Positions 1-32,000 of a DNA stretch of 32,000 nt are shown piece by piece (positions within the stretch are counted from its first letter, which is position 1; each line of letters opens with the position of its first letter). The notes beneath the pieces are model-generated. The model worked only from the letters and a program-made list of their open reading frames with translations. It ran no database searches and was not told the DNA's origin. The position numbers were made by a program, and so were the translations under genes. Source of the DNA: Methylorubrum extorquens (GTDB lineage Bacteria; Pseudomonadota; Alphaproteobacteria; Rhizobiales; Beijerinckiaceae); the NCBI GenBank assembly GCA_900234795.1, contig LT962688.1, positions 900,001-932,000 on the forward strand, in the 5' to 3' direction.

Positions 1-55
1 CCCCGTCCAGGAACCGCCGATCATAGGCCTTGGTGCTGAAGATCGTGACGTCCAT
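1..55 (-). CDS. 2-hydroxyacid dehydrogenase (D-lactate dehydrogenase-like), first 18 codons only; gene continues past window start
   Basis: Reverse complement reads MDVTIFSTKAYDRRFLDG, which resembles the N-terminus of LdhA-type D-isomer 2-hydroxyacid dehydrogenases (E. coli LdhA begins MKLAVYSTKQYDKKYL). A GAGG Shine-Dalgarno lies just upstream at about 62-65. Confidence 0.55.
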   Translation of the reverse strand, partial: MDVTIFSTKAYDRRFLDG

Positions 56-332
56 GCGACCTCATCTCGCACGCTGCGATCCGACCATGCGGTTGATCCT
101 GCATGCCGGGCGCGCGGTGATCGCCGATGTCCGCGGCGCGCGCTGCCTCAAACAGCACATAACCGCTGCCGCCTTGCCCTGATGCCTCGCGGGCTGTGGA
201 TCATGACTGGCACCGAGCCGCCTCGGAACCACGCTCCGCGCCGGTCATGCGGATCCACCCATACCGGGCGTCGTGCACCCTCGAAGCAGGAAGCGTGTTG
301 CAGGACGAGCAGGCCCGCGGATGAGACGCCAG

Positions 333-368
333 AAACAAAAAACCCGCCAAGTCACGGACCGGGCGGGC
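333..368 (-). terminator. Rho-independent terminator immediately 3' of the tRNA-Gln fragment
   Basis: CCCGCC 343-348 pairs with GGCGGG 362-367. On the minus strand the hairpin is followed by a T-run (A-run 337-342 on the plus strand). It lies about 10 nt downstream of the tRNA CCA end. Confidence 0.6.
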
Positions 369-377
369 GAAAACCGA

Positions 378-439
378 TGGCTGGGGGACCTGGATTCGAA
401 CCAGGACTAGCGGAGTCAGAGTCCGCACCAACCAACTGG
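378..439 (-). tRNA. tRNA-Gln(CTG) 3' fragment (pseudo-tRNA / att remnant), not a complete gene
   Basis: Minus strand 426->378 reads GCGGA-CTCTGAC-TCCGC-TAGT-CCTGG-TTCGAAT-CCAGG-TCCCCCA-G-CCA. That is anticodon arm (anticodon CTG at 417-419), variable loop, T arm, acceptor 3' strand, discriminator G and CCA. The 3' end is very close to E. coli tRNA-Gln (..GGTTCGAATCC..ACCCCAGCCA). Positions 427-439 are only D-arm-like. The required 5' acceptor strand TGGGGGA is absent (AGCGTTT is found instead). Confidence 0.7.
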
Positions 440-488
440 AAACGCTACGCTTTTCTCCCGAACAGAGGAAAAAGCAGTCATGCAATAT

Positions 489-622
489 CAAAGGGTTACG
501 AAGAGAAATCCGACCAAACCTGCCTCAAAAGGGTACGGAGAAAAGCAAAACGCCGCTGCGGGGGGTAGAGCCCGCAACGGCGCTAATCGGAAGGATTCAG
601 GCAAAGGAACCAAGCGAAAGAA
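489..622. repeat. Three A-rich imperfect direct repeats (iteron-like)
   Basis: CAAAGGGTTACGAAGAGAAA 489-508, CAAAAGGGTACGGAGAAAAG 526-545 and GCAAAGGAACCAAGCGAAAGAA 601-622. They sit in a purine-rich stretch of about 300 bp with no convincing ORF, between the tRNA fragment and the primase operon. Confidence 0.35.
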
Positions 623-742
623 TACCGCCCGGCGAAACCCGCTGACAAGCGCCTCGGTGGCCGCCCTCGACCGAGAAGTCATGGTCTCCGGCGTGTTCAG
701 CAGTCGCACCGCTGCGCGCAGCTTTCTGCTGGGAGCCGCGGC

Positions 743-1018
743 ATGAGCGAGCACCCTTACTACGGCACGCCCGAGGAACTGCGCGACTTTGTGCACGAGT
801 GCCTGCACATGACCGCCTTCTATTCCGGCATGGCGGTCAGCTATGCTGAGGCCCATGACGACGCGGGCCTTGAGTATTCCACCCGGAAAGCCGCCACTGC
901 CTTAAAGTCAGGCGTGACCGTGCTCGGTATGCTCAAGCAGGCCAACGCCAAACTGCTGAAGGAGCGGCTGAGAGCACGCGCCGAACGCGAGGGCGCCGAC
1001 TTGGCGCTCGGGCTGTGA
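743..1018 (+). CDS. hypothetical small protein (91 aa) upstream of the primase
   Basis: ORF with a GGGAG Shine-Dalgarno about 8 nt upstream of the ATG. Its stop lies 12 nt before the primase ATG, so the two look like an operon. I recognise no family. Confidence 0.45.
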   Translation: MSEHPYYGTPEELRDFVHECLHMTAFYSGMAVSYAEAHDDAGLEYSTRKAATALKSGVTVLGMLKQANAKLLKERLRARAEREGADLALGL

Positions 1019-1029
1019 GGGAGGAAGGC

Positions 1030-2487
1030 ATGAGAGACTTTCCCTCTTTCGACGCGGAGCTTGATGACCTCGGGCCAGAGCCAGAAAGCCGCTGGCCAGG
1101 GTACGGCAACGATGAGCCGGAGCCCAAGCGCAAGCTGAAGCTCGACCACGATGGCGAGCCGCTGAACCAGGACTCAGCGGCGCAGGCGTTTGCCCAGCGC
1201 TACGCTGGGCGCCTGCTGTACTGCCACGACTCGGCCAAGTGGTACGAGTGGACGGGCGCCGCTTGGGAGCCCAACCGCTGCGGCATCGCTTTCCAGTGGT
1301 CTCGTGAGCTTATCCGTGAGCTGTTTGCTGAGAAGAGCGATAGGACGCGCTACATCGCCAGCAAGGTGGAGTTCGCAGGCGGAGTCGAGAAGTACTGCCG
1401 GCATGATCCAGCCCTCGCCGTCACTATCGAGGGCTGGGACGCCGATCCGTGGCTGTTGGGCACGCCCGGCGGCACAGTGGACCTGCGCACGGGCGACCTG
1501 CATCCGGCGGACCCTGCTGAGCGCATCACGAAGCTGACGGCGGTGGCGCCAGCCGAAGCGCCGAACTGCCCGAACTGGCTGCGCTTCCTTAACGACGTGA
1601 CACAGGGCGATGCCGGCTACATCCGGTTTCTGCAGCAATGGGCCGGCTACTGCCTGACCGGCGACACCAGCGAGCAGGCCCTGTGCTTCGCCTTTGGTGG
1701 CGGCGGCAACGGCAAGGGCGTGCTGATCCACGTGCTGGCCGGCATCCTGAAGGACTACGCTGTCAACGCCGCGATGGAGACCTTCACCGCGTCCAAGCAC
1801 GACCGCCACCCGACTGAGATTGCAGCCTTGCGCGGCGCACGGCTGGTGACGGCTTCGGAGACAGAGCAAGGCCGCCAGTGGGCAGAGGCCCGGATCAAGC
1901 AGCTGACCGGCGGCGACACCATGCGCGCCCGTTACATGCGGCAGGACGAGTTCGAGTTCACGCCCGTCCTGAAGCTGCTCATCATCGGCAACAACAAGCC
2001 CGGTCTGTCGAACGTGGATGACGCGGCGCGGCGCCGCTTCAACCTGCTGCCGTTCCTGTTCAAGCCTGCCGTGCCTGATCCCCGGCTCGAGGAGAAGCTG
2101 CGGGCAGAGTGGCCAGCCATCCTTCGCTGGATGATTGAGGGCTGCCTGGACTGGCAGACCAATCGTCTCGTTCGGCCCGATGTCGTGAAGGTGGCAACGG
2201 ACGAGTACTTCAGCGCGCAAGACACCTTCAGCCTGTGGCTGGAGGAGCGGTGCGTCGTCGATCGGACGAACCCCTACCGCAAAGCGACGACGCAGGAGTT
2301 GTTCGCATCCTGGAGTGAATATGCGCGGGCCAACAACGAGCCGCCCGGCACGCAGACCAGCTTCGGCGAACGCATGGAGAAGCTGGGATTCAAAAAGAAG
2401 GAGAAGGTAGCGACCGGCGTTGGCACTCGCGCCCGCGGCTATGAGGGTGTCGAGCTTCGACCACCATCCCAAGCGGCAGGCCAGTGA
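1030..2487 (+). CDS. phage/plasmid primase, P4 family (D5-like NTPase/helicase domain)
   Basis: ATG 1030 is preceded by GGGAGGAAGG; the ORF-track start at 1015 is a GTG overlapping the upstream stop. Walker A is FAFGGGGNGKGV (about 1693-1720). The layout is typical of P4 alpha/D5 family proteins (AFAQRYAGRLLYCHDSAKWYEWTG ... RFLQQWAGYCLTG ... RRRFNLLPF). Confidence 0.85.
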   Translation: MRDFPSFDAELDDLGPEPESRWPGYGNDEPEPKRKLKLDHDGEPLNQDSAAQAFAQRYAGRLLYCHDSAKWYEWTGAAWEPNRCGIAFQWSRELIRELFAEKSDRTRYIASKVEFAGGVEKYCRHDPALAVTIEGWDADPWLLGTPGGTVDLRTGDLHPADPAERITKLTAVAPAEAPNCPNWLRFLNDVTQGDAGYIRFLQQWAGYCLTGDTSEQALCFAFGGGGNGKGVLIHVLAGILKDYAVNAAMETFTASKHDRHPTEIAALRGARLVTASETEQGRQWAEARIKQLTGGDTMRARYMRQDEFEFTPVLKLLIIGNNKPGLSNVDDAARRRFNLLPFLFKPAVPDPRLEEKLRAEWPAILRWMIEGCLDWQTNRLVRPDVVKVATDEYFSAQDTFSLWLEERCVVDRTNPYRKATTQELFASWSEYARANNEPPGTQTSFGERMEKLGFKKKEKVATGVGTRARGYEGVELRPPSQAAGQ

Positions 2488-2606
2488 GGTGTCGCGGGTT
2501 GTCGCTAGTCCTCCGGTTACCTCACTTACGCACGCGCGCACGTGCAGTCAGTGCGGTGAACCAGCGACAACCCGCGACAGCCTCGGCCAAACCAATCGCC
2601 AATGGT

Positions 2607-2705
2607 AGAGGGAAAATTGATCATCTGGCGCAGCAGATCGGCGTCGGTGTTCTTTTCCATCAGCCCGCGCTAGGCCAGCTGACCCTGCTCGATGACCGGG
2701 AGGAC
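2607..2705 (-). pseudogene. IS256-family transposase N-terminal stub
   Basis: Minus strand reads ..VIEQGQLA*RGLMEKNTDADLLRQMINF.., which resembles the conserved IS256-family N-terminus (..L.EK..DADLLREMIGF..). It contains an internal stop and no downstream transposase body. Confidence 0.45.
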
Positions 2706-2712
2706 TGATGGT

Positions 2713-3603
2713 CTAGAATTCGGGGTTGGTTCGCACGGAGAATCGGTCGCGGGCAGTGAAGCGGTCTGCCGGTAGTTCGCCGCAGGAGCGTCGGTAGATG
2801 ATCTCGCTGAGATAGGAGCGCTCGATCTCGATCTGGTCTTCCTCGAGGTCGATGTACCAGCAGCGACGCGCGCCGCTCCAGCGGTAGCGGCGCGCCTTGA
2901 GCAGATCCTTGGTCTCGATCGGCGAGCCCTGCGCCCAGAGGCGCACGGTCGGCCGGCGGGCGGTTTCGAGGAGACATGACAGGGCTAGGCGCCCGGACGT
3001 CTTGAGCGGGCTGTCGAGCAGCCGGAGCAGGGCGTGGCAGTCGTCGATCGCCCGGTGGCCCTGGTGAAAGAACCCGTGGTCGATCAGCAAGTAGCCGAGC
3101 TTCATGCCCTCGTGGCCCTCGGCGCGCCACGGGATCTGGTGGCAGGAGCAGCCCCAGTTCTTCTCGGCAAACACCGGCCAGCGCGGCTCGCACATCTGCC
3201 GGTCGAAGCTGGCGTTATGGGCGATGACGACCGCAGCATCGGCCGCGATCCGGGCCACCGCCTCATCATCGATACGCTGACCGGCCACGTCGGCGTCGGT
3301 GATCCCGGTCAGCCGGGTGATCTCCGGGGGGATCGGCTTGCTGGGCTGGTGCAGTTGGTTGAACGTCTCGAGCACCCGGTAGATGCGCCCGCTGGAGCCA
3401 TATTCGAACTTGAGGATGCCAAGCTCGATCACCTCGTCCGTAGCGAAGTCGGTGCCAGTGGTTTCAACGTCGAGCACCAAGCCGATGAACGTCGGTTCGT
3501 TGGGCGGCTCGGGGCAGTCGGCCAGTGGCGCCAGCCGGCGCAGCACGCGGTAATCTCCCGTGCCTTCGAGCACGTTCGCGATGCTGTCGAGGGGCTGGTT
3601 CAC
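2713..3603 (-). CDS. DEDDh (DnaQ/epsilon-like) 3'-5' exonuclease with an extra C-terminal domain
   Basis: Exo motifs are present: I DVETTG, II AHNASFD, III HRAIDD. The C-terminal region of about 90 aa contains KDLLKARRYRWSGARRCWYIDL. The start is GTG at 3603. Confidence 0.85.
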   Translation of the reverse strand: MNQPLDSIANVLEGTGDYRVLRRLAPLADCPEPPNEPTFIGLVLDVETTGTDFATDEVIELGILKFEYGSSGRIYRVLETFNQLHQPSKPIPPEITRLTGITDADVAGQRIDDEAVARIAADAAVVIAHNASFDRQMCEPRWPVFAEKNWGCSCHQIPWRAEGHEGMKLGYLLIDHGFFHQGHRAIDDCHALLRLLDSPLKTSGRLALSCLLETARRPTVRLWAQGSPIETKDLLKARRYRWSGARRCWYIDLEEDQIEIERSYLSEIIYRRSCGELPADRFTARDRFSVRTNPEF

Positions 3604-3820
3604 GGCAACACGGTCCCGGCTTGGCTCTCCTTAGGCCGGCGGCGCCTCTGCCGTGCGGCTGTGCCGGTGAGCTTAACCGGTCCTGCAACAGGCTCACCAG
3701 CGGAATGCCTCGTCCGTCCACAGACATGAGGCCACCGACTGAACTGGCCGCTTACTGGCAACGGACCACGGACGCCATTGATTTCATCGCTGATGCGGAG
3801 AACATCAGGAAGTTCGGCCG

Positions 3821-4057
3821 ATGAACATGAGACCGCACTTCGCCGCCCTACGCAAAGAGGCCCGTCGTCTCCCGCCACAGGGTAACGCCCGAAACGTCGT
3901 TATAGACCGCATCACCCACCTCGAAGGCTGGCTTGAGGAGTTGGGTCGGCTGGACGTGGAGGAAGCACGGACGATCCGCCGCCATACCAGTCGGCTCGAC
4001 CATTACGGCGGGTGCAACAATCAACCTGAGGCGAAGGGTTGTGCCGATGACCAGTAG
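3821..4057 (+). CDS. hypothetical protein (78 aa)
   Basis: ORF only, with moderate third-position GC (about 70% by hand count). It is preceded by a 32-codon ORF (3726-3824) that overlaps it by ATGA. No family recognised. Confidence 0.3.
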   Translation: MNMRPHFAALRKEARRLPPQGNARNVVIDRITHLEGWLEELGRLDVEEARTIRRHTSRLDHYGGCNNQPEAKGCADDQ

Positions 4058-4108
4058 CGCCGCTGGCTTCGCGCTCAAGAACGCGGTGGCGCAGCTCCTG
4101 ACCATCTA

Positions 4109-4331
4109 CTAGGGTCTGTCGTCGCCTGAACGGATTGTCGGTGCTGGCGTTTTCTCGGTTTCAAATGAGGAGACGTGATGCTGTCAGACGCGCAGCGGGG
4201 TGAGTTGGAGCCGTTGATCGAGGCCTGTCGCCCAAAGGCCAAGACACGCTACGAGAAGACCGCCGTCAGCTTCGCCGGTGTCCTCTGCCTCGCCGCAACG
4301 CTCGATTGGCTCAAGTGACAACAGGCCCTAG
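4109..4331 (+). mobile_element. miniature IS5-family derivative (internally deleted IS, MITE-like)
   Basis: Terminal IRs are CTAGGGTCTGTCGTC 4109-4123 and GACAACAGGCCCTAG 4317-4331 (13/15 complementary). The internal 46-codon ORF 4178-4318 (MLSDAQRGELEPLIEACRPKAKT|RYEKTAVSFAGVLCLAATLDWLK) joins the N-terminus typical of IS5/IS4-type (DUF4096) transposases directly to their typical C-terminal tail. Confidence 0.6.
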
Positions 4332-4375
4332 GTCAGAACCCAATCAGCTTCACCGCGTGAACGGCTGCTTAGGGT

Positions 4376-4548
4376 CGAGGCTGTGTGAAAACGTCGAGGC
4401 CATAGAAGGATCTTCCCCTCGCACATCTGTGCAGCGCCGGCATGGCACCCCAACGGCAACTCGGCCGCCAACCATAATGCTCGCATGTCGGCAGCGCAGA
4501 AGATTGTTCTATAGTTTCGGCGCGCGCCTGAGTTTTCACACAGCCTCG
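4376..4548. repeat. MITE-like element bounded by a 17-bp perfect inverted repeat
   Basis: CGAGGCTGTGTGAAAAC 4376-4392 and GTTTTCACACAGCCTCG 4532-4548 enclose 139 bp with no credible ORF. Confidence 0.5.
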
Positions 4549-4743
4549 GTGGGTAGCAGACATTCACTCAAGATGCCGCAACTCGCTGCTCCTCCGCTGA
4601 CAGCAGACCTGTGCCGATCGAAATTCATGAGGCGACTTCTCGCCCGCCTTCTTCGAGGCAGCGTCCCGTTCGATCAAGTCTTTCTGACGTAATCTGGGTT
4701 AACTGTGCCGCTTGCGCCGATTGGCGTCGAAACAGGGGTGGCC

Positions 4744-5100
4744 ATGTCCTCTTCTGTCAAAGCAGGACTGCCCGGACCCGCAGTCCGGCCGGTGGGAACC
4801 GACAGCCCCACCGCGAACGGGAAGCCGCTCCCTGTTGCTCTGAGCCGTCCTGGGGTTGGTCCGGCGGTTTACGCCACCCTTATCGAACTCGGCGCAGATC
4901 CGGACGGCCTCCTTGCTGAGTTGGGGTTTAATCCCAGGCTCTTCGACGGCGGCAAGCTAGTCCCCTATGCCGCCCTCGGCCGCCTGATCACCCTCGAGGC
5001 CGAGCGGACGAATTGCCCTCACCTTGGGCTCCTCGTCGGCCAGCGCGCCACCCTGGCGTCGCTGGGGCCGATCAGCGTGTTGATGCGCCACTCGGACTAA
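4744..5100 (+). pseudogene. AraC-family transcriptional regulator, N-terminal fragment truncated by IS insertion
   Basis: ..VYATLIELGADPDGLLAELGFNPRLFDGGKLVPYAALGRLITLEAERTNCPHLGLLVGQRATLASLGPISVLMRHS resembles the AraC-type ligand-binding region. The reading frame runs into the IS3-type terminal repeat at 5098 and stops at 5098-5100. No HTH domain follows. Confidence 0.6.
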
Positions 5101-5147
5101 CCTGACCGGTATTTTGGACCGAGCCGAGTGAGCGACTGTCTTGCTGG

Positions 5148-6077
5148 TCAAGCGGGTTGCCATGGCGTTCCGTCTCTCAGGATGGCGTTGAGGATGGTGA
5201 TCAGCTTCCGAGCGGTGGCAATCAGGGCAACGAGCTTGGGCTTACCGGCTGCGATGAGCCGGTCGCGGAAGGTTTTCAGCGCGGCATTGTGACGGCTGGC
5301 CACCATGGCCCCCATGAACAGCGCCGTGCGAACAGGTGCGCGGCCGCCTGCAATGAAGCTCCTCCCTCGCCACTGACCGGATTGCCGCGTCCAAGGGGCC
5401 AAGCCGACCAGCGCGGCGACTTGCTTCCGGTTGAGGCTTCCAAGCTCAGGCAGCTCCGCGATCAGGGTTCGTGCGATCGTCGGTCCAACACCAGGAACGG
5501 AGGTCAGGAGGGTCTCCTTCCTGCGCCATTCAAGCGACCGGTCTACCTCTGCATCGATCGAGCGGTCGATCACACTCTGCTCCTGCTCCAACGCCTCTAT
5601 GACGCGCCGGACGCTGTCTCGAATGCACGGTGGAGCTTGGCTCGCTCGCTGCCGCTCGGACGCGATCAGTCCTACGATCTGACGGCGTCTTGTGACGAGA
5701 TCAGCCAAGGCCTGAGTCTCGGCATCGGCCCGAGCGCGAACGGGTGGGTTGGTGGCCGCCGCGAACCGGGCGATCACGGTGGCGTCGATGCGGTCGGTCT
5801 TGGCGCGTTGGCCCAAGGCGTGAGCGAAAGCACGGACCTGTGCTGGGTTCACGATCACGGCTGGTAGCCTCCAGGTGGTGAGAGCACGTGCCACCATGGC
5901 TTCCAAACCGCCGGTTGCCTCCAGGACGACGAGCTTCGGCTTCAGGGGCCGGAGGCGTTCGCACAGCTGCTCCACACCCTCTGTCGTACGGTCAACGGCG
6001 AAGTTCGCTCCAGAGGGATGAACGTGAATATCGAGGCGGTCTCGGGCGACATCGATCCCGACAACAGGAGCGTCCAT
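5148..6077 (-). CDS. IS110-family transposase (DEDD recombinase)
   Basis: MDAPVVGIDVARDRLDIHV.. is the DEDD_Tnp_IS110 N-terminus. ..LLTSVPGVGPTIARTLIAELPELG.. is the Transposase_20 motif. I prefer ATG 6077 (AAGGA Shine-Dalgarno) to the ORF-track start at 6251, whose extra 58 residues are low-complexity. Confidence 0.85.
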   Translation of the reverse strand: MDAPVVGIDVARDRLDIHVHPSGANFAVDRTTEGVEQLCERLRPLKPKLVVLEATGGLEAMVARALTTWRLPAVIVNPAQVRAFAHALGQRAKTDRIDATVIARFAAATNPPVRARADAETQALADLVTRRRQIVGLIASERQRASQAPPCIRDSVRRVIEALEQEQSVIDRSIDAEVDRSLEWRRKETLLTSVPGVGPTIARTLIAELPELGSLNRKQVAALVGLAPWTRQSGQWRGRSFIAGGRAPVRTALFMGAMVASRHNAALKTFRDRLIAAGKPKLVALIATARKLITILNAILRDGTPWQPA

Positions 6078-6257
6078 CTGATCCCATCCTTGCGCAAGCG
6101 GGCTTCGCGTTGAGCGGCCCAAGCGACTGTTCGGGTTCGATGGAACGGCGGGCGAGGACCCTGGCTCACTTGCGGGCTTGGTGGCCCCAGAGGCTAACGG
6201 TCTCTCACCCGCCACCGCGCCGAAGAGCATACCCGGCGAAGGTGGGATCAAGTTACA
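6078..6257 (-). ncRNA. candidate bridge RNA in the IS110 left end
   Basis: About 180 nt, non-coding, 5' of the recombinase, as in IS621-type elements. It contains three segments matching the element junctions (6189-6196, 6165-6170, 6122-6130; see finding). Confidence 0.4.
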
Positions 6258-6263
6258 AGAGGC

Positions 6264-6572
6264 TACTGCATGGCCGCTGCCATGGGTAGCCGGAAGGCCA
6301 GATCAGGGAAGCTGACAGGCGCGGGCGGCCGGTAGCCCAGGGACGAGTGCGGCCGGACGCGGTTGTAGGTGTTCTGCCACAGGGCGATCACGGCTGGGCT
6401 TCCTTGAGCGAGTAGAAGATCTCTTGGCGCAGGCACTCGTCGCGCAGCTCTGCTCGGAGATCTCCGCCTCCTTGCAGGCCAGGGCCAAACTCTTGCCCTG
6501 GGCGGTCTGCACCTCGATCTGGCGCAGCTTCAGCACCACCTGCTCCGCGCTCGTCTTCTGACCTCGCCGCAT
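6264..6572 (-). pseudogene. IS3-family transposase remnant (OrfA N-terminus fused to OrfB C-terminus, multiple frames)
   Basis: MRRGQKTSAEQVVLKLRQIEVQTAQGKSLALACKEAEISEQS is the OrfA HTH. In other frames come ..EIFYSLKEAQ.. and ..VIALWQNTYNRVRPHSSLGYRPPAPVSFPDLAFRLPMAAAMQ* (OrfB C-terminus, stop at 6263-6265). Confidence 0.65.
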
Positions 6573-6638
6573 GTCCGACTCCTTCAGTCCTGGCTGATCC
6601 TCTCAATCAGCCCGGTCCAAAGCCAGCCGGTCAGGTCA

Positions 6639-7086
6639 GTGCTCGACGCCTTCAGCCGCCGGATCGTCGGCTGGGTCATGGCCAGCCACCTGCGCTCGGA
6701 GTTGGTGCTCGACGCTCTGGAGATAGCCGTCACCCAGCGCAGGCCGCGCGACGTCATCCACCACTCCGACCAGAGCTCGCAATACACGTCGCTGGCCTTC
6801 GGCAACCGGTGCCGAGAGGCCGGTGTCCGGCCCTCGACGGGCTCGGTCGGCGATGCCTACGACAACGCCATGGCCGAGAGCTTCTTCTCCACCCCCGAAT
6901 GCGATCTGCTCGTGCGTCGCCGCTTCCGCTCGCAGGCGGAGGCACGGATGGCCTGCTTCAGCTACATCGAAGGCTTCTACAACCCGCCGCGCCGCCACGG
7001 CGCTCGGTTACCGCTCGCCCGTCATTTACGAGCAGGAGACTGCCTCAGAGGCGTCAACAATGAAACTGCTCAGCCAAGTCCCCTGA
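6639..7086 (+). pseudogene. second IS3-family OrfB (rve integrase core) fragment, 5'-truncated and frameshifted
   Basis: VLDAFSRRIVGWVMASHLRSELVLDALEIAVTQRRPRDVIHHSDQSSQYTSLAFGNRCREAGVRPSTGSVGDAYDNAMAESFF.. is the rve core. The C-terminus ..ALGYRSPVIYEQE.. lies in another frame. A probable element end, ..CCGGGGTCAGGCGA, is at 7142-7155. The fragment starts exactly where the first IS3 remnant ends (6638/6639). Confidence 0.65.
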
Positions 7087-7195
7087 CCGTCCACAAAAAC
7101 GGGGCAATCCCAGCTTGTTAACGCATACCGCTTAGCTTCGGCCGGGGTCAGGCGAGGTTCCCGTGATGAGGGACTGACCCGGTGAGGTCTAGTGT

Positions 7196-10100
7196 ATGTA
7201 CTCGTTGCACCCGAACGAGGTGGAGCGCCTGAAGGTGCTGCACGATCTGGAGGTGTTCGGCTCCCCTCCTGAGCCGCAGTACGACGCGATCTGCCGGACC
7301 ACTCAGGCGCTGTTCGGTGTACCTATCGCGCTTGCGTCGTTGGTTGGCGAGACCGAGCAGCGCTTCAAGGGCAGGTGCGGCCTGGAGGCGAGCAGAACTC
7401 CACGCGAGGTCTCGTTCTGCACCCACACCATCCTCTCGGACGAGGTGCTCGTTGTCGAGGATGCCGCTCAGGATGAGCGGTTTTCTGCCAACCCGCTCGT
7501 CACAGGTGAGCCGCACATCCGCTTCTATGCTGGCGCACCGCTCGTCCTCAGTCCTGGCATCCATCTCGGCTCCCTGTGCATCATCGACCGCACCCCGCGC
7601 TCCTTCTCGCCTGAGCAACAGGAGCAGCTTCGCGATCTGGCTCAAACCGTTGTCTCTCAGCTTCGCCTGAGCAAGGCTGAGCAAGCAGCCCGGGCTGGAG
7701 AGGCCTGCCTGCGCGAAAGCGAGGCCAACTATCGCCTCCTCGCGGACAACAGCACCGACCTCATCGTGCGGTGCACTCCAGACGGCACGCGCCTCTACGT
7801 TTCGCCGGCTGCGAAGCGCCTTCTCGGCTACGAACCGGAGGAGCTTGTCGGCACCAAATCCCTCGACTTCGTGCACCCAGAAGATGTGGCCGACTTCGGC
7901 CTGGTGCTGAGCGCAGTGGGTCGAGGCTGTTCCGAGCGAGCCGTCAGCCAGCAGCGTTACCGGCACAAGAACGGCTCTTGGCTGTGGGTGGAGACGTCCT
8001 TCAGCGTCACACGTGATGCGGCAGGCGCTGCGTCCGGCTTCGTCGCTGTGGTGCGCGACATCTCCGAACGGAAGAAGGTTGAGCACGCGATGGCGCATAT
8101 GGCGCGCCACGACCCACTCACCGGCCTGCCGAACCGCCTGCACCTTCGCGAACAGCTTGAGCAGGAGATCGCGCGCACGAAGCGCAAGGGCAGTGGCTTT
8201 GCCCTGTTCTGCCTGGATCTCGATCGCTTCAAACTCGTCAACGACACGCTTGGGCACCAAGCCGGGGACACCTTGCTGAAGGTCGTGGCGCAGCGGATCA
8301 GGGCTCTTCTGCGCACCGAGGACACGGTTGCGCGGCTTGGTGGCGACGAGTTCGTGATCATCCAGACTGGGTGCGCTGGACCTGCGGACGCAACACGGCT
8401 GGCCGAGCGTCTGATCGAGGCGATGGTCTTGCCCATCGATCTCGATGGCTACCCGGCCGGGGTGGGGCTCAGCATCGGCCTCGCCCTCTGCCCACGTGAT
8501 GCAGTCGATGCTGATAAGCTGATTGGTCTGGCGGATCAGGCGCTCTACCGAGCGAAGGCCAGCGGGCGGAACACCTTCCGTTCCCATGCAGAAGGTGAAG
8601 CCACGTCGCGCAGGAACGATCCTGAGCAGTCCGGTGTCTTCCGGAGCCGCGACATCGATCCCATTGGTTCGCACCCCAAGCTCTTTGACGAGGTGCTGTC
8701 CGGCTTGTTGGAGGGCAGCCTGGATTGCGTAAAGCTCCTCGATGAGCACGGCCGGCTGCTGTTCATGAGTTCGGGTGGTCAGAGGCTGATGGAAGTCGAG
8801 AACGCTGGATCGATCCTCGGTCAGTGCTGGCTCGACTTCTGGGAAGGCGAGCACCACGACGTGGCGCAGCAGGCGCTTGAGACAGCCAAGGCCGGTGAGC
8901 CCGCCCGCTTCCGAGGCTTCTGCCCCACGGCCAAGGGACAGCCACGGTGGTGGGACGTGAGCCTGAGCCCCATGCAGGGGCTGAGCGGCTCGCCGCAGCG
9001 CATCCTGTCTGTGTCCCGCGATGCGACCGCACAGGTCGAGCTTGAGGCGAGGCTCAGGACGACAGCCCAGCGCTACGAGGCGCTGATCGAGGCAAGCGCG
9101 ACCATGGTCTGGCGGGCAGAGCCAGACGGCTCTCTCATCGATAGCAGCGGGTGGGAAGCCTACACGGGTCAGCCGGTGAGCGCCTACGCTGGCTTCGGCT
9201 GGCTGAGCACCGTTCACCCCGATGACCAGGAGCGCGTGACCGCCACATGGCGCGAGATCTTCGCCTCGCAGGCAGCAGGCTCCTTCGAGTTCCGTGCCCT
9301 CTGCCGAGACGGATCGTACCGATGGACGCTGACCAGGGCTGTGCCGCTCACGGACGGCTCCGGTCAGGTACGGGAGTGGGTCGGAACCGACAGCGACATC
9401 CACGAGAGCAAACAGGCAACCGAGGCAATTCGCCTTCAGGAAGAACGCTACCGGCTGGCGATGCTCGCCACACAGGATGCGATCTGGGATCACGACCTCA
9501 CATCGGACGCCATCGAGTGGAGCGAGGGAACTTACCGGCTGTTTGGCTACTCTGACGCTGAGGTTGCCAACACGGGCGCTTGGTGGAAGAGCAAGATCCA
9601 CCCTGATGATCGAGCGCGCGTTACGGCCTCCCTTCGTTGCGTCATCGACGGCCATGAGCACCGCTGGAGCGAGGAGTACCTCTTTGAGCAGGGCGACGGC
9701 ACTTACGCGGACGTGCTCGACCGAGGTTTTGTAATCCGGGACTCACACGGTCGAGCCGTGCGCGTGGTCGGTGCTATGCACGATGTCACCGAGGAGCGGC
9801 GAGCGGATGCAGCGCTGCGGGCCAGTGAAGAGCGCCTGCGGCTTGCCTTGCGAGCGGGCCGGATGGTCGCTTGGGAACTCAACCTCAAGACGGGCCAGAG
9901 CAAACAATCTGGAGATGCCTTGGACCTTCTAGGCATTGCCTCAGGGCCGGCGTCAGAGTTCTACGACCGCGTTCATCCCGATGACCGCGCAGGGATGGAC
10001 CGCTTCATTCAAGGAGCGGAGAGCCACCAGGGCCAAGAATTCCGTTACGTCCACCCGGCAGGCAGCACGTTATGGCTGAGCGCGTGGGCTGAGCGGACCG

Positions 10101-11503
10101 AGGGGGACCGGCTCGTCGGCATCACCTTCGACATCACCGAACGCAAGCGCGTTGAAGAACGAGCATGGCGCGCAGCCAATCACGACGCGCTCACGGGTTT
10201 GCCGAACCGCCGGCTGTTCCACCAGCGACTGGAGCAGGCGCTGACTGCCGCAGAGCGGGGCGGTACGAGTGTGAGCCTGCTTCTCTTAGACCTCGACAAC
10301 CTGCGGGACGTGAACGACACGCTCGGGCACGACGCAGGTGACGCTGTACTGGTAGAGGTTGCCCAGCGCTTGCAGGACGGCTTGCGTGAGACCGACACAG
10401 TGGCGCGCCTAAGTGGTGACGAGTTCGCCTTACTGCTCGTTGAGCCGCTGCGCCTAGAGCACGCATTGAGCCACACACGAGGGCTCATAGAGCGGCTGAG
10501 CCAGCCGTTCTGCAACCGTGGCCACACGCTCTCGCGCAAGGCGAGCATCGGTGTTGCTGCCTATCCCGATCACCACCGCGGCCCGCACGACCTGCTGAAA
10601 GACGCTGACATCGCGCTCTATCGCGCAAAGGTGCAGGGCCGGAACCGCGCCATTGTTTTCGCGCCAGAGATGCGGGCAGAGACCGAGCGGCGGGTGAGCA
10701 TCGCGAGCGAGGTTCGGGTGGCTCTCGCTGCGGGGCGGATCGTGCCCTACTACCAGCCGAAGGTGTGCTTCTCAACCGGCGCAATCGTCGGCTTTGAGGC
10801 ACTGGCACGCTGGGAGCATCCTGAGAAGGGATTGCTCACCCCCGGCTACTTCGGCTCGGCCTTCGACGATCCGGAGCTTGCCACAGGCATCGGCGACAGC
10901 ATCCTCCGGCAGGTTGCGGCGGACCTGCGGGAGTGGCGGGAACGTGGCCTTACTCCCGGCCTCATTGCGGTGAACTTCGCCTCGGCGGAGTTCCGCAAGC
11001 CGGATTTGGCCGGCAGCATCCTGTCCGTGCTGAACGAGCACGGCGTTCCACCGAGCCTGTTCGAGGTCGAGGTCACCGAGACCGTCTTCCTCGGCCACGG
11101 CAGCGAGAACGTGCCAGCGACCCTTCACCGGCTACGCGCTGCCGGCGTTCTGATCACGCTCGATGACTTCGGCACCGGCTTCGCATCGCTGACGCACCTG
11201 AAGCAGTTCCCGGTCGGCCACCTGAAGGTGGACCAGAGCTTCGTGCGCAACATGGAGCAGGACAGCGACGACGCGGCCATTGTCGCGGCGGTCGTCGGCC
11301 TTGGCCGCAGCATTGGCGTGAAGGTCACGGCTGAAGGTGTCGAGACTGAGGGTCAGGCACAGCGACTCAGCGCTATGGGCTGCGACTACGCCCAGGGCTA
11401 CCGCTACGCCACGCCCATGGCCGGCTCACGCGTGCCCTGGTTCCTGACGCATTGGAGGACGGCTGCGGTGGTCGAGGAGAGCCAGATGCTGCGCCTTGCA
11501 TGA
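7196..11503 (+). CDS. multidomain c-di-GMP signalling protein: GAF-PAS-GGDEF-PAS(x4)-GGDEF-EAL
   Basis: N-terminal GAF domain (..FCTHTILSDEVLVVEDAAQDERFSANPLV..FYAGAPL..). First GGDEF is RTEDTVARLGGDEF (about 8336-8353), with an RxxD I-site. Several PAS/PAC units follow. Second GGDEF is degenerate, RETDTVARLSGDEF (10412-10426). EAL motifs are EALARW (10796-), DDFGTGFAS, KVDQSF and EGVET. Confidence 0.9.
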   Translation: MYSLHPNEVERLKVLHDLEVFGSPPEPQYDAICRTTQALFGVPIALASLVGETEQRFKGRCGLEASRTPREVSFCTHTILSDEVLVVEDAAQDERFSANPLVTGEPHIRFYAGAPLVLSPGIHLGSLCIIDRTPRSFSPEQQEQLRDLAQTVVSQLRLSKAEQAARAGEACLRESEANYRLLADNSTDLIVRCTPDGTRLYVSPAAKRLLGYEPEELVGTKSLDFVHPEDVADFGLVLSAVGRGCSERAVSQQRYRHKNGSWLWVETSFSVTRDAAGAASGFVAVVRDISERKKVEHAMAHMARHDPLTGLPNRLHLREQLEQEIARTKRKGSGFALFCLDLDRFKLVNDTLGHQAGDTLLKVVAQRIRALLRTEDTVARLGGDEFVIIQTGCAGPADATRLAERLIEAMVLPIDLDGYPAGVGLSIGLALCPRDAVDADKLIGLADQALYRAKASGRNTFRSHAEGEATSRRNDPEQSGVFRSRDIDPIGSHPKLFDEVLSGLLEGSLDCVKLLDEHGRLLFMSSGGQRLMEVENAGSILGQCWLDFWEGEHHDVAQQALETAKAGEPARFRGFCPTAKGQPRWWDVSLSPMQGLSGSPQRILSVSRDATAQVELEARLRTTAQRYEALIEASATMVWRAEPDGSLIDSSGWEAYTGQPVSAYAGFGWLSTVHPDDQERVTATWREIFASQAAGSFEFRALCRDGSYRWTLTRAVPLTDGSGQVREWVGTDSDIHESKQATEAIRLQEERYRLAMLATQDAIWDHDLTSDAIEWSEGTYRLFGYSDAEVANTGAWWKSKIHPDDRARVTASLRCVIDGHEHRWSEEYLFEQGDGTYADVLDRGFVIRDSHGRAVRVVGAMHDVTEERRADAALRASEERLRLALRAGRMVAWELNLKTGQSKQSGDALDLLGIASGPASEFYDRVHPDDRAGMDRFIQGAESHQGQEFRYVHPAGSTLWLSAWAERTEGDRLVGITFDITERKRVEERAWRAANHDALTGLPNRRLFHQRLEQALTAAERGGTSVSLLLLDLDNLRDVNDTLGHDAGDAVLVEVAQRLQDGLRETDTVARLSGDEFALLLVEPLRLEHALSHTRGLIERLSQPFCNRGHTLSRKASIGVAAYPDHHRGPHDLLKDADIALYRAKVQGRNRAIVFAPEMRAETERRVSIASEVRVALAAGRIVPYYQPKVCFSTGAIVGFEALARWEHPEKGLLTPGYFGSAFDDPELATGIGDSILRQVAADLREWRERGLTPGLIAVNFASAEFRKPDLAGSILSVLNEHGVPPSLFEVEVTETVFLGHGSENVPATLHRLRAAGVLITLDDFGTGFASLTHLKQFPVGHLKVDQSFVRNMEQDSDDAAIVAAVVGLGRSIGVKVTAEGVETEGQAQRLSAMGCDYAQGYRYATPMAGSRVPWFLTHWRTAAVVEESQMLRLA

Positions 11504-11685
11504 CGAGCGGTGTTTCAGCGAGGCTCCCGCTTCGTCAGCGTGCACGACCTCAGCGGCAGGCGCATGCTAGTGCAGCCGTACGTGGCTGAGCTGGAGCAAG
11601 CAGCGTGATCTTGGTCGCCGCGGTGGGTGGTGGGCTGTGCGTCCGCTTCGTGCATCGAAGTTGAGGACTGCTTCCGACCGATTTC

Positions 11686-11926
11686 GTTCTCTAATGAGTC
11701 AATGGGCGGCAGCTCAATCCAGAGCGTTCGACGCTTTCGGGTGCCTGCGTTCTCTACGTGCTCGTGCGGCACTTGATGGGGTCAGCTGGGTGCAAAGCGG
11801 CTCGGTTGAAAGCGCAGTCGGCGCAAGGCCGCATGCTACAGAATCGGCGCCATCTTCTGCTCCCTCCCTCGGGCGTCGCTCCCGCTCGGGAGCTCGGTTC
11901 GGCCTCCTGTCCGGTGATGTCAGCCG
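11686..11926 (-). ncRNA. candidate bridge/seek RNA in the IS1111-type right end, copy L
   Basis: Mirror copy of 15607-15847, differing at one base (11864). Confidence 0.4.
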
Positions 11927-12940
11927 CTACGCAGGTCGGAACTCGGTGCCCTGCCGCAGCATCGCGTGCATGATGATCGCTAGCCGGCGCGCGAGAGCGA
12001 TGCGGGCCTTGCGCATCGTAGAGCGCTTCGCGATGGCCAGAGCCCAAGCCTTCAGCTTCAGGGGCTGCCTGCAGCGCGTCAGCATCACGTTGGCGGCTTC
12101 GTACAGCAGCGTTCTGACCCGCCGGTCGCCGCACTTCGAGATGCTACCGGTGTAGTCGACCTCGCCCGATTGGTAGCGTCGCGGAACAAGGCCAAGATAC
12201 GGACCGACGTCGCGGGAGCGCCTGAAGCGCTCAGGATCATCGACGGCTGCCGTGAAAGCGAGCGCGGTGAGTTGACCGACGCCCGGGATCGTCATCAACC
12301 GCCGGCAGGCATCTGAGGCTCGGACCATCCGCTTGATATCTGCATCGATGGCGGCGACAGCTGCCAGCACGGCAGCTCGTGCTCCGATCAGGCCGCGCAT
12401 GGCGGCGGACAGTCCAGCGATCCCCTCGCTCGAACGCAGAGCCTGCTCGATGAACGCAGGGCTGAGCGCCCGCGGTAGCCGCACCCCGAACACGACGGCA
12501 AGACCGCGGATCTGGTTCTCCAGCGTGACCCGCTGGCCGACCAGCTTCTTGCGCGCGATGATCAACGACCTCACGGCGTGTGCCGGCAGCGACTTCACGT
12601 GCACCGGCTTGAAGAAGCCTGTTCGTGCCAGATGAGCCAGACCGCGCGCATCGTTCCGGTCGGTCTTGTGCGTCGTAAGCGACTTCAAGGCTTGGTAAGC
12701 CTGCCGGCTCTCGACGCAGACGACCGGCACACCATGGTCGGCCAAGCCGTGGAACAGCATTGGAGCCATCCGGCCTGTCTCGAACACAACCCGACGGCAG
12801 GCAGGCGCCTTCGCGAGTTCCTGCGCGATGTCGGCAGGCGTAGAGGCCACCTTCGCCTGATGGGTAACTACTCCGTCGCGGTCGACCACGCAGACGTGCG
12901 TCTCCTCCATCGAGACATCTAGGCCAGCGAAATACTCCAT
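11927..12940 (-). CDS. IS110-family transposase (337 aa)
   Basis: MEYFAGLDVSMEETHVCVVDRDG.. is the DEDD N-terminal domain. ..LMTIPGVGQLTALAFTAAVDDPERF.. is the Transposase_20 motif. The Shine-Dalgarno is GGAAGAGGAGG. The protein is identical to the one encoded at 14593-15606. Confidence 0.92.
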   Translation of the reverse strand: MEYFAGLDVSMEETHVCVVDRDGVVTHQAKVASTPADIAQELAKAPACRRVVFETGRMAPMLFHGLADHGVPVVCVESRQAYQALKSLTTHKTDRNDARGLAHLARTGFFKPVHVKSLPAHAVRSLIIARKKLVGQRVTLENQIRGLAVVFGVRLPRALSPAFIEQALRSSEGIAGLSAAMRGLIGARAAVLAAVAAIDADIKRMVRASDACRRLMTIPGVGQLTALAFTAAVDDPERFRRSRDVGPYLGLVPRRYQSGEVDYTGSISKCGDRRVRTLLYEAANVMLTRCRQPLKLKAWALAIAKRSTMRKARIALARRLAIIMHAMLRQGTEFRPA

Positions 12941-13093
12941 AATCAGCCTCCTCTTCCGGCAGCGGAGCCGATCCTATCGACTTCCGCAGAAGAGCTGCCG
13001 CCCATTACCCGATGTTGAAAAACTCGGTGGCGGCCGAGATCGGCGACGGACAGGGGCGATCTCTTCCCTTCGGCCCTGAGGCCTCCTTCCCGA

Positions 13094-14467
13094 TCAAGCC
13101 GGGCTCGGCTGCGGGACCGGGATGATCTTGGCCATCTTCCTCAGGTTCTGAGCGGCTGCGGCGAGGTGGAACTCGTCTCTCGCTCCGTTTGGGCCGCGCA
13201 ACCGGAGGCGATCCAGCTTCAGGATGCGCTTGAGGTGGGCAAACAGCATCTCGATCTTCTTCCGCTCACGGCGTGAGGTTTTGCCTTCCTCAGATCGTGC
13301 GATGTCGCGGGCCATGTCTCGCGCGCCCTCGTGGACTGAGCGCGGGACTTTGCGCACCGGATCGTTCGGGCAGCACCGCGCCTTCAGCGGGCATGGCGTG
13401 CAGTCGAACTTGCTCGCGCGATACATCAGCGTCGCCCCGTCGTTGATCAAGGTGCCGGTGGTCGTCAGCATCCGGCCTGCCGGGCAGCGATAGACGTCAT
13501 TGGGCTGGTCGTAGGTGAAGTCGGCGCGTGAGAAGGTACCATCGGTGCGGGTCGATTTATCGAAGACGCTGATATGTGGCTCGATGCCCTGCTCGTAGAC
13601 GAGCCAGCCCAACATCTCGGCCGAGCCGTAGCCGCTGTCGCCCGCCAGCCGGGCCGGATAGAGATCGAAGCGCTCGCGTGAGCGCTCGATCATGCGTTTG
13701 GCTGCCGTGACCTCGGCCTGCCGGATGGCGGTGGTCGCCTCGACATCGACGATGACCGCGTGGTCGAGGTCGATCAGGTAGTTGGCCGTGTAGGCGAAGA
13801 ACGCTTGCCCGCCGTGTGCTCCGGTCCAGCGTGCGGCCGGATCCGCGGGCGAGATGAACTTGGGTGGGACGGGCGTGGCGGCCCCGAAGGCGGCCTCGTC
13901 GAGGACGGCCAGATACTCTTGAGCAGCCCGGCTCACGGCCTCGGGTGGGAGGCCGGCAGAGCCTTCGACCCCGTTCTGTCGGTTGGCGTCGGCCTTGATC
14001 AGGCTGCCATCGACGGCAAAGCCCTCACCACCGACCAGCCCTTCGGCGATGCAGCGGGCGAGCACACGCTCGAACAAGCGGCGTAGCAGATCGCTGTCGC
14101 GGAAACGGCCGTGACGGTTCTTCGAGAAGGTCGAGTGGTCCGGTACGCGCCCCTCCAGGCCCAGGCGGCAGAACCAACGGTAGGCGAGATTGAGGTGGAC
14201 CTCGTCGCAGAGCCGGCGCTCCGAGCGGATGCCGAGGCAGTAGCCGATGATCAGCATACGGATCATCAGCTCGGGATCGACCGAGGGGCGCCCCGTGGAG
14301 GCGTAGAACGGGGCCAACTCCTGGCGCAGGCCGGTGAGATCGACGAAGCGGTCGATAGAGCGCAGTAGATGGTCGGCGGGAACGTGGGTGCCGAGCGAGA
14401 ACTCGTAGAACAGAGCACCCTGCTCGACTTGCCGAGGTCCCATCATCTGCGTCGATCCCTGCCTCAC
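13094..14467 (-). CDS. IS1182-family (IS5/IS4-like DDE) transposase
   Basis: N-terminal InsH/DUF772-like region: ..GRPSVDPELMIRMLIIGYCLGIRSERRLCDEVHLNLAYRWFC... C-terminal tail: ..MLFAHLKRILKLDRLRLRGPNGARDEFHLAAAAQNLRKMAK. An alternative start is MMGPRQ at 14446. Confidence 0.85.
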   Translation of the reverse strand: MRQGSTQMMGPRQVEQGALFYEFSLGTHVPADHLLRSIDRFVDLTGLRQELAPFYASTGRPSVDPELMIRMLIIGYCLGIRSERRLCDEVHLNLAYRWFCRLGLEGRVPDHSTFSKNRHGRFRDSDLLRRLFERVLARCIAEGLVGGEGFAVDGSLIKADANRQNGVEGSAGLPPEAVSRAAQEYLAVLDEAAFGAATPVPPKFISPADPAARWTGAHGGQAFFAYTANYLIDLDHAVIVDVEATTAIRQAEVTAAKRMIERSRERFDLYPARLAGDSGYGSAEMLGWLVYEQGIEPHISVFDKSTRTDGTFSRADFTYDQPNDVYRCPAGRMLTTTGTLINDGATLMYRASKFDCTPCPLKARCCPNDPVRKVPRSVHEGARDMARDIARSEEGKTSRRERKKIEMLFAHLKRILKLDRLRLRGPNGARDEFHLAAAAQNLRKMAKIIPVPQPSPA

Positions 14468-14592
14468 AGCAGCAGTGAATCACCTCGCAAATGCTGCTGC
14501 AACAGCCGAGTTTTTCAACATCGGGTAATGGGCGGCAGCTCTTCTGCGGAAGTCGATAGGATCGGCTCCGCTGCCGGAAGAGGAGGCTGATT

Positions 14593-15606
14593 ATGGAGTA
14601 TTTCGCTGGCCTAGATGTCTCGATGGAGGAGACGCACGTCTGCGTGGTCGACCGCGACGGAGTAGTTACCCATCAGGCGAAGGTGGCCTCTACGCCTGCC
14701 GACATCGCGCAGGAACTCGCGAAGGCGCCTGCCTGCCGTCGGGTTGTGTTCGAGACAGGCCGGATGGCTCCAATGCTGTTCCACGGCTTGGCCGACCATG
14801 GTGTGCCGGTCGTCTGCGTCGAGAGCCGGCAGGCTTACCAAGCCTTGAAGTCGCTTACGACGCACAAGACCGACCGGAACGATGCGCGCGGTCTGGCTCA
14901 TCTGGCACGAACAGGCTTCTTCAAGCCGGTGCACGTGAAGTCGCTGCCGGCACACGCCGTGAGGTCGTTGATCATCGCGCGCAAGAAGCTGGTCGGCCAG
15001 CGGGTCACGCTGGAGAACCAGATCCGCGGTCTTGCCGTCGTGTTCGGGGTGCGGCTACCGCGGGCGCTCAGCCCTGCGTTCATCGAGCAGGCTCTGCGTT
15101 CGAGCGAGGGGATCGCTGGACTGTCCGCCGCCATGCGCGGCCTGATCGGAGCACGAGCTGCCGTGCTGGCAGCTGTCGCCGCCATCGATGCAGATATCAA
15201 GCGGATGGTCCGAGCCTCAGATGCCTGCCGGCGGTTGATGACGATCCCGGGCGTCGGTCAACTCACCGCGCTCGCTTTCACGGCAGCCGTCGATGATCCT
15301 GAGCGCTTCAGGCGCTCCCGCGACGTCGGTCCGTATCTTGGCCTTGTTCCGCGACGCTACCAATCGGGCGAGGTCGACTACACCGGTAGCATCTCGAAGT
15401 GCGGCGACCGGCGGGTCAGAACGCTGCTGTACGAAGCCGCCAACGTGATGCTGACGCGCTGCAGGCAGCCCCTGAAGCTGAAGGCTTGGGCTCTGGCCAT
15501 CGCGAAGCGCTCTACGATGCGCAAGGCCCGCATCGCTCTCGCGCGCCGGCTAGCGATCATCATGCACGCGATGCTGCGGCAGGGCACCGAGTTCCGACCT
15601 GCGTAG
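14593..15606 (+). CDS. IS110-family transposase (337 aa)
   Basis: Protein identical to the one encoded at 11927-12940. Confidence 0.92.
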   Translation: MEYFAGLDVSMEETHVCVVDRDGVVTHQAKVASTPADIAQELAKAPACRRVVFETGRMAPMLFHGLADHGVPVVCVESRQAYQALKSLTTHKTDRNDARGLAHLARTGFFKPVHVKSLPAHAVRSLIIARKKLVGQRVTLENQIRGLAVVFGVRLPRALSPAFIEQALRSSEGIAGLSAAMRGLIGARAAVLAAVAAIDADIKRMVRASDACRRLMTIPGVGQLTALAFTAAVDDPERFRRSRDVGPYLGLVPRRYQSGEVDYTGSISKCGDRRVRTLLYEAANVMLTRCRQPLKLKAWALAIAKRSTMRKARIALARRLAIIMHAMLRQGTEFRPA

Positions 15607-15847
15607 CGGCTGACATCACCGGACAGGAGGCCGAACCGAGCTCCCGAGCGGGAGCGACGCCCGAGGGAAGGAGCAGAAGATGGCGCCGATTCTGTAGCAT
15701 GCGGCCTTGCGCCGACTGCGCTTTCAACCGAGCCGCTTTGCACCCAGCTGACCCCATCAAGTGCCGCACGAGCACGTAGAGAACGCAGGCACCCGAAAGC
15801 GTCGAACGCTCTGGATTGAGCTGCCGCCCATTGACTCATTAGAGAAC
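15607..15847 (+). ncRNA. candidate bridge/seek RNA in the IS1111-type right end, copy R
   Basis: A 241-nt non-coding region 3' of the recombinase. It contains a GCTCCC-GAGC-GGGAGC hairpin near 15641-15656. Segments 15687-15695, 15722-15728, 15777-15784 and 15791-15796 match the element junctions (see finding). Confidence 0.45.
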
Positions 15848-16263
15848 AGAATCGACCCTTAGCAGACCCTGGCGAGGTCCGCTTTCGGGCTGTTGATGAG
15901 CCAGAGACCTGTCGCTGGAACGGGTGGCTTTGAGCCCGTCTGCGGTTGTGTGCGGCATAGGTCAACCAACCCAGATAAATATCAATATACTTATGCATGT
16001 TACTTTCTAGTATTGGCCCAATAAGAATGATGTCCGCGTTAGGCCAGTATTCATTGCCTGAAAAATATGCAATTTGGCAAGAAACAATCAGCCTCAGACG
16101 AAGTTGAGGCTTTAGGATGCATGCCTCTGCCTATTTGACGCACCCTTGTGGAAGCGTGAAGCATCCTAGATGCAAGCTTAGCCTTCAAGGTCGCGGAGTA
16201 TCTAAGAAAAGTAGATTCTAAGCTTGCTGATTGACCTCCGCACTTAGCTGGTGGGAGAAATCG

Positions 16264-17439
16264 ATGCGCGCTTTAGTCTGGCACGGGAAAGAAGACATCC
16301 GCTGCGATACCGTCACCGATCCAGAGATCGAAGACGGGCGCGACGTCATTGTCAAAGTCACAAGCTGCGCGATCTGCGGCTCGGACCTGCACCTGTTTCA
16401 CAACTTGATCCCCGCCATGCTCCCCGGCGACGTCATGGGTCACGAGACCATGGGCGAAATCGTCGAGACCGGGCGCGGGCTTAACGGCAAGCTGAAGAAG
16501 GGCGACCGGGTCGTCGTACCCTTCACCATCGTCTGCGGTGAGTGCGACCAGTGCAAGCGCGGCTACTTCTCCGTCTGTCAGAAAAGCAACCGCAAGAAAT
16601 ACCTCGCTGATAAGGTCTTCGGACACGGCACCGCCGGTCTGTTCGGGTACTCGCATCTCACCGGCGGCTACCCCGGCGGTCAGGCCGAGTACCTGCGCGT
16701 GCCGTTTGCCGATGCGACCGCCCAGAAGGTGCCTGACGGCATTCCCGACGAAAAGCTGCTCTTCCTCTCGGACATCTTCCCGACCGGTTGGCAGGCGGCT
16801 GTCCAGGCCGACATCCAGCCCACCGATACCGTCGCGATCTGGGGGTGCGGACCGGTCGGCCAGATGACGATCCGCTCGGCCGTCCTCCTGGGTGCCGAAC
16901 AGGTCGTTGCCATCGACCACCTGCCGGAACGGCTGGAGATGGCCGAGGCAGGGGGCGCCATCACCATCAACTTCGACGAAGAGAGCGTCGTCGAGCGCCT
17001 GAACGAGCTGACCGGTGGCGAAGGTCCCGAGAAGTGCATCGACTGCATCGGCATGGAAAGCCATGTCAGCCCCACCATGCCCGATACGATCTACGACCGG
17101 GCCAAGCAGATCTTCCTGGCGGAGAGCGACCGTCCGCACGTGCTGCGTGAGATGATCTATGTCTGCCGGCCTGGCGGCCTGATCTCGATCCCAGGAGTCT
17201 ATGGCGGTTTGTCCGACAAGATCCCGATGGGTGCGGCGATGAACAAGGGCCTGACCTTCCGCATGGGGCAGACCCACGTCCAGCGCTGGACCGCCGATCT
17301 TCTTCGCCGGATTGAGGAGGACCAGATCGACCCCTCCTTCGTCATCACCCACGAGGCCCCGCTCGACATGGGCCCCGAGATGTACCGGACGTTCCGGGAC
17401 AAGCAGGACAGCTGCATCAAGGTCGTTCTCAAACCCTGA
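16264..17439 (+). CDS. zinc-dependent alcohol dehydrogenase family protein (glutathione-independent formaldehyde dehydrogenase-like)
   Basis: MRALVWHGKEDIRCDTV..CAICGSDLH..GHETMGEIVE..CGECDQCKRG..GGQAEYLRVPFAD..WGCGPVG.. The Shine-Dalgarno is GGGAGA. ATG 16264 is preferred to the TTG at 16231. Confidence 0.88.
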   Translation: MRALVWHGKEDIRCDTVTDPEIEDGRDVIVKVTSCAICGSDLHLFHNLIPAMLPGDVMGHETMGEIVETGRGLNGKLKKGDRVVVPFTIVCGECDQCKRGYFSVCQKSNRKKYLADKVFGHGTAGLFGYSHLTGGYPGGQAEYLRVPFADATAQKVPDGIPDEKLLFLSDIFPTGWQAAVQADIQPTDTVAIWGCGPVGQMTIRSAVLLGAEQVVAIDHLPERLEMAEAGGAITINFDEESVVERLNELTGGEGPEKCIDCIGMESHVSPTMPDTIYDRAKQIFLAESDRPHVLREMIYVCRPGGLISIPGVYGGLSDKIPMGAAMNKGLTFRMGQTHVQRWTADLLRRIEEDQIDPSFVITHEAPLDMGPEMYRTFRDKQDSCIKVVLKP

Positions 17440-17456
17440 CACCGTGTGGAGGGACC

Positions 17457-18056
17457 ATGACGAACATCTCACTCCTTCCGGGCCTCTCGAACATCGCGCG
17501 ATCTGAGGGCGATCCGAAGGTCCTTCGCTCCGGGCCGAGTTCGCGCGGCATACCGGACAGCCTTGCCAAGGGGCTCGGCTGGTTCAGCCTCGGATTGGGT
17601 CTCACTGAGCTCCTGGCGCCCAGGCGCATCACCAGCGCACTCGGGATGGAGGGTAAGGAGGCCTTGGTGCGTGCCTACGGAGCCCGTGAGATCGGCAGCG
17701 GCATTCTCTCGCTGTCGATCGACAAGAAACTTGGGCTTTGGAGCCGGGTCGCCGGCGACGGCCTCGACATCGCGACCGTCATGCTGGCGCTGCGGTCAAA
17801 CAATCCAAAGCGCGACAATGTCGTCGTCGCTCTGGCCCTGCTGCTCGGCATCACGGCCATCGACCTGATCGACGCTCAAGCCACCACGATGCGGCACAGC
17901 CGCGGTGTGGGCCGGAGACGATCGTATCGGGACCGCAGCGGCTTTCCACGCGGTGTCCAGGCGTCCCGCGGCGCGGCCAAAGACTTTAAGACACCACCCG
18001 ACCTGCGACATGCCCCATCCCTCGCAGAGGTCTCCAAGCGTGCTCCCGCGGCGTAA
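17457..18056 (+). CDS. hypothetical membrane protein
   Basis: GGAGGGA Shine-Dalgarno. Hydrophobic segments are GLGWFSLGLGLTELLAP, IGSGILSL and VVVALALLLGITAIDLI. The C-terminus is basic. Confidence 0.6.
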   Translation: MTNISLLPGLSNIARSEGDPKVLRSGPSSRGIPDSLAKGLGWFSLGLGLTELLAPRRITSALGMEGKEALVRAYGAREIGSGILSLSIDKKLGLWSRVAGDGLDIATVMLALRSNNPKRDNVVVALALLLGITAIDLIDAQATTMRHSRGVGRRRSYRDRSGFPRGVQASRGAAKDFKTPPDLRHAPSLAEVSKRAPAA

Positions 18057-18152
18057 CGCTGCCTGACCGGTCGTCGAAGCCTGCGCCGATAGCGTGAGAC
18101 GATGCGCTGTCACGCAGGCTCTGAAGTCCACCCAACGCTTCTGAGGTGTGTC

Positions 18153-18887
18153 ATGGCGAATCAAGACGACGGGCTCCTCGCGAGGGATCGCGGCGATCAT
18201 CCGACACGCACGCGAGCAACGGGATCCGCGCGGTCTTGGCCGGAGCGCCGACAGGAACCCTCCGACAGCCGTCCTAGTGCTGGCATGGTCGGGCTCGCCC
18301 TCGCGGCCGCTGCAGGCGTTGCCGCCATCGGTCTGATCGGCGCTCAATTGGGCACGACCGGGAGCCGGGCCAGGATGGGTCCGAACGGACGGCCCGCTGC
18401 GGGGCATGACCCTGAAGTCGAGCGCTCGATAACGATTGAGGGTGTTTCTGCGGACGAACTCTACCGTCGCTGGCGCGATCCAGAGACCTTGCGGCGGATT
18501 ATGGCGCCCATTGCAGATGTCCAGCCCATGGGTGACGGGCAGACACGCTGGAGCTCCGGACATGATCTCGGCACCTGGGACATGCGTCTGGCCGACGACC
18601 GGCCTGGCGAGTTCATGCGTTGGGTCGCACAGGGCGACGGCGCTCTGATCCGGGAAGCGTCGGTGCGTTTCCGCCCCGCTACCGGCAAGCGTGGGACGGT
18701 GGTGACCCTGCGCGCCAGCTTCGACCCTCCCGGTGGCATGCTCGGCCGGATCGCCACCCAGATGCTGAACAACACGCTTCCGGCGTCCCTAGCGAGCAAA
18801 TCCCTCCATTACTTCAAAGCCCTCGTCCAGACCGGCGAGATCCCGACCACCGAGCGTCAGCCCGCGGCTCGGTCCGACCCTCGCTGA
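18153..18887 (+). CDS. SRPBCC (cyclase/dehydrase, START-like) family protein with an N-terminal membrane anchor
   Basis: TM segment MVGLALAAAAGVAAIGLIGA, then ..ERSITIEGVSADELYRRWRDPETLRRIM..VRFRPATGKRGTVVTLRASFDPPGG.., typical of polyketide_cyc2/SRPBCC proteins. The start was chosen at MANQDD. Confidence 0.65.
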   Translation: MANQDDGLLARDRGDHPTRTRATGSARSWPERRQEPSDSRPSAGMVGLALAAAAGVAAIGLIGAQLGTTGSRARMGPNGRPAAGHDPEVERSITIEGVSADELYRRWRDPETLRRIMAPIADVQPMGDGQTRWSSGHDLGTWDMRLADDRPGEFMRWVAQGDGALIREASVRFRPATGKRGTVVTLRASFDPPGGMLGRIATQMLNNTLPASLASKSLHYFKALVQTGEIPTTERQPAARSDPR

Positions 18888-18901
18888 CAAGGAGGCTACT
18901 C

Positions 18902-20071
18902 ATGCGCGCGCTCTACTGGAACGGCGTCAACGACCTGCGGGTCGGCACGGTGAAAGATCCCGAGATCGTCAACCCGCATGACTGCGTCCTGCGAGTCAGC
19001 CTGTCGACCACCTGCGGCTCGGACCTGCACTTCATCGATGGCTACATCCCGACCATGAAGGCCGGCGACGTGATTGGTCATGAGTTCATGGGCGTGATCG
19101 AGGATGTCGGCCCCGAGGTGAAGCGTGTGAAGAAGGGCGACCGTGTTGTGGTGCCGTCCTTCATCACCTGCGGCCAGTGCTGGTACTGCAAGAACAAACT
19201 TCATTCGCTGTGCGACAACACCCATCCCAAACCAGAGCTGCAGGAGCCCGTCTTCGGATATCCGACCGCCGGCATCTACGGCTATACTCACGCGTTCGGC
19301 GGCTATGCCGGAGCGCACGCCCAGTATGTGCGCGTGCCGTTCGCCGACAACGACTGCTTCAAGGTGCCCGAGGGGGTAGCGGACGAAACGGCGCTGTTTC
19401 TCTCGGACGCGGCGCCGACGGGCTACATGGGGGCGGACTTCTGCAACATCCAGCCCGGCGACGTGGTGGCCGTGTGGGGCTGCGGCGGCGTGGGGCTGAT
19501 GGCGCAGCAGAGCGCGCGGTTGATGGGCGCCGAGCGGGTGATCGCGATCGACCGATACCCTGAGCGGTTGCAGATGGCGCGCGAGCACGCCGGCTCTGAG
19601 ACGATCGACTACACGCAGGTCGACAGCGTCTTGGAGGTGCTCAAGCAAATGACGGGCGGTCGTGGCCCAGACGCCTGCATCGACGCGGTCGGCATGGAGG
19701 CGCACGGAACTGGCTCACAATACGCCTATGATCGCGTGAAGCAGGCGCTACGTCTTGAGACGGACCGCGGCCAGGCGCTGCGCGAGGCCATCATGGCCTG
19801 CCGCAAGGGCGGCACGCTGTCGGTGCTTGGCGTCTACGGGCTGATCGACAAGTTCCCGATGGGCGCCATCATGAACAAGGGCATGACGGTGCGCAGCGCC
19901 CAGCAGCACGGACAAGCCTACATGGATCGGCTACTTACGCACGCTCAGAAGGGCGAGTTGAACCCGGCCTATCTCGCCACGCACCGCTTCTCTTTGGAGG
20001 ACGGGCCGCGCGGCTACGACATGTTCAAGCACAAGACGGACGGCTGCGTGCGCGCGGTGTTCGCGCCGTAG
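18902..20071 (+). CDS. zinc-dependent alcohol dehydrogenase family protein (paralog of 16264-17439)
   Basis: AAGGAGG Shine-Dalgarno. MRALYWNGVNDLRVGTV..CGSDLH..GHEFMGVIED..CGQCWYCKN..AHAQYVRVPFAD..WGCGGVG.. Confidence 0.88.
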   Translation: MRALYWNGVNDLRVGTVKDPEIVNPHDCVLRVSLSTTCGSDLHFIDGYIPTMKAGDVIGHEFMGVIEDVGPEVKRVKKGDRVVVPSFITCGQCWYCKNKLHSLCDNTHPKPELQEPVFGYPTAGIYGYTHAFGGYAGAHAQYVRVPFADNDCFKVPEGVADETALFLSDAAPTGYMGADFCNIQPGDVVAVWGCGGVGLMAQQSARLMGAERVIAIDRYPERLQMAREHAGSETIDYTQVDSVLEVLKQMTGGRGPDACIDAVGMEAHGTGSQYAYDRVKQALRLETDRGQALREAIMACRKGGTLSVLGVYGLIDKFPMGAIMNKGMTVRSAQQHGQAYMDRLLTHAQKGELNPAYLATHRFSLEDGPRGYDMFKHKTDGCVRAVFAP

Positions 20072-20293
20072 AAGCCTCTGCAGTTAGTGCGCCGTGCAGG
20101 AGAAGGCTGCCGGAGCGGCAGTATCGACCCAACAGTTGGAGAGCGGACCGCATGACACTCCTCCAACCTGGCACATGACCTCAATTCGGTAGACCGGCCT
20201 TCACGTCACACGGGCCAGTCCGTCGCAGCGGCGATGGCTCCAGCAAGAGGCTGACCTAATCGAGCGCAAACCCAGTCTGACGGAGGTGCAAAC

Positions 20294-20869
20294 ATGGCTT
20301 CAGACAACCTCAATGGCCTGAAGGTCGCGATCCTCGTGACGGACGGCTTCGAGCAGGTCGAGATGACCGAGCCACGCAAGGCACTCGACGAGGCTGGCGC
20401 CGAGACCCAGATCGTCTCGCCCAAGGATAGCCAGGTGAAGGCCTGGAACTTCACGGAGTGGGGCGACACGTTCCCGGTCGACATGCCCTTAAGCAGTGCC
20501 CGGCCCGATAACTACGATGCGCTGCTGCTGCCAGGCGGCGTCATCAATCCGGACACGCTCCGGGCGCTGCCCGAGGCGATCGCGTTCGCAAAAGCTTTCT
20601 TCGATGCCGGCAAGCCCGTGGCATCGATCTGCCACGGGCCGTGGACCATCATCGAGGCGGGCGCCGCACGCGGACGGCGCCTGACCTCCTGGCCATCACT
20701 CCAAACCGATCTCAAGAACGCCGGGGCGGAGTGGGTGGATCAGGAGGCCGTCGTCGATCAGGGTCTCGTCACGAGCCGCAAGCCCGACGACATCCCGGCG
20801 TTCAACTCGGAAGTGATCAAGCTATTCGCGAGCGCACGCGGGCTATCGCGCCAGGCAGGCGCCGAATGA
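20294..20869 (+). CDS. DJ-1/PfpI family protein (type 1 glutamine amidotransferase-like; general stress protein / glyoxalase III-like)
   Basis: ..KVAILVTDGFEQVEMTEP..LLLPGGVINPD..GKPVASICHGPW.. (nucleophile elbow) ..TSWPS..VVDQGLVTSRKPDDIPAF.. Confidence 0.88.
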   Translation: MASDNLNGLKVAILVTDGFEQVEMTEPRKALDEAGAETQIVSPKDSQVKAWNFTEWGDTFPVDMPLSSARPDNYDALLLPGGVINPDTLRALPEAIAFAKAFFDAGKPVASICHGPWTIIEAGAARGRRLTSWPSLQTDLKNAGAEWVDQEAVVDQGLVTSRKPDDIPAFNSEVIKLFASARGLSRQAGAE

Positions 20870-20928
20870 GACCCACAGCCGGAGCCGGCGCTGCGCAGCA
20901 CACGCCTTCTCCATCGGGACCGTACTGC

Positions 20929-21768
20929 ATGGAGCGGCGCCCGTTCGGTTTGCTGCCGCGCGAAGTTGCGGTGATCGGCCAGGGGACCTGGTACATCGAC
21001 GACGCTCACCGGCCCATCGCGGTCGCTGCCCTGCGCCGCGGCCTCGATCTCGGCATGACCCACCTCGACACCGCCGAGATGTACGGCGACGCAGAGATCG
21101 TGGTCGGCGAGGCGATCACCGGGCGACGAGACGAGGTTTTCCTCGTCTCCAAGGTCCTCCCCAGCAATGCCTCGCGGGTTGGGACCGTGGCAGCCTGCGA
21201 GCGCTCGCTCGCGCGCCTGCGCACCGACAGGCTGGACTGTTACCTCCTGCACTGGCCGGGGCCGCATCCGCTCGAGGATACTTTCGCGGCCCTAGAGCGG
21301 CTTCGCGAACAGGGAAAGATCCTGTCCTGGGGGGTGAGCAACTTCGACGTGCCCGACCTCGAGGCCGCGTGGAAGGCCGGCGGCGAGGGCCGGATCGCCT
21401 GCAACCAAGTCCTCTATCATCTGCAGGAGCGCGCCATCGAGCACGCCGTGCAGCCCTGGTGCGAGACGCACGGCGTTGCCGTGGTCGCCTACAGCCCCTT
21501 CGGCCACGGCGGCTTCCCCGGCCCGCGCACGCCGGGCGGGCGTGTGTTGGAGGAGATCGCGGCCGACCACGGCGCGACCGCGCGCCAGGTCGCCCTGCGG
21601 TTCCTAGTGCGGCGGCTGTCCACCTTCGCGATCCCCAAGGCGTCTAGCCCCGAGCACGCCACCGACAACGCGGGCGCTGGCACGCTGTCGCTGACGGACG
21701 CCGACCTCGCCCGTCTCGACGCTGCGTTCCCGCTCGGCCCGCGACCGCGTCGGCTCCCCATGCTGTAG
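20929..21768 (+). CDS. aldo/keto reductase
   Basis: MERRPFGLLPREVAVIGQGTW..THLDTAEMYG..EVFLVSKV..DCYLLHWP..WGVSNF..NQVLYHL..AYSPFG... An alternative in-frame ATG at 20866 overlaps the upstream stop (ATGA). Confidence 0.85.
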   Translation: MERRPFGLLPREVAVIGQGTWYIDDAHRPIAVAALRRGLDLGMTHLDTAEMYGDAEIVVGEAITGRRDEVFLVSKVLPSNASRVGTVAACERSLARLRTDRLDCYLLHWPGPHPLEDTFAALERLREQGKILSWGVSNFDVPDLEAAWKAGGEGRIACNQVLYHLQERAIEHAVQPWCETHGVAVVAYSPFGHGGFPGPRTPGGRVLEEIAADHGATARQVALRFLVRRLSTFAIPKASSPEHATDNAGAGTLSLTDADLARLDAAFPLGPRPRRLPML

Positions 21769-21896
21769 GCTTGTGGTGCCTGCTTGGCCGGAGCAGGTGC
21801 TCGCGCGGATAATAGGAAGCAGGAACAAGCCAACCTGCTTCGAGCTGCCCAAATCGTACGAGTTGAAGCGACGGGGACATCGGGATCGAGGGTACA

Positions 21897-22349
21897 ATGG
21901 CAAACATCAAAGACAATGAACGAAGCAGCAATATTGAAAAAGATGAGCTTGCGGAGCGTGAGAATTTTCTGAATTACAATTATCGCGAGCCCATCGAGCT
22001 TGCGAAGCAATCAATCGGTATCGTCAGCGGCATACTTTTGTTTTCCGTGAATTTCTCCGACAAACTTGGGGGCATAGAAAATTCTCCACCATCATACAAA
22101 TATGTTTTGCTGGCGTCTTGGGCATTTCTGCTGTTGTCGATCACATTTTGCGGTCTATCAATTTCTTTAAGCTGGAACTCCGCTCGCTACATGCTCTGGG
22201 GACAGAATGAAGTGCGCCCGCCCCGAAAATCGAGACGGCTGAGCAGATTTGCCGCCAATTGTTTGACGAGCGCGGGAATCTTCTTCGTCTTAGGTCTAGC
22301 AATGATGATTGCGGGAGGCTTCATGTCGTCGGTCGTTCGGCCGGCGTGA
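21897..22349 (+). CDS. hypothetical membrane protein, low-GC orphan (150 aa)
   Basis: The N-terminal region of about 45 aa is charged (MANIKDNERSSNIEKDELAERENFLNYNY). Three hydrophobic segments follow. The gene is visibly AT-rich (about 45% GC by eye), against roughly two-thirds GC in its neighbours. Confidence 0.55.
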   Translation: MANIKDNERSSNIEKDELAERENFLNYNYREPIELAKQSIGIVSGILLFSVNFSDKLGGIENSPPSYKYVLLASWAFLLLSITFCGLSISLSWNSARYMLWGQNEVRPPRKSRRLSRFAANCLTSAGIFFVLGLAMMIAGGFMSSVVRPA

Positions 22350-22421
22350 CCGCAACCAGCAAGAACTCCATCTGATCACGCCAATCAAACCCTACAGAGC
22401 GTAACCACCCAACGAGCAGTA

Positions 22422-22487
22422 AGTGTCTCTCACCGCTGCCGAGCCCGGAACGGAAACCGTTAGGGACCGGGAGTTTTGTGAGACACT
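22422..22487. other. nested three-tier stem-loop in the gap between convergent genes
   Basis: Outer stem: AGTGTCTC(T)CAC 22422-22433 with GTGAGACACT 22478-22487. Middle stem: CCCGG 22444-22448 with CCGGG 22467-22471. Inner stem: AACGG-AAA-CCGTT 22449-22461. Confidence 0.5.
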
Positions 22488-22518
22488 CTTAATCTGCCGC
22501 TCGCCGCGGGCATGATCC

Positions 22519-23617
22519 TCAAAAGAGAGTGGCGAGTGCTTCGCGGGTGAAATCCCTTAGATGCTCGTGCCGTCCCCTCGCGGATCTTGCTGACCCAATG
22601 CGGATCGGACAGCACGGCCCGGCCGACAGCAACGAGGTCGAAGTCGCCGCGCGTGAGACGGCGAATGAGTTCGTCGAGCGGATCGGGACGCGAGCTCTCG
22701 CCTTGGAAGGCGGCAATGAACTCGCCCGAGAGTCCGACCGAGCCGACGGTGATCGTTGGCTTGCCCGTCAGCCTCTTCGCCCAACCCGCGAAATTCAGGT
22801 CCGAGCCTTCGAACTCTGGCTGCCAGAACCGCCGCTGCGAGCAGTGGAAGATGTCGACTCCCGCCTCGGCGAATGGGGTGAGCCAAGCCGCCATCTCGTC
22901 GGGTGTCCGTGCGAGTTTCACCGCGAAGTCCTGCTGCTTCCACTGCGAAAGGCGCAGGATCACGGCAAAATCCTCCCCCCACCGCGGAACGAACCGCCCG
23001 CACGACCTCGACGGCGAAGCGGCTGCGCTCGGGCAAGGTCACGCCGCCGTAGCGGTCCTGACGCTGGTTCACGCCGGCCCAGAAGAACTGATCGATGAGG
23101 TAACCGTGCGCGCCGTGAATCTCAACCGCATCGAAGCCGAGCCGATTGGCTTGCGCCGCGGCACGGCCGAACGCCGCGACGATCTCGGCGACGTCGGTCT
23201 CCGACATCGCGACGCCGCCGGCCTCCCCGGGGACGACGAGCCCGGAGGGCCTTCCATGGGAGCGGGCGGCTTCCATCCGGACGCATGCGGGGCCACAATT
23301 CCCATATGCCAGATCTGCGGCGCCATCGCGCCTCCGGCGGCATGAACCGCGTCGATGACGCGTTTCCATCCTGCGAGCGCCCGTTCGCCATGGAAATGAG
23401 GAACCGCTGGATCGTTCGACGCCGCCGGCCGGTCGATGACGGTGCCTTGCGAGATGATGAGCCCCATTTCGGGTGCGCGTCGGCCGTAATAGGCGGCGAC
23501 TTCCGGTGTCGGAACGCCGGTGGGAGAGAACGAGCGCGTCATCGGCGCCATGACGATCCGATTCTGCAGCCGGAGCGACTTGTGCTCGAAGGGGCTGAAC
23601 AAGATGTCGAGGCTCAT
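22519..23617 (-). pseudogene. NADH:flavin oxidoreductase (Old Yellow Enzyme family), at least 3 frameshifts
   Basis: The homologous sequence is spread over four frames. These are MSLDILFSPFEHKSLRLQNRIVMAPMTR..APQIWHMG; then ..ETDVAEIVAAFGRAAAQANRLGFDAVEIHGAHGYLIDQFFW..RQDRYGG; then ..ILRLSQW..VDIFHCSQRRFW..DLVAVGRAVLSDPHWVSKIREG; then ..HLRDFTREALATLF*. Confidence 0.7.
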
Positions 23618-23700
23618 GGCGATCTCCATGATCGGCTCGCTTGAGTCCCGAAGCACATCCGGGGACGGAACCGTTGCGCGGCGCCGCGCGGCGCAGGCCG

Positions 23701-26586
23701 CTACTCCGCTGCAGCAGGTGTTTCGCCCGGTGTGTTCGGGGTCTGTGCGGCCTCGCGCCCGCCGCGCCGACGACGTGCGCGCTTGCCGGTGGGGTTGGCC
23801 TCGCCCTCGGCCGCCTCGGTTTGCGGCTCCAGCACCACCGTCTGCCGAGTGCCGTCCCAACGGGCCAGAACGCGGTCGCCCTCGTGCACGCGGTCGGCCA
23901 GCATCGCGCGGGCTAGCTGCGTTTCCAGTTCCGATCGGATAAGGCGCCGCAGCTCGCGCGCGCCGAATTCCGGGCGGAAGCCCGCCGCTGCGAGGTGATC
24001 GACGAGACTCGGGTCGATCACGAGGTCGACGCCCTGGCCCTGTGCCGTGCGCCGAACCCGCTCCAGCTGCAGTTCGACGATGGAGCGGATCTCACCCTGC
24101 CCGAGCGCGTGGAAGACGATGATCTCGTCGATGCGGTTGATGAACTCGGGCCGGAAGTGGCCGCGCAGCACGTCCATCAGCTCGCGCTTCAGGCGAGCCG
24201 GATCGTCGGCCTCCGTTCCGCGCAGGCGCAGGTTGCGCTGGATGATGTCGGCGCCGAGGTTCGAGGTCGCGATCAGGACCGTGTTCGTGAAGTCCACCAC
24301 CCGGCCCTTGCCGTCGGTCAGCCGGCCGTCGTCGAACACCTGCAGCAGCGTGTTGTAGACGTCCGGGTGCGCCTTCTCGATCTCGTCGAGCAGCACGACT
24401 GCGTAGGGCCGTCGCCGCACGCGCTCGGTGAGCTGTCCGCCCTCCTCGTAGCCGACATAGCCGGGTGGCGCGCCGATCAGGCGCGAGACGGCGTGCCGCT
24501 CCATGTACTCGGACATGTCTAGGCGGATCAGCGCATCCTCATCGCCGAACACCGTCTCGGCCAACGCCTTGGCGAGTTCCGTCTTGCCGACGCCCGTGGG
24601 GCCGAGGAACAGGAAGGTCGCGATTGGACGTCGGCCCTCTCGCAGGCCCGCCCGGGCGAGCCGGACGGCATCGCTCACGGCTCTCACCGCCTCTTCCTGG
24701 CCTATGACCCGCTCGTGCAGTCGCTCTTCCATGGCGACCAGCCGCTGGCGCTCCTCCGTGGTCAGCTCGCTCACAGGCACGCCGGTGAGCTTCGAGACGA
24801 CCTGCGCCACGTGCTCGGTCGTGACCTCGGCCGATCCCGAGCCGCGCTCGCGCCGCCAGCGATCGGTCGCCTCGCCGAGTTCCTTGTCCCTGGCGGCGTG
24901 CTGCGCCTGGATCTCCTGGGCACGGTCGAACTGCCTGCGGGACGCCGCATAGTCCTGCTCGCGCTTGAGTTGGCGCACCTCGGCCTCGAGTTCCTGCACA
25001 TCGACCGGCCTGGCAGTGGCCGAGATCTTCACCCGAGCCGCCGCTTGGTCGATGAGGTCGATGGCCTTGTCGGGCAGGAACCGGCCCGTGATGTAGCGGT
25101 CGGACAATTCCGCCGCGGCGATCACCGCATCGTCGGTGATGGTGACCTTGTGGTGCGCCTCCAGCGTATCGCGCAGGCCGCGCAGGATCATGATGGTCTG
25201 CGCCACCGTGGGCTCCGGCACGAGGACCGGCTGGAAGCGCCGCTCCAGGGCCGCGTCCTTCTCGATGTGCTTCTGATACTCGTTGAGCGTGGTCGCGCCG
25301 ATGAGGTTCAGTTCGCCTCGGGCCAGGGCCGGCTTGAACACGTTGGCGATGTCGAGCCCGCCCTCGCCGCCACCCTGGCCGGCCCCCACGATGGTATGGA
25401 TTTCGTCGATGAACAGGATGAGGTCCTCGGCGGCCTCGACCTCCTTGAGGATCTCTTGCACCCGCTCCTCGAACTCGCCGCGGTACTTGGAACCGGCCAC
25501 CATGGAGTTGATCGAGAGCTCGACCAGGCGCTTGTCCCGCAGGCTTTTGGGCACCTCGCCGTCGACCATGCGTTGGGCCAGTCCCTCCACGATGGCGGTC
25601 TTGCCGACGCCGGGCTCGCCGATCAGCACCGGATTGTTCTTCTTGCGCCGGGCGAGCACCTCGACTGTGGTCTCGATCTCGCGCGCCCGCCCGATCACCG
25701 GGTCGAGCTTGCCGTCACGGGCGAGCTGCGTGAGATCGCGCGCATACTTGTCGAGATTGGGCGTGTTGGTGGGGGTGTCCACGCGGCCTTCCTCGGCACC
25801 GCGCCCGACGACTTTGGTGACTTGCTGGCGGATCGCCTGCGGCGTGAGTCCATATCGGCGCAGCACATCGGCGGCGAGGCCCTCGCCTTCCTCGGTCAAG
25901 CCGATCAGCAGGTGCTCCGGACCGACATAGGAATGACCGAAGTCCCGCGAGGCCTGGAAGGCGCGGGACAGGGCATTCTTGACCCGGGGCGAGACACCGA
26001 CCGCGGCGTCGTCCGTGTCGGACCTGTCCGCGTCCGCCTCGCCGCCCGTGCCTTGTCCGTCCTGGTCGAGCTGCCGGCGCAGGTCTTCGACCGTGACCTT
26101 GAACTGGTCGAAGATGGTGCGCACAACGTCGCTCTCGGTCAACGCGTAGAGCAGGTGCTCGGTATCGACCTCGCGCCGGTTCAGGTCCCGGGCGCGCCGC
26201 GCGGCTCCCTGCAGGATCTCCTCTGCATGGGCGGACAGGCGCTCGGCGATGCCGCCCGCCGGCCGGCCACGCGATGCGCCGCGGCCGGACCCGACTGGGC
26301 CGGGCGTCCTGCCCGGCTCTTCTTCGGCCTCGCCGACGGGGGAGGCGTCCCGTCCGGAGCGGGGCCCGCGGCCGAAGAAGTCGCCGCCGAAAACCTCGTC
26401 GAAGAGGCTGCCGCCCGCGCCGCCGAACAACGATTCCAGCGGGGAGCTGGGGCGGCCCTGCTGGCGCGCAAGGCGACGGTAATCGACGTCGCACAAGTCC
26501 ATCGTCTGGCGCTGGCCGTTGCTGACCACCTGGGCCCGCACCGTGGCCGGCCGCACCCCACAGATATCGCAGATTCCGTTCGCCAT
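23701..26586 (-). CDS. Clp/Hsp100 AAA+ chaperone, ClpG/ClpK-like architecture (ATP-dependent Clp ATP-binding subunit family)
   Basis: Two AAA modules (GEPGVGKT; GPTGVGKT). Clp_N repeats. The middle domain is short, about 60 aa, as in ClpC. No [LIV]GF ClpP-docking tripeptide occurs in the D2 loop ([21 protein letters not shown]). The N-terminal extension contains Cys residues ([17 protein letters not shown]) followed by a Gly-rich linker. The C-terminal tail is basic. Confidence 0.88.
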
Positions 26587-26768
26587 GCCGCGCTCCCTGA
26601 GGACTTGGCTGGAGTGGAGCTTGAATTATTCGGCTGGAGCCCGATCCGCATCGCCGGGCAGCGCTGGCGTGATCCGGCTCAATCTCGACCGTCGAGCCTT
26701 CCCGATCGGCTTGCCGAGCAGGCTTGACGGTGTCGCCCCGCCGCGGATCACGCGACCCGACGACGGCG

Positions 26769-27068
26769 TCAGATCGCGCGCTGGAGATGATGCCGCTTCG
26801 CATAGGGCTCGTGCGCCCACAAGCGCCGTGCCTCGTCGAAGGTCCGGTTCAGTCGGACCCGGTCGTCGACGGCAGCGATCCAATCCGGGGTGACGTATTG
26901 GTGCTGGTTTCGCGGCTCCTGGTCGGCGCGGCAGATCTTGAGGTGACCGCCTTCGACCTTGTCGACCGATCCGATTCGCGTCCCGTCGCGGTCGACGACG
27001 GTCATGCCTGCGATGATCAGATCGAGCAGAGGACGTCCTTCCTCGCCATCAATGACGTTCATCGACAT
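26769..27068 (-). CDS. DUF2171 (PRC-barrel-like) domain protein
   Basis: ..IIAGMTVVDRDGTRIGSVDKVEGGHLKI......HQYVTPDWIAAVDDRVRLNRTFDEARRLW.. matches my recollection of the DUF2171 pattern. The Shine-Dalgarno is GGAGAA. Confidence 0.6.
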   Translation of the reverse strand: MSMNVIDGEEGRPLLDLIIAGMTVVDRDGTRIGSVDKVEGGHLKICRADQEPRNQHQYVTPDWIAAVDDRVRLNRTFDEARRLWAHEPYAKRHHLQRAI

Positions 27069-27111
27069 GTCGGGTTCTCCATCTGAATGAACGATGTCTC
27101 GTGGGCTTGGA

Positions 27112-27339
27112 TCACGGCTCTCCTTGCGCCAGAGCCCCGTATCCCCGGTGCGTCAGCTCGATCGTGCCGGCGTCCGGGGTCGCGACATATCCGGCATGTG
27201 CGAGTTCGGAGACCGCGACCGTGACCGCAGGGTCGGTCCCGAACCGTTCTTCCAGCGTCGTGACGCGCAGGCGTGCTCCGGGCAGCCGGTGCGTGCTGCG
27301 CAAGTACGCCAGGATCTCGCTCGCTATCTCCGACAGCAT
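27112..27339 (-). CDS. small hypothetical protein, possible winged-helix DNA-binding (75 aa)
   Basis: MLSEIASEILAYLRSTHRLPGARLRVTTLEERFGTDPAVTVAVSELAHAGYVATPDAGTIELTHRGY... The start was chosen at the internal ATG 27339, which follows a G-rich Shine-Dalgarno-like run. The longer ORF-track N-terminus looks non-coding. Confidence 0.4.
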   Translation of the reverse strand: MLSEIASEILAYLRSTHRLPGARLRVTTLEERFGTDPAVTVAVSELAHAGYVATPDAGTIELTHRGYGALAQGEP

Positions 27340-27854
27340 CGCCGACACCCCCCGCCGGTTGCCTCGACCGGCCCGCGACCCCGCACCGTCCAAAGCGCGG
27401 CGCCCAACTCGTGAGACGCGGCTTGTCGGTCGGGTCCGATCACCCCGTGCCGCCTGAGGGCGGCCACCTGCACATGAGTCGCGTTCCGTGCCTTGTTGAA
27501 CGCATGCAGGCCATTCGCACACATGCGGCACCTCCGTGGCTCCGTGTCGGAGTCAGATGGCGTCGCCACGCCGCTGCGACACTCGGACAATCCCTAGGGA
27601 AGTGCCGAACAGGCAAGCAGCTCAAATTGTCGGCTCAGGAAGCGCCCAGGTTGAGGAAGGTAGCGCCAAACTCATCTTCTAGAAAAAACCGGAGCGCCCG
27701 CAGGGCACGACATGGCTGCTTCTCAGAATTCATTCACTCCCGACGGCCTTGCCGAAAATGCCACGGAGAACACCCTAGGCATTGACCGAATATCTCAGGG
27801 CCAGCAGCCTGTGCTCCTCTGACTTAGCAACCGATGTCATGTCAGGAGAGCGCG

Positions 27855-28514
27855 ATGCGAGCAGTCGTCTACAATGGCCCGCGTGATCTCCTCGTGCTGG
27901 ACGTGCCCGACGCGCGGATTGAGCGGCCGACCGACGTGCTGGTGCGGATCACGAGCACCAACATCTGCGGCTCCGACTTGCACATGTACGAGGGCCGGAC
28001 CGACTTCCCGCGCGGTGGCGTGTTCGGGCACGAAAACCTTGGCCAGGTGGCCGAAGTGGGCGCGGCCGTCGATCGGGTGAAGGTCGGGGACTGGGTCGCC
28101 ATTCCCTTCAACATCGGCTGCGGCTTCTGCAAGAACTGCGAGCGGGGCCTCAGCGCGTTCTGCCTGACGACGGCGGATCGCAGCGTCATGCCGAACATGG
28201 CCGGCGCCGCCTACGGCTTTGCCGATATGGGCCCGTATCGCGGCGGTCAGGCCGATCTGCTGCGCGTCCCCTACGGTGACTACAACTGCCTCAAGCTGCC
28301 GCCGGACGCCGAGGAGCGGCAGAGCGACTACGTGATGCTCGCCGACATCTTCCCGACCGGCTGGCACGCTACGGAATTGGCGGGCCTGCGTCCGGGCGAG
28401 TCGATCGTCATCTATGGGGCCGGGCCGGTCGGCCTCATGGCGGCCCACGCGGCGATGATCAAGGGCGCCCTCACTGGCCTTACGCGGTTCTTTAGCGGCT
28501 TCCGACGCGGCTAG
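27855..28514 (+). pseudogene. glutathione-independent formaldehyde dehydrogenase-like Zn-ADH, 3'-truncated (third paralog)
   Basis: MRAVVYNGPRDLLVLDVP..ICGSDLHMYEGR..GHENLGQVAEVG..CGFCKNCERG..GGQADLLRVPYGD..IYGAGPVGLMAAHAAMIKGA. Homology is then lost at about 28470 (LTGLTRFFSGFRRG*). About 170 residues of the Rossmann/C-terminal part are missing. Confidence 0.7.
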
Positions 28515-28577
28515 CGGGCGATGCGCCTAGAGGACCGGCGCCCCCCCGCCCGCAACCGCAAAAGGAACGAAGCTGAT

Positions 28578-28781
28578 ATGTCCGCGACCGAGTTGGCCGA
28601 TCTCAATGCCGCACGCCTGGCGCTCGTGCGACAGCGAAATGCAATCGCCAAGCGGTTAGGTGCGATTGAGCTGGCCCCAATCTCCATGGCCGAAGACTTC
28701 ACGCGCATCCTGCTCGCTATCGAAACCGTTGACCGGGCGCTGGCAGATGCAGGGCAGCCCCATATGCCGGCCGATGTCTGA
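28578..28781 (+). CDS. hypothetical small protein (67 aa)
   Basis: AGGAA Shine-Dalgarno. The sequence is predicted to be helical (MSATELADLNAARLALVRQRNAIAKRLGAIE..). No family recognised. Confidence 0.4.
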   Translation: MSATELADLNAARLALVRQRNAIAKRLGAIELAPISMAEDFTRILLAIETVDRALADAGQPHMPADV

Positions 28782-28832
28782 TCGGCTGCGAAGTCGCCCG
28801 CCTCAGCTCGTCCCCGTACAGAGGAATCAGCC

Positions 28833-29093
28833 ATGGCCGTACCAGATCGCGAGCTTGAGTTCTCACCGCTTTCCGGCCGAGTGACGCGAGACGGCGTGAC
28901 AGTGCAAGTCCACATCTATCGGTTCGCCGGCACGGATGAAGGCTGGACGCTGGAGGTCGTCGATCACGAGGATGGATCGACCGTCTGGGAAGGGAACTTC
29001 GACACGGACGTCGAAGCTTATGATTCCTTCGAGCGCTGCATCCGAGAGGATGGCATCAGGACGTTTACGGAGGGTGCGCCGACGCGGCATTGA
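28833..29093 (+). CDS. hypothetical small protein (86 aa)
   Basis: GAGGAA Shine-Dalgarno. Acidic protein (..GWTLEVVDHEDGSTVWEGNFDTDVEAYDSFERCIREDG..). No family recognised. Confidence 0.45.
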   Translation: MAVPDRELEFSPLSGRVTRDGVTVQVHIYRFAGTDEGWTLEVVDHEDGSTVWEGNFDTDVEAYDSFERCIREDGIRTFTEGAPTRH

Positions 29094-29875
29094 TGGGCGT
29101 TTGGGCATGCGCAAGGCCAGAGAACCGCGAGGCGGCCCACCTGAGGAGGATCGCCCGGCCTCACCAGCCGCCTGCCTAAGACCCTGACCGGCAATCAACA
29201 GGACGGCGGGGCCCTCATGACCCATCGCTGTGTGATACTCAAACTGTCGACGACGATCGCCGGCGCGCGCTCGGGTGTGAGCGAAGCGTAGAACAGCGGG
29301 TCGGCACTGAAGAGGGGGGGAGCCGTACCGACCCGCTGGCCGTCTGCAGTGGGTGTCTGATGGGAACCACGGCGCAACGACAGCGAACCGTGGGGCGCCA
29401 TCAGGGCGCACTCAAGCCGCGCGGGCGGTTTACCTCGATCGAGATCCTAGGCTGGCCAGGCGCAAGCGGGCCCCGAAAGTAGCGGGCCGGTGCTGAAGCC
29501 CCCCCCTGCGCACCGACCCGCCGTCCGCGGGCCCGGTGAGTCGATAAGGCCCTGCAGACGCGGTCATTCGTGCGCCTCACACCAAGGGCGCGCAAGTCGC
29601 ACCCTCAAGTTTGACCGGGGCGAAGTCCCGAGCCGGCCGGGTCCGCCGCGCATCTCTACCATCAGGATTACGACCATAACCCGTGTGCTCCTGCTCGCGG
29701 CGCTGACGCTCACCTGTGTCGCGTTTCCGGCTTCGCGCGAGAGACGCCAGAGGAGGTAGTGCGGTCGCCGTGCGCGGAGCGGGGAGTGGGAGCGCCGAAG
29801 CCGCCGGACTAAACGCTCGCCGCCACCCGTTTACCTCATGCCCGCACTCCAGCGGGCGTTCCGCATATCGACTCG

Positions 29876-29908
29876 CCCCGCCCGGCTCAGCCGGCGCGGG
29901 GTTCTTTG
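29876..29908 (+). terminator. GC hairpin plus T-tract, copy 1 of a thrice-repeated terminator-like module
   Basis: CCCCGCCCGGCTCAGCCGGCGCGGGG followed by TTCTTTGTG. Confidence 0.5.
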
Positions 29909-29990
29909 TGCGGTTTCGGACAGAGCCTGAACAACAGTCGCGCAAGCCGGTTGCCTGGTCAGCGAACCTCTGGTTCCTCCCCAAGACTTG

Positions 29991-30020
29991 CCCCGCCCGG
30001 CTCAGCCGTGGCGGGGTTTT
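29991..30020 (+). terminator. GC hairpin plus T-tract, copy 2
   Basis: CCCCGCCCGGCTCAGCCGTGGCGGGG followed by TTTT. Confidence 0.55.
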
Positions 30021-30125
30021 GTGCTTCCAGACGCCACTAATTGCACCCCGAACGTTACTATCGTACGGTTTCGTACGGAGCCGCAGGCCTATGAGACCTC
30101 CTCGGCCGCACGAACTGGAGCACTC

Positions 30126-30317
30126 ATGAAGCCCACCCAACGACGCTATGGGCGTGGCGCGCCTGTACGTCATGAGGCGTGGATTGATCGAAGATCCGCC
30201 CGAACGGCCAAAACGATAAGGTGGGCGAGGCGCAAGGGGGCCTCGGTACGTATCGACAATCAGCACCCCGCGCTTAACGACAACGTCGTGCAGTCCGTGG
30301 CTCTCGATCTCATCTGA
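30126..30317 (+). CDS. hypothetical small basic protein (63 aa)
   Basis: ATG 30126 follows a GGAG Shine-Dalgarno. Sequence: MKPTQRRYGRGAPVRHEAWIDRRSARTAKTIRWARRKGASVRIDN... Hairpin copy 3 lies 9 nt after the stop. Confidence 0.35.
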   Translation: MKPTQRRYGRGAPVRHEAWIDRRSARTAKTIRWARRKGASVRIDNQHPALNDNVVQSVALDLI

Positions 30318-30325
30318 GGCTCTTC

Positions 30326-30359
30326 AAACCCCGCCCGGCTCAGCCGCGGCGGGGTTTTT
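30326..30359. terminator. bidirectional terminator, hairpin copy 3
   Basis: AAA-CCCCGCCCGGCTCAGCCGCGGCGGGG-TTTTT lies between convergent ORFs 30126-30317 (+) and 30364-30581 (-). Confidence 0.65.
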
Positions 30360-30363
30360 CGTT

Positions 30364-30581
30364 TCAGGCACCACGCGCCGCAGCCAGCATGCGCTTCCGC
30401 ACCTGGGCCATGCGGTCGTCATCACCGACGCCGGCCGCCGCAGCCTCCCGCCCGACGGCATCGGCTCGGCGGCCTGCGACGGCTCTCCTTCCCCCGTCGC
30501 CACGTTCACAATGAACTTGGCGAGTTGATTGGGGTCGCGGGGCGCTCGGGTGTGGTCATCGCCGGGCCTCCCATGAGGCAA
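30364..30581 (-). pseudogene. frameshifted small gene; its 3' part is paralogous to 30858-31055
   Basis: The frame ending at TGA 30364-30366 encodes ..EAAAAGVGDDDRMAQVRKRMLAAARGA*, paralogous to ..EASESGASDDDRMTEVRKRMLTAVCGA*, but has no start codon. The only start (30581, MPHGRPGDDHTRAPRDPNQLAKFIVNVATGE..) is in another frame. Confidence 0.3.
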
Positions 30582-30759
30582 TCAGCACATTCAGCGCCGC
30601 CTTCATATCGAGGCGTGCCGCTTCGAAGCTGCTGTAAGGCGCGCTTGAATGGTCCATCACGGCGCCGCGTCGCTTTATAGACCACGTAAAGGCATGGCCC
30701 CCGAAGTGAAGCCGTTTCACGTCAACGACGAACGGGTGTGTGGGTGCAGACATGCTCAA
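30556..30759 (-). CDS. hypothetical small protein (67 aa)
   Basis: ORF MSMSAPTHPFVVDVKRLHFGGHAFTWSIKRRGAVMDHSSAPYSSFEAARLDMKAALNVLIASWEARR. Its 3' end overlaps the next ORF start. Confidence 0.4.
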   Translation of the reverse strand: MSMSAPTHPFVVDVKRLHFGGHAFTWSIKRRGAVMDHSSAPYSSFEAARLDMKAALNVLIASWEARR

Positions 30760-30857
30760 TCATGCCACACCGGGTCGCGCGCTCAAAGGCCGGTTCAACC
30801 TCCATAAATTTCAAACCGGCTCACTACCCGGCACCCGCCGCGCGGGGCTTTCTCGTT

Positions 30858-31055
30858 TCAGGCTCCGCACACCGCTGTAAGCATCCGCTTCCGCACCTCG
30901 GTCATGCGGTCGTCATCGCTGGCGCCGGACTCCGAAGCTTCCCACCAGACGGTCTCGTAGATCAGCCGCACGATCGCCTCGTCCAGGCCGAGACCCTGCG
31001 CGAACCGGAGCAGGCTGCGCATCTCGGCGGCGGATTGTTCGGTGTCTTCGCTCAT
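30858..31055 (-). CDS. hypothetical small acidic protein (65 aa)
   Basis: MSEDTEQSAAEMRSLLRFAQGLGLDEAIVRLIYETVWWEASESGASDDDRMTEVRKRMLTAVCGA. ATG 31055 lies 4 nt after the upstream stop, so it is preferred to 31091. Confidence 0.45.
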   Translation of the reverse strand: MSEDTEQSAAEMRSLLRFAQGLGLDEAIVRLIYETVWWEASESGASDDDRMTEVRKRMLTAVCGA

Positions 31056-31059
31056 CGGC

Positions 31060-31272
31060 CTACCGGACCGCGATCGTGCGTTCTCCGACAACGACCTTCG
31101 CCGGCTCGGTCGGATGCCGCTCCACGATGCGCTTGATCCCGTAGGGCCGCAGCTTGTCCCGAGCCGCGTCGCTGCCTGTCATGAGCGCGCGGGCCAGAAG
31201 GTCGGCCAGATCCTTGCCGCTGCCGCAGATGGCCCCGGCGCTGCCGTTGTCGATCTCGATGATGGTGCGCAT
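31060..31272 (-). CDS. hypothetical small protein (70 aa)
   Basis: MRTIIEIDNGSAGAICGSGKDLADLLARALMTGSDAARDKLRPYGIKRIVERHPTEPAKVVVGERTIAVR. An alternative GTG start at 31278 overlaps the upstream stop (GTGA). Confidence 0.45.
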   Translation of the reverse strand: MRTIIEIDNGSAGAICGSGKDLADLLARALMTGSDAARDKLRPYGIKRIVERHPTEPAKVVVGERTIAVR

Positions 31273-31274
31273 GC

Positions 31275-31670
31275 TCACGCCTTCTGCGCCCGCGCCGCGA
31301 ACTCCCAGATCGGAATGCCCGTTGGCGCGCCGGGCGTGTTCTGGTAGCCGCTTACGTTGCCGAACAAGATCCGGTTGGGCTCGATACCGATCGCCTTATT
31401 CCCTCCGGTGATCATCACCCCGCACCAATCGATACGCAACGTGCCGTGCTGGGGGTGAACGCCGAAGAGCAGTGGCGCGGTCTAGCCTAAGCGCACGGCT
31501 TCGGCGCTGAAGCGCTCGATGAAATCCGTGCATGCCTCGTGGATGTTCGCCCAGGCAGTGGCGCCGAGATAGCGGCACGGTGAGGAGGTGGGGCGTAGGG
31601 CACCGAAGGCTTTCCGCCATTCAGCAGCCTCAGGCGGGAGGTGATCGGGCGCAAGTTCGGGAAGGAGCAT
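31275..31670 (-). pseudogene. hypothetical gene interrupted by one in-frame TAG
   Basis: MLLPELAPDHLPPEAAEWRKAFGALRPTSSPCRYLGATAWANIHEACTDFIERFSAEAVRLG-TAG(31482-31484)-TAPLLFGVHPQHGTLRIDWCGVMITGGNKAIGIEPNRILFGNVSGYQNTPGAPTGIPIWEFAARAQKA*. It is one continuous frame. Confidence 0.35.
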
Positions 31671-31805
31671 TACGGCTGCCGGCTGATGGCGGGGCCGACG
31701 GCATAGGGGTGCCGGGTTGCTTCAGGCTTGCTGGTCGCTAGCGGACGAACTCCGGTGCTTCCTGCCCTCGCCGAGGGCGGTTGATGGTAGGGACTTGGGT
31801 CCTCC

Positions 31806-32000
31806 CTACGCACCCTCCGCAAGCCTCTTGAGGCTCGCTAAATCCCTTCTGACCCAAGCCTCGTCCTCGGCGAGTTTCTCATCGCTCATGTCTGGCTGTC
31901 GGAACAGGGTCAGCATTACCTCGCTGCCTTCTCCGTTCGCGATGACCCGCATGGGCACGTAGACGACGCGCCCGTCTCCAAGATCAACCCAGTGGTCCAT
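31806..32000 (-). CDS. hypothetical protein, C-terminal part (window edge)
   Basis: ORF ..GRVVYVPMRVIANGEGSEVMLTLFRQPDMSDEKLAEDEAWVRRDLASLKRLAEGA*. The ATG at the window edge may be an internal Met. Confidence 0.35.
   Translation of the reverse strand: MDHWVDLGDGRVVYVPMRVIANGEGSEVMLTLFRQPDMSDEKLAEDEAWVRRDLASLKRLAEGA

What the first reader, a model, noticed from the sequence alone, without database searches (positions are those of the whole stretch)
5098..6265. IS110-family element inserted inside the terminal IR of an IS3 remnant, with bridge-RNA-like guide matches sharing a CT core
(1) 5098-5132 and the reverse complement of 6602-6638 form an IS3-type IR pair (28/37 identical). The IS110-family element therefore lies within an IS3 remnant, about 35 nt from the IS3 tip and just after the OrfB stop (6263-6265). 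(2) The non-coding left end of about 180 nt (6078-6257, minus strand) contains three junction matches. On the plus strand, AGAGGCTA 6189-6196 equals 6258-6265, the flank just outside the predicted left end. CTCACT 6165-6170 is the reverse complement of AGTGAG 5127-5132, the flank just outside the right end. AGCGACTGT 6122-6130 equals 5131-5139, the last bases of the right end. (3) In element orientation these read, in 5'-to-3' order, TAGCCTCT (left target plus CT), AGTGAG (antisense of CT plus right target) and ACAGTCGCT (right-end donor plus CT). This matches the order and sense/antisense logic reported for the IS621 bridge RNA, which also uses a CT core. A GGGC/GCCC hairpin lies between the first two segments. 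(4) Removing 5133-6257 plus one CT extends the IS3 IR similarity across the scar (..GAGTGAGAGG.. against ..GATTGAGAGG..).
Basis: partly seen in the sequence, partly recalled or inferred. Interest (0 to 1): 0.7.

Follow-up and report, generated by a model that had tools for sequence, protein, structure and literature searches.

The report
ISMex17 bridge-RNA element inside a MITE

Summary

- **Element.** Window 5133-6257 (minus strand) is ISMex17. Its 309-aa recombinase is 100% identical to the ISfinder reference. It has the DEDD and Ser domains, and it matches IS621 at E = 1e-32.
- **Chance.** All three junction matches are exact at the stated coordinates. Shuffles produced them in 0.13%, 3.1% and 0.05% of cases, and never all three together (0 of 100,000).
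- **RNA structure.** The 180-nt left end folds like an IS621-type bridge RNA: a 5' stem-loop, then a target loop and a donor loop. The stem that closes the target loop has compensatory changes at 9 of 14 pairs across 55 relatives.
- **Guide covariation.** Across relatives, the target-loop segments co-vary with their own flanks. The right side matches 4.8 of 5 variable positions, against 2.8-2.95 when flanks are permuted (0 of 5000 permutations reached this).
- **Target.** The target TAGCCT-CT-CACTCGG lies about 35 nt inside the right terminal repeat of the IS3-family element ISMdi3. It is unoccupied and exact in 13 metagenome contigs. It is occupied at the same position in five other Methylorubrum records.
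- **Host element.** The "IS3 remnant" is a 414-bp internal-deletion derivative with both terminal repeats, matching the MITE MiniMdi3.
- **Prior knowledge.** Durrant et al. 2024 already list ISMex17 with a bridge RNA predicted in its left end.

The parts
5133..6257 (-). ISMex17 (IS110 family, IS110 group), 1125 bp between the two CT core copies
   Evidence: 97-98% DNA identity to copies in the M. extorquens AM1 megaplasmid and M. populi pMPPM05, the latter annotated 'IS110-like element ISMex17 family transposase'. Boundaries fixed by comparison with empty sites.
5148..6077 (-). Recombinase CDS, 309 aa, ATG at 6077-6075, TGA stop at 5150-5148
   Evidence: PF01548 (E = 1.1e-18) plus PF02371 (E = 1.4e-17). 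Matches IS621 transposase 8wt6 at E = 1.2e-32, with D9/E53/D95/D98/S233 aligned to the IS621 motifs GID, EATG, KTDxxDA and SG. 100% identical to the ISfinder ISMex17 protein printed in PMC11187229, supplement file 6.
6078..6257 (-). Left non-coding end, the predicted bridge RNA (180 nt)
   Evidence: Covariance model R1, built from 52 relatives without this copy, hits 6075-6257 minus strand full length, 186 bits, E = 5e-53, and is the only hit in the window. MFE z-score -2.9. Proposed structure is 87.4% paired across 55 relatives against 81.3% in shuffles, with 17 pairs showing compensatory change.
6214..6242 (-). 5' stem-loop (6232-6242 pairs with 6214-6224)
   Evidence: Helix 1: 6 of 11 pairs have changes on both sides, 67.7% of cells paired. 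Support is moderate because the alignment is loose in this region.
6147..6213 (-). Target-binding stem-loop. Closing helix 6199-6213 / 6147-6160, inner hairpin 6184-6187 / 6174-6177, with the internal loop between them.
   Evidence: Helix 2: 9 of 14 pairs compensatory, 94.8% paired. Helix 3: G-C to U-A or A-U in 11 sequences. The loop sequences are the least conserved part of the RNA, as published for the first loop of IS110 ncRNAs.
6189..6196 (-). Left target guide, UAGCCUCU (same sense as left target TAGCCT plus core CT)
   Evidence: Exact 8-mer match to flank 6258-6265. Seen in 126 of 100,000 shuffles. The equivalent segment in relatives tracks their own left flanks: 4.9 of 7 against 4.0 permuted, 0 of 5000.
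6165..6171 (-). Right target guide, AAGUGAG (antisense to core CT + CACT; 6 of 7 to CTCACTC)
   Evidence: Exact 6-mer. In relatives a 7-nt antisense match (CT + 5) to their own right flank is almost universal: 4.78 of 5 variable positions against 2.8-2.95 permuted, 0 of 5000.
6083..6144 (-). Donor-binding stem-loop. Closing helix 6139-6144 / 6083-6088, inner helix 6114-6120 / 6100-6108.
   Evidence: Helices 4 and 5 are 99.6% and 96.2% paired but almost invariant, so covariation says nothing either way. High conservation matches the published 'second loop is much more conserved'.
6122..6130 (-). Left donor guide, ACAGUCGCU (same sense as the right-end terminus ACAGTCG plus core CT)
   Evidence: Exact 9-mer match to 5131-5139. 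Seen in 51 of 100,000 shuffles. Both ACAGTCGC in the left end and ...AAGACAGTCG at the right-end tip are conserved in relatives.
6089..6097 (-). Candidate right donor guide, UUG-CG-CAAG. CAAG is antisense to core CT + TG of the left-end tip; UUG could pair with TAA using one G·T.
   Evidence: CAAG and the left-end tip (C)TTGTAA are invariant in 55 relatives. The pattern resembles the discontiguous 9-on-7 pairing described for IS621. No covariation test is possible, so this is inferred.
5133..5147 (-). Right non-coding end (15 nt), ending ...AAGACAGTCG
   Evidence: The right end is much shorter than the left end, as in the IS110 group and unlike IS1111.
5146..5151 (-). TTGACC, candidate -35 of the promoter formed when the right and left ends are joined in the circle. 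17 nt downstream across the junction lies TAACTT (6250-6255).
   Evidence: GCTTGAC at a fixed distance from the right-end tip reaches at least 80% consensus across the 55 distinct right ends compared. The -10 is weak (3 of 6). No sigma-70-like site exists in the integrated context. Inferred by analogy with IS621.
6258..6259 (-). Core CT, left junction copy
   Evidence: A single CT is present at empty sites.
5131..5132 (-). Core CT, right junction copy
6258..6638 (-). Host element, left and central part: ISMdi3-derived MITE (MiniMdi3-like). Left IR tip at 6638, OrfA start, internal deletion, OrfB tail and TAG stop (6265-6263).
   Evidence: 6448-6638 matches the first 191 bp (96.9%) and 6259-6438 the region 1032-1212 (90.7%) of a 1246-bp intact IS3 element in L001. 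About 840 bp are missing. ISMdi3 is 1246 bp (IS3 family) and MiniMdi3 is 382-416 bp (PMC2680597, Table S4). rve_3 hit on the OrfB tail.
5098..5130 (-). Host element, right IR outer part (tip at 5098; the tip reads TAACCTG here, TGACCTG elsewhere)
   Evidence: 5100-5130 is 100% identical to the last 31 bp of the L001 element. IR comparison.

Best explanation
Window 5133-6257 (minus strand) is an intact copy of ISMex17, an IS110-group insertion sequence.

Its DEDD/Ser recombinase is proposed to work with a roughly 180-nt bridge RNA transcribed from the left non-coding end. The RNA has a 5' stem-loop and two stem-loops with internal loops.

- **Target loop.** It holds UAGCCUCU, which has the same sense as left target plus CT and so pairs with the bottom strand. 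It also holds AAGUGAG, which is antisense to CT plus right target and so pairs with the top strand.
- **Donor loop.** It holds ACAGUCGCU, which has the same sense as the right-end terminus plus CT. It also holds CAAG (perhaps with UUG), antisense to CT plus the left-end terminus.
- **Recombination.** The excised circle joins the right end to the left end through one CT. The RNA bridges that junction to the target TAGCCT-CT-CACTCGG, and recombination at the CT inserts the element without any further duplication.
- **Target site.** The target lies about 35 nt inside the right terminal inverted repeat of the IS3-family element ISMdi3 and its MITE derivative MiniMdi3, beginning at the OrfB stop codon. 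That is why this copy, and the others found, sit in that repeat in one orientation.

Shown here: the identity of the element, its boundaries, the guide matches, structural covariation, guide-flank covariation in relatives, and the existence of empty targets. Inferred from homology to IS621: transcription of the RNA, its binding to the recombinase, and catalysis.
For: - **Protein.** PF01548 plus PF02371. Homology to the IS621 transposase (8wt6, E = 1.2e-32) with the catalytic D, E, D, D and S positions aligned and invariant among relatives. 100% identity to the ISfinder ISMex17 protein.
- **Guides.** Exact 8-, 6- and 9-mer junction matches in the published order and sense. They never co-occurred in 100,000 shuffles.
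- **Structure.** The target-loop closing helix has compensatory changes at 9 of 14 pairs. The whole structure beats all 500 shuffles and all slid registers. The first loop is variable and the second conserved, as published.
- **Covariation with flanks.** Among 59 distinct relative/flank sets, the right guide matches 4.78 of 5 against 2.82 permuted, and the left guide 4.88 of 7 against 4.04. Both were reached by 0 of 5000 permutations. The result holds with 46 distinct guide pairs.
- **Family RNA model.** A model built without this copy gives 186 bits at exactly 6075-6257 on the minus strand.
- **Target.** 13 exact empty sites in IS3 right ends, each with different outer flanks. Five further copies show the same junction bases. 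For the three read to the repeat tip (L004, L005, L006), the DNA beyond the tip also differs.
- **Literature.** ISMex17 is listed with a predicted bridge RNA in the left end (PMC11208160 supplement).
Against: - There are no expression or activity data for ISMex17. The RNA's 5' and 3' ends are unknown.
- The single-sequence minimum-free-energy fold pairs the extreme 5' part with the 3' part instead of forming the 5' stem-loop and donor stem.
- RNAalifold recovered only the target stem cleanly.
- The donor-loop helices and the right donor guide are invariant, so they have no covariation support.
- The junction -10 is weak (TAACTT, 3 of 6). By my own count the junction scores 8 of 12, below the scanner's threshold of 9; the tool cannot scan the joined ends.
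- The right target guide has a mismatch at its 7th position against the actual target.
- Left-guide covariation is diluted by C-rich targets and register shifts.
Confidence: 0.9

Rival explanations
1. The internal copies of the junction sequences act as DNA, not RNA. They would be sub-terminal repeats or binding sites that the recombinase reads on double-stranded DNA, or leftovers of past recombination between ends and target. No guide RNA would be involved.
For: The matches alone do not say which molecule is read. No transcript is shown. No promoter-like site exists in the integrated context.
Against: The matching segments sit exactly in internal loops bounded by helices with many compensatory base changes, which is a signature of selection on RNA. 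One segment is same-sense and the other antisense, as needed to pair with staggered strands. The recombinase is a clear homologue of IS621, for which RNA guidance was shown experimentally and structurally (PMC11208160, PMC11208158).
Confidence: 0.04
2. The junction matches are coincidences in G+C-rich DNA, and the element simply landed in an IS3 end by chance.
For: The 6-mer alone appears in 3% of shuffles. The targets of relatives are C-rich and of low complexity.
Against: All three matches together appeared in 0 of 100,000 shuffles. Flank permutations never reached the observed guide-flank agreement. The same junction bases recur in five further copies.
Confidence: 0.01
3. The architecture is right, but this particular copy is an immobile relic. 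It would be trapped in a rearranged IS nest, with a bridge RNA that is not expressed because the junction promoter exists only in the circle.
For: No sigma-70-like promoter is found upstream in the integrated state. The host MITE has no direct repeats and abuts another IS fragment, so the locus has been rearranged.
Against: The ORF is intact and identical to the reference. Both ends, both cores and all guide segments are intact. ISMex17 has 7 copies in strain DM4, which argues for recent activity. Read-through from the co-oriented IS3 OrfA/B remnant could supply transcription (inference).
Confidence: 0.05

Closest known systems
IS621 and its bridge RNA (E. coli; Durrant et al. 2024, PMC11208160; Hiraizumi et al. 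2024, PMC11208158)
   Same: Both have a DEDD RuvC-like domain plus a Ser domain in the recombinase (E = 1e-32 to 8wt6) and a long left end encoding a roughly 180-nt RNA. That RNA has a 5' stem-loop, a variable target loop and a conserved donor loop. The 5' guides are same-sense (8-9 nt) and the 3' guides antisense (4-7 nt). Both use a CT core included in the pairings and insert without a scar. Both have a short right end, and here that end carries a conserved -35-like box.
   Different: The alignment over residues 5-307 is clear but distant, and the guide sequences differ. The right target guide is 7 nt in this clade. The target is the terminal repeat of another transposable element, whereas Durrant et al. 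cite REP elements as typical IS110 targets. There is no experimental evidence for ISMex17.
ISMex17 as catalogued (ISfinder; Vuilleumier et al. 2009, PMC2680597; listed in supplements of PMC11208160 and PMC11187229)
   Same: The transposase is identical (309 of 309 aa). The family assignment is IS110. The bridge RNA is predicted in the left end. The size is about 1.13 kb.
   Different: The catalogued length is 1132 bp, against 1125 bp (1127 with one CT) measured here between cores, so the boundary definition differs. The papers I could search do not spell out its guide segments or its target in the ISMdi3/MiniMdi3 repeat.
[quoted passage not shown]
   Same: Both are DEDD-recombinase insertion sequences that insert site- and orientation-specifically inside the terminal inverted repeat of another transposon, with an RNA from their non-coding region choosing the site.
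   Different: Those elements belong to the IS1111 group: the RNA is encoded downstream of the gene, they have long sub-terminal inverted repeats, and the order of strand-matching segments is reversed. ISMex17 belongs to the IS110 group, and its target is an IS3-family IS or MITE.
REP-targeting IS110 elements (ISPpu9, ISPpu10, ISPa11)
   Same: They follow the same strategy of targeting a multi-copy, presumably neutral repeat. Most 60-67% relatives of ISMex17 found here sit at CCCCT|CTCTCCCC...GGGGA hairpin-like sites.
   Different: The ISMex17 lineage carries different target-loop guides, directed at a mobile-element end instead of an extragenic palindrome.

Membership tests
IS110 family, IS110 group (bridge-RNA recombinase elements) | [quoted passage not shown] | tested here: met
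   309 aa. PF01548 E = 1.1e-18 and PF02371 E = 1.4e-17, both above curated cut-offs. D9, E53, D95, D98 and S233 align with the IS621 catalytic motifs and are invariant in 10 relatives.
IS110 family, IS110 group (bridge-RNA recombinase elements) | Long left non-coding end upstream of the gene, short right end, no long terminal or sub-terminal inverted repeats | tested here: met
   Left end 180 nt, right end 15 nt. The termini TGTAACTTG... and ...AAGACAGTCG show no inverted-repeat relation (read directly).
IS110 family, IS110 group (bridge-RNA recombinase elements) | [quoted passage not shown] | tested here: met
   Five helices, 87.4% paired, 17 pairs with compensatory change. The observed values exceeded all 500 shuffles and all slid registers. 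Target-loop columns are variable and donor-loop columns nearly invariant. The donor helices themselves carry no covariation.
IS110 family, IS110 group (bridge-RNA recombinase elements) | Target loop: 5' side same-sense to left target plus core (8-9 nt), 3' side antisense to core plus right target (4-7 nt), co-varying with the flanks across relatives | tested here: met
   8-nt and 6-nt exact matches. Permutation tests on 59 and 46 relatives gave 0 of 5000 for both sides.
IS110 family, IS110 group (bridge-RNA recombinase elements) | Donor loop: 5' side same-sense to right-end terminus plus core; 3' side antisense to core plus left-end terminus | tested here: inconclusive
   The left donor guide is a 9-nt exact match. 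The right donor guide is only CAAG (4 nt), plus a possible discontiguous UUG. Both partners are invariant in relatives, so no covariation test is possible.
IS110 family, IS110 group (bridge-RNA recombinase elements) | Core dinucleotide at both junctions, single at the empty site; no other duplication | tested here: met
   CT at 6258-6259 and at 5131-5132. Empty sites carry a single CT: TAGCCT-CT-CACTCGG.
IS110 family, IS110 group (bridge-RNA recombinase elements) | Sigma-70 promoter reconstituted across the RE-LE junction of the circular form | tested here: inconclusive
   TTGAC is conserved in the right end at a fixed distance from the tip. 17 nt downstream across the junction lies TAACTT, which matches only 3 of 6. 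The scanner cannot be run on the joined sequence.
IS110 family, IS110 group (bridge-RNA recombinase elements) | RNA is expressed, binds the recombinase and is required for recombination | not testable with these tools
   Needs RNA-seq, binding assays and transposition assays.
IS1111 group | Guide RNA encoded in a long right end downstream of the gene; sub-terminal inverted repeats of 7-17 bp | tested here: not met
   The right end is 15 nt. The structured RNA is upstream of the gene.
Rfam RF02234 sX15 | Score at or above the family's gathering threshold on the transcribed strand | tested here: not met
   31.6 bits against a gathering score of 55, and on the plus strand, antisense to the left-end RNA. 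This Rfam 15 search of 4800-6900 returned no bridge-RNA-named family at E up to 10.
IS3 family / MiniMdi3 MITE (host element) | Imperfect terminal inverted repeats (about 40 bp) starting TG; OrfA/OrfB with an rve integrase core; the MITE form keeps both repeats but lacks the transposase | tested here: met
   IR pair with 28 matches over 35/37 nt. rve_3 hit on the OrfB tail. 191 bp plus about 215 bp match the two ends of a 1246-bp intact relative, with about 840 bp deleted. The sizes fit ISMdi3 (1246 bp) and MiniMdi3 (382-416 bp) in PMC2680597 Table S4. The name assignment rests on size and host only, because no reference sequence was available.

The most novel reading that the evidence does not exclude
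The ISMex17 lineage may be a natural retargeting of an IS110 bridge RNA. Its relatives use REP-like hairpin targets, whereas ISMex17 targets the inner terminal repeat of another mobile element (ISMdi3 and its MITE MiniMdi3).

ISMex17 always inserts co-oriented, starting at the OrfB stop codon. In that position it could be transcribed by read-through from the IS3 promoter, because the integrated copy has no promoter of its own. It could also ride on, or disable, its host transposon. That would make it a parasite of a parasite, whose supply of landing sites is multiplied by the host's own transposition.
Probability: 0.3. Interest if true: 0.4.

Novelty: already known. Interest (0 to 1): 0.2.

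Why it matters
This is a clean, fully worked natural example of bridge-RNA logic. Every part can be read from sequence: all four guide positions, the core, the empty site, the occupied sites and relatives with different guides. It shows that reading the sequence alone can recover the guide code.

The practical gain is annotation. The window's 5098-6638 block is ISMex17 nested in a MiniMdi3-type MITE.

The only mildly new point is the target. An IS110-group element is programmed against the terminal repeat of an IS3-family element or MITE. That parallels IS4321/IS5075 in Tn21-family repeats, and it gives a natural set of near-cognate unoccupied sites (CC core, CAAT variant) that could inform specificity rules.

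Tried and rejected
- **Rfam 15, permissive mode, over 4800-6900.** No bridge-RNA family was found. The only notable hit was a sub-threshold sX15 match on the opposite strand. I rejected it as an identification and kept it as a side note.
- **Single-sequence MFE fold.** It pairs the 5' tip of the left end with the 3' end and hides the 5' stem-loop and donor stem. I did not use it as the structure.
- **RNAalifold on 55 sequences.** It recovered the target stem but added an implausible GCGGU/GGGCC long-range helix. I replaced it with a hand-built structure and tested that with pair counts.
- **First guide-flank table in a fixed register.** It under-counted left-guide matches because the loop length shifts by ±1 in the alignment. 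I redid it with a register-tolerant score applied equally to permuted pairs.
- **First shuffle script.** It timed out. I rewrote it with a proper Euler shuffle.
- **Promoter scan of the integrated locus.** It found nothing. The tool cannot scan the joined RE-LE junction.
- **Other copies in the window.** I searched the 32-kb window for further copies of ISMex17 or the IS3 element and found none.
- **A donor-loop closing pair A(6141)-U(6086).** I considered this pair and dropped it. The 3' partner varies freely among relatives while the A stays fixed.
Full report
**1. The observation**

- AGAGGCTA at 6189-6196 equals 6258-6265.
- CTCACT at 6165-6170 is the reverse complement of 5127-5132.
- AGCGACTGT at 6122-6130 equals 5131-5139.

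Read on the minus strand, which is the element's orientation, the junctions are:
- left: ...GCCATGCAGTAGCCT-CT|TGTAACTTGATCC...
- right: ...GCTTGACCAGCAAGACAGTCG-CT|CACTCGGCTCGGTCCAAAATACCGGTCAGGTTA

The 180-nt non-coding left end then contains, in 5'-to-3' order:
- TAGCCTCT at position 62
- AGTGAG at position 88
- ACAGTCGCT at position 128

In 100,000 dinucleotide-preserving shuffles of that left end, the three words occurred in 126, 3,073 and 51 shuffles. At least two occurred together in 11 shuffles, and all three in none.

The IS3-type inverted-repeat pair is also real. It has 28 matches between 5098-5132 and the reverse complement of 6602-6638, with a 2-nt indel. The similarity continues (AGG) once the element and one CT are removed.

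**2. What the element is**

The minus-strand ORF 6077-5148 encodes 309 aa with PF01548 (DEDD_Tnp_IS110) and PF02371 (Transposase_20).
- It matches the IS621 transposase, whose structure with bridge RNA is solved (8wt6), at E = 1.2e-32.
- D9, E53, D95, D98 and S233 align with the IS621 catalytic motifs. These positions are invariant among ten relatives.
- The DNA is 97-98% identical to copies in the Methylorubrum extorquens AM1 megaplasmid and M. populi pMPPM05. The pMPPM05 gene is annotated "IS110-like element ISMex17 family transposase".
- The protein is 100% identical to the ISfinder ISMex17 sequence printed in the supplement of Siddiquee et al. 2024.
- ISMex17 was described in the M. extorquens AM1/DM4 genome paper as IS110 family, 1132 bp, with 7 copies in DM4.

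**3. Boundaries and target**

A megablast of the region showed three plasmid records that match only the 43 nt left of the element. Reading them gives uninterrupted IS3 right ends:
- ...CAGTAGCCTCCCACTCGGCTCGGTCCAAAATACCGGTCAGGTCA (L001, L003)
- ...CAGTAGCCTCTCAATCGGCTCGG... (L002)

An exact-pattern scan of metagenome contigs for GTAGCCTCTCACTCGGCTCGG found 13 contigs. Each has the IS3 OrfB tail upstream and the repeat tip ...GGTCAGGTCA downstream, followed by different DNA in each contig. Deleting 5133-6257 plus one CT from the window therefore restores a sequence that exists in nature.

ISMex17 shows the same junction bases in L004 (AM1), L005 (M. populi P-1M), L006 (CM4), L007 (M. aminovorans) and L008 (M. 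zatmanii). In L004, L005 and L006, which were read to the repeat tip, the DNA beyond the tip also differs, so these are independent insertions. The target is TAGCCT-CT-CACTCGG. Its TAG is the OrfB stop codon, and it lies about 35 nt from the IS3 tip.

**4. The host element**

An intact relative in L001 is 1246 bp long.
- Window 6448-6638 matches its first 191 bp (96.9%).
- Window 6259-6438 together with 5100-5130 matches its last 215 bp or so.
- About 840 bp of OrfA/OrfB are missing.

Without ISMex17 the window copy is 414 bp and has both terminal repeats. Table S4 of Vuilleumier et al. 2009 lists ISMdi3 (IS3 family, 1246 bp) and a MITE derived from it, MiniMdi3 (382-416 bp; 8 copies in DM4, 4 in AM1). 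The "IS3 remnant" is therefore best described as a MiniMdi3-type MITE. That name rests on size and host only, because I had no reference sequence.

**5. Is the left end a bridge RNA?**

The published rules come from Durrant et al. 2024.
- The RNA has a 5' stem-loop and then two stem-loops with internal loops.
- The first loop is variable and binds the target. The second is conserved and binds the donor.
- The 3' side pairs with the top strand, so it is antisense to core plus right part (4-7 nt).
- The right donor guide pairs discontiguously.

I collected 80 loci encoding relatives at 60-99% amino-acid identity and aligned 55 distinct left ends. A hand-built structure was tested by pair counting.

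| Helix | Role | Window coordinates | Support across 55 relatives |
|---|---|---|---|
| 1 | 5' stem-loop | 6232-6242 / 6214-6224 | 6 of 11 pairs compensatory, 67.7% paired |
| 2 | closes target loop | 6199-6213 / 6147-6160 | 9 of 14 pairs compensatory, 94.8% paired |
| 3 | inner target hairpin | 6184-6187 / 6174-6177 | one pair G-C to U-A or A-U in 11 sequences |
| 4 | closes donor loop | 6139-6144 / 6083-6088 | 99.6% paired, invariant |
| 5 | inner donor helix | 6114-6120 / 6100-6108 | 96.2% paired, invariant |

The whole structure exceeded all 500 shuffles on every measure and every slid register.

- TAGCCTCT lies between helices 2 and 3, on the 5' side.
- AGTGAG lies between helices 3 and 2, on the 3' side.
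- ACAGTCGCT lies between helices 4 and 5, on the 5' side.

The remaining 3' side of the donor loop contains CAAG (6089-6092), complementary to CT+TG of the left junction. It is preceded by UUG, which could pair with TAA. I take this as the right donor guide, but both partners are invariant, so it cannot be tested by covariation.

A covariance model built from 52 relatives, leaving out the window and its two near-identical copies, finds one hit in the 32-kb window. That hit is 6075-6257 on the minus strand, full length, 186 bits, E = 5e-53.

**6. Guide-flank covariation**

For each relative I took the left flank (up to the conserved CT|TGTAAC), the right flank (after ...ACAGTCG) and the loop segments aligned to the window's guides.

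The 3' segment is the reverse complement of the first 7 nt of the relative's own right flank in almost every case. Examples:

| Guide segment | Own right flank |
|---|---|
| GGGUGAG | CTCACCC |
| GGGAGAG | CTCTCCC |
| GACAGAG | CTCTGTC |
| GUGGAAG | CTTCCAC |
| CCUCAG | CTGAGG |
| GGCUAAG | CTTAGCC |

Over 59 distinct sets the mean match at the five variable positions is 4.78, against 2.82 ± 0.14 for permuted flanks. No permutation out of 5000 reached the observed value.

The 5' segment matches 4.88 of 7 left-flank positions, against 4.04 ± 0.10 permuted (0 of 5000). Restricting the test to 46 distinct guide pairs gives the same result.

The core is CT in all relatives but one. In the window the right guide AAGUGAG matches 6 of its 7 positions.

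**7. Other features**

- **Junction promoter.** The right end is only 15 nt and carries TTGACC (5146-5151) overlapping the stop codon. GCTTGAC at that distance from the tip reaches at least 80% consensus across the 55 distinct right ends compared. In a circle it would lie 17 nt from TAACTT (6250-6255), giving a plausible but weak junction promoter.
- **Integrated context.** The integrated locus has no sigma-70-like site.
- **Conservation of the left end.** Left-end DNA is conserved in Martelella, Shinella, Sinorhizobium and Bosea plasmids at 81-90%, while the coding sequence no longer matches by megablast. This fits selection on the RNA.

**8. Comparison and novelty**

The element works like IS621, and it meets every testable defining feature of the IS110-group bridge-RNA systems. 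The right donor guide and the junction promoter remain inconclusive, and expression and activity cannot be tested here. It is not an IS1111-group element, because the RNA lies upstream of the gene and the right end is only 15 nt.

Durrant et al. 2024 already list ISMex17 with a bridge RNA predicted in the left end. The kind, the mechanism and this member are therefore known.

I did not find two details written down in the papers I could search: the explicit guide assignment, and the target in the ISMdi3/MiniMdi3 repeat. The closest parallel for that target choice is IS4321/IS5075 in Tn21-family repeats. Most relatives found here sit at CCCCT|CTCTCCCC...GGGGA hairpin-like sites, so the ISMex17 lineage looks naturally retargeted.

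**9. Verdict**

The finding is an ordinary, already catalogued IS110-family element with a textbook bridge-RNA layout, nested in a MITE. Interest is low (0.2). The only open idea is that targeting a mobile repeat gives read-through expression or hitch-hiking. That idea is untested.

Noticed in passing
window 6067-6226 (+): Rfam RF02234 (Xanthomonas sRNA sX15) gives a full-length but sub-threshold hit (31.6 bits against 55) on the strand antisense to the ISMex17 left-end RNA. The sX15 paper says sX15 and asX7 are complementary, plasmid-borne, and have 10 homologues in the S. maltophilia K279a chromosome. The sX15/asX7 locus may therefore itself be the left end of an IS110-type element.
   Followed up: partly
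window 6639-7121 (+): A second IS3-family transposase fragment (rve hit starting at profile position 29, then rve_3) begins directly at the tip of the MITE's left repeat. The MITE has no direct repeats (GAC at 5095-5097 against GTG at 6639-6641), so the locus is a rearranged IS nest.
   Followed up: partly
window 4705-5100 (+): An AraC-type regulator N-terminal fragment (PF12625 positions 1-69 of 185) is cut off by the MITE tip. The tip reads TAACCTG here but TGACCTG in every other copy, and this point change supplies the ORF's TAA stop.
   Followed up: partly
L001 2030-2076, L003 and L002 near 2030-2075: Unoccupied ISMdi3-like right ends in plasmids differ from the cognate target by one base: the CT core is CC (L001, L003), or CACT is CAAT (L002). 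These are natural near-cognate sites that could show whether the core or the right-target positions limit insertion.
   Followed up: no
L007 about 2445-2470 (M. aminovorans): The right flank of this ISMex17 copy (CTCAATCAGCCCGGTC) is the left-repeat type of the IS3 element, not the right-repeat type, while its left flank is the usual OrfB tail. This suggests either recombination between copies or a host-element variant.
   Followed up: no
L006 (M. extorquens CM4 pCMU01) 1202-4627: This ISMex17 copy is broken by IS256-family insertions. The left end is truncated near position 30 and the gene is interrupted. The original right junction still lies in the same IS3 repeat, with CACCCGG as right target.
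   Followed up: partly
L010-L086 flanks: Most 60-67% relatives of ISMex17 are inserted at C-rich sites of the form ...CCCCT|CTCTCCCC(N3-6)GGGGA, which look like REP-type hairpins. Several MAGs carry 3-5 copies with the same right target but variable left targets.
   Followed up: partly
alignment A2 columns 141 and 168-173 (window 6122 and 6093-6098): The last base of the left donor guide (U, C or G) and the segment upstream of CAAG (CUUGCG against AUUAGG) change together between sub-clades, although the CT core and the left-end tip stay constant. The reason is unknown.
   Followed up: no
window 7196-11503 (+): A 1435-aa ORF with two GGDEF-like motifs (RLGGDEF, RLSGDEF) and an EAL-like segment lies next to the IS nest. 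It was read from the translation only and not analysed.
   Followed up: no

What the first reader, a model, noticed from the sequence alone, without database searches (positions are those of the whole stretch)
11665..15868. Mirror-image IS1111-type insertions in both terminal inverted repeats of an IS1182-family element
Two 1342-bp segments (11686-13027 reversed; 14506-15847 forward) are identical except at one base. Each encodes the same 337-aa IS110-family transposase. The 1478 bp between them encode an IS1182-family transposase but have no terminal IRs of their own. If the IS110-type ends are placed at 13013 and 14520, the sequences on either side of each copy reconstitute a 35-nt imperfect IR pair. 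The right one is CCGAGTTTTTCAAC+AGAATCGACCCTTAGCAGACC. The left one, read as reverse complement, is CCGAGTTTTTCAAC+GAAATCGGTCGGAAGCAGTCC. They are 27/35 identical, and the host IS becomes 1548 bp once both insertions are removed. The same position, 21 nt from each tip, was therefore hit in the same relative orientation in both IRs. IS1111-subgroup members IS4321/IS5075 are known to target the terminal IRs of Tn21-family transposons. Including the IS110 element at 5133-6257, all three IS110-family copies in this window sit inside the terminal IRs of other ISs, a hyperparasitic lifestyle that should disable the host IS.
Basis: partly seen in the sequence, partly recalled or inferred. Interest (0 to 1): 0.7.

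Follow-up and report, generated by a model that had tools for sequence, protein, structure and literature searches.

The report
Guided IS110 insertions in both host-IS ends
Two near-identical copies of a small RNA-guided jumping gene (94% identical in protein to the catalogued ISMdi14) sit, as mirror images, at the same spot in both end-repeats of another jumping gene. This is a clear new example of a behaviour already known for this family.

Summary
Segments 11686-13027 (reversed) and 14506-15847 are identical except at one base. Each contains a 1328-bp IS110-family element of the IS1111 group, whose transposase is 94% identical to ISfinder's ISMdi14. The 1506 bp between them are the interior of an IS1182-family element (72% aa to ISMno9).

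Uninterrupted relatives on Methylobacterium plasmids read GAGTTTTTCAAC directly followed by AGAATCG at one end and GAAATCC at the other.

All 10 other retrieved copies of this element, and about 50 relatives across Alphaproteobacteria, sit in the same motif and orientation. About 80% of those relatives lie at an end of an IS1182-like element or of a ~200-bp miniature element. Four miniature elements carry the same mirror-image double insertion.

The 3' non-coding region encodes a candidate seekRNA/bridge RNA. Its two guide segments match both sides of the target, and one co-varies with the flank across relatives.

Independent short-read contigs from at least 20 runs reproduce both junctions, so this is not an assembly artefact.

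The behaviour is already known (IS1383 in IS1384 repeats; IS4321/IS5075 in Tn21-family repeats). It is a new member of a known kind, of modest interest.

The parts
11665..11685 (.). Outer 21 nt (tip) of the host IS1182-family element's terminal repeat on the tnp-stop side, displaced by the left insertion
   Evidence: Its reverse complement GAAATCGGTCGGAAGCAGTCC aligns with the GAAATCC... ends of uninterrupted relatives L001-L003.
11686..13013 (-). Left copy of the 1328-bp IS110-family (IS1111-group, ISMdi14-like) element
   Evidence: Mirror of 14520-15847 with one mismatch at 11864. The same 1328-bp unit occurs in 10 other genomic places.
11927..12940 (-). Transposase gene of the left copy (337 aa)
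   Evidence: ORF list. The sequence is identical to the right copy over the CDS.
13014..14519 (-). Interior of the host IS1182-family element (1506 bp), including the inner 14 nt of each terminal repeat (13014-13027 and 14506-14519)
   Evidence: 76-85% nt identity to uninterrupted Methylobacterium plasmid elements whose interiors are 1505-1536 bp.
13094..14446 (-). Host IS1182-family transposase gene (450 aa from MMGPRQ; the open frame extends to 14467)
   Evidence: NF033551 426.9 bits; DUF772 + DDE_Tnp_1 + DDE_Tnp_1_6. 72% aa identity to the ISMno9 transposase over its full length.
14520..15847 (+). Right copy of the 1328-bp IS110-family (IS1111-group, ISMdi14-like) element
   Evidence: The left end ATCGGGTAATGG and right end TTAGAGAAC are conserved in about 50 relatives.
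14593..15606 (+). Transposase gene of the right copy (337 aa, DEDD type)
   Evidence: PF01548 + PF02371 and NF033542. 94% aa identity to ISfinder ISMdi14.
14527..14541 (+). Left subterminal inverted repeat AATGGGCGGCAGCTC, 7 nt from the left end (left-copy equivalent 12992-13006)
   Evidence: Perfect 15-nt inverted repeat with 15818-15832 (pairs I22/I23).
15818..15832 (+). Right subterminal inverted repeat GAGCTGCCGCCCATT, 15 nt from the right end (left-copy equivalent 11701-11715)
   Evidence: pairs I22/I23.
15685..15695 (+). Candidate seekRNA/bridge-RNA target guide on the 5' side, GCCGATTCTGT. It is complementary to the top strand of the core AC plus the right flank AGAATCGGC (left-copy equivalent 11838-11848).
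   Evidence: Coordinates. It matches the right flank at 8/9 positions here and 9/9 in L007 and L040. Co-variation with flanks across 45 unique relatives: 287/405 matches against 263.6 +/- 5.2 in permutations, p <= 1e-4.
15721..15728 (+). Candidate target guide on the 3' side, CTTTCAAC. It is identical to the top strand of the left flank TTTCAAC, so it would pair with the bottom strand (left-copy equivalent 11805-11812).
   Evidence: In L053 the guide reads TTTGCAAC and its left flank reads TTTTGCAAC.
15670..15745 (+). Predicted target-binding loop domain: closing stem (15670-15684 with 15729-15745), the two guides, and a central hairpin (15696-15720)
   Evidence: RNAalifold on 47 unique relatives. 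The closing stem shows compensatory changes (alignment pairs 99:188 GC/AU, 100:187 CG/UA, 101:185 AU/GC).
15750..15784 (+). Predicted donor-binding domain: GACCCCATCAAG (15750-15761), a hairpin, and GTAGAGAAC (15776-15784, which equals the element's right end TAGAGAAC). Left-copy equivalents 11772-11783 and 11749-11757.
   Evidence: The left-end match is imperfect (about 6-7 of 9) and shows no co-variation, so this part is tentative.
15848..15868 (.). Outer 21 nt (tip) of the host element's terminal repeat on the tnp-start side, AGAATCGACCCTTAGCAGACC, displaced by the right insertion
   Evidence: It aligns with AGAATCG...GCAGACC at the ends of uninterrupted relatives.

Best explanation
An IS1182-family insertion sequence (ISMno9-like, about 1548 bp, with 35-nt imperfect terminal repeats) was hit twice, independently, by the same IS110-family element of the IS1111 group (ISMdi14-like, 1328 bp).

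That element recognises the sequence TTTCAAC^A(N)AATCGG(C), about 21 nt in from each tip of the host's terminal repeats. Recognition is most likely through a seekRNA/bridge RNA transcribed from its 241-nt 3' non-coding region. One guide segment pairs with the top strand to the right of the AC core, and a second pairs with the bottom strand to the left of it.

The two host repeats are inverted copies of one sequence, and the element inserts in only one orientation relative to its target. Occupying both repeats therefore necessarily gives the mirror-image structure, with both transposase genes reading outward.

Shown: the anatomy, the uninterrupted target, the constancy of site and orientation, and the guide-to-target complementarity with co-variation.

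Inferred: that the RNA is made and used; that insertion proceeds through a circular intermediate; and that splitting each repeat into 21 outer + 14 inner nt immobilises the host IS. The last could be reversible if excision is precise.

The confidence of 0.88 applies to the structural reading (two targeted insertions into the two host repeats). The RNA-guided step taken alone is about 0.75.
For: Anatomy and protein families.

Uninterrupted targets: relatives L001-L003 read GAGTTTTTCAAC directly followed by AGAATCG or GAAATCC, with the same left/right asymmetry as the reconstituted ends here, and have interiors of 1505-1536 bp against 1506 bp.

Same element elsewhere: 10 places in other genomes, always 1328 bp and always flanked by (G)AGTTTT(T)CAAC | RRAATCG.

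Relatives: about 50 (71-97% aa, many alphaproteobacterial genera, plus Bosea plasmids) have the same flanks and orientation. Of 52 loci scored, one of which lies at a contig end, 21 have an IS1182-like tnp adjacent (16 on the tnp-start side, 5 on the tnp-stop side). Another 20 have the inverted partner motif 117-318 nt away, which indicates a miniature element.

Mirror-image double insertions around ~200-bp miniature elements: L015, L017, L027, L079.

RNA: guide segments lie in a conserved internal loop whose closing stem shows compensatory changes. Guide-to-flank co-variation has p <= 1e-4. The top-strand complement lies 5' of the bottom-strand match and the two overlap at the insertion point, as reported for IS1111-family seekRNAs (PMC11187229).

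Independent assemblies: short-read contigs L097-L099 (one seen in 20 or more runs) carry the exact host core with the IS110 left end at both ends, mirrored.
Against: - No RNA or transposition data exist for this element.
- Rfam has no matching family.
- The single-sequence fold of the non-coding region is no more stable than shuffled sequence (z = +1.48).
- The proposed donor guide for the left end is imperfect and does not co-vary with left-end variants ATC/ATG/ATT-GGG.
- Co-variation for the target guide is modest in size (71% against 65% matches), and the relatives are not phylogenetically independent.
- The left copy sits in GAAATCG, which mismatches the guide at two positions next to the core, so recognition tolerates mismatches.
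- 11 of 52 relatives have no recognisable host element within 1.8 kb.
- Loss of host-IS mobility is untested.
Confidence: 0.88

Rival explanations
1. There was one primary insertion only, or one in each of two different host-IS copies. The doubly occupied element then arose by homologous recombination within the host core, or by an inverted duplication, rather than by two insertions into a single host copy.
For: The two copies differ at only 1 of 1328 bases, so they are very recent or have been homogenised. Single-end occupancy of either host repeat exists in other genomes (L090 and L092).
Against: The outer 21-nt tips differ (13/21) in just the way the two repeats of uninterrupted relatives differ (AGAATCG against GAAATCC). 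Each junction is therefore an authentic insertion into a different repeat, and a simple inverted duplication of one junction is excluded. Recombination between two singly occupied copies cannot be excluded, but it still requires two insertion events. Double occupancy recurs in four unrelated miniature elements.
Confidence: 0.06
2. The 14 nt CCGAGTTTTTCAAC belong to the IS110-type element, and the central 1478 bp are merely cargo or a fragment without repeats of its own.
For: Every copy and relative of the IS110-type element is preceded by (G)A(G/C)TTTTTCAAC whatever lies further upstream.
Against: Elements with no IS110 insertion carry the motif fused directly to AGAATCG/GAAATCC at both ends. 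The motif occurs only on the left of the IS110 element and never at its right end. It varies between sites (GAC/GAG, TTTGTCAAC, TTCTTCAAC, TTTTGCAAC) while the adjacent element end is conserved. The internal guide CTTTCAAC explains its constancy.
Confidence: 0.01
3. The inverted structure is an assembly artefact, a mis-join across a multi-copy repeat.
For: The IS110-type element is multi-copy, and such repeats commonly break or mis-join assemblies.
Against: Independent Logan assemblies from 20 or more sequencing runs give contigs of 1533-1538 bp. These consist of the exact host core with the IS110 left end running outward at both ends, and one 2839-bp contig continues through the transposase gene. 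The two copies differ at one base. The same architecture is seen in four other genomes.
Confidence: 0.02
4. The 4.2-kb unit functions as a composite mobile element, with the two IS110-type copies mobilising the IS1182 transposase gene as cargo. Alternatively, the host transposase still uses the outer 21-nt tips and carries both IS110 copies along.
For: The IS110-family element ISPpu9 is reported to generate various circular intermediates enabling modular transposition (PMC12288879, listed). The outer tips of the host repeats are retained.
Against: No second copy of the 4.2-kb unit was found. The exact host transposase occurs only in 4 short contigs. The two copies are inverted, so recombination between their ends would invert rather than excise the segment between them. 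DDE transposases normally need contiguous terminal repeats (general knowledge).
Confidence: 0.03

Closest known systems
IS1383 (IS110 family) inserting into the inverted repeats of IS1384 (IS5 family), Pseudomonas putida H (Muller, Lauf & Herrmann 2001, Mol Genet Genomics 265:1004; cited as ref. 13 in PMC11208160)
   Same: An IS110-family element whose specific target is the terminal inverted repeat of another DDE-type insertion sequence. From memory, and not checked because the paper is not held, IS1384 is flanked by IS1383 copies.
   Different: Different bacteria and different element pairs (IS5-family host against IS1182-family host). No sequence relationship was tested. The RNA guide was unknown at that time.
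IS4321 / IS5075 (IS1111 group) in the 38-bp terminal repeats of Tn21-family transposons (Partridge & Hall 2003, J Bacteriol 185:6371)
   Same: IS1111-group elements with subterminal inverted repeats that insert at one position and in one orientation in a transposon's terminal repeats. Left and right copies (IS4321L/IS4321R, names seen) occupy both ends of one transposon; that last detail is from memory.
   Different: The host there is a Tn3-family transposon, not an IS. Target sequence and guide differ. The right terminal extension there is 3 bp, against 15 bp here.
ISMdi14 (ISfinder, Methylobacterium extorquens DM4)
   Same: The transposase is 94% identical over all 337 residues, so this is the same lineage of element.
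   Different: It falls just under the 95% aa identity that ISfinder uses for isoforms (rule quoted from memory). The DNA and recorded target of ISMdi14 were not available to compare.
ISMno9 (IS1182 family, Methylobacterium nodulans pMNOD02)
   Same: The host transposase is 72% identical over its full length. Terminal motifs are the same (GAGTTTTTCAAC-AGAATCG / -GAAATCC) and the size is similar.
   Different: ISMno9 is uninterrupted. At 72% aa and 76% nt identity, the window's element is a distinct IS of the same subgroup.
seekRNA of ISEc11/ISPa11/ISKpn4 (PMC11187229) and bridge RNA of IS621 (PMC11208160)
   Same: [quoted passage not shown] In IS1111-type elements it lies 3' of tnp, with the top-strand complement first. 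Both features are seen here.
   Different: It is predicted only. There is no Rfam or covariance-model match, and donor recognition is unclear.

Membership tests
IS110 family, IS1111 group | DEDD-type transposase (DEDD_Tnp_IS110 N-terminal domain plus Transposase_20 C-terminal domain) | tested here: met
   PF01548 (E = 2.8e-20) and PF02371 (E = 2.1e-25). NF033542 scores 253.7 bits against a cut-off of 140.
IS110 family, IS1111 group | Subterminal inverted repeats (7-17 bp per PMC11208160; usually 11-13 bp per PMC11187229) | tested here: met
   Perfect 15-bp repeat at 14527-14541 and 15818-15832.
IS110 family, IS1111 group | Long non-coding region downstream of tnp (right end longer than left end) | tested here: met
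   The right non-coding end is 241 nt (15607-15847) and the left is 73 nt (14520-14592).
IS110 family, IS1111 group | Terminal extensions beyond the subterminal repeats of 7 (or 6) bp on the left and 3 bp on the right (PMC11187229) | tested here: inconclusive
   The left extension is 7 bp (ATCGGGT), which fits. The right is 15 bp (GACTCATTAGAGAAC), which does not. The right end contains a second short copy of the repeat (CATTA; CCCATTA in relatives) 6 nt from the tip. The paper describes this as the usual pattern, not a rule.
IS110 family, IS1111 group | One specific target, one orientation, no target-site duplication | tested here: met
   All 10 identical copies and about 50 relatives lie in TTTCAAC|RNWATCG in the same orientation. 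Only the shared AAC(A) occurs at both junctions.
IS110 family, IS1111 group | seekRNA with the top-strand complement 5' of the bottom-strand match, overlapping at the insertion point | tested here: met
   In sequence only: GCCGATTCTGT (15685-15695), then CTTTCAAC (15721-15728), overlapping on AC. RNA expression and binding are not testable here.
ISMdi14 isoform (ISfinder) | At least 95% aa (or at least 90% nt) identity to the reference element (rule quoted from memory) | tested here: not met
   316/337 = 94% aa. Nucleotide identity was not tested because the reference DNA is not held.
IS1182 family (host element) | IS1182-type DDE transposase | tested here: met
   NF033551 scores 426.9 bits against a cut-off of 270, with DUF772, DDE_Tnp_1 and DDE_Tnp_1_6. 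72% aa identity to ISMno9.
IS1182 family (host element) | Terminal inverted repeats at both ends | tested here: met
   The reconstituted 35-nt repeats match at 27/35 and are homologous to the ends of uninterrupted relatives.
IS1182 family (host element) | Direct target duplication flanking the element | tested here: inconclusive
   No direct repeat is evident next to 11665 or 15868. The exact tips are known only to within about 1-2 nt, and no empty site was available.
Bridge RNA, IS621 type | Two internal loops, one for target and one for donor, each with two guides that cover the core | tested here: inconclusive
   The target loop is well supported. In the donor loop, the right-end guide AGAGAAC matches, while the left-end guide ACCCCAT matches ATCGGGT imperfectly and shows no co-variation. 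PMC11208160 notes that donor-binding bases in IS1111 members often lie in a multi-loop.

The most novel reading that the evidence does not exclude
The ISMdi14 lineage may be an old, specialised parasite of IS1182-family elements and their miniature derivatives throughout the Alphaproteobacteria. On this reading its RNA guide tracks sequence variants of the host repeats, and occupation of one or both repeats acts as a switch that silences the host element. The switch would be reversible if excision is precise. If so, IS-on-IS parasitism would be a long-term co-evolving relationship that shapes IS1182 activity, not an occasional accident.
Probability: 0.4. Interest if true: 0.5.

Novelty: new member of a known kind. 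Interest (0 to 1): 0.3.

Why it matters
This is a clean natural example of RNA-guided site choice by an IS1111-group element. The target is the terminal repeat of another IS, the uninterrupted target is available for comparison, and about 50 relatives allow guide and target to be compared. That makes it a useful case for annotating nested ISs correctly in Methylobacterium and related genomes, where the host IS is otherwise called repeat-less or a pseudogene. It also adds a natural guide/target pair to the bridge-RNA/seekRNA catalogue. It does not reveal a new mechanism or a new kind of element.

Tried and rejected
- Rfam at gathering thresholds on the whole window, and at E <= 1 on 14480-15900, gave no match. 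No curated family covers this RNA.
- The single-sequence fold of the 3' non-coding region was uninformative (z = +1.48). Only the alignment-based fold gave a usable structure.
- I first took CACCCGA (about 15790) for the left-end donor guide. The alignment fold places it in a conserved stem, so I dropped it in favour of GACCCCATCAAG, which remains tentative.
- Partridge & Hall 2003 (PMC219399) and Muller et al. 2001 are not held in the library. Details of those precedents rest on titles cited elsewhere and on memory.
- A search for another unoccupied target in the window found only a chance-level 3-mismatch hit at 24129-24147.
- A search for an uninterrupted copy of this exact host transposase found only doubly occupied short contigs.
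- The supplements of the seekRNA and bridge-RNA papers gave the ISMdi14 protein sequence but no recorded target for it.
Full report
**1. Observation.**
The repeat finder reports inverted arms 11665-13027 and 14506-15868 (1363 nt, 99%), separated by 1478 nt. A base-by-base comparison shows that 11686-13027, read in reverse, equals 14506-15847 except at 11864/15669. The next 21 nt outward match at 13/21, and beyond that there is no similarity.

Each arm carries a 337-aa ORF with the two Pfam domains of IS110-family transposases. It also matches NCBIfam NF033542 'IS110 family RNA-guided transposase' at 253.7 bits, against a cut-off of 140. The central ORF 13094-14467 (minus strand) is an IS1182-family transposase: NF033551 at 426.9 bits, cut-off 270. 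All numbers in the finding are correct.

**2. Are the 14 nt part of the host repeat or of the IS110-type element?**
The central segment has uninterrupted relatives on Methylobacterium plasmids:
- NC_011892, 85% nt identity;
- NC_010514, 80%;
- NC_011887, 76%, annotated as an ISMno9-family IS1182-like element.

Their ends read ...GAGTTTTTCAAC-AGAATCG(G)... on the side of the transposase start. Read as reverse complement, the other end reads ...GAGTTTT(T/G)CAAC-GAAATCC....

The interiors between the two motifs measure 1505, 1515 and 1536 bp in the relatives and 1506 bp here, so nothing is missing from the host. The host transposase is 72% identical to ISMno9's over its whole length. The tips (...GCAGACC) lie about 21 nt outside the insertion point in all of them.

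**3. The inserted element.**
It is 1328 bp long (14520-15847; mirror 11686-13013). It has:
- a 73-nt left non-coding end;
- a 241-nt right non-coding end;
- perfect 15-bp subterminal inverted repeats, 7 nt from the left tip and 15 nt from the right tip.

These are IS1111-group features as defined in PMC11187229 and PMC11208160. The exception is the longer right extension, which contains a second short copy of the repeat 6 nt from the tip.

Its transposase is 94% identical (316/337) to ISMdi14 of ISfinder. That sequence is printed in a supplement of PMC11187229.

The junction is ambiguous by 3-4 nt, because target (CAAC|A) and element ends (GAAC|A) share AAC(A). By analogy with other family members, AC is the likely core.

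**4. Target specificity across copies and relatives.**
The exact transposase occurs in many public assemblies. In all 10 places retrieved, the element is 1328 bp and is flanked by (G)AGTTTT(T)CAAC on the left and (A/G)(A/G)AATCG on the right. The surrounding genes differ between places.

A scan of one genome per species returned 80 loci. About 50 relatives at 71-97% aa identity have the same flanks and orientation. They come from Methylobacterium, Ancylobacter, Sinorhizobium, Microvirga, Mesorhizobium, Sphingomonas, Roseobacter/Paracoccaceae and many MAGs, and three Bosea plasmid copies add to them.

Of 52 loci scored, one of which lies at a contig end:
- 16 have an IS1182-like transposase gene abutting the left end by its start;
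- 5 have one abutting by its stop, so both host repeats are used;
- 20 have the inverted partner motif GTTGAAAAAC 117-318 nt upstream, which indicates a miniature derivative;
- 11 have no recognisable host within 1.8 kb.

L015, L017, L027 and L079 show two copies, mirror-image, around a ~200-bp miniature element. Double occupancy is therefore recurrent.

The uninterrupted hosts show instead that it is the target. The motif also varies slightly between sites, while the adjacent element end does not.

**5. How the site is probably chosen.**
In an alignment of the 3' non-coding regions, two conserved segments flank a hairpin inside an internal loop:
- GCCGATTCTGT (15685-15695), the reverse complement of AC+AGAATCGGC, that is, the core plus the right flank;
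- CTTTCAAC (15721-15728), identical to the left flank up to the core.

RNAalifold on 47 unique sequences closes this loop with a stem that shows compensatory changes, GC/AU, CG/UA and AU/GC.

The first segment varies among relatives, and the variants tend to match their own right flanks:

| Guide variant | Own right flank | Locus |
|---|---|---|
| GATTTTGT | AAAATCGGC, 9/9 | L040 |
| GTGGATTTTGT | AAAATCCGC | L029 |
| GTGGATTCTGT | ..ATCCAC | L081 |
| GCCAATTCTG | AAAATTGGC | L022 |
| GTGTATTCTGT | AGAATA.. | L047, L052 |

Over 45 unique guide/flank pairs, 287 of 405 positions match, against 263.6 +/- 5.2 when flanks are permuted (p <= 1e-4). Relatedness of the sequences inflates this somewhat. 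L053 has TTTGCAAC in the second segment and TTTTGCAAC as its left flank.

The order (top-strand complement first) and the overlap at the insertion point are those reported for IS1111-family seekRNAs.

A second domain (15750-15784) contains GTAGAGAAC, which equals the right end. It also contains GACCCCATCAAG, which is partly complementary to the left end. It looks like a donor-binding region, but the left-end match is imperfect and does not co-vary, so I treat it as tentative.

Rfam has no matching family, and the single-sequence fold is uninformative.

**6. Artefact and alternatives.**
The exact host transposase is found in only four short-read contigs. Three were retrieved:
- two of 1533 and 1538 bp, one of them seen in 20 or more runs, consist of the host core with the left end of the IS110-type element running outward at both ends;
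- one of 2839 bp continues through the IS110-type transposase gene.

Both mirrored junctions therefore exist in independent data. An inverted duplication of one junction is excluded, because the two outer tips differ exactly as the two repeats of uninterrupted relatives do. Recombination between two singly occupied host copies cannot be excluded, but it still needs two insertions.

**7. Consequence for the host IS.**
Each 35-nt repeat is split into 21 outer and 14 inner nucleotides, 1328 bp apart. The host transposase frame is intact. Loss of mobility is a reasonable inference from how DDE transposases use their ends, but it was not tested. No uninterrupted copy of this exact host IS was found.

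**8. The third IS110-family element (5133-6257).**
It is 97-98% identical to ISMex17 copies on Methylorubrum plasmids. Its long non-coding end lies upstream of the gene, so it belongs to the IS110 group and not to IS1111.

Its left flank (5100-5132, ACCTGACCGGTATTTTGGACCGAGCCGAGTG) and right flank (6258 onward, AGGCTACTGCATGG...) are contiguous in an uninterrupted IS3-family element on pNMS14P2: TGACCTGACCGGTATTTTGGACCGAGCCGAGTGGGAGGCTACTGCATGG.

**9. Comparison with what is known.**
IS110-family elements that target the terminal repeats of other mobile elements are established:
- IS1383 in the repeats of IS1384 (title cited in PMC11208160; families confirmed);
- IS4321/IS5075 in Tn21-family repeats (cited).

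The RNA-guided basis was published in 2024. The element here is a near-isoform of a catalogued IS, and its host is a relative of a catalogued IS.

What is new is the specific pairing (ISMdi14 lineage with ISMno9-like IS1182 repeats and miniature elements), its breadth across Alphaproteobacteria, and the in-silico guide assignment. I found no paper that reports this pairing, but ISfinder and the target catalogue of PMC11187229 could not be consulted.

**10. Verdict.**
This is a new member of a known kind, of modest interest (0.3).

Noticed in passing
window 5133-6257 (flanks 5098-5132 and 6258-6300); L100, L101: An ISMex17-like IS110-group element (97-98% nt identity to Methylorubrum plasmid copies) is inserted about 35 nt from the tip of an IS3-family element. 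The same flanks recur in M. extorquens AM1 and M. populi, and an uninterrupted IS3 end (L100) shows the joined site. The tip here reads TAACCTGACC instead of TGACCTGACC.
   Followed up: partly
window 15669 (right copy) versus 11864 (left copy): The only difference between the two copies lies in the predicted closing stem of the target-binding loop. The right copy has A where the left copy and 44 of 47 relatives have G paired with C (alignment pair 95:192). The right copy's RNA may therefore be slightly impaired.
   Followed up: partly
window 4357-4567: A 211-bp miniature-element-like unit has 36-nt inverted repeats (78%). Their sequence (GGCTGCTTAGGGTCGAGGCTGTGTGAAAAC) resembles the host IS repeat (GGTCTGCTAAGGGTCGATTCTGTTGAAAAAC). 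At the position equivalent to the target it reads GTTTTCACAC-AGCCTCG, which does not match the guides, and it is unoccupied.
   Followed up: partly
L015, L017, L027, L079 (about 1640-4260 in each): Mirror-image pairs of ISMdi14-like elements flank ~200-bp non-coding elements whose ends carry the same GAGTTTTTCAAC motif. About 20 further relatives sit at one end of such small elements.
   Followed up: partly
L069-L086 (e.g. L086 1759-2757 and 3001-4005): A second clade (41-47% aa identity) has ends ...GCGATTAGACAAC and GGTAATCGCGG and different flanks, so presumably a different target. L086 also shows a head-to-head pair about 240 nt apart.
   Followed up: no
window 6303-7121: There are fragments of IS3-family genes in opposite orientations: an orfA-like ORF at 6303-6572 (minus strand) and the C-terminal part of an integrase-like ORF at 6636-7121 (plus strand). 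An IS3-type repeat lies at 6606-6640. Together they form a mosaic of nested or truncated ISs next to the ISMex17-like element.
   Followed up: no
window 15940-16100: A short AT-rich patch (about 160 nt) lies immediately outside the host IS tip in an otherwise GC-rich window, upstream of a zinc alcohol-dehydrogenase-like gene (16231-17439).
   Followed up: no
window 7196-11503: A 1435-aa GAF / multi-PAS / GGDEF / EAL signalling protein ends about 160 nt before the host IS tip and appears intact.
   Followed up: no

What the first reader, a model, noticed from the sequence alone, without database searches (positions are those of the whole stretch)
15607..15854. Candidate programmable bridge/seek RNA in the 3' non-coding end of the IS1111-type element, with guides matching its own target and donor junctions
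The 241 nt after the transposase stop have no credible ORF. I found four junction matches by hand. (a) CGATTCTGT 15687-15695 is the exact reverse complement of ACAGAATCG 15846-15854, the last 2 nt of the IS plus the first 7 nt of the right flank. (b) TTTCAAC 15722-15728 is identical to 14513-14519 in the left flank. (c) TAGAGAAC 15777-15784 is identical to the last 8 nt of the element (15840-15847). (d) ACCCGA 15791-15796 is complementary to TCGGGT 14522-14527, just inside the predicted left end. Matches (a), (b) and (c) all carry the same dinucleotide, AC, on the junction-proximal side, as expected of a shared core. The published logic of IS110-family bridge RNAs (IS621) and seekRNAs (IS1111-type, encoded 3' of the recombinase) uses one sense segment for the left half-site and one antisense segment for the right half-site, for both target and donor. 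Segments (a) and (b) are 26 nt apart, and that spacer contains a GCGC-CGACT-GCGC hairpin, consistent with an internal guide loop capped by a stem. At the left copy the right-flank match is 7/9 (ACGAAATCG), so the two IR targets differ slightly. My rough chance expectation for an exact 8-9-mer hit to one specified junction in 241 nt is about 0.01 or less each, but I have run no proper controls.
Basis: partly seen in the sequence, partly recalled or inferred. Interest (0 to 1): 0.8.

Follow-up and report, generated by a model that had tools for sequence, protein, structure and literature searches.

The report
Bridge (seek) RNA of ISMdi14-like element
The non-coding tail of this insertion sequence very probably encodes the guide ("bridge" or "seek") RNA that IS1111-type elements are already known to use to choose their insertion site; here the site is the terminal repeat of another insertion sequence, so this is a well-supported but expected example.

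Summary
Window 14520-15847 is an IS1111-type element whose transposase is 94% identical to ISMdi14. ISMdi14 is already listed with a right-end bridge RNA in the Durrant et al. 2024 supplement. A second copy lies inverted at 11686-13013. Each copy sits in one terminal inverted repeat of an IS1182-family element.

Matches a, b and c are exact and beat shuffles (p about 0.0008, 0.02, 0.006). Match d is at chance level (p 0.29).

Fifty-six relatives share a conserved fold: 94% of cells paired, and 15 pairs with compensatory changes.
- Segments a (pairs with the right target half) and b (matches the left target half) are the two strands of an internal loop capped by a stem-loop. They lie in the order published for IS1111 seekRNAs.
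- Segment a covaries with the right flank: 0 of 20,000 permutations reach the observed match.
- Segment c tracks the element's right end through four sequence variants.
- Segment d lies in a structural helix. A better candidate for the guide that pairs with the element's left end is ACCCCAT, 15751-15757.

No expression data exist. Verdict: real, working like a known kind of RNA, and already essentially known.

The parts
14520..15847 (+). Right copy of an ISMdi14-like IS1111-type insertion sequence, 1328 bp. The ends are ambiguous by the shared core AC (or AAC).
   Evidence: The two window copies are identical from ATCGGG... to ...TTAGAGAAC and diverge in the flanks. The ends are conserved in 56 relatives. 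The transposase is 94% identical to ISMdi14.
14593..15606 (+). Transposase/recombinase gene, 337 aa, DEDD (RuvC-like) domain plus Transposase_20 domain.
   Evidence: Pfam PF01548 and PF02371. NCBIfam NF033542 'IS110 family RNA-guided transposase', 253.7 bits against a cut-off of 140. The GLVPRRYQSG motif is visible.
14527..14541 (+). Left subterminal inverted repeat, AATGGGCGGCAGCTC, 7 nt inside the left end.
   Evidence: A perfect 15-bp inverted repeat with 15818-15832.
15818..15832 (+). Right subterminal inverted repeat, GAGCTGCCGCCCATT, followed by a 15-nt terminal extension that contains an almost invariant TTGAC (absent only in L029).
15640..15655 (+). 5' hairpin, GCTCC/GGAGC.
   Evidence: RNAalifold and pair counts: 96.9% of cells paired, and one pair with 6 double changes.
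15656..15803 (+). Core of the predicted bridge/seek RNA, 148 nt. It is closed by helix 15656-15660/15799-15803 and by GGG 15665-15667 / CCC 15792-15794. The arm 15669-15745 (77 nt) carries the target-binding loop.
   Evidence: Consensus structure over 45 distinct relatives: 94.1% of cells paired against at most 42% when partners are slid; 15 pairs with compensatory changes; 0 of 500 shuffles reach the observed values. The covariance model finds exactly the two copies in the window.
15687..15695 (+). It is complementary to the top strand ACAGAATCG (core AC plus right flank) and forms the 5' strand of the target-binding internal loop.
   Evidence: Exact 9-mer, shuffle p 0.0008. Covaries with the right flank at positions 2, 3, 6 and 7 in 48 unique insertions, with 0 of 20,000 permutations reaching the observed match.
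15697..15719 (+). Stem-loop that caps the target-binding loop: 15697-15699/15717-15719 and 15702-15705/15711-15714.
   Evidence: Conserved helices 6 and 7. Loop length varies among relatives.
15722..15728 (+). It is identical to the top strand of the left flank plus core, so it is complementary to the bottom strand. It forms the 3' strand of the target-binding loop.
   Evidence: Exact 7-mer, shuffle p 0.02. Five of its seven positions are invariant and the other two are 96-98% conserved in 45 relatives, whose left flanks nearly all end in TTTTCAAC. L047 carries TTTGCAAC in both guide and flank. The sister subfamily has different guides that match its own flanks.
15751..15757 (+). Candidate right donor guide, ACCCCAT. 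It is unpaired, lies in the multi-branch loop 5' of the small hairpin, and is complementary to left ends of the form ATGGGGT. It matches 6 of 7 against this element's ATCGGGT.
   Evidence: Invariant or nearly so (98-100%) in 45 relatives although unpaired. TTACCCCAT / ATGGGGTAA is an exact 9-mer in L008, L030, L031, L050 and L052. One supporting change is seen: L065 has left end ATGACGT and RNA ACTCAT. Tentative.
15761..15775 (+). Small hairpin, GTGC/GCAC, between the two donor-side segments.
   Evidence: 98.3% of cells paired; one pair has 9 double changes.
15777..15784 (+). It is identical to the last 8 nt of the element. The conserved part is AGAGAAC, 15778-15784.
   Evidence: Exact 8-mer, shuffle p 0.006. 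AGAGAAC is invariant although unpaired. It tracks the right end in four variants: AGAGAAC, AGACAAC, AGACGAC and AGATGAC.
15791..15796 (+). It is not a guide. Its CCC (15792-15794) forms a conserved helix with GGG 15665-15667.
   Evidence: Shuffle p 0.29. The helix at columns 38-40/189-191 is 95.6% paired. The segment changes without any matching change in the left end, for example TCCCTA in L013-L015, which keep ATCGGGT.
14513..14519 (+). Left target half-site, TTTCAAC, including core AC. It is the inner part of the IS1182 terminal inverted repeat.
15848..15854 (+). Right target half-site, AGAATCG. It is the outer part of the IS1182 terminal inverted repeat, which runs to about 15868.
11686..13013 (-). 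Left copy of the same element, transposase gene 11927-12940. Its predicted RNA core is 11730-11877 on the minus strand. Its right flank GAAATCG matches the guide at 5 of 7 positions.
   Evidence: Covariance-model hit at 11719-11903 (-), 194.9 bits.
11665..15868 (-). Host IS1182-family element, about 1548 bp without the two insertions, transposase gene 13094-14467 (-). Both of its terminal inverted repeats are occupied.
   Evidence: Inverted-repeat arms 11665-13027 / 14506-15868. NCBIfam NF033551, IS1182 family transposase, 426.9 bits against a cut-off of 270.

Best explanation
Window 15640-15803 (+), and its twin at about 11730-11893 (-), encodes the bridge RNA (seekRNA) of an ISMdi14-like IS1111-type insertion sequence.

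Inferred mechanism, by analogy with ISEc11, ISPa11, ISKpn4 and IS621:
1. The RNA is made as the 3' part of the transposase transcript. In the published systems that transcript starts at a promoter created when the element ends are joined in the circular form. The RNA then binds the DEDD/serine recombinase.
2. It folds into a 5' hairpin, a closing helix and a long arm. [quoted passage not shown] The two pairings overlap at the core AC.
3. [quoted passage not shown] 4. The RNA thereby holds the circle junction ...TTAGAGAAC/ATCGGGT... against the target TTTTTCAAC/AGAATCG, and the recombinase exchanges strands at AC.

The programmed target is a fixed position in the terminal inverted repeat of IS1182-family elements. 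This explains why both repeats of the host element are occupied, each copy in the same orientation relative to its repeat.

Shown here: the sequence matches, the conserved fold, covariation of guide with flank, and covariation of guide with the right end. Inferred: transcription, protein binding, and the chemistry.
For: Family features:
- Pfam and NCBIfam assignments.
- 15-bp subterminal inverted repeats.
- Non-coding region of 241 nt downstream of the gene against 73 nt upstream.
- GL-P----SG motif (compared with the text read).

Matches a-c exceed shuffles: 0.0008, 0.02 and 0.006, with no shuffle reaching the sum.

Conserved fold in 45 distinct relatives:
- 94.1% of cells paired, against at most 42% for slid controls.
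- 15 pairs with double changes, 78 such cells, and 0 of 500 shuffles as high.

The guide segments are unpaired yet nearly invariant wherever their DNA partner is invariant. They vary only in a, whose partner varies.

Segment a against the right flank, 48 unique insertions:
- 5.48 of 7 matches for cognate pairs against 4.87 for permuted pairs; 0 of 20,000 permutations reach this.
- At position 7, a guide G goes with a flank G in 32 of 33 cases, and a guide C with a flank C in 9 of 15.
- Within one genome (contigs CAWCCX01: L011, L013-15, L030, L031, L050), position 7 agrees in 7 of 7.

Left side: L047 has TTTGCAAC in both guide and flank.

Sister subfamily (44-47% amino-acid identity):
- It has the same layout but different guides. 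Cognate longest matches are 7.0 and 7.1 nt, against 4.0 and 4.2 for non-cognate pairs.
- L063: RNA GCCGAGGCTGT against junction ACAGCCTCGGC (11 nt).
- L071: 12 of 13 positions match.

The right-end guide follows the right end in four variants.

The order (top-strand-complementary segment 5' of the bottom-strand-complementary one, overlapping at the insertion point) matches the IS1111 seekRNAs (PMC11187229). The sense rules match IS621 (PMC11208160). Donor bases in a multi-branch loop match the description for IS1111 orthologues.

Sizes fit the published RNAs. The 148-164 nt whole compares with 'long seekRNA' of 145-170 nt. The 77-nt arm compares with 70-100 nt.

The nearest named element, ISMdi14 (94% identity), is listed as 'RE, IS1111' in supplementary file 8 of Durrant et al..
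Against: - No expression or binding data exist.
- No sigma-70-like promoter or intrinsic terminator was found in or near the region.
- Rfam 15 has no matching family.
- The single-sequence fold is no more stable than shuffles (z +1.48 and +1.15), and its minimum-free-energy structure differs from the consensus.
- G.U cells (44) do not clearly outnumber A.C cells (30), so the pair counts alone do not fix the strand.
- The right-donor guide is imperfect here, with a C.C mismatch at position 3 of the left end. ACCCCAT stays constant while that position varies (C, G, T, A) among relatives, so this guide rests on conservation, position and one supporting change.
- Many natural insertions carry mismatches at positions 1-3 next to the core, including the left copy in this window.
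- Related sequences are not independent, so the permutation p-values are optimistic.
Confidence: 0.86

Rival explanations
1. The RNA is a target-only seekRNA. Segments a and b guide target choice, but the element ends are recognised by the protein through the 15-bp subterminal inverted repeats. On this view the internal copies of AGAGAAC and ACCCCAT are conserved for RNA-protein contacts or structure, not for donor pairing.
For: - The 82-nt short seekRNA of ISEc11, which holds only the target matches, was sufficient for transposition, and the role of the long form was left open.
- Long subterminal inverted repeats are present.
- ACCCCAT does not follow variation at position 3 of the left end.
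- AGAGAAC and the right end are both invariant within the close family, so no covariation can be seen there.
Against: - Across subfamilies the internal segment changes together with the right end, in four variants with matches of 8-10 nt each.
- Durrant et al. report donor-complementary bases in a multi-branch loop in many IS1111 orthologues.
- Both segments are unpaired, yet invariant or nearly so (98-100%).
Confidence: 0.1
2. The matches are chance, or they are DNA-level repeats such as protein-binding sites within the right end, and no guide RNA is involved.
For: - Match d is at chance level.
- There is no thermodynamic signal and no Rfam hit.
- TAGAGAAC occurring twice in the right end could be a repeated binding site.
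Against: - Shuffles reject chance for a-c.
- Segment a is antisense to sequence outside the element and covaries with it. A binding site inside the element cannot explain that.
- Compensatory changes occur in 15 base pairs.
- The sister subfamily shows retargeting.
- There is published experimental proof for the family (PMC11187229, PMC11208160).
Confidence: 0.03

Closest known systems
ISMdi14 / ISMdi14B (ISfinder; IS110 family, IS1111 group; Methylobacterium)
   Same: The transposase is 94% identical over all 337 aa. Supplementary file 8 of Durrant et al. 2024 lists ISMdi14 as IS1111 group with the bridge RNA in the right end. This is the same kind of element with the same RNA location.
   Different: It is not the identical sequence: 21 amino-acid differences. 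I found no description of ISMdi14's guides, fold or target in the held literature (no paper text mentions it).
seekRNAs of ISEc11, ISPa11, ISKpn4 and ISPst6 (IS1111 family; Siddiquee et al. 2024, PMC11187229)
   Same: - The RNA is encoded downstream of the transposase gene.
- The top-strand-complementary segment lies 5' of the bottom-strand-complementary one, and they overlap at the insertion point.
- There are long and short forms of similar sizes.
- Natural retargeting is seen among relatives.
- Subterminal inverted repeats are present.
   Different: The target differs (an IS1182 terminal repeat rather than attC, REP or other sites). No experimental data exist here. That paper did not assign donor guides, whereas the comparative data here support one for the right end.
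IS621 bridge RNA (IS110 group; Durrant et al. 2024 PMC11208160; Hiraizumi et al. 2024 PMC11208158)
   Same: - The pairing logic is the same: left guides pair with the bottom strand and right guides with the top strand, and the core is included.
- The target-side guide pair sits as an internal loop capped by a stem-loop.
- The recombinase is of the DEDD plus serine type.
   Different: - In IS621 the RNA lies in the left end, upstream of the gene, with the left guide 5' of the right guide. Here it lies in the right end with the right guides 5'.
- Here the donor bases are in a multi-branch loop rather than a second internal loop.
- The core is AC here and CT in IS621.
- The subterminal inverted repeats are long here.
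IS4321 / IS5075 (IS1111 family elements that insert into the 38-bp terminal repeats of Tn21-family transposons; Partridge and Hall 2003, cited)
   Same: An IS1111-type element inserts at one fixed position and orientation in the terminal inverted repeat of another transposable element. Both repeats can be occupied.
   Different: The host here is an IS1182-family insertion sequence in Alphaproteobacteria, not a Tn3-family transposon. The target sequence differs.

Membership tests
IS1111 group of the IS110 family (the element) | DEDD (RuvC-like) N-terminal domain plus Transposase_20 C-terminal domain | tested here: met
   PF01548 (2.8e-20) and PF02371 (2.1e-25). NF033542 at 253.7 bits against a cut-off of 140.
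IS1111 group of the IS110 family (the element) | Subterminal inverted repeats of about 7-17 bp, with terminal extensions | tested here: met
   Perfect 15-bp repeat at 14527-14541 / 15818-15832, with extensions of 7 nt (left) and 15 nt (right). Definition taken.
IS1111 group of the IS110 family (the element) | The longer non-coding region lies downstream of the transposase gene | tested here: met
   241 nt downstream against 73 nt upstream.
IS1111 group of the IS110 family (the element) | C-terminal GL-P----S(T)G motif | tested here: met
   GLVPRRYQSG is seen in the alignment. The motif is as described.
IS1111 group of the IS110 family (the element) | Site- and orientation-specific insertion, with a short core shared by target and ends and no long target duplication | tested here: met
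   AC (AAC) lies at both junctions. The junctions are of the same form in 56 relatives. An unoccupied site, TTTTTCAACAGAATCG, lies next to L029.
IS1111-type bridge RNA / seekRNA | A top-strand-complementary segment 5' of a bottom-strand-complementary segment, overlapping at the insertion point | tested here: met
   15687-15695 and 15722-15728 overlap at AC. The order is as in PMC11187229.
IS1111-type bridge RNA / seekRNA | Guides covary with the natural target among relatives (natural reprogramming) | tested here: met
   Permutation test with 0 of 20,000 reaching the observed value. L047 on the left side. Sister subfamily: cognate 7.0/7.1 nt against non-cognate 4.0/4.2 nt.
IS1111-type bridge RNA / seekRNA | Conserved secondary structure with compensatory changes, placing the guides in loops | tested here: met
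   94.1% of cells paired; 15 pairs with double changes; 0 of 500 shuffles as high. The guides are unpaired in the consensus.
IS1111-type bridge RNA / seekRNA | Donor-binding bases complementary to both element ends, in a multi-branch loop in many IS1111 orthologues | tested here: inconclusive
The right-end guide is met and covaries in four variants. The left-end guide candidate, ACCCCAT, matches 6 of 7 positions here, is nearly invariant, and has only one supporting change.
IS1111-type bridge RNA / seekRNA | The RNA is transcribed, processed and bound to the recombinase, and is required for transposition | not testable with these tools
   No expression data. No promoter or terminator consensus match.
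IS1111-type bridge RNA / seekRNA | Match to a curated covariance model of the family | tested here: inconclusive
   Rfam 15 gives no hit at the gathering or E-value threshold. I saw no sign that Rfam holds such a family. The models of Durrant et al. are not available here, but their table places the RNA of ISMdi14 in the right end.

The most novel reading that the evidence does not exclude
The ISMdi14-like clade is a dedicated 'parasite of a parasite'. Its bridge RNAs would be programmed across many Alphaproteobacteria for one position in the terminal inverted repeat of IS1182-family elements. Insertion splits that repeat and probably disables the host element.

Small guide changes at positions 2, 3, 6 and 7 would track repeat variants of different IS1182 lineages. 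The frequent mismatches at positions 1-3 next to the core would imply that recognition relies on a seed further from the core.

If so, this natural series of more than 50 guide-target pairs would be a ready-made specificity map for an IS1111-type recombinase.
Probability: 0.5. Interest if true: 0.45.

Novelty: already known. Interest (0 to 1): 0.27.

Why it matters
Bridge/seek RNAs are under active development as programmable tools for inserting DNA. This locus adds no new principle: its nearest named relative, ISMdi14, is already listed with a right-end bridge RNA.

What it does add is modest:
- A guide-level map for this clade.
- Evidence that its natural target is the terminal repeat of IS1182-family elements. 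This resembles IS4321/IS5075 in Tn21 ends.
- A natural series of guide and target variants, with tolerated mismatches next to the core, that could inform specificity rules for IS1111-type recombinases.

For genome annotation, it explains why an IS1182 copy is flanked by two inverted IS110-family copies.

Tried and rejected
- Rfam 15 at the gathering threshold on the whole window, and at the E-value threshold on 14400-16000, gave nothing relevant.
- Single-sequence folding of 15607-15847 and of 15656-15803 gave z-scores of +1.48 and +1.15, and the minimum-free-energy structure is not the conserved fold. This was uninformative.
- The scan for sigma-70 promoters and intrinsic terminators on 14400-15950 found none.
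- Counting G.U against A.C cells to fix the transcribed strand gave 44 against 30, which is not decisive.
- A megablast search of the plasmid collection, made to obtain an annotated name, gave only three Bosea plasmids at 78-81% identity, with no annotated feature under the match.
It is at chance level, lies in a conserved helix, and changes without a matching change in the left end.
It is not conserved; relatives support a different register.
- Handshake-type pairing after the right target guide (by analogy with IS621): by my own reading of the alignments, the next bases (AG, CG or TG) are not complementary to the donor bases before the core. I did not pursue this.
- A junction promoter across the joined ends would read TTGACT-N17-TAATGG or TTGACT-N15-GGTAAT. 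Only the -35-like TTGAC is convincing and almost invariant. This remains an inference.
- A hidden ORF in the non-coding region is rejected, because the length variation is not in multiples of three.
Full report
**What is in the window**

Window 14593-15606 (+) encodes a 337-aa protein with the two domains of IS110-family recombinases. These are Pfam PF01548 and PF02371. NCBIfam places it in 'IS110 family RNA-guided transposase', at 253.7 bits against a cut-off of 140.

A 99% identical copy lies inverted at 11927-12940 (-). The two copies are identical from ATCGGGTAAT... to ...CATTAGAGAAC and diverge outside those points. This sets the element at 14520-15847 (+) and 11686-13013 (-), 1328 bp each.

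The element has a perfect 15-bp subterminal inverted repeat (14527-14541 / 15818-15832). It has 7-nt and 15-nt terminal extensions. The upstream non-coding region is 73 nt and the downstream one is 241 nt. These are the defining features of the IS1111 group.

Between the two copies lies an IS1182-family transposase gene, 13094-14467 (-), scoring 426.9 bits against a cut-off of 270 for NF033551. The inverted-repeat arms extend beyond the element ends on both sides, to 11665 and 15868. So each copy has inserted into one terminal inverted repeat of that IS1182 element. Each has its left end facing the host's interior.

**Check of the observation**

Matches a, b and c are exact at the stated coordinates. 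Match d exists, but its partner TCGGGT lies at 14521-14526, one base off.

I tested each match against 5000 dinucleotide-preserving shuffles of the non-coding region:

| Match | Observed length | Fraction of shuffles reaching it |
|---|---|---|
| a | 9 | 0.0008 |
| b | 7 | 0.02 |
| c | 8 | 0.006 |
| d | 6 | 0.29 |

No shuffle reached the summed length. Queries in the wrong sense gave only 4-5 nt.

**Comparative evidence for a structured RNA**

A scan of one genome per species returned 80 loci encoding relatives at 97-44% amino-acid identity, almost all from Alphaproteobacteria.

The downstream non-coding region is alignable in 56 loci with at least 70% identity. RNAalifold on 45 distinct sequences predicts a fold. 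I refined it slightly and counted pairs, with these results:
- 94.1% of cells form standard pairs, against 30-42% when the partners are slid by 1-3 columns.
- 15 of 35 pairs show changes on both sides, in 78 cells.
- No shuffle out of 500 reaches any of the five measures.

The fold has these parts:
- A hairpin at 15640-15655.
- A closing helix, 15656-15660/15799-15803, plus GGG 15665-15667 / CCC 15792-15794.
- A long arm, 15669-15676/15738-15745 and 15681-15684/15732-15735. Single pairs in this arm show 8, 17 and 14 double changes.
- At the end of that arm, an internal loop capped by the stem-loop 15697-15719.
- In the multi-branch loop, a small hairpin at 15761-15775.

- Segment a (15687-15695) is the 5' strand of the internal loop.
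- Segment b (15722-15728) is its 3' strand.
- Segment c (15777-15784) is unpaired, just 3' of the small hairpin.
- Segment d lies in the GGG/CCC helix, so it is structural.

The unpaired segments TTTCAAC, AGAGAAC and ACCCCAT (15751-15757) are invariant or nearly so (96-100% per position) across the 45 sequences. Segment a varies at exactly the positions where right flanks vary.

**Do the guides follow their DNA partners?**

All 56 relatives share these features:
- The left flank ends in ...TTTTCAAC.
- The left end is AT(C/G/T/A)GGGTAAT.
- The right end is ...TTAGAGAAC.
- The right flank resembles ANNATCG.

For 48 unique insertions, the reverse complement of segment a matches its own right flank at 5.48 of 7 positions. 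With permuted pairings the figure is 4.87, and 0 of 20,000 permutations reach the observed value. The association is carried by positions 2, 3, 6 and 7. For example, a guide G at position 7 goes with a flank G in 32 of 33 cases, and a guide C with a flank C in 9 of 15.

Seven insertions from one metagenome-assembled genome agree at position 7 in 7 of 7 cases.

On the left side there is little variation to test. The one relative with an altered guide (L047, TTTGCAAC) sits next to TTTGCAAC.

A sister subfamily at 44-47% identity has the same layout and gives weak full-length hits to a covariance model built from the close family. Its guides differ, and they match its own different flanks. Examples are L063 (RNA GCCGAGGCTGT against junction ACAGCCTCGGC), L071 (12 of 13 positions) and L064 (TGTTGAAC on the left). 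Cognate longest matches average 7.0 and 7.1 nt, against 4.0 and 4.2 nt for non-cognate pairs.

The segment homologous to c follows the right end through four variants: AGAGAAC, AGACAAC, AGACGAC and AGATGAC. This is the evidence that c is a donor guide.

For the other donor guide, ACCCCAT is the best candidate:
- It occupies the mirror position of segment a, 5' of a capping hairpin.
- It forms exact 9-mers (TTACCCCAT / ATGGGGTAA) in five relatives.
- It changes to ACTCAT in L065, whose left end is ATGACGT.

Against it, ACCCCAT does not follow variation at position 3 of the left end, and it leaves a C.C mismatch in this window. IS621 also has flipped-out and non-canonical positions in its right-donor pairing, so I treat this guide as tentative rather than excluded.

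**How it most likely works**

The sense rules match IS621: left guides pair with the bottom strand, right guides pair with the top strand, and the core is included in the pairing.

The order, with the top-strand-complementary segment first, matches the IS1111 seekRNAs. The placement of donor bases in a multi-branch loop matches what Durrant et al. describe for many IS1111 orthologues.

The sizes also fit. The whole RNA is 148-164 nt and the target arm is 77 nt. The published long and short forms are 145-170 nt and 70-100 nt.

Transcription is inferred to come from the transposase transcript. In the published systems that transcript starts at a promoter formed at the circle junction. No promoter or terminator consensus is present in the non-coding region. 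The right-end extension carries an almost invariant TTGAC (absent only in L029) that could serve as the -35 element of such a junction promoter. This is an inference only.

**The target**

In at least 20 of the related loci an IS1182-like transposase gene lies directly on the left-end side, in either orientation. So the clade repeatedly uses both terminal repeats of IS1182-family elements.

An unoccupied site, TTTTTCAACAGAATCG, lies next to the insertion in L029.

The window itself has no other site within three mismatches of the target. A MITE-like element at 4357-4567 carries related but mismatched repeats and is unoccupied.

**Comparison with what is known, and novelty**

The transposase is 94% identical to ISMdi14 of ISfinder. 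Supplementary file 8 of Durrant et al. 2024 lists ISMdi14 as IS1111 group with the bridge RNA in the right end.

That paper predicted bridge RNAs in 93% of IS1111 elements. Siddiquee et al. demonstrated seekRNAs experimentally in four of them.

The finding is therefore an instance of a known system in a catalogued element family. I found no text describing ISMdi14's guides or target. The guide map and the IS1182-repeat target may therefore be new details, but they are incremental.

**Limits**

- There are no expression data.
- There is no thermodynamic signal from single sequences.
- The G.U against A.C count does not fix the strand.
- The sequences are related, so the permutation and shuffle figures overstate independence.
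- The covariance model matches the window copies by construction.

Noticed in passing
window 5148-6251 (-), with inverted-repeat arms 5096-5132 / 6602-6640: There is a third IS110-family recombinase gene, 367 aa with both Pfam domains, only 28% identical to the ISMdi14-like protein. Its long non-coding region (about 390 nt) lies upstream of the gene, which is the IS110-group layout, so a bridge RNA would be expected in its left end. The covariance model built here does not hit it.
   Followed up: partly
window 4357-4567: A 211-bp MITE-like element is bounded by 36-nt inverted repeats of the IS1182 type. The inner motif GTTTTCACACAGCCTCG is related to the occupied target TTTTTCAACAGAATCG but mismatches both guides, and it is unoccupied. 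It is exactly the site type used by the sister-subfamily element in L063, whose guides are CTTCACAC and GCCGAGGCTGT.
   Followed up: partly
window 15669 (right copy, A) against 11864 (left copy, equivalent G): The only difference between the two copies inside the element falls in the predicted RNA. The right copy has A where 41 of the 45 aligned sequences, and the left copy, have G. This breaks a conserved G-C pair (15669/15745), and the left copy scores 5 bits higher with the covariance model.
   Followed up: yes
window 11679-11685 (right flank of the left copy, GAAATCG in element orientation): The left copy sits at a site that mismatches the guide at the two positions next to the core (5 of 7). 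Many relatives show the same tolerance at positions 1-3, whereas positions 4-7 almost always match. This suggests recognition relies on a seed away from the core.
   Followed up: partly
L029, right flank, about 2760-2800: Two nucleotides beyond the right half-site of this insertion lies an inverted, unoccupied copy of the full target (CGATTCTGTTGAAAAAGTCGG). The target here is part of a palindromic pair of repeat ends, and only one of the two is occupied.
   Followed up: no
L018 and L019, about 2620-2650: These relatives carry a tandem duplication of the left-guide segment (ACTGCGATTTCA ACTGCGATTTCAACC) on the 3' side of the target-binding loop.
   Followed up: no
L036 and L042, downstream of the AGAGA motif: In these two loci the conserved RNA is interrupted right after AGAGA by unrelated sequence (TGGGATGGTTGCCGCCC...), and the normal right end is missing. 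They look like truncated or rearranged copies.
   Followed up: no
window 1015-2487 (+) and 2713-3603 (-): A D5_N/DUF5906 primase-helicase-like gene lies next to an RNase T-type exonuclease gene, close to the cluster of insertion sequences. This may be part of an integrated mobile element or a prophage remnant.
   Followed up: no
window 16231-17439, 18620-20071 and 27834-28514 (+): There are three zinc-type alcohol dehydrogenase-like ORFs (ADH_N, with or without ADH_zinc_N), plus an aldo/keto reductase (20641-21768) and a fragment of an Oxidored_FMN gene (22557-23369). The 226-aa and 270-aa ORFs look truncated.
   Followed up: no
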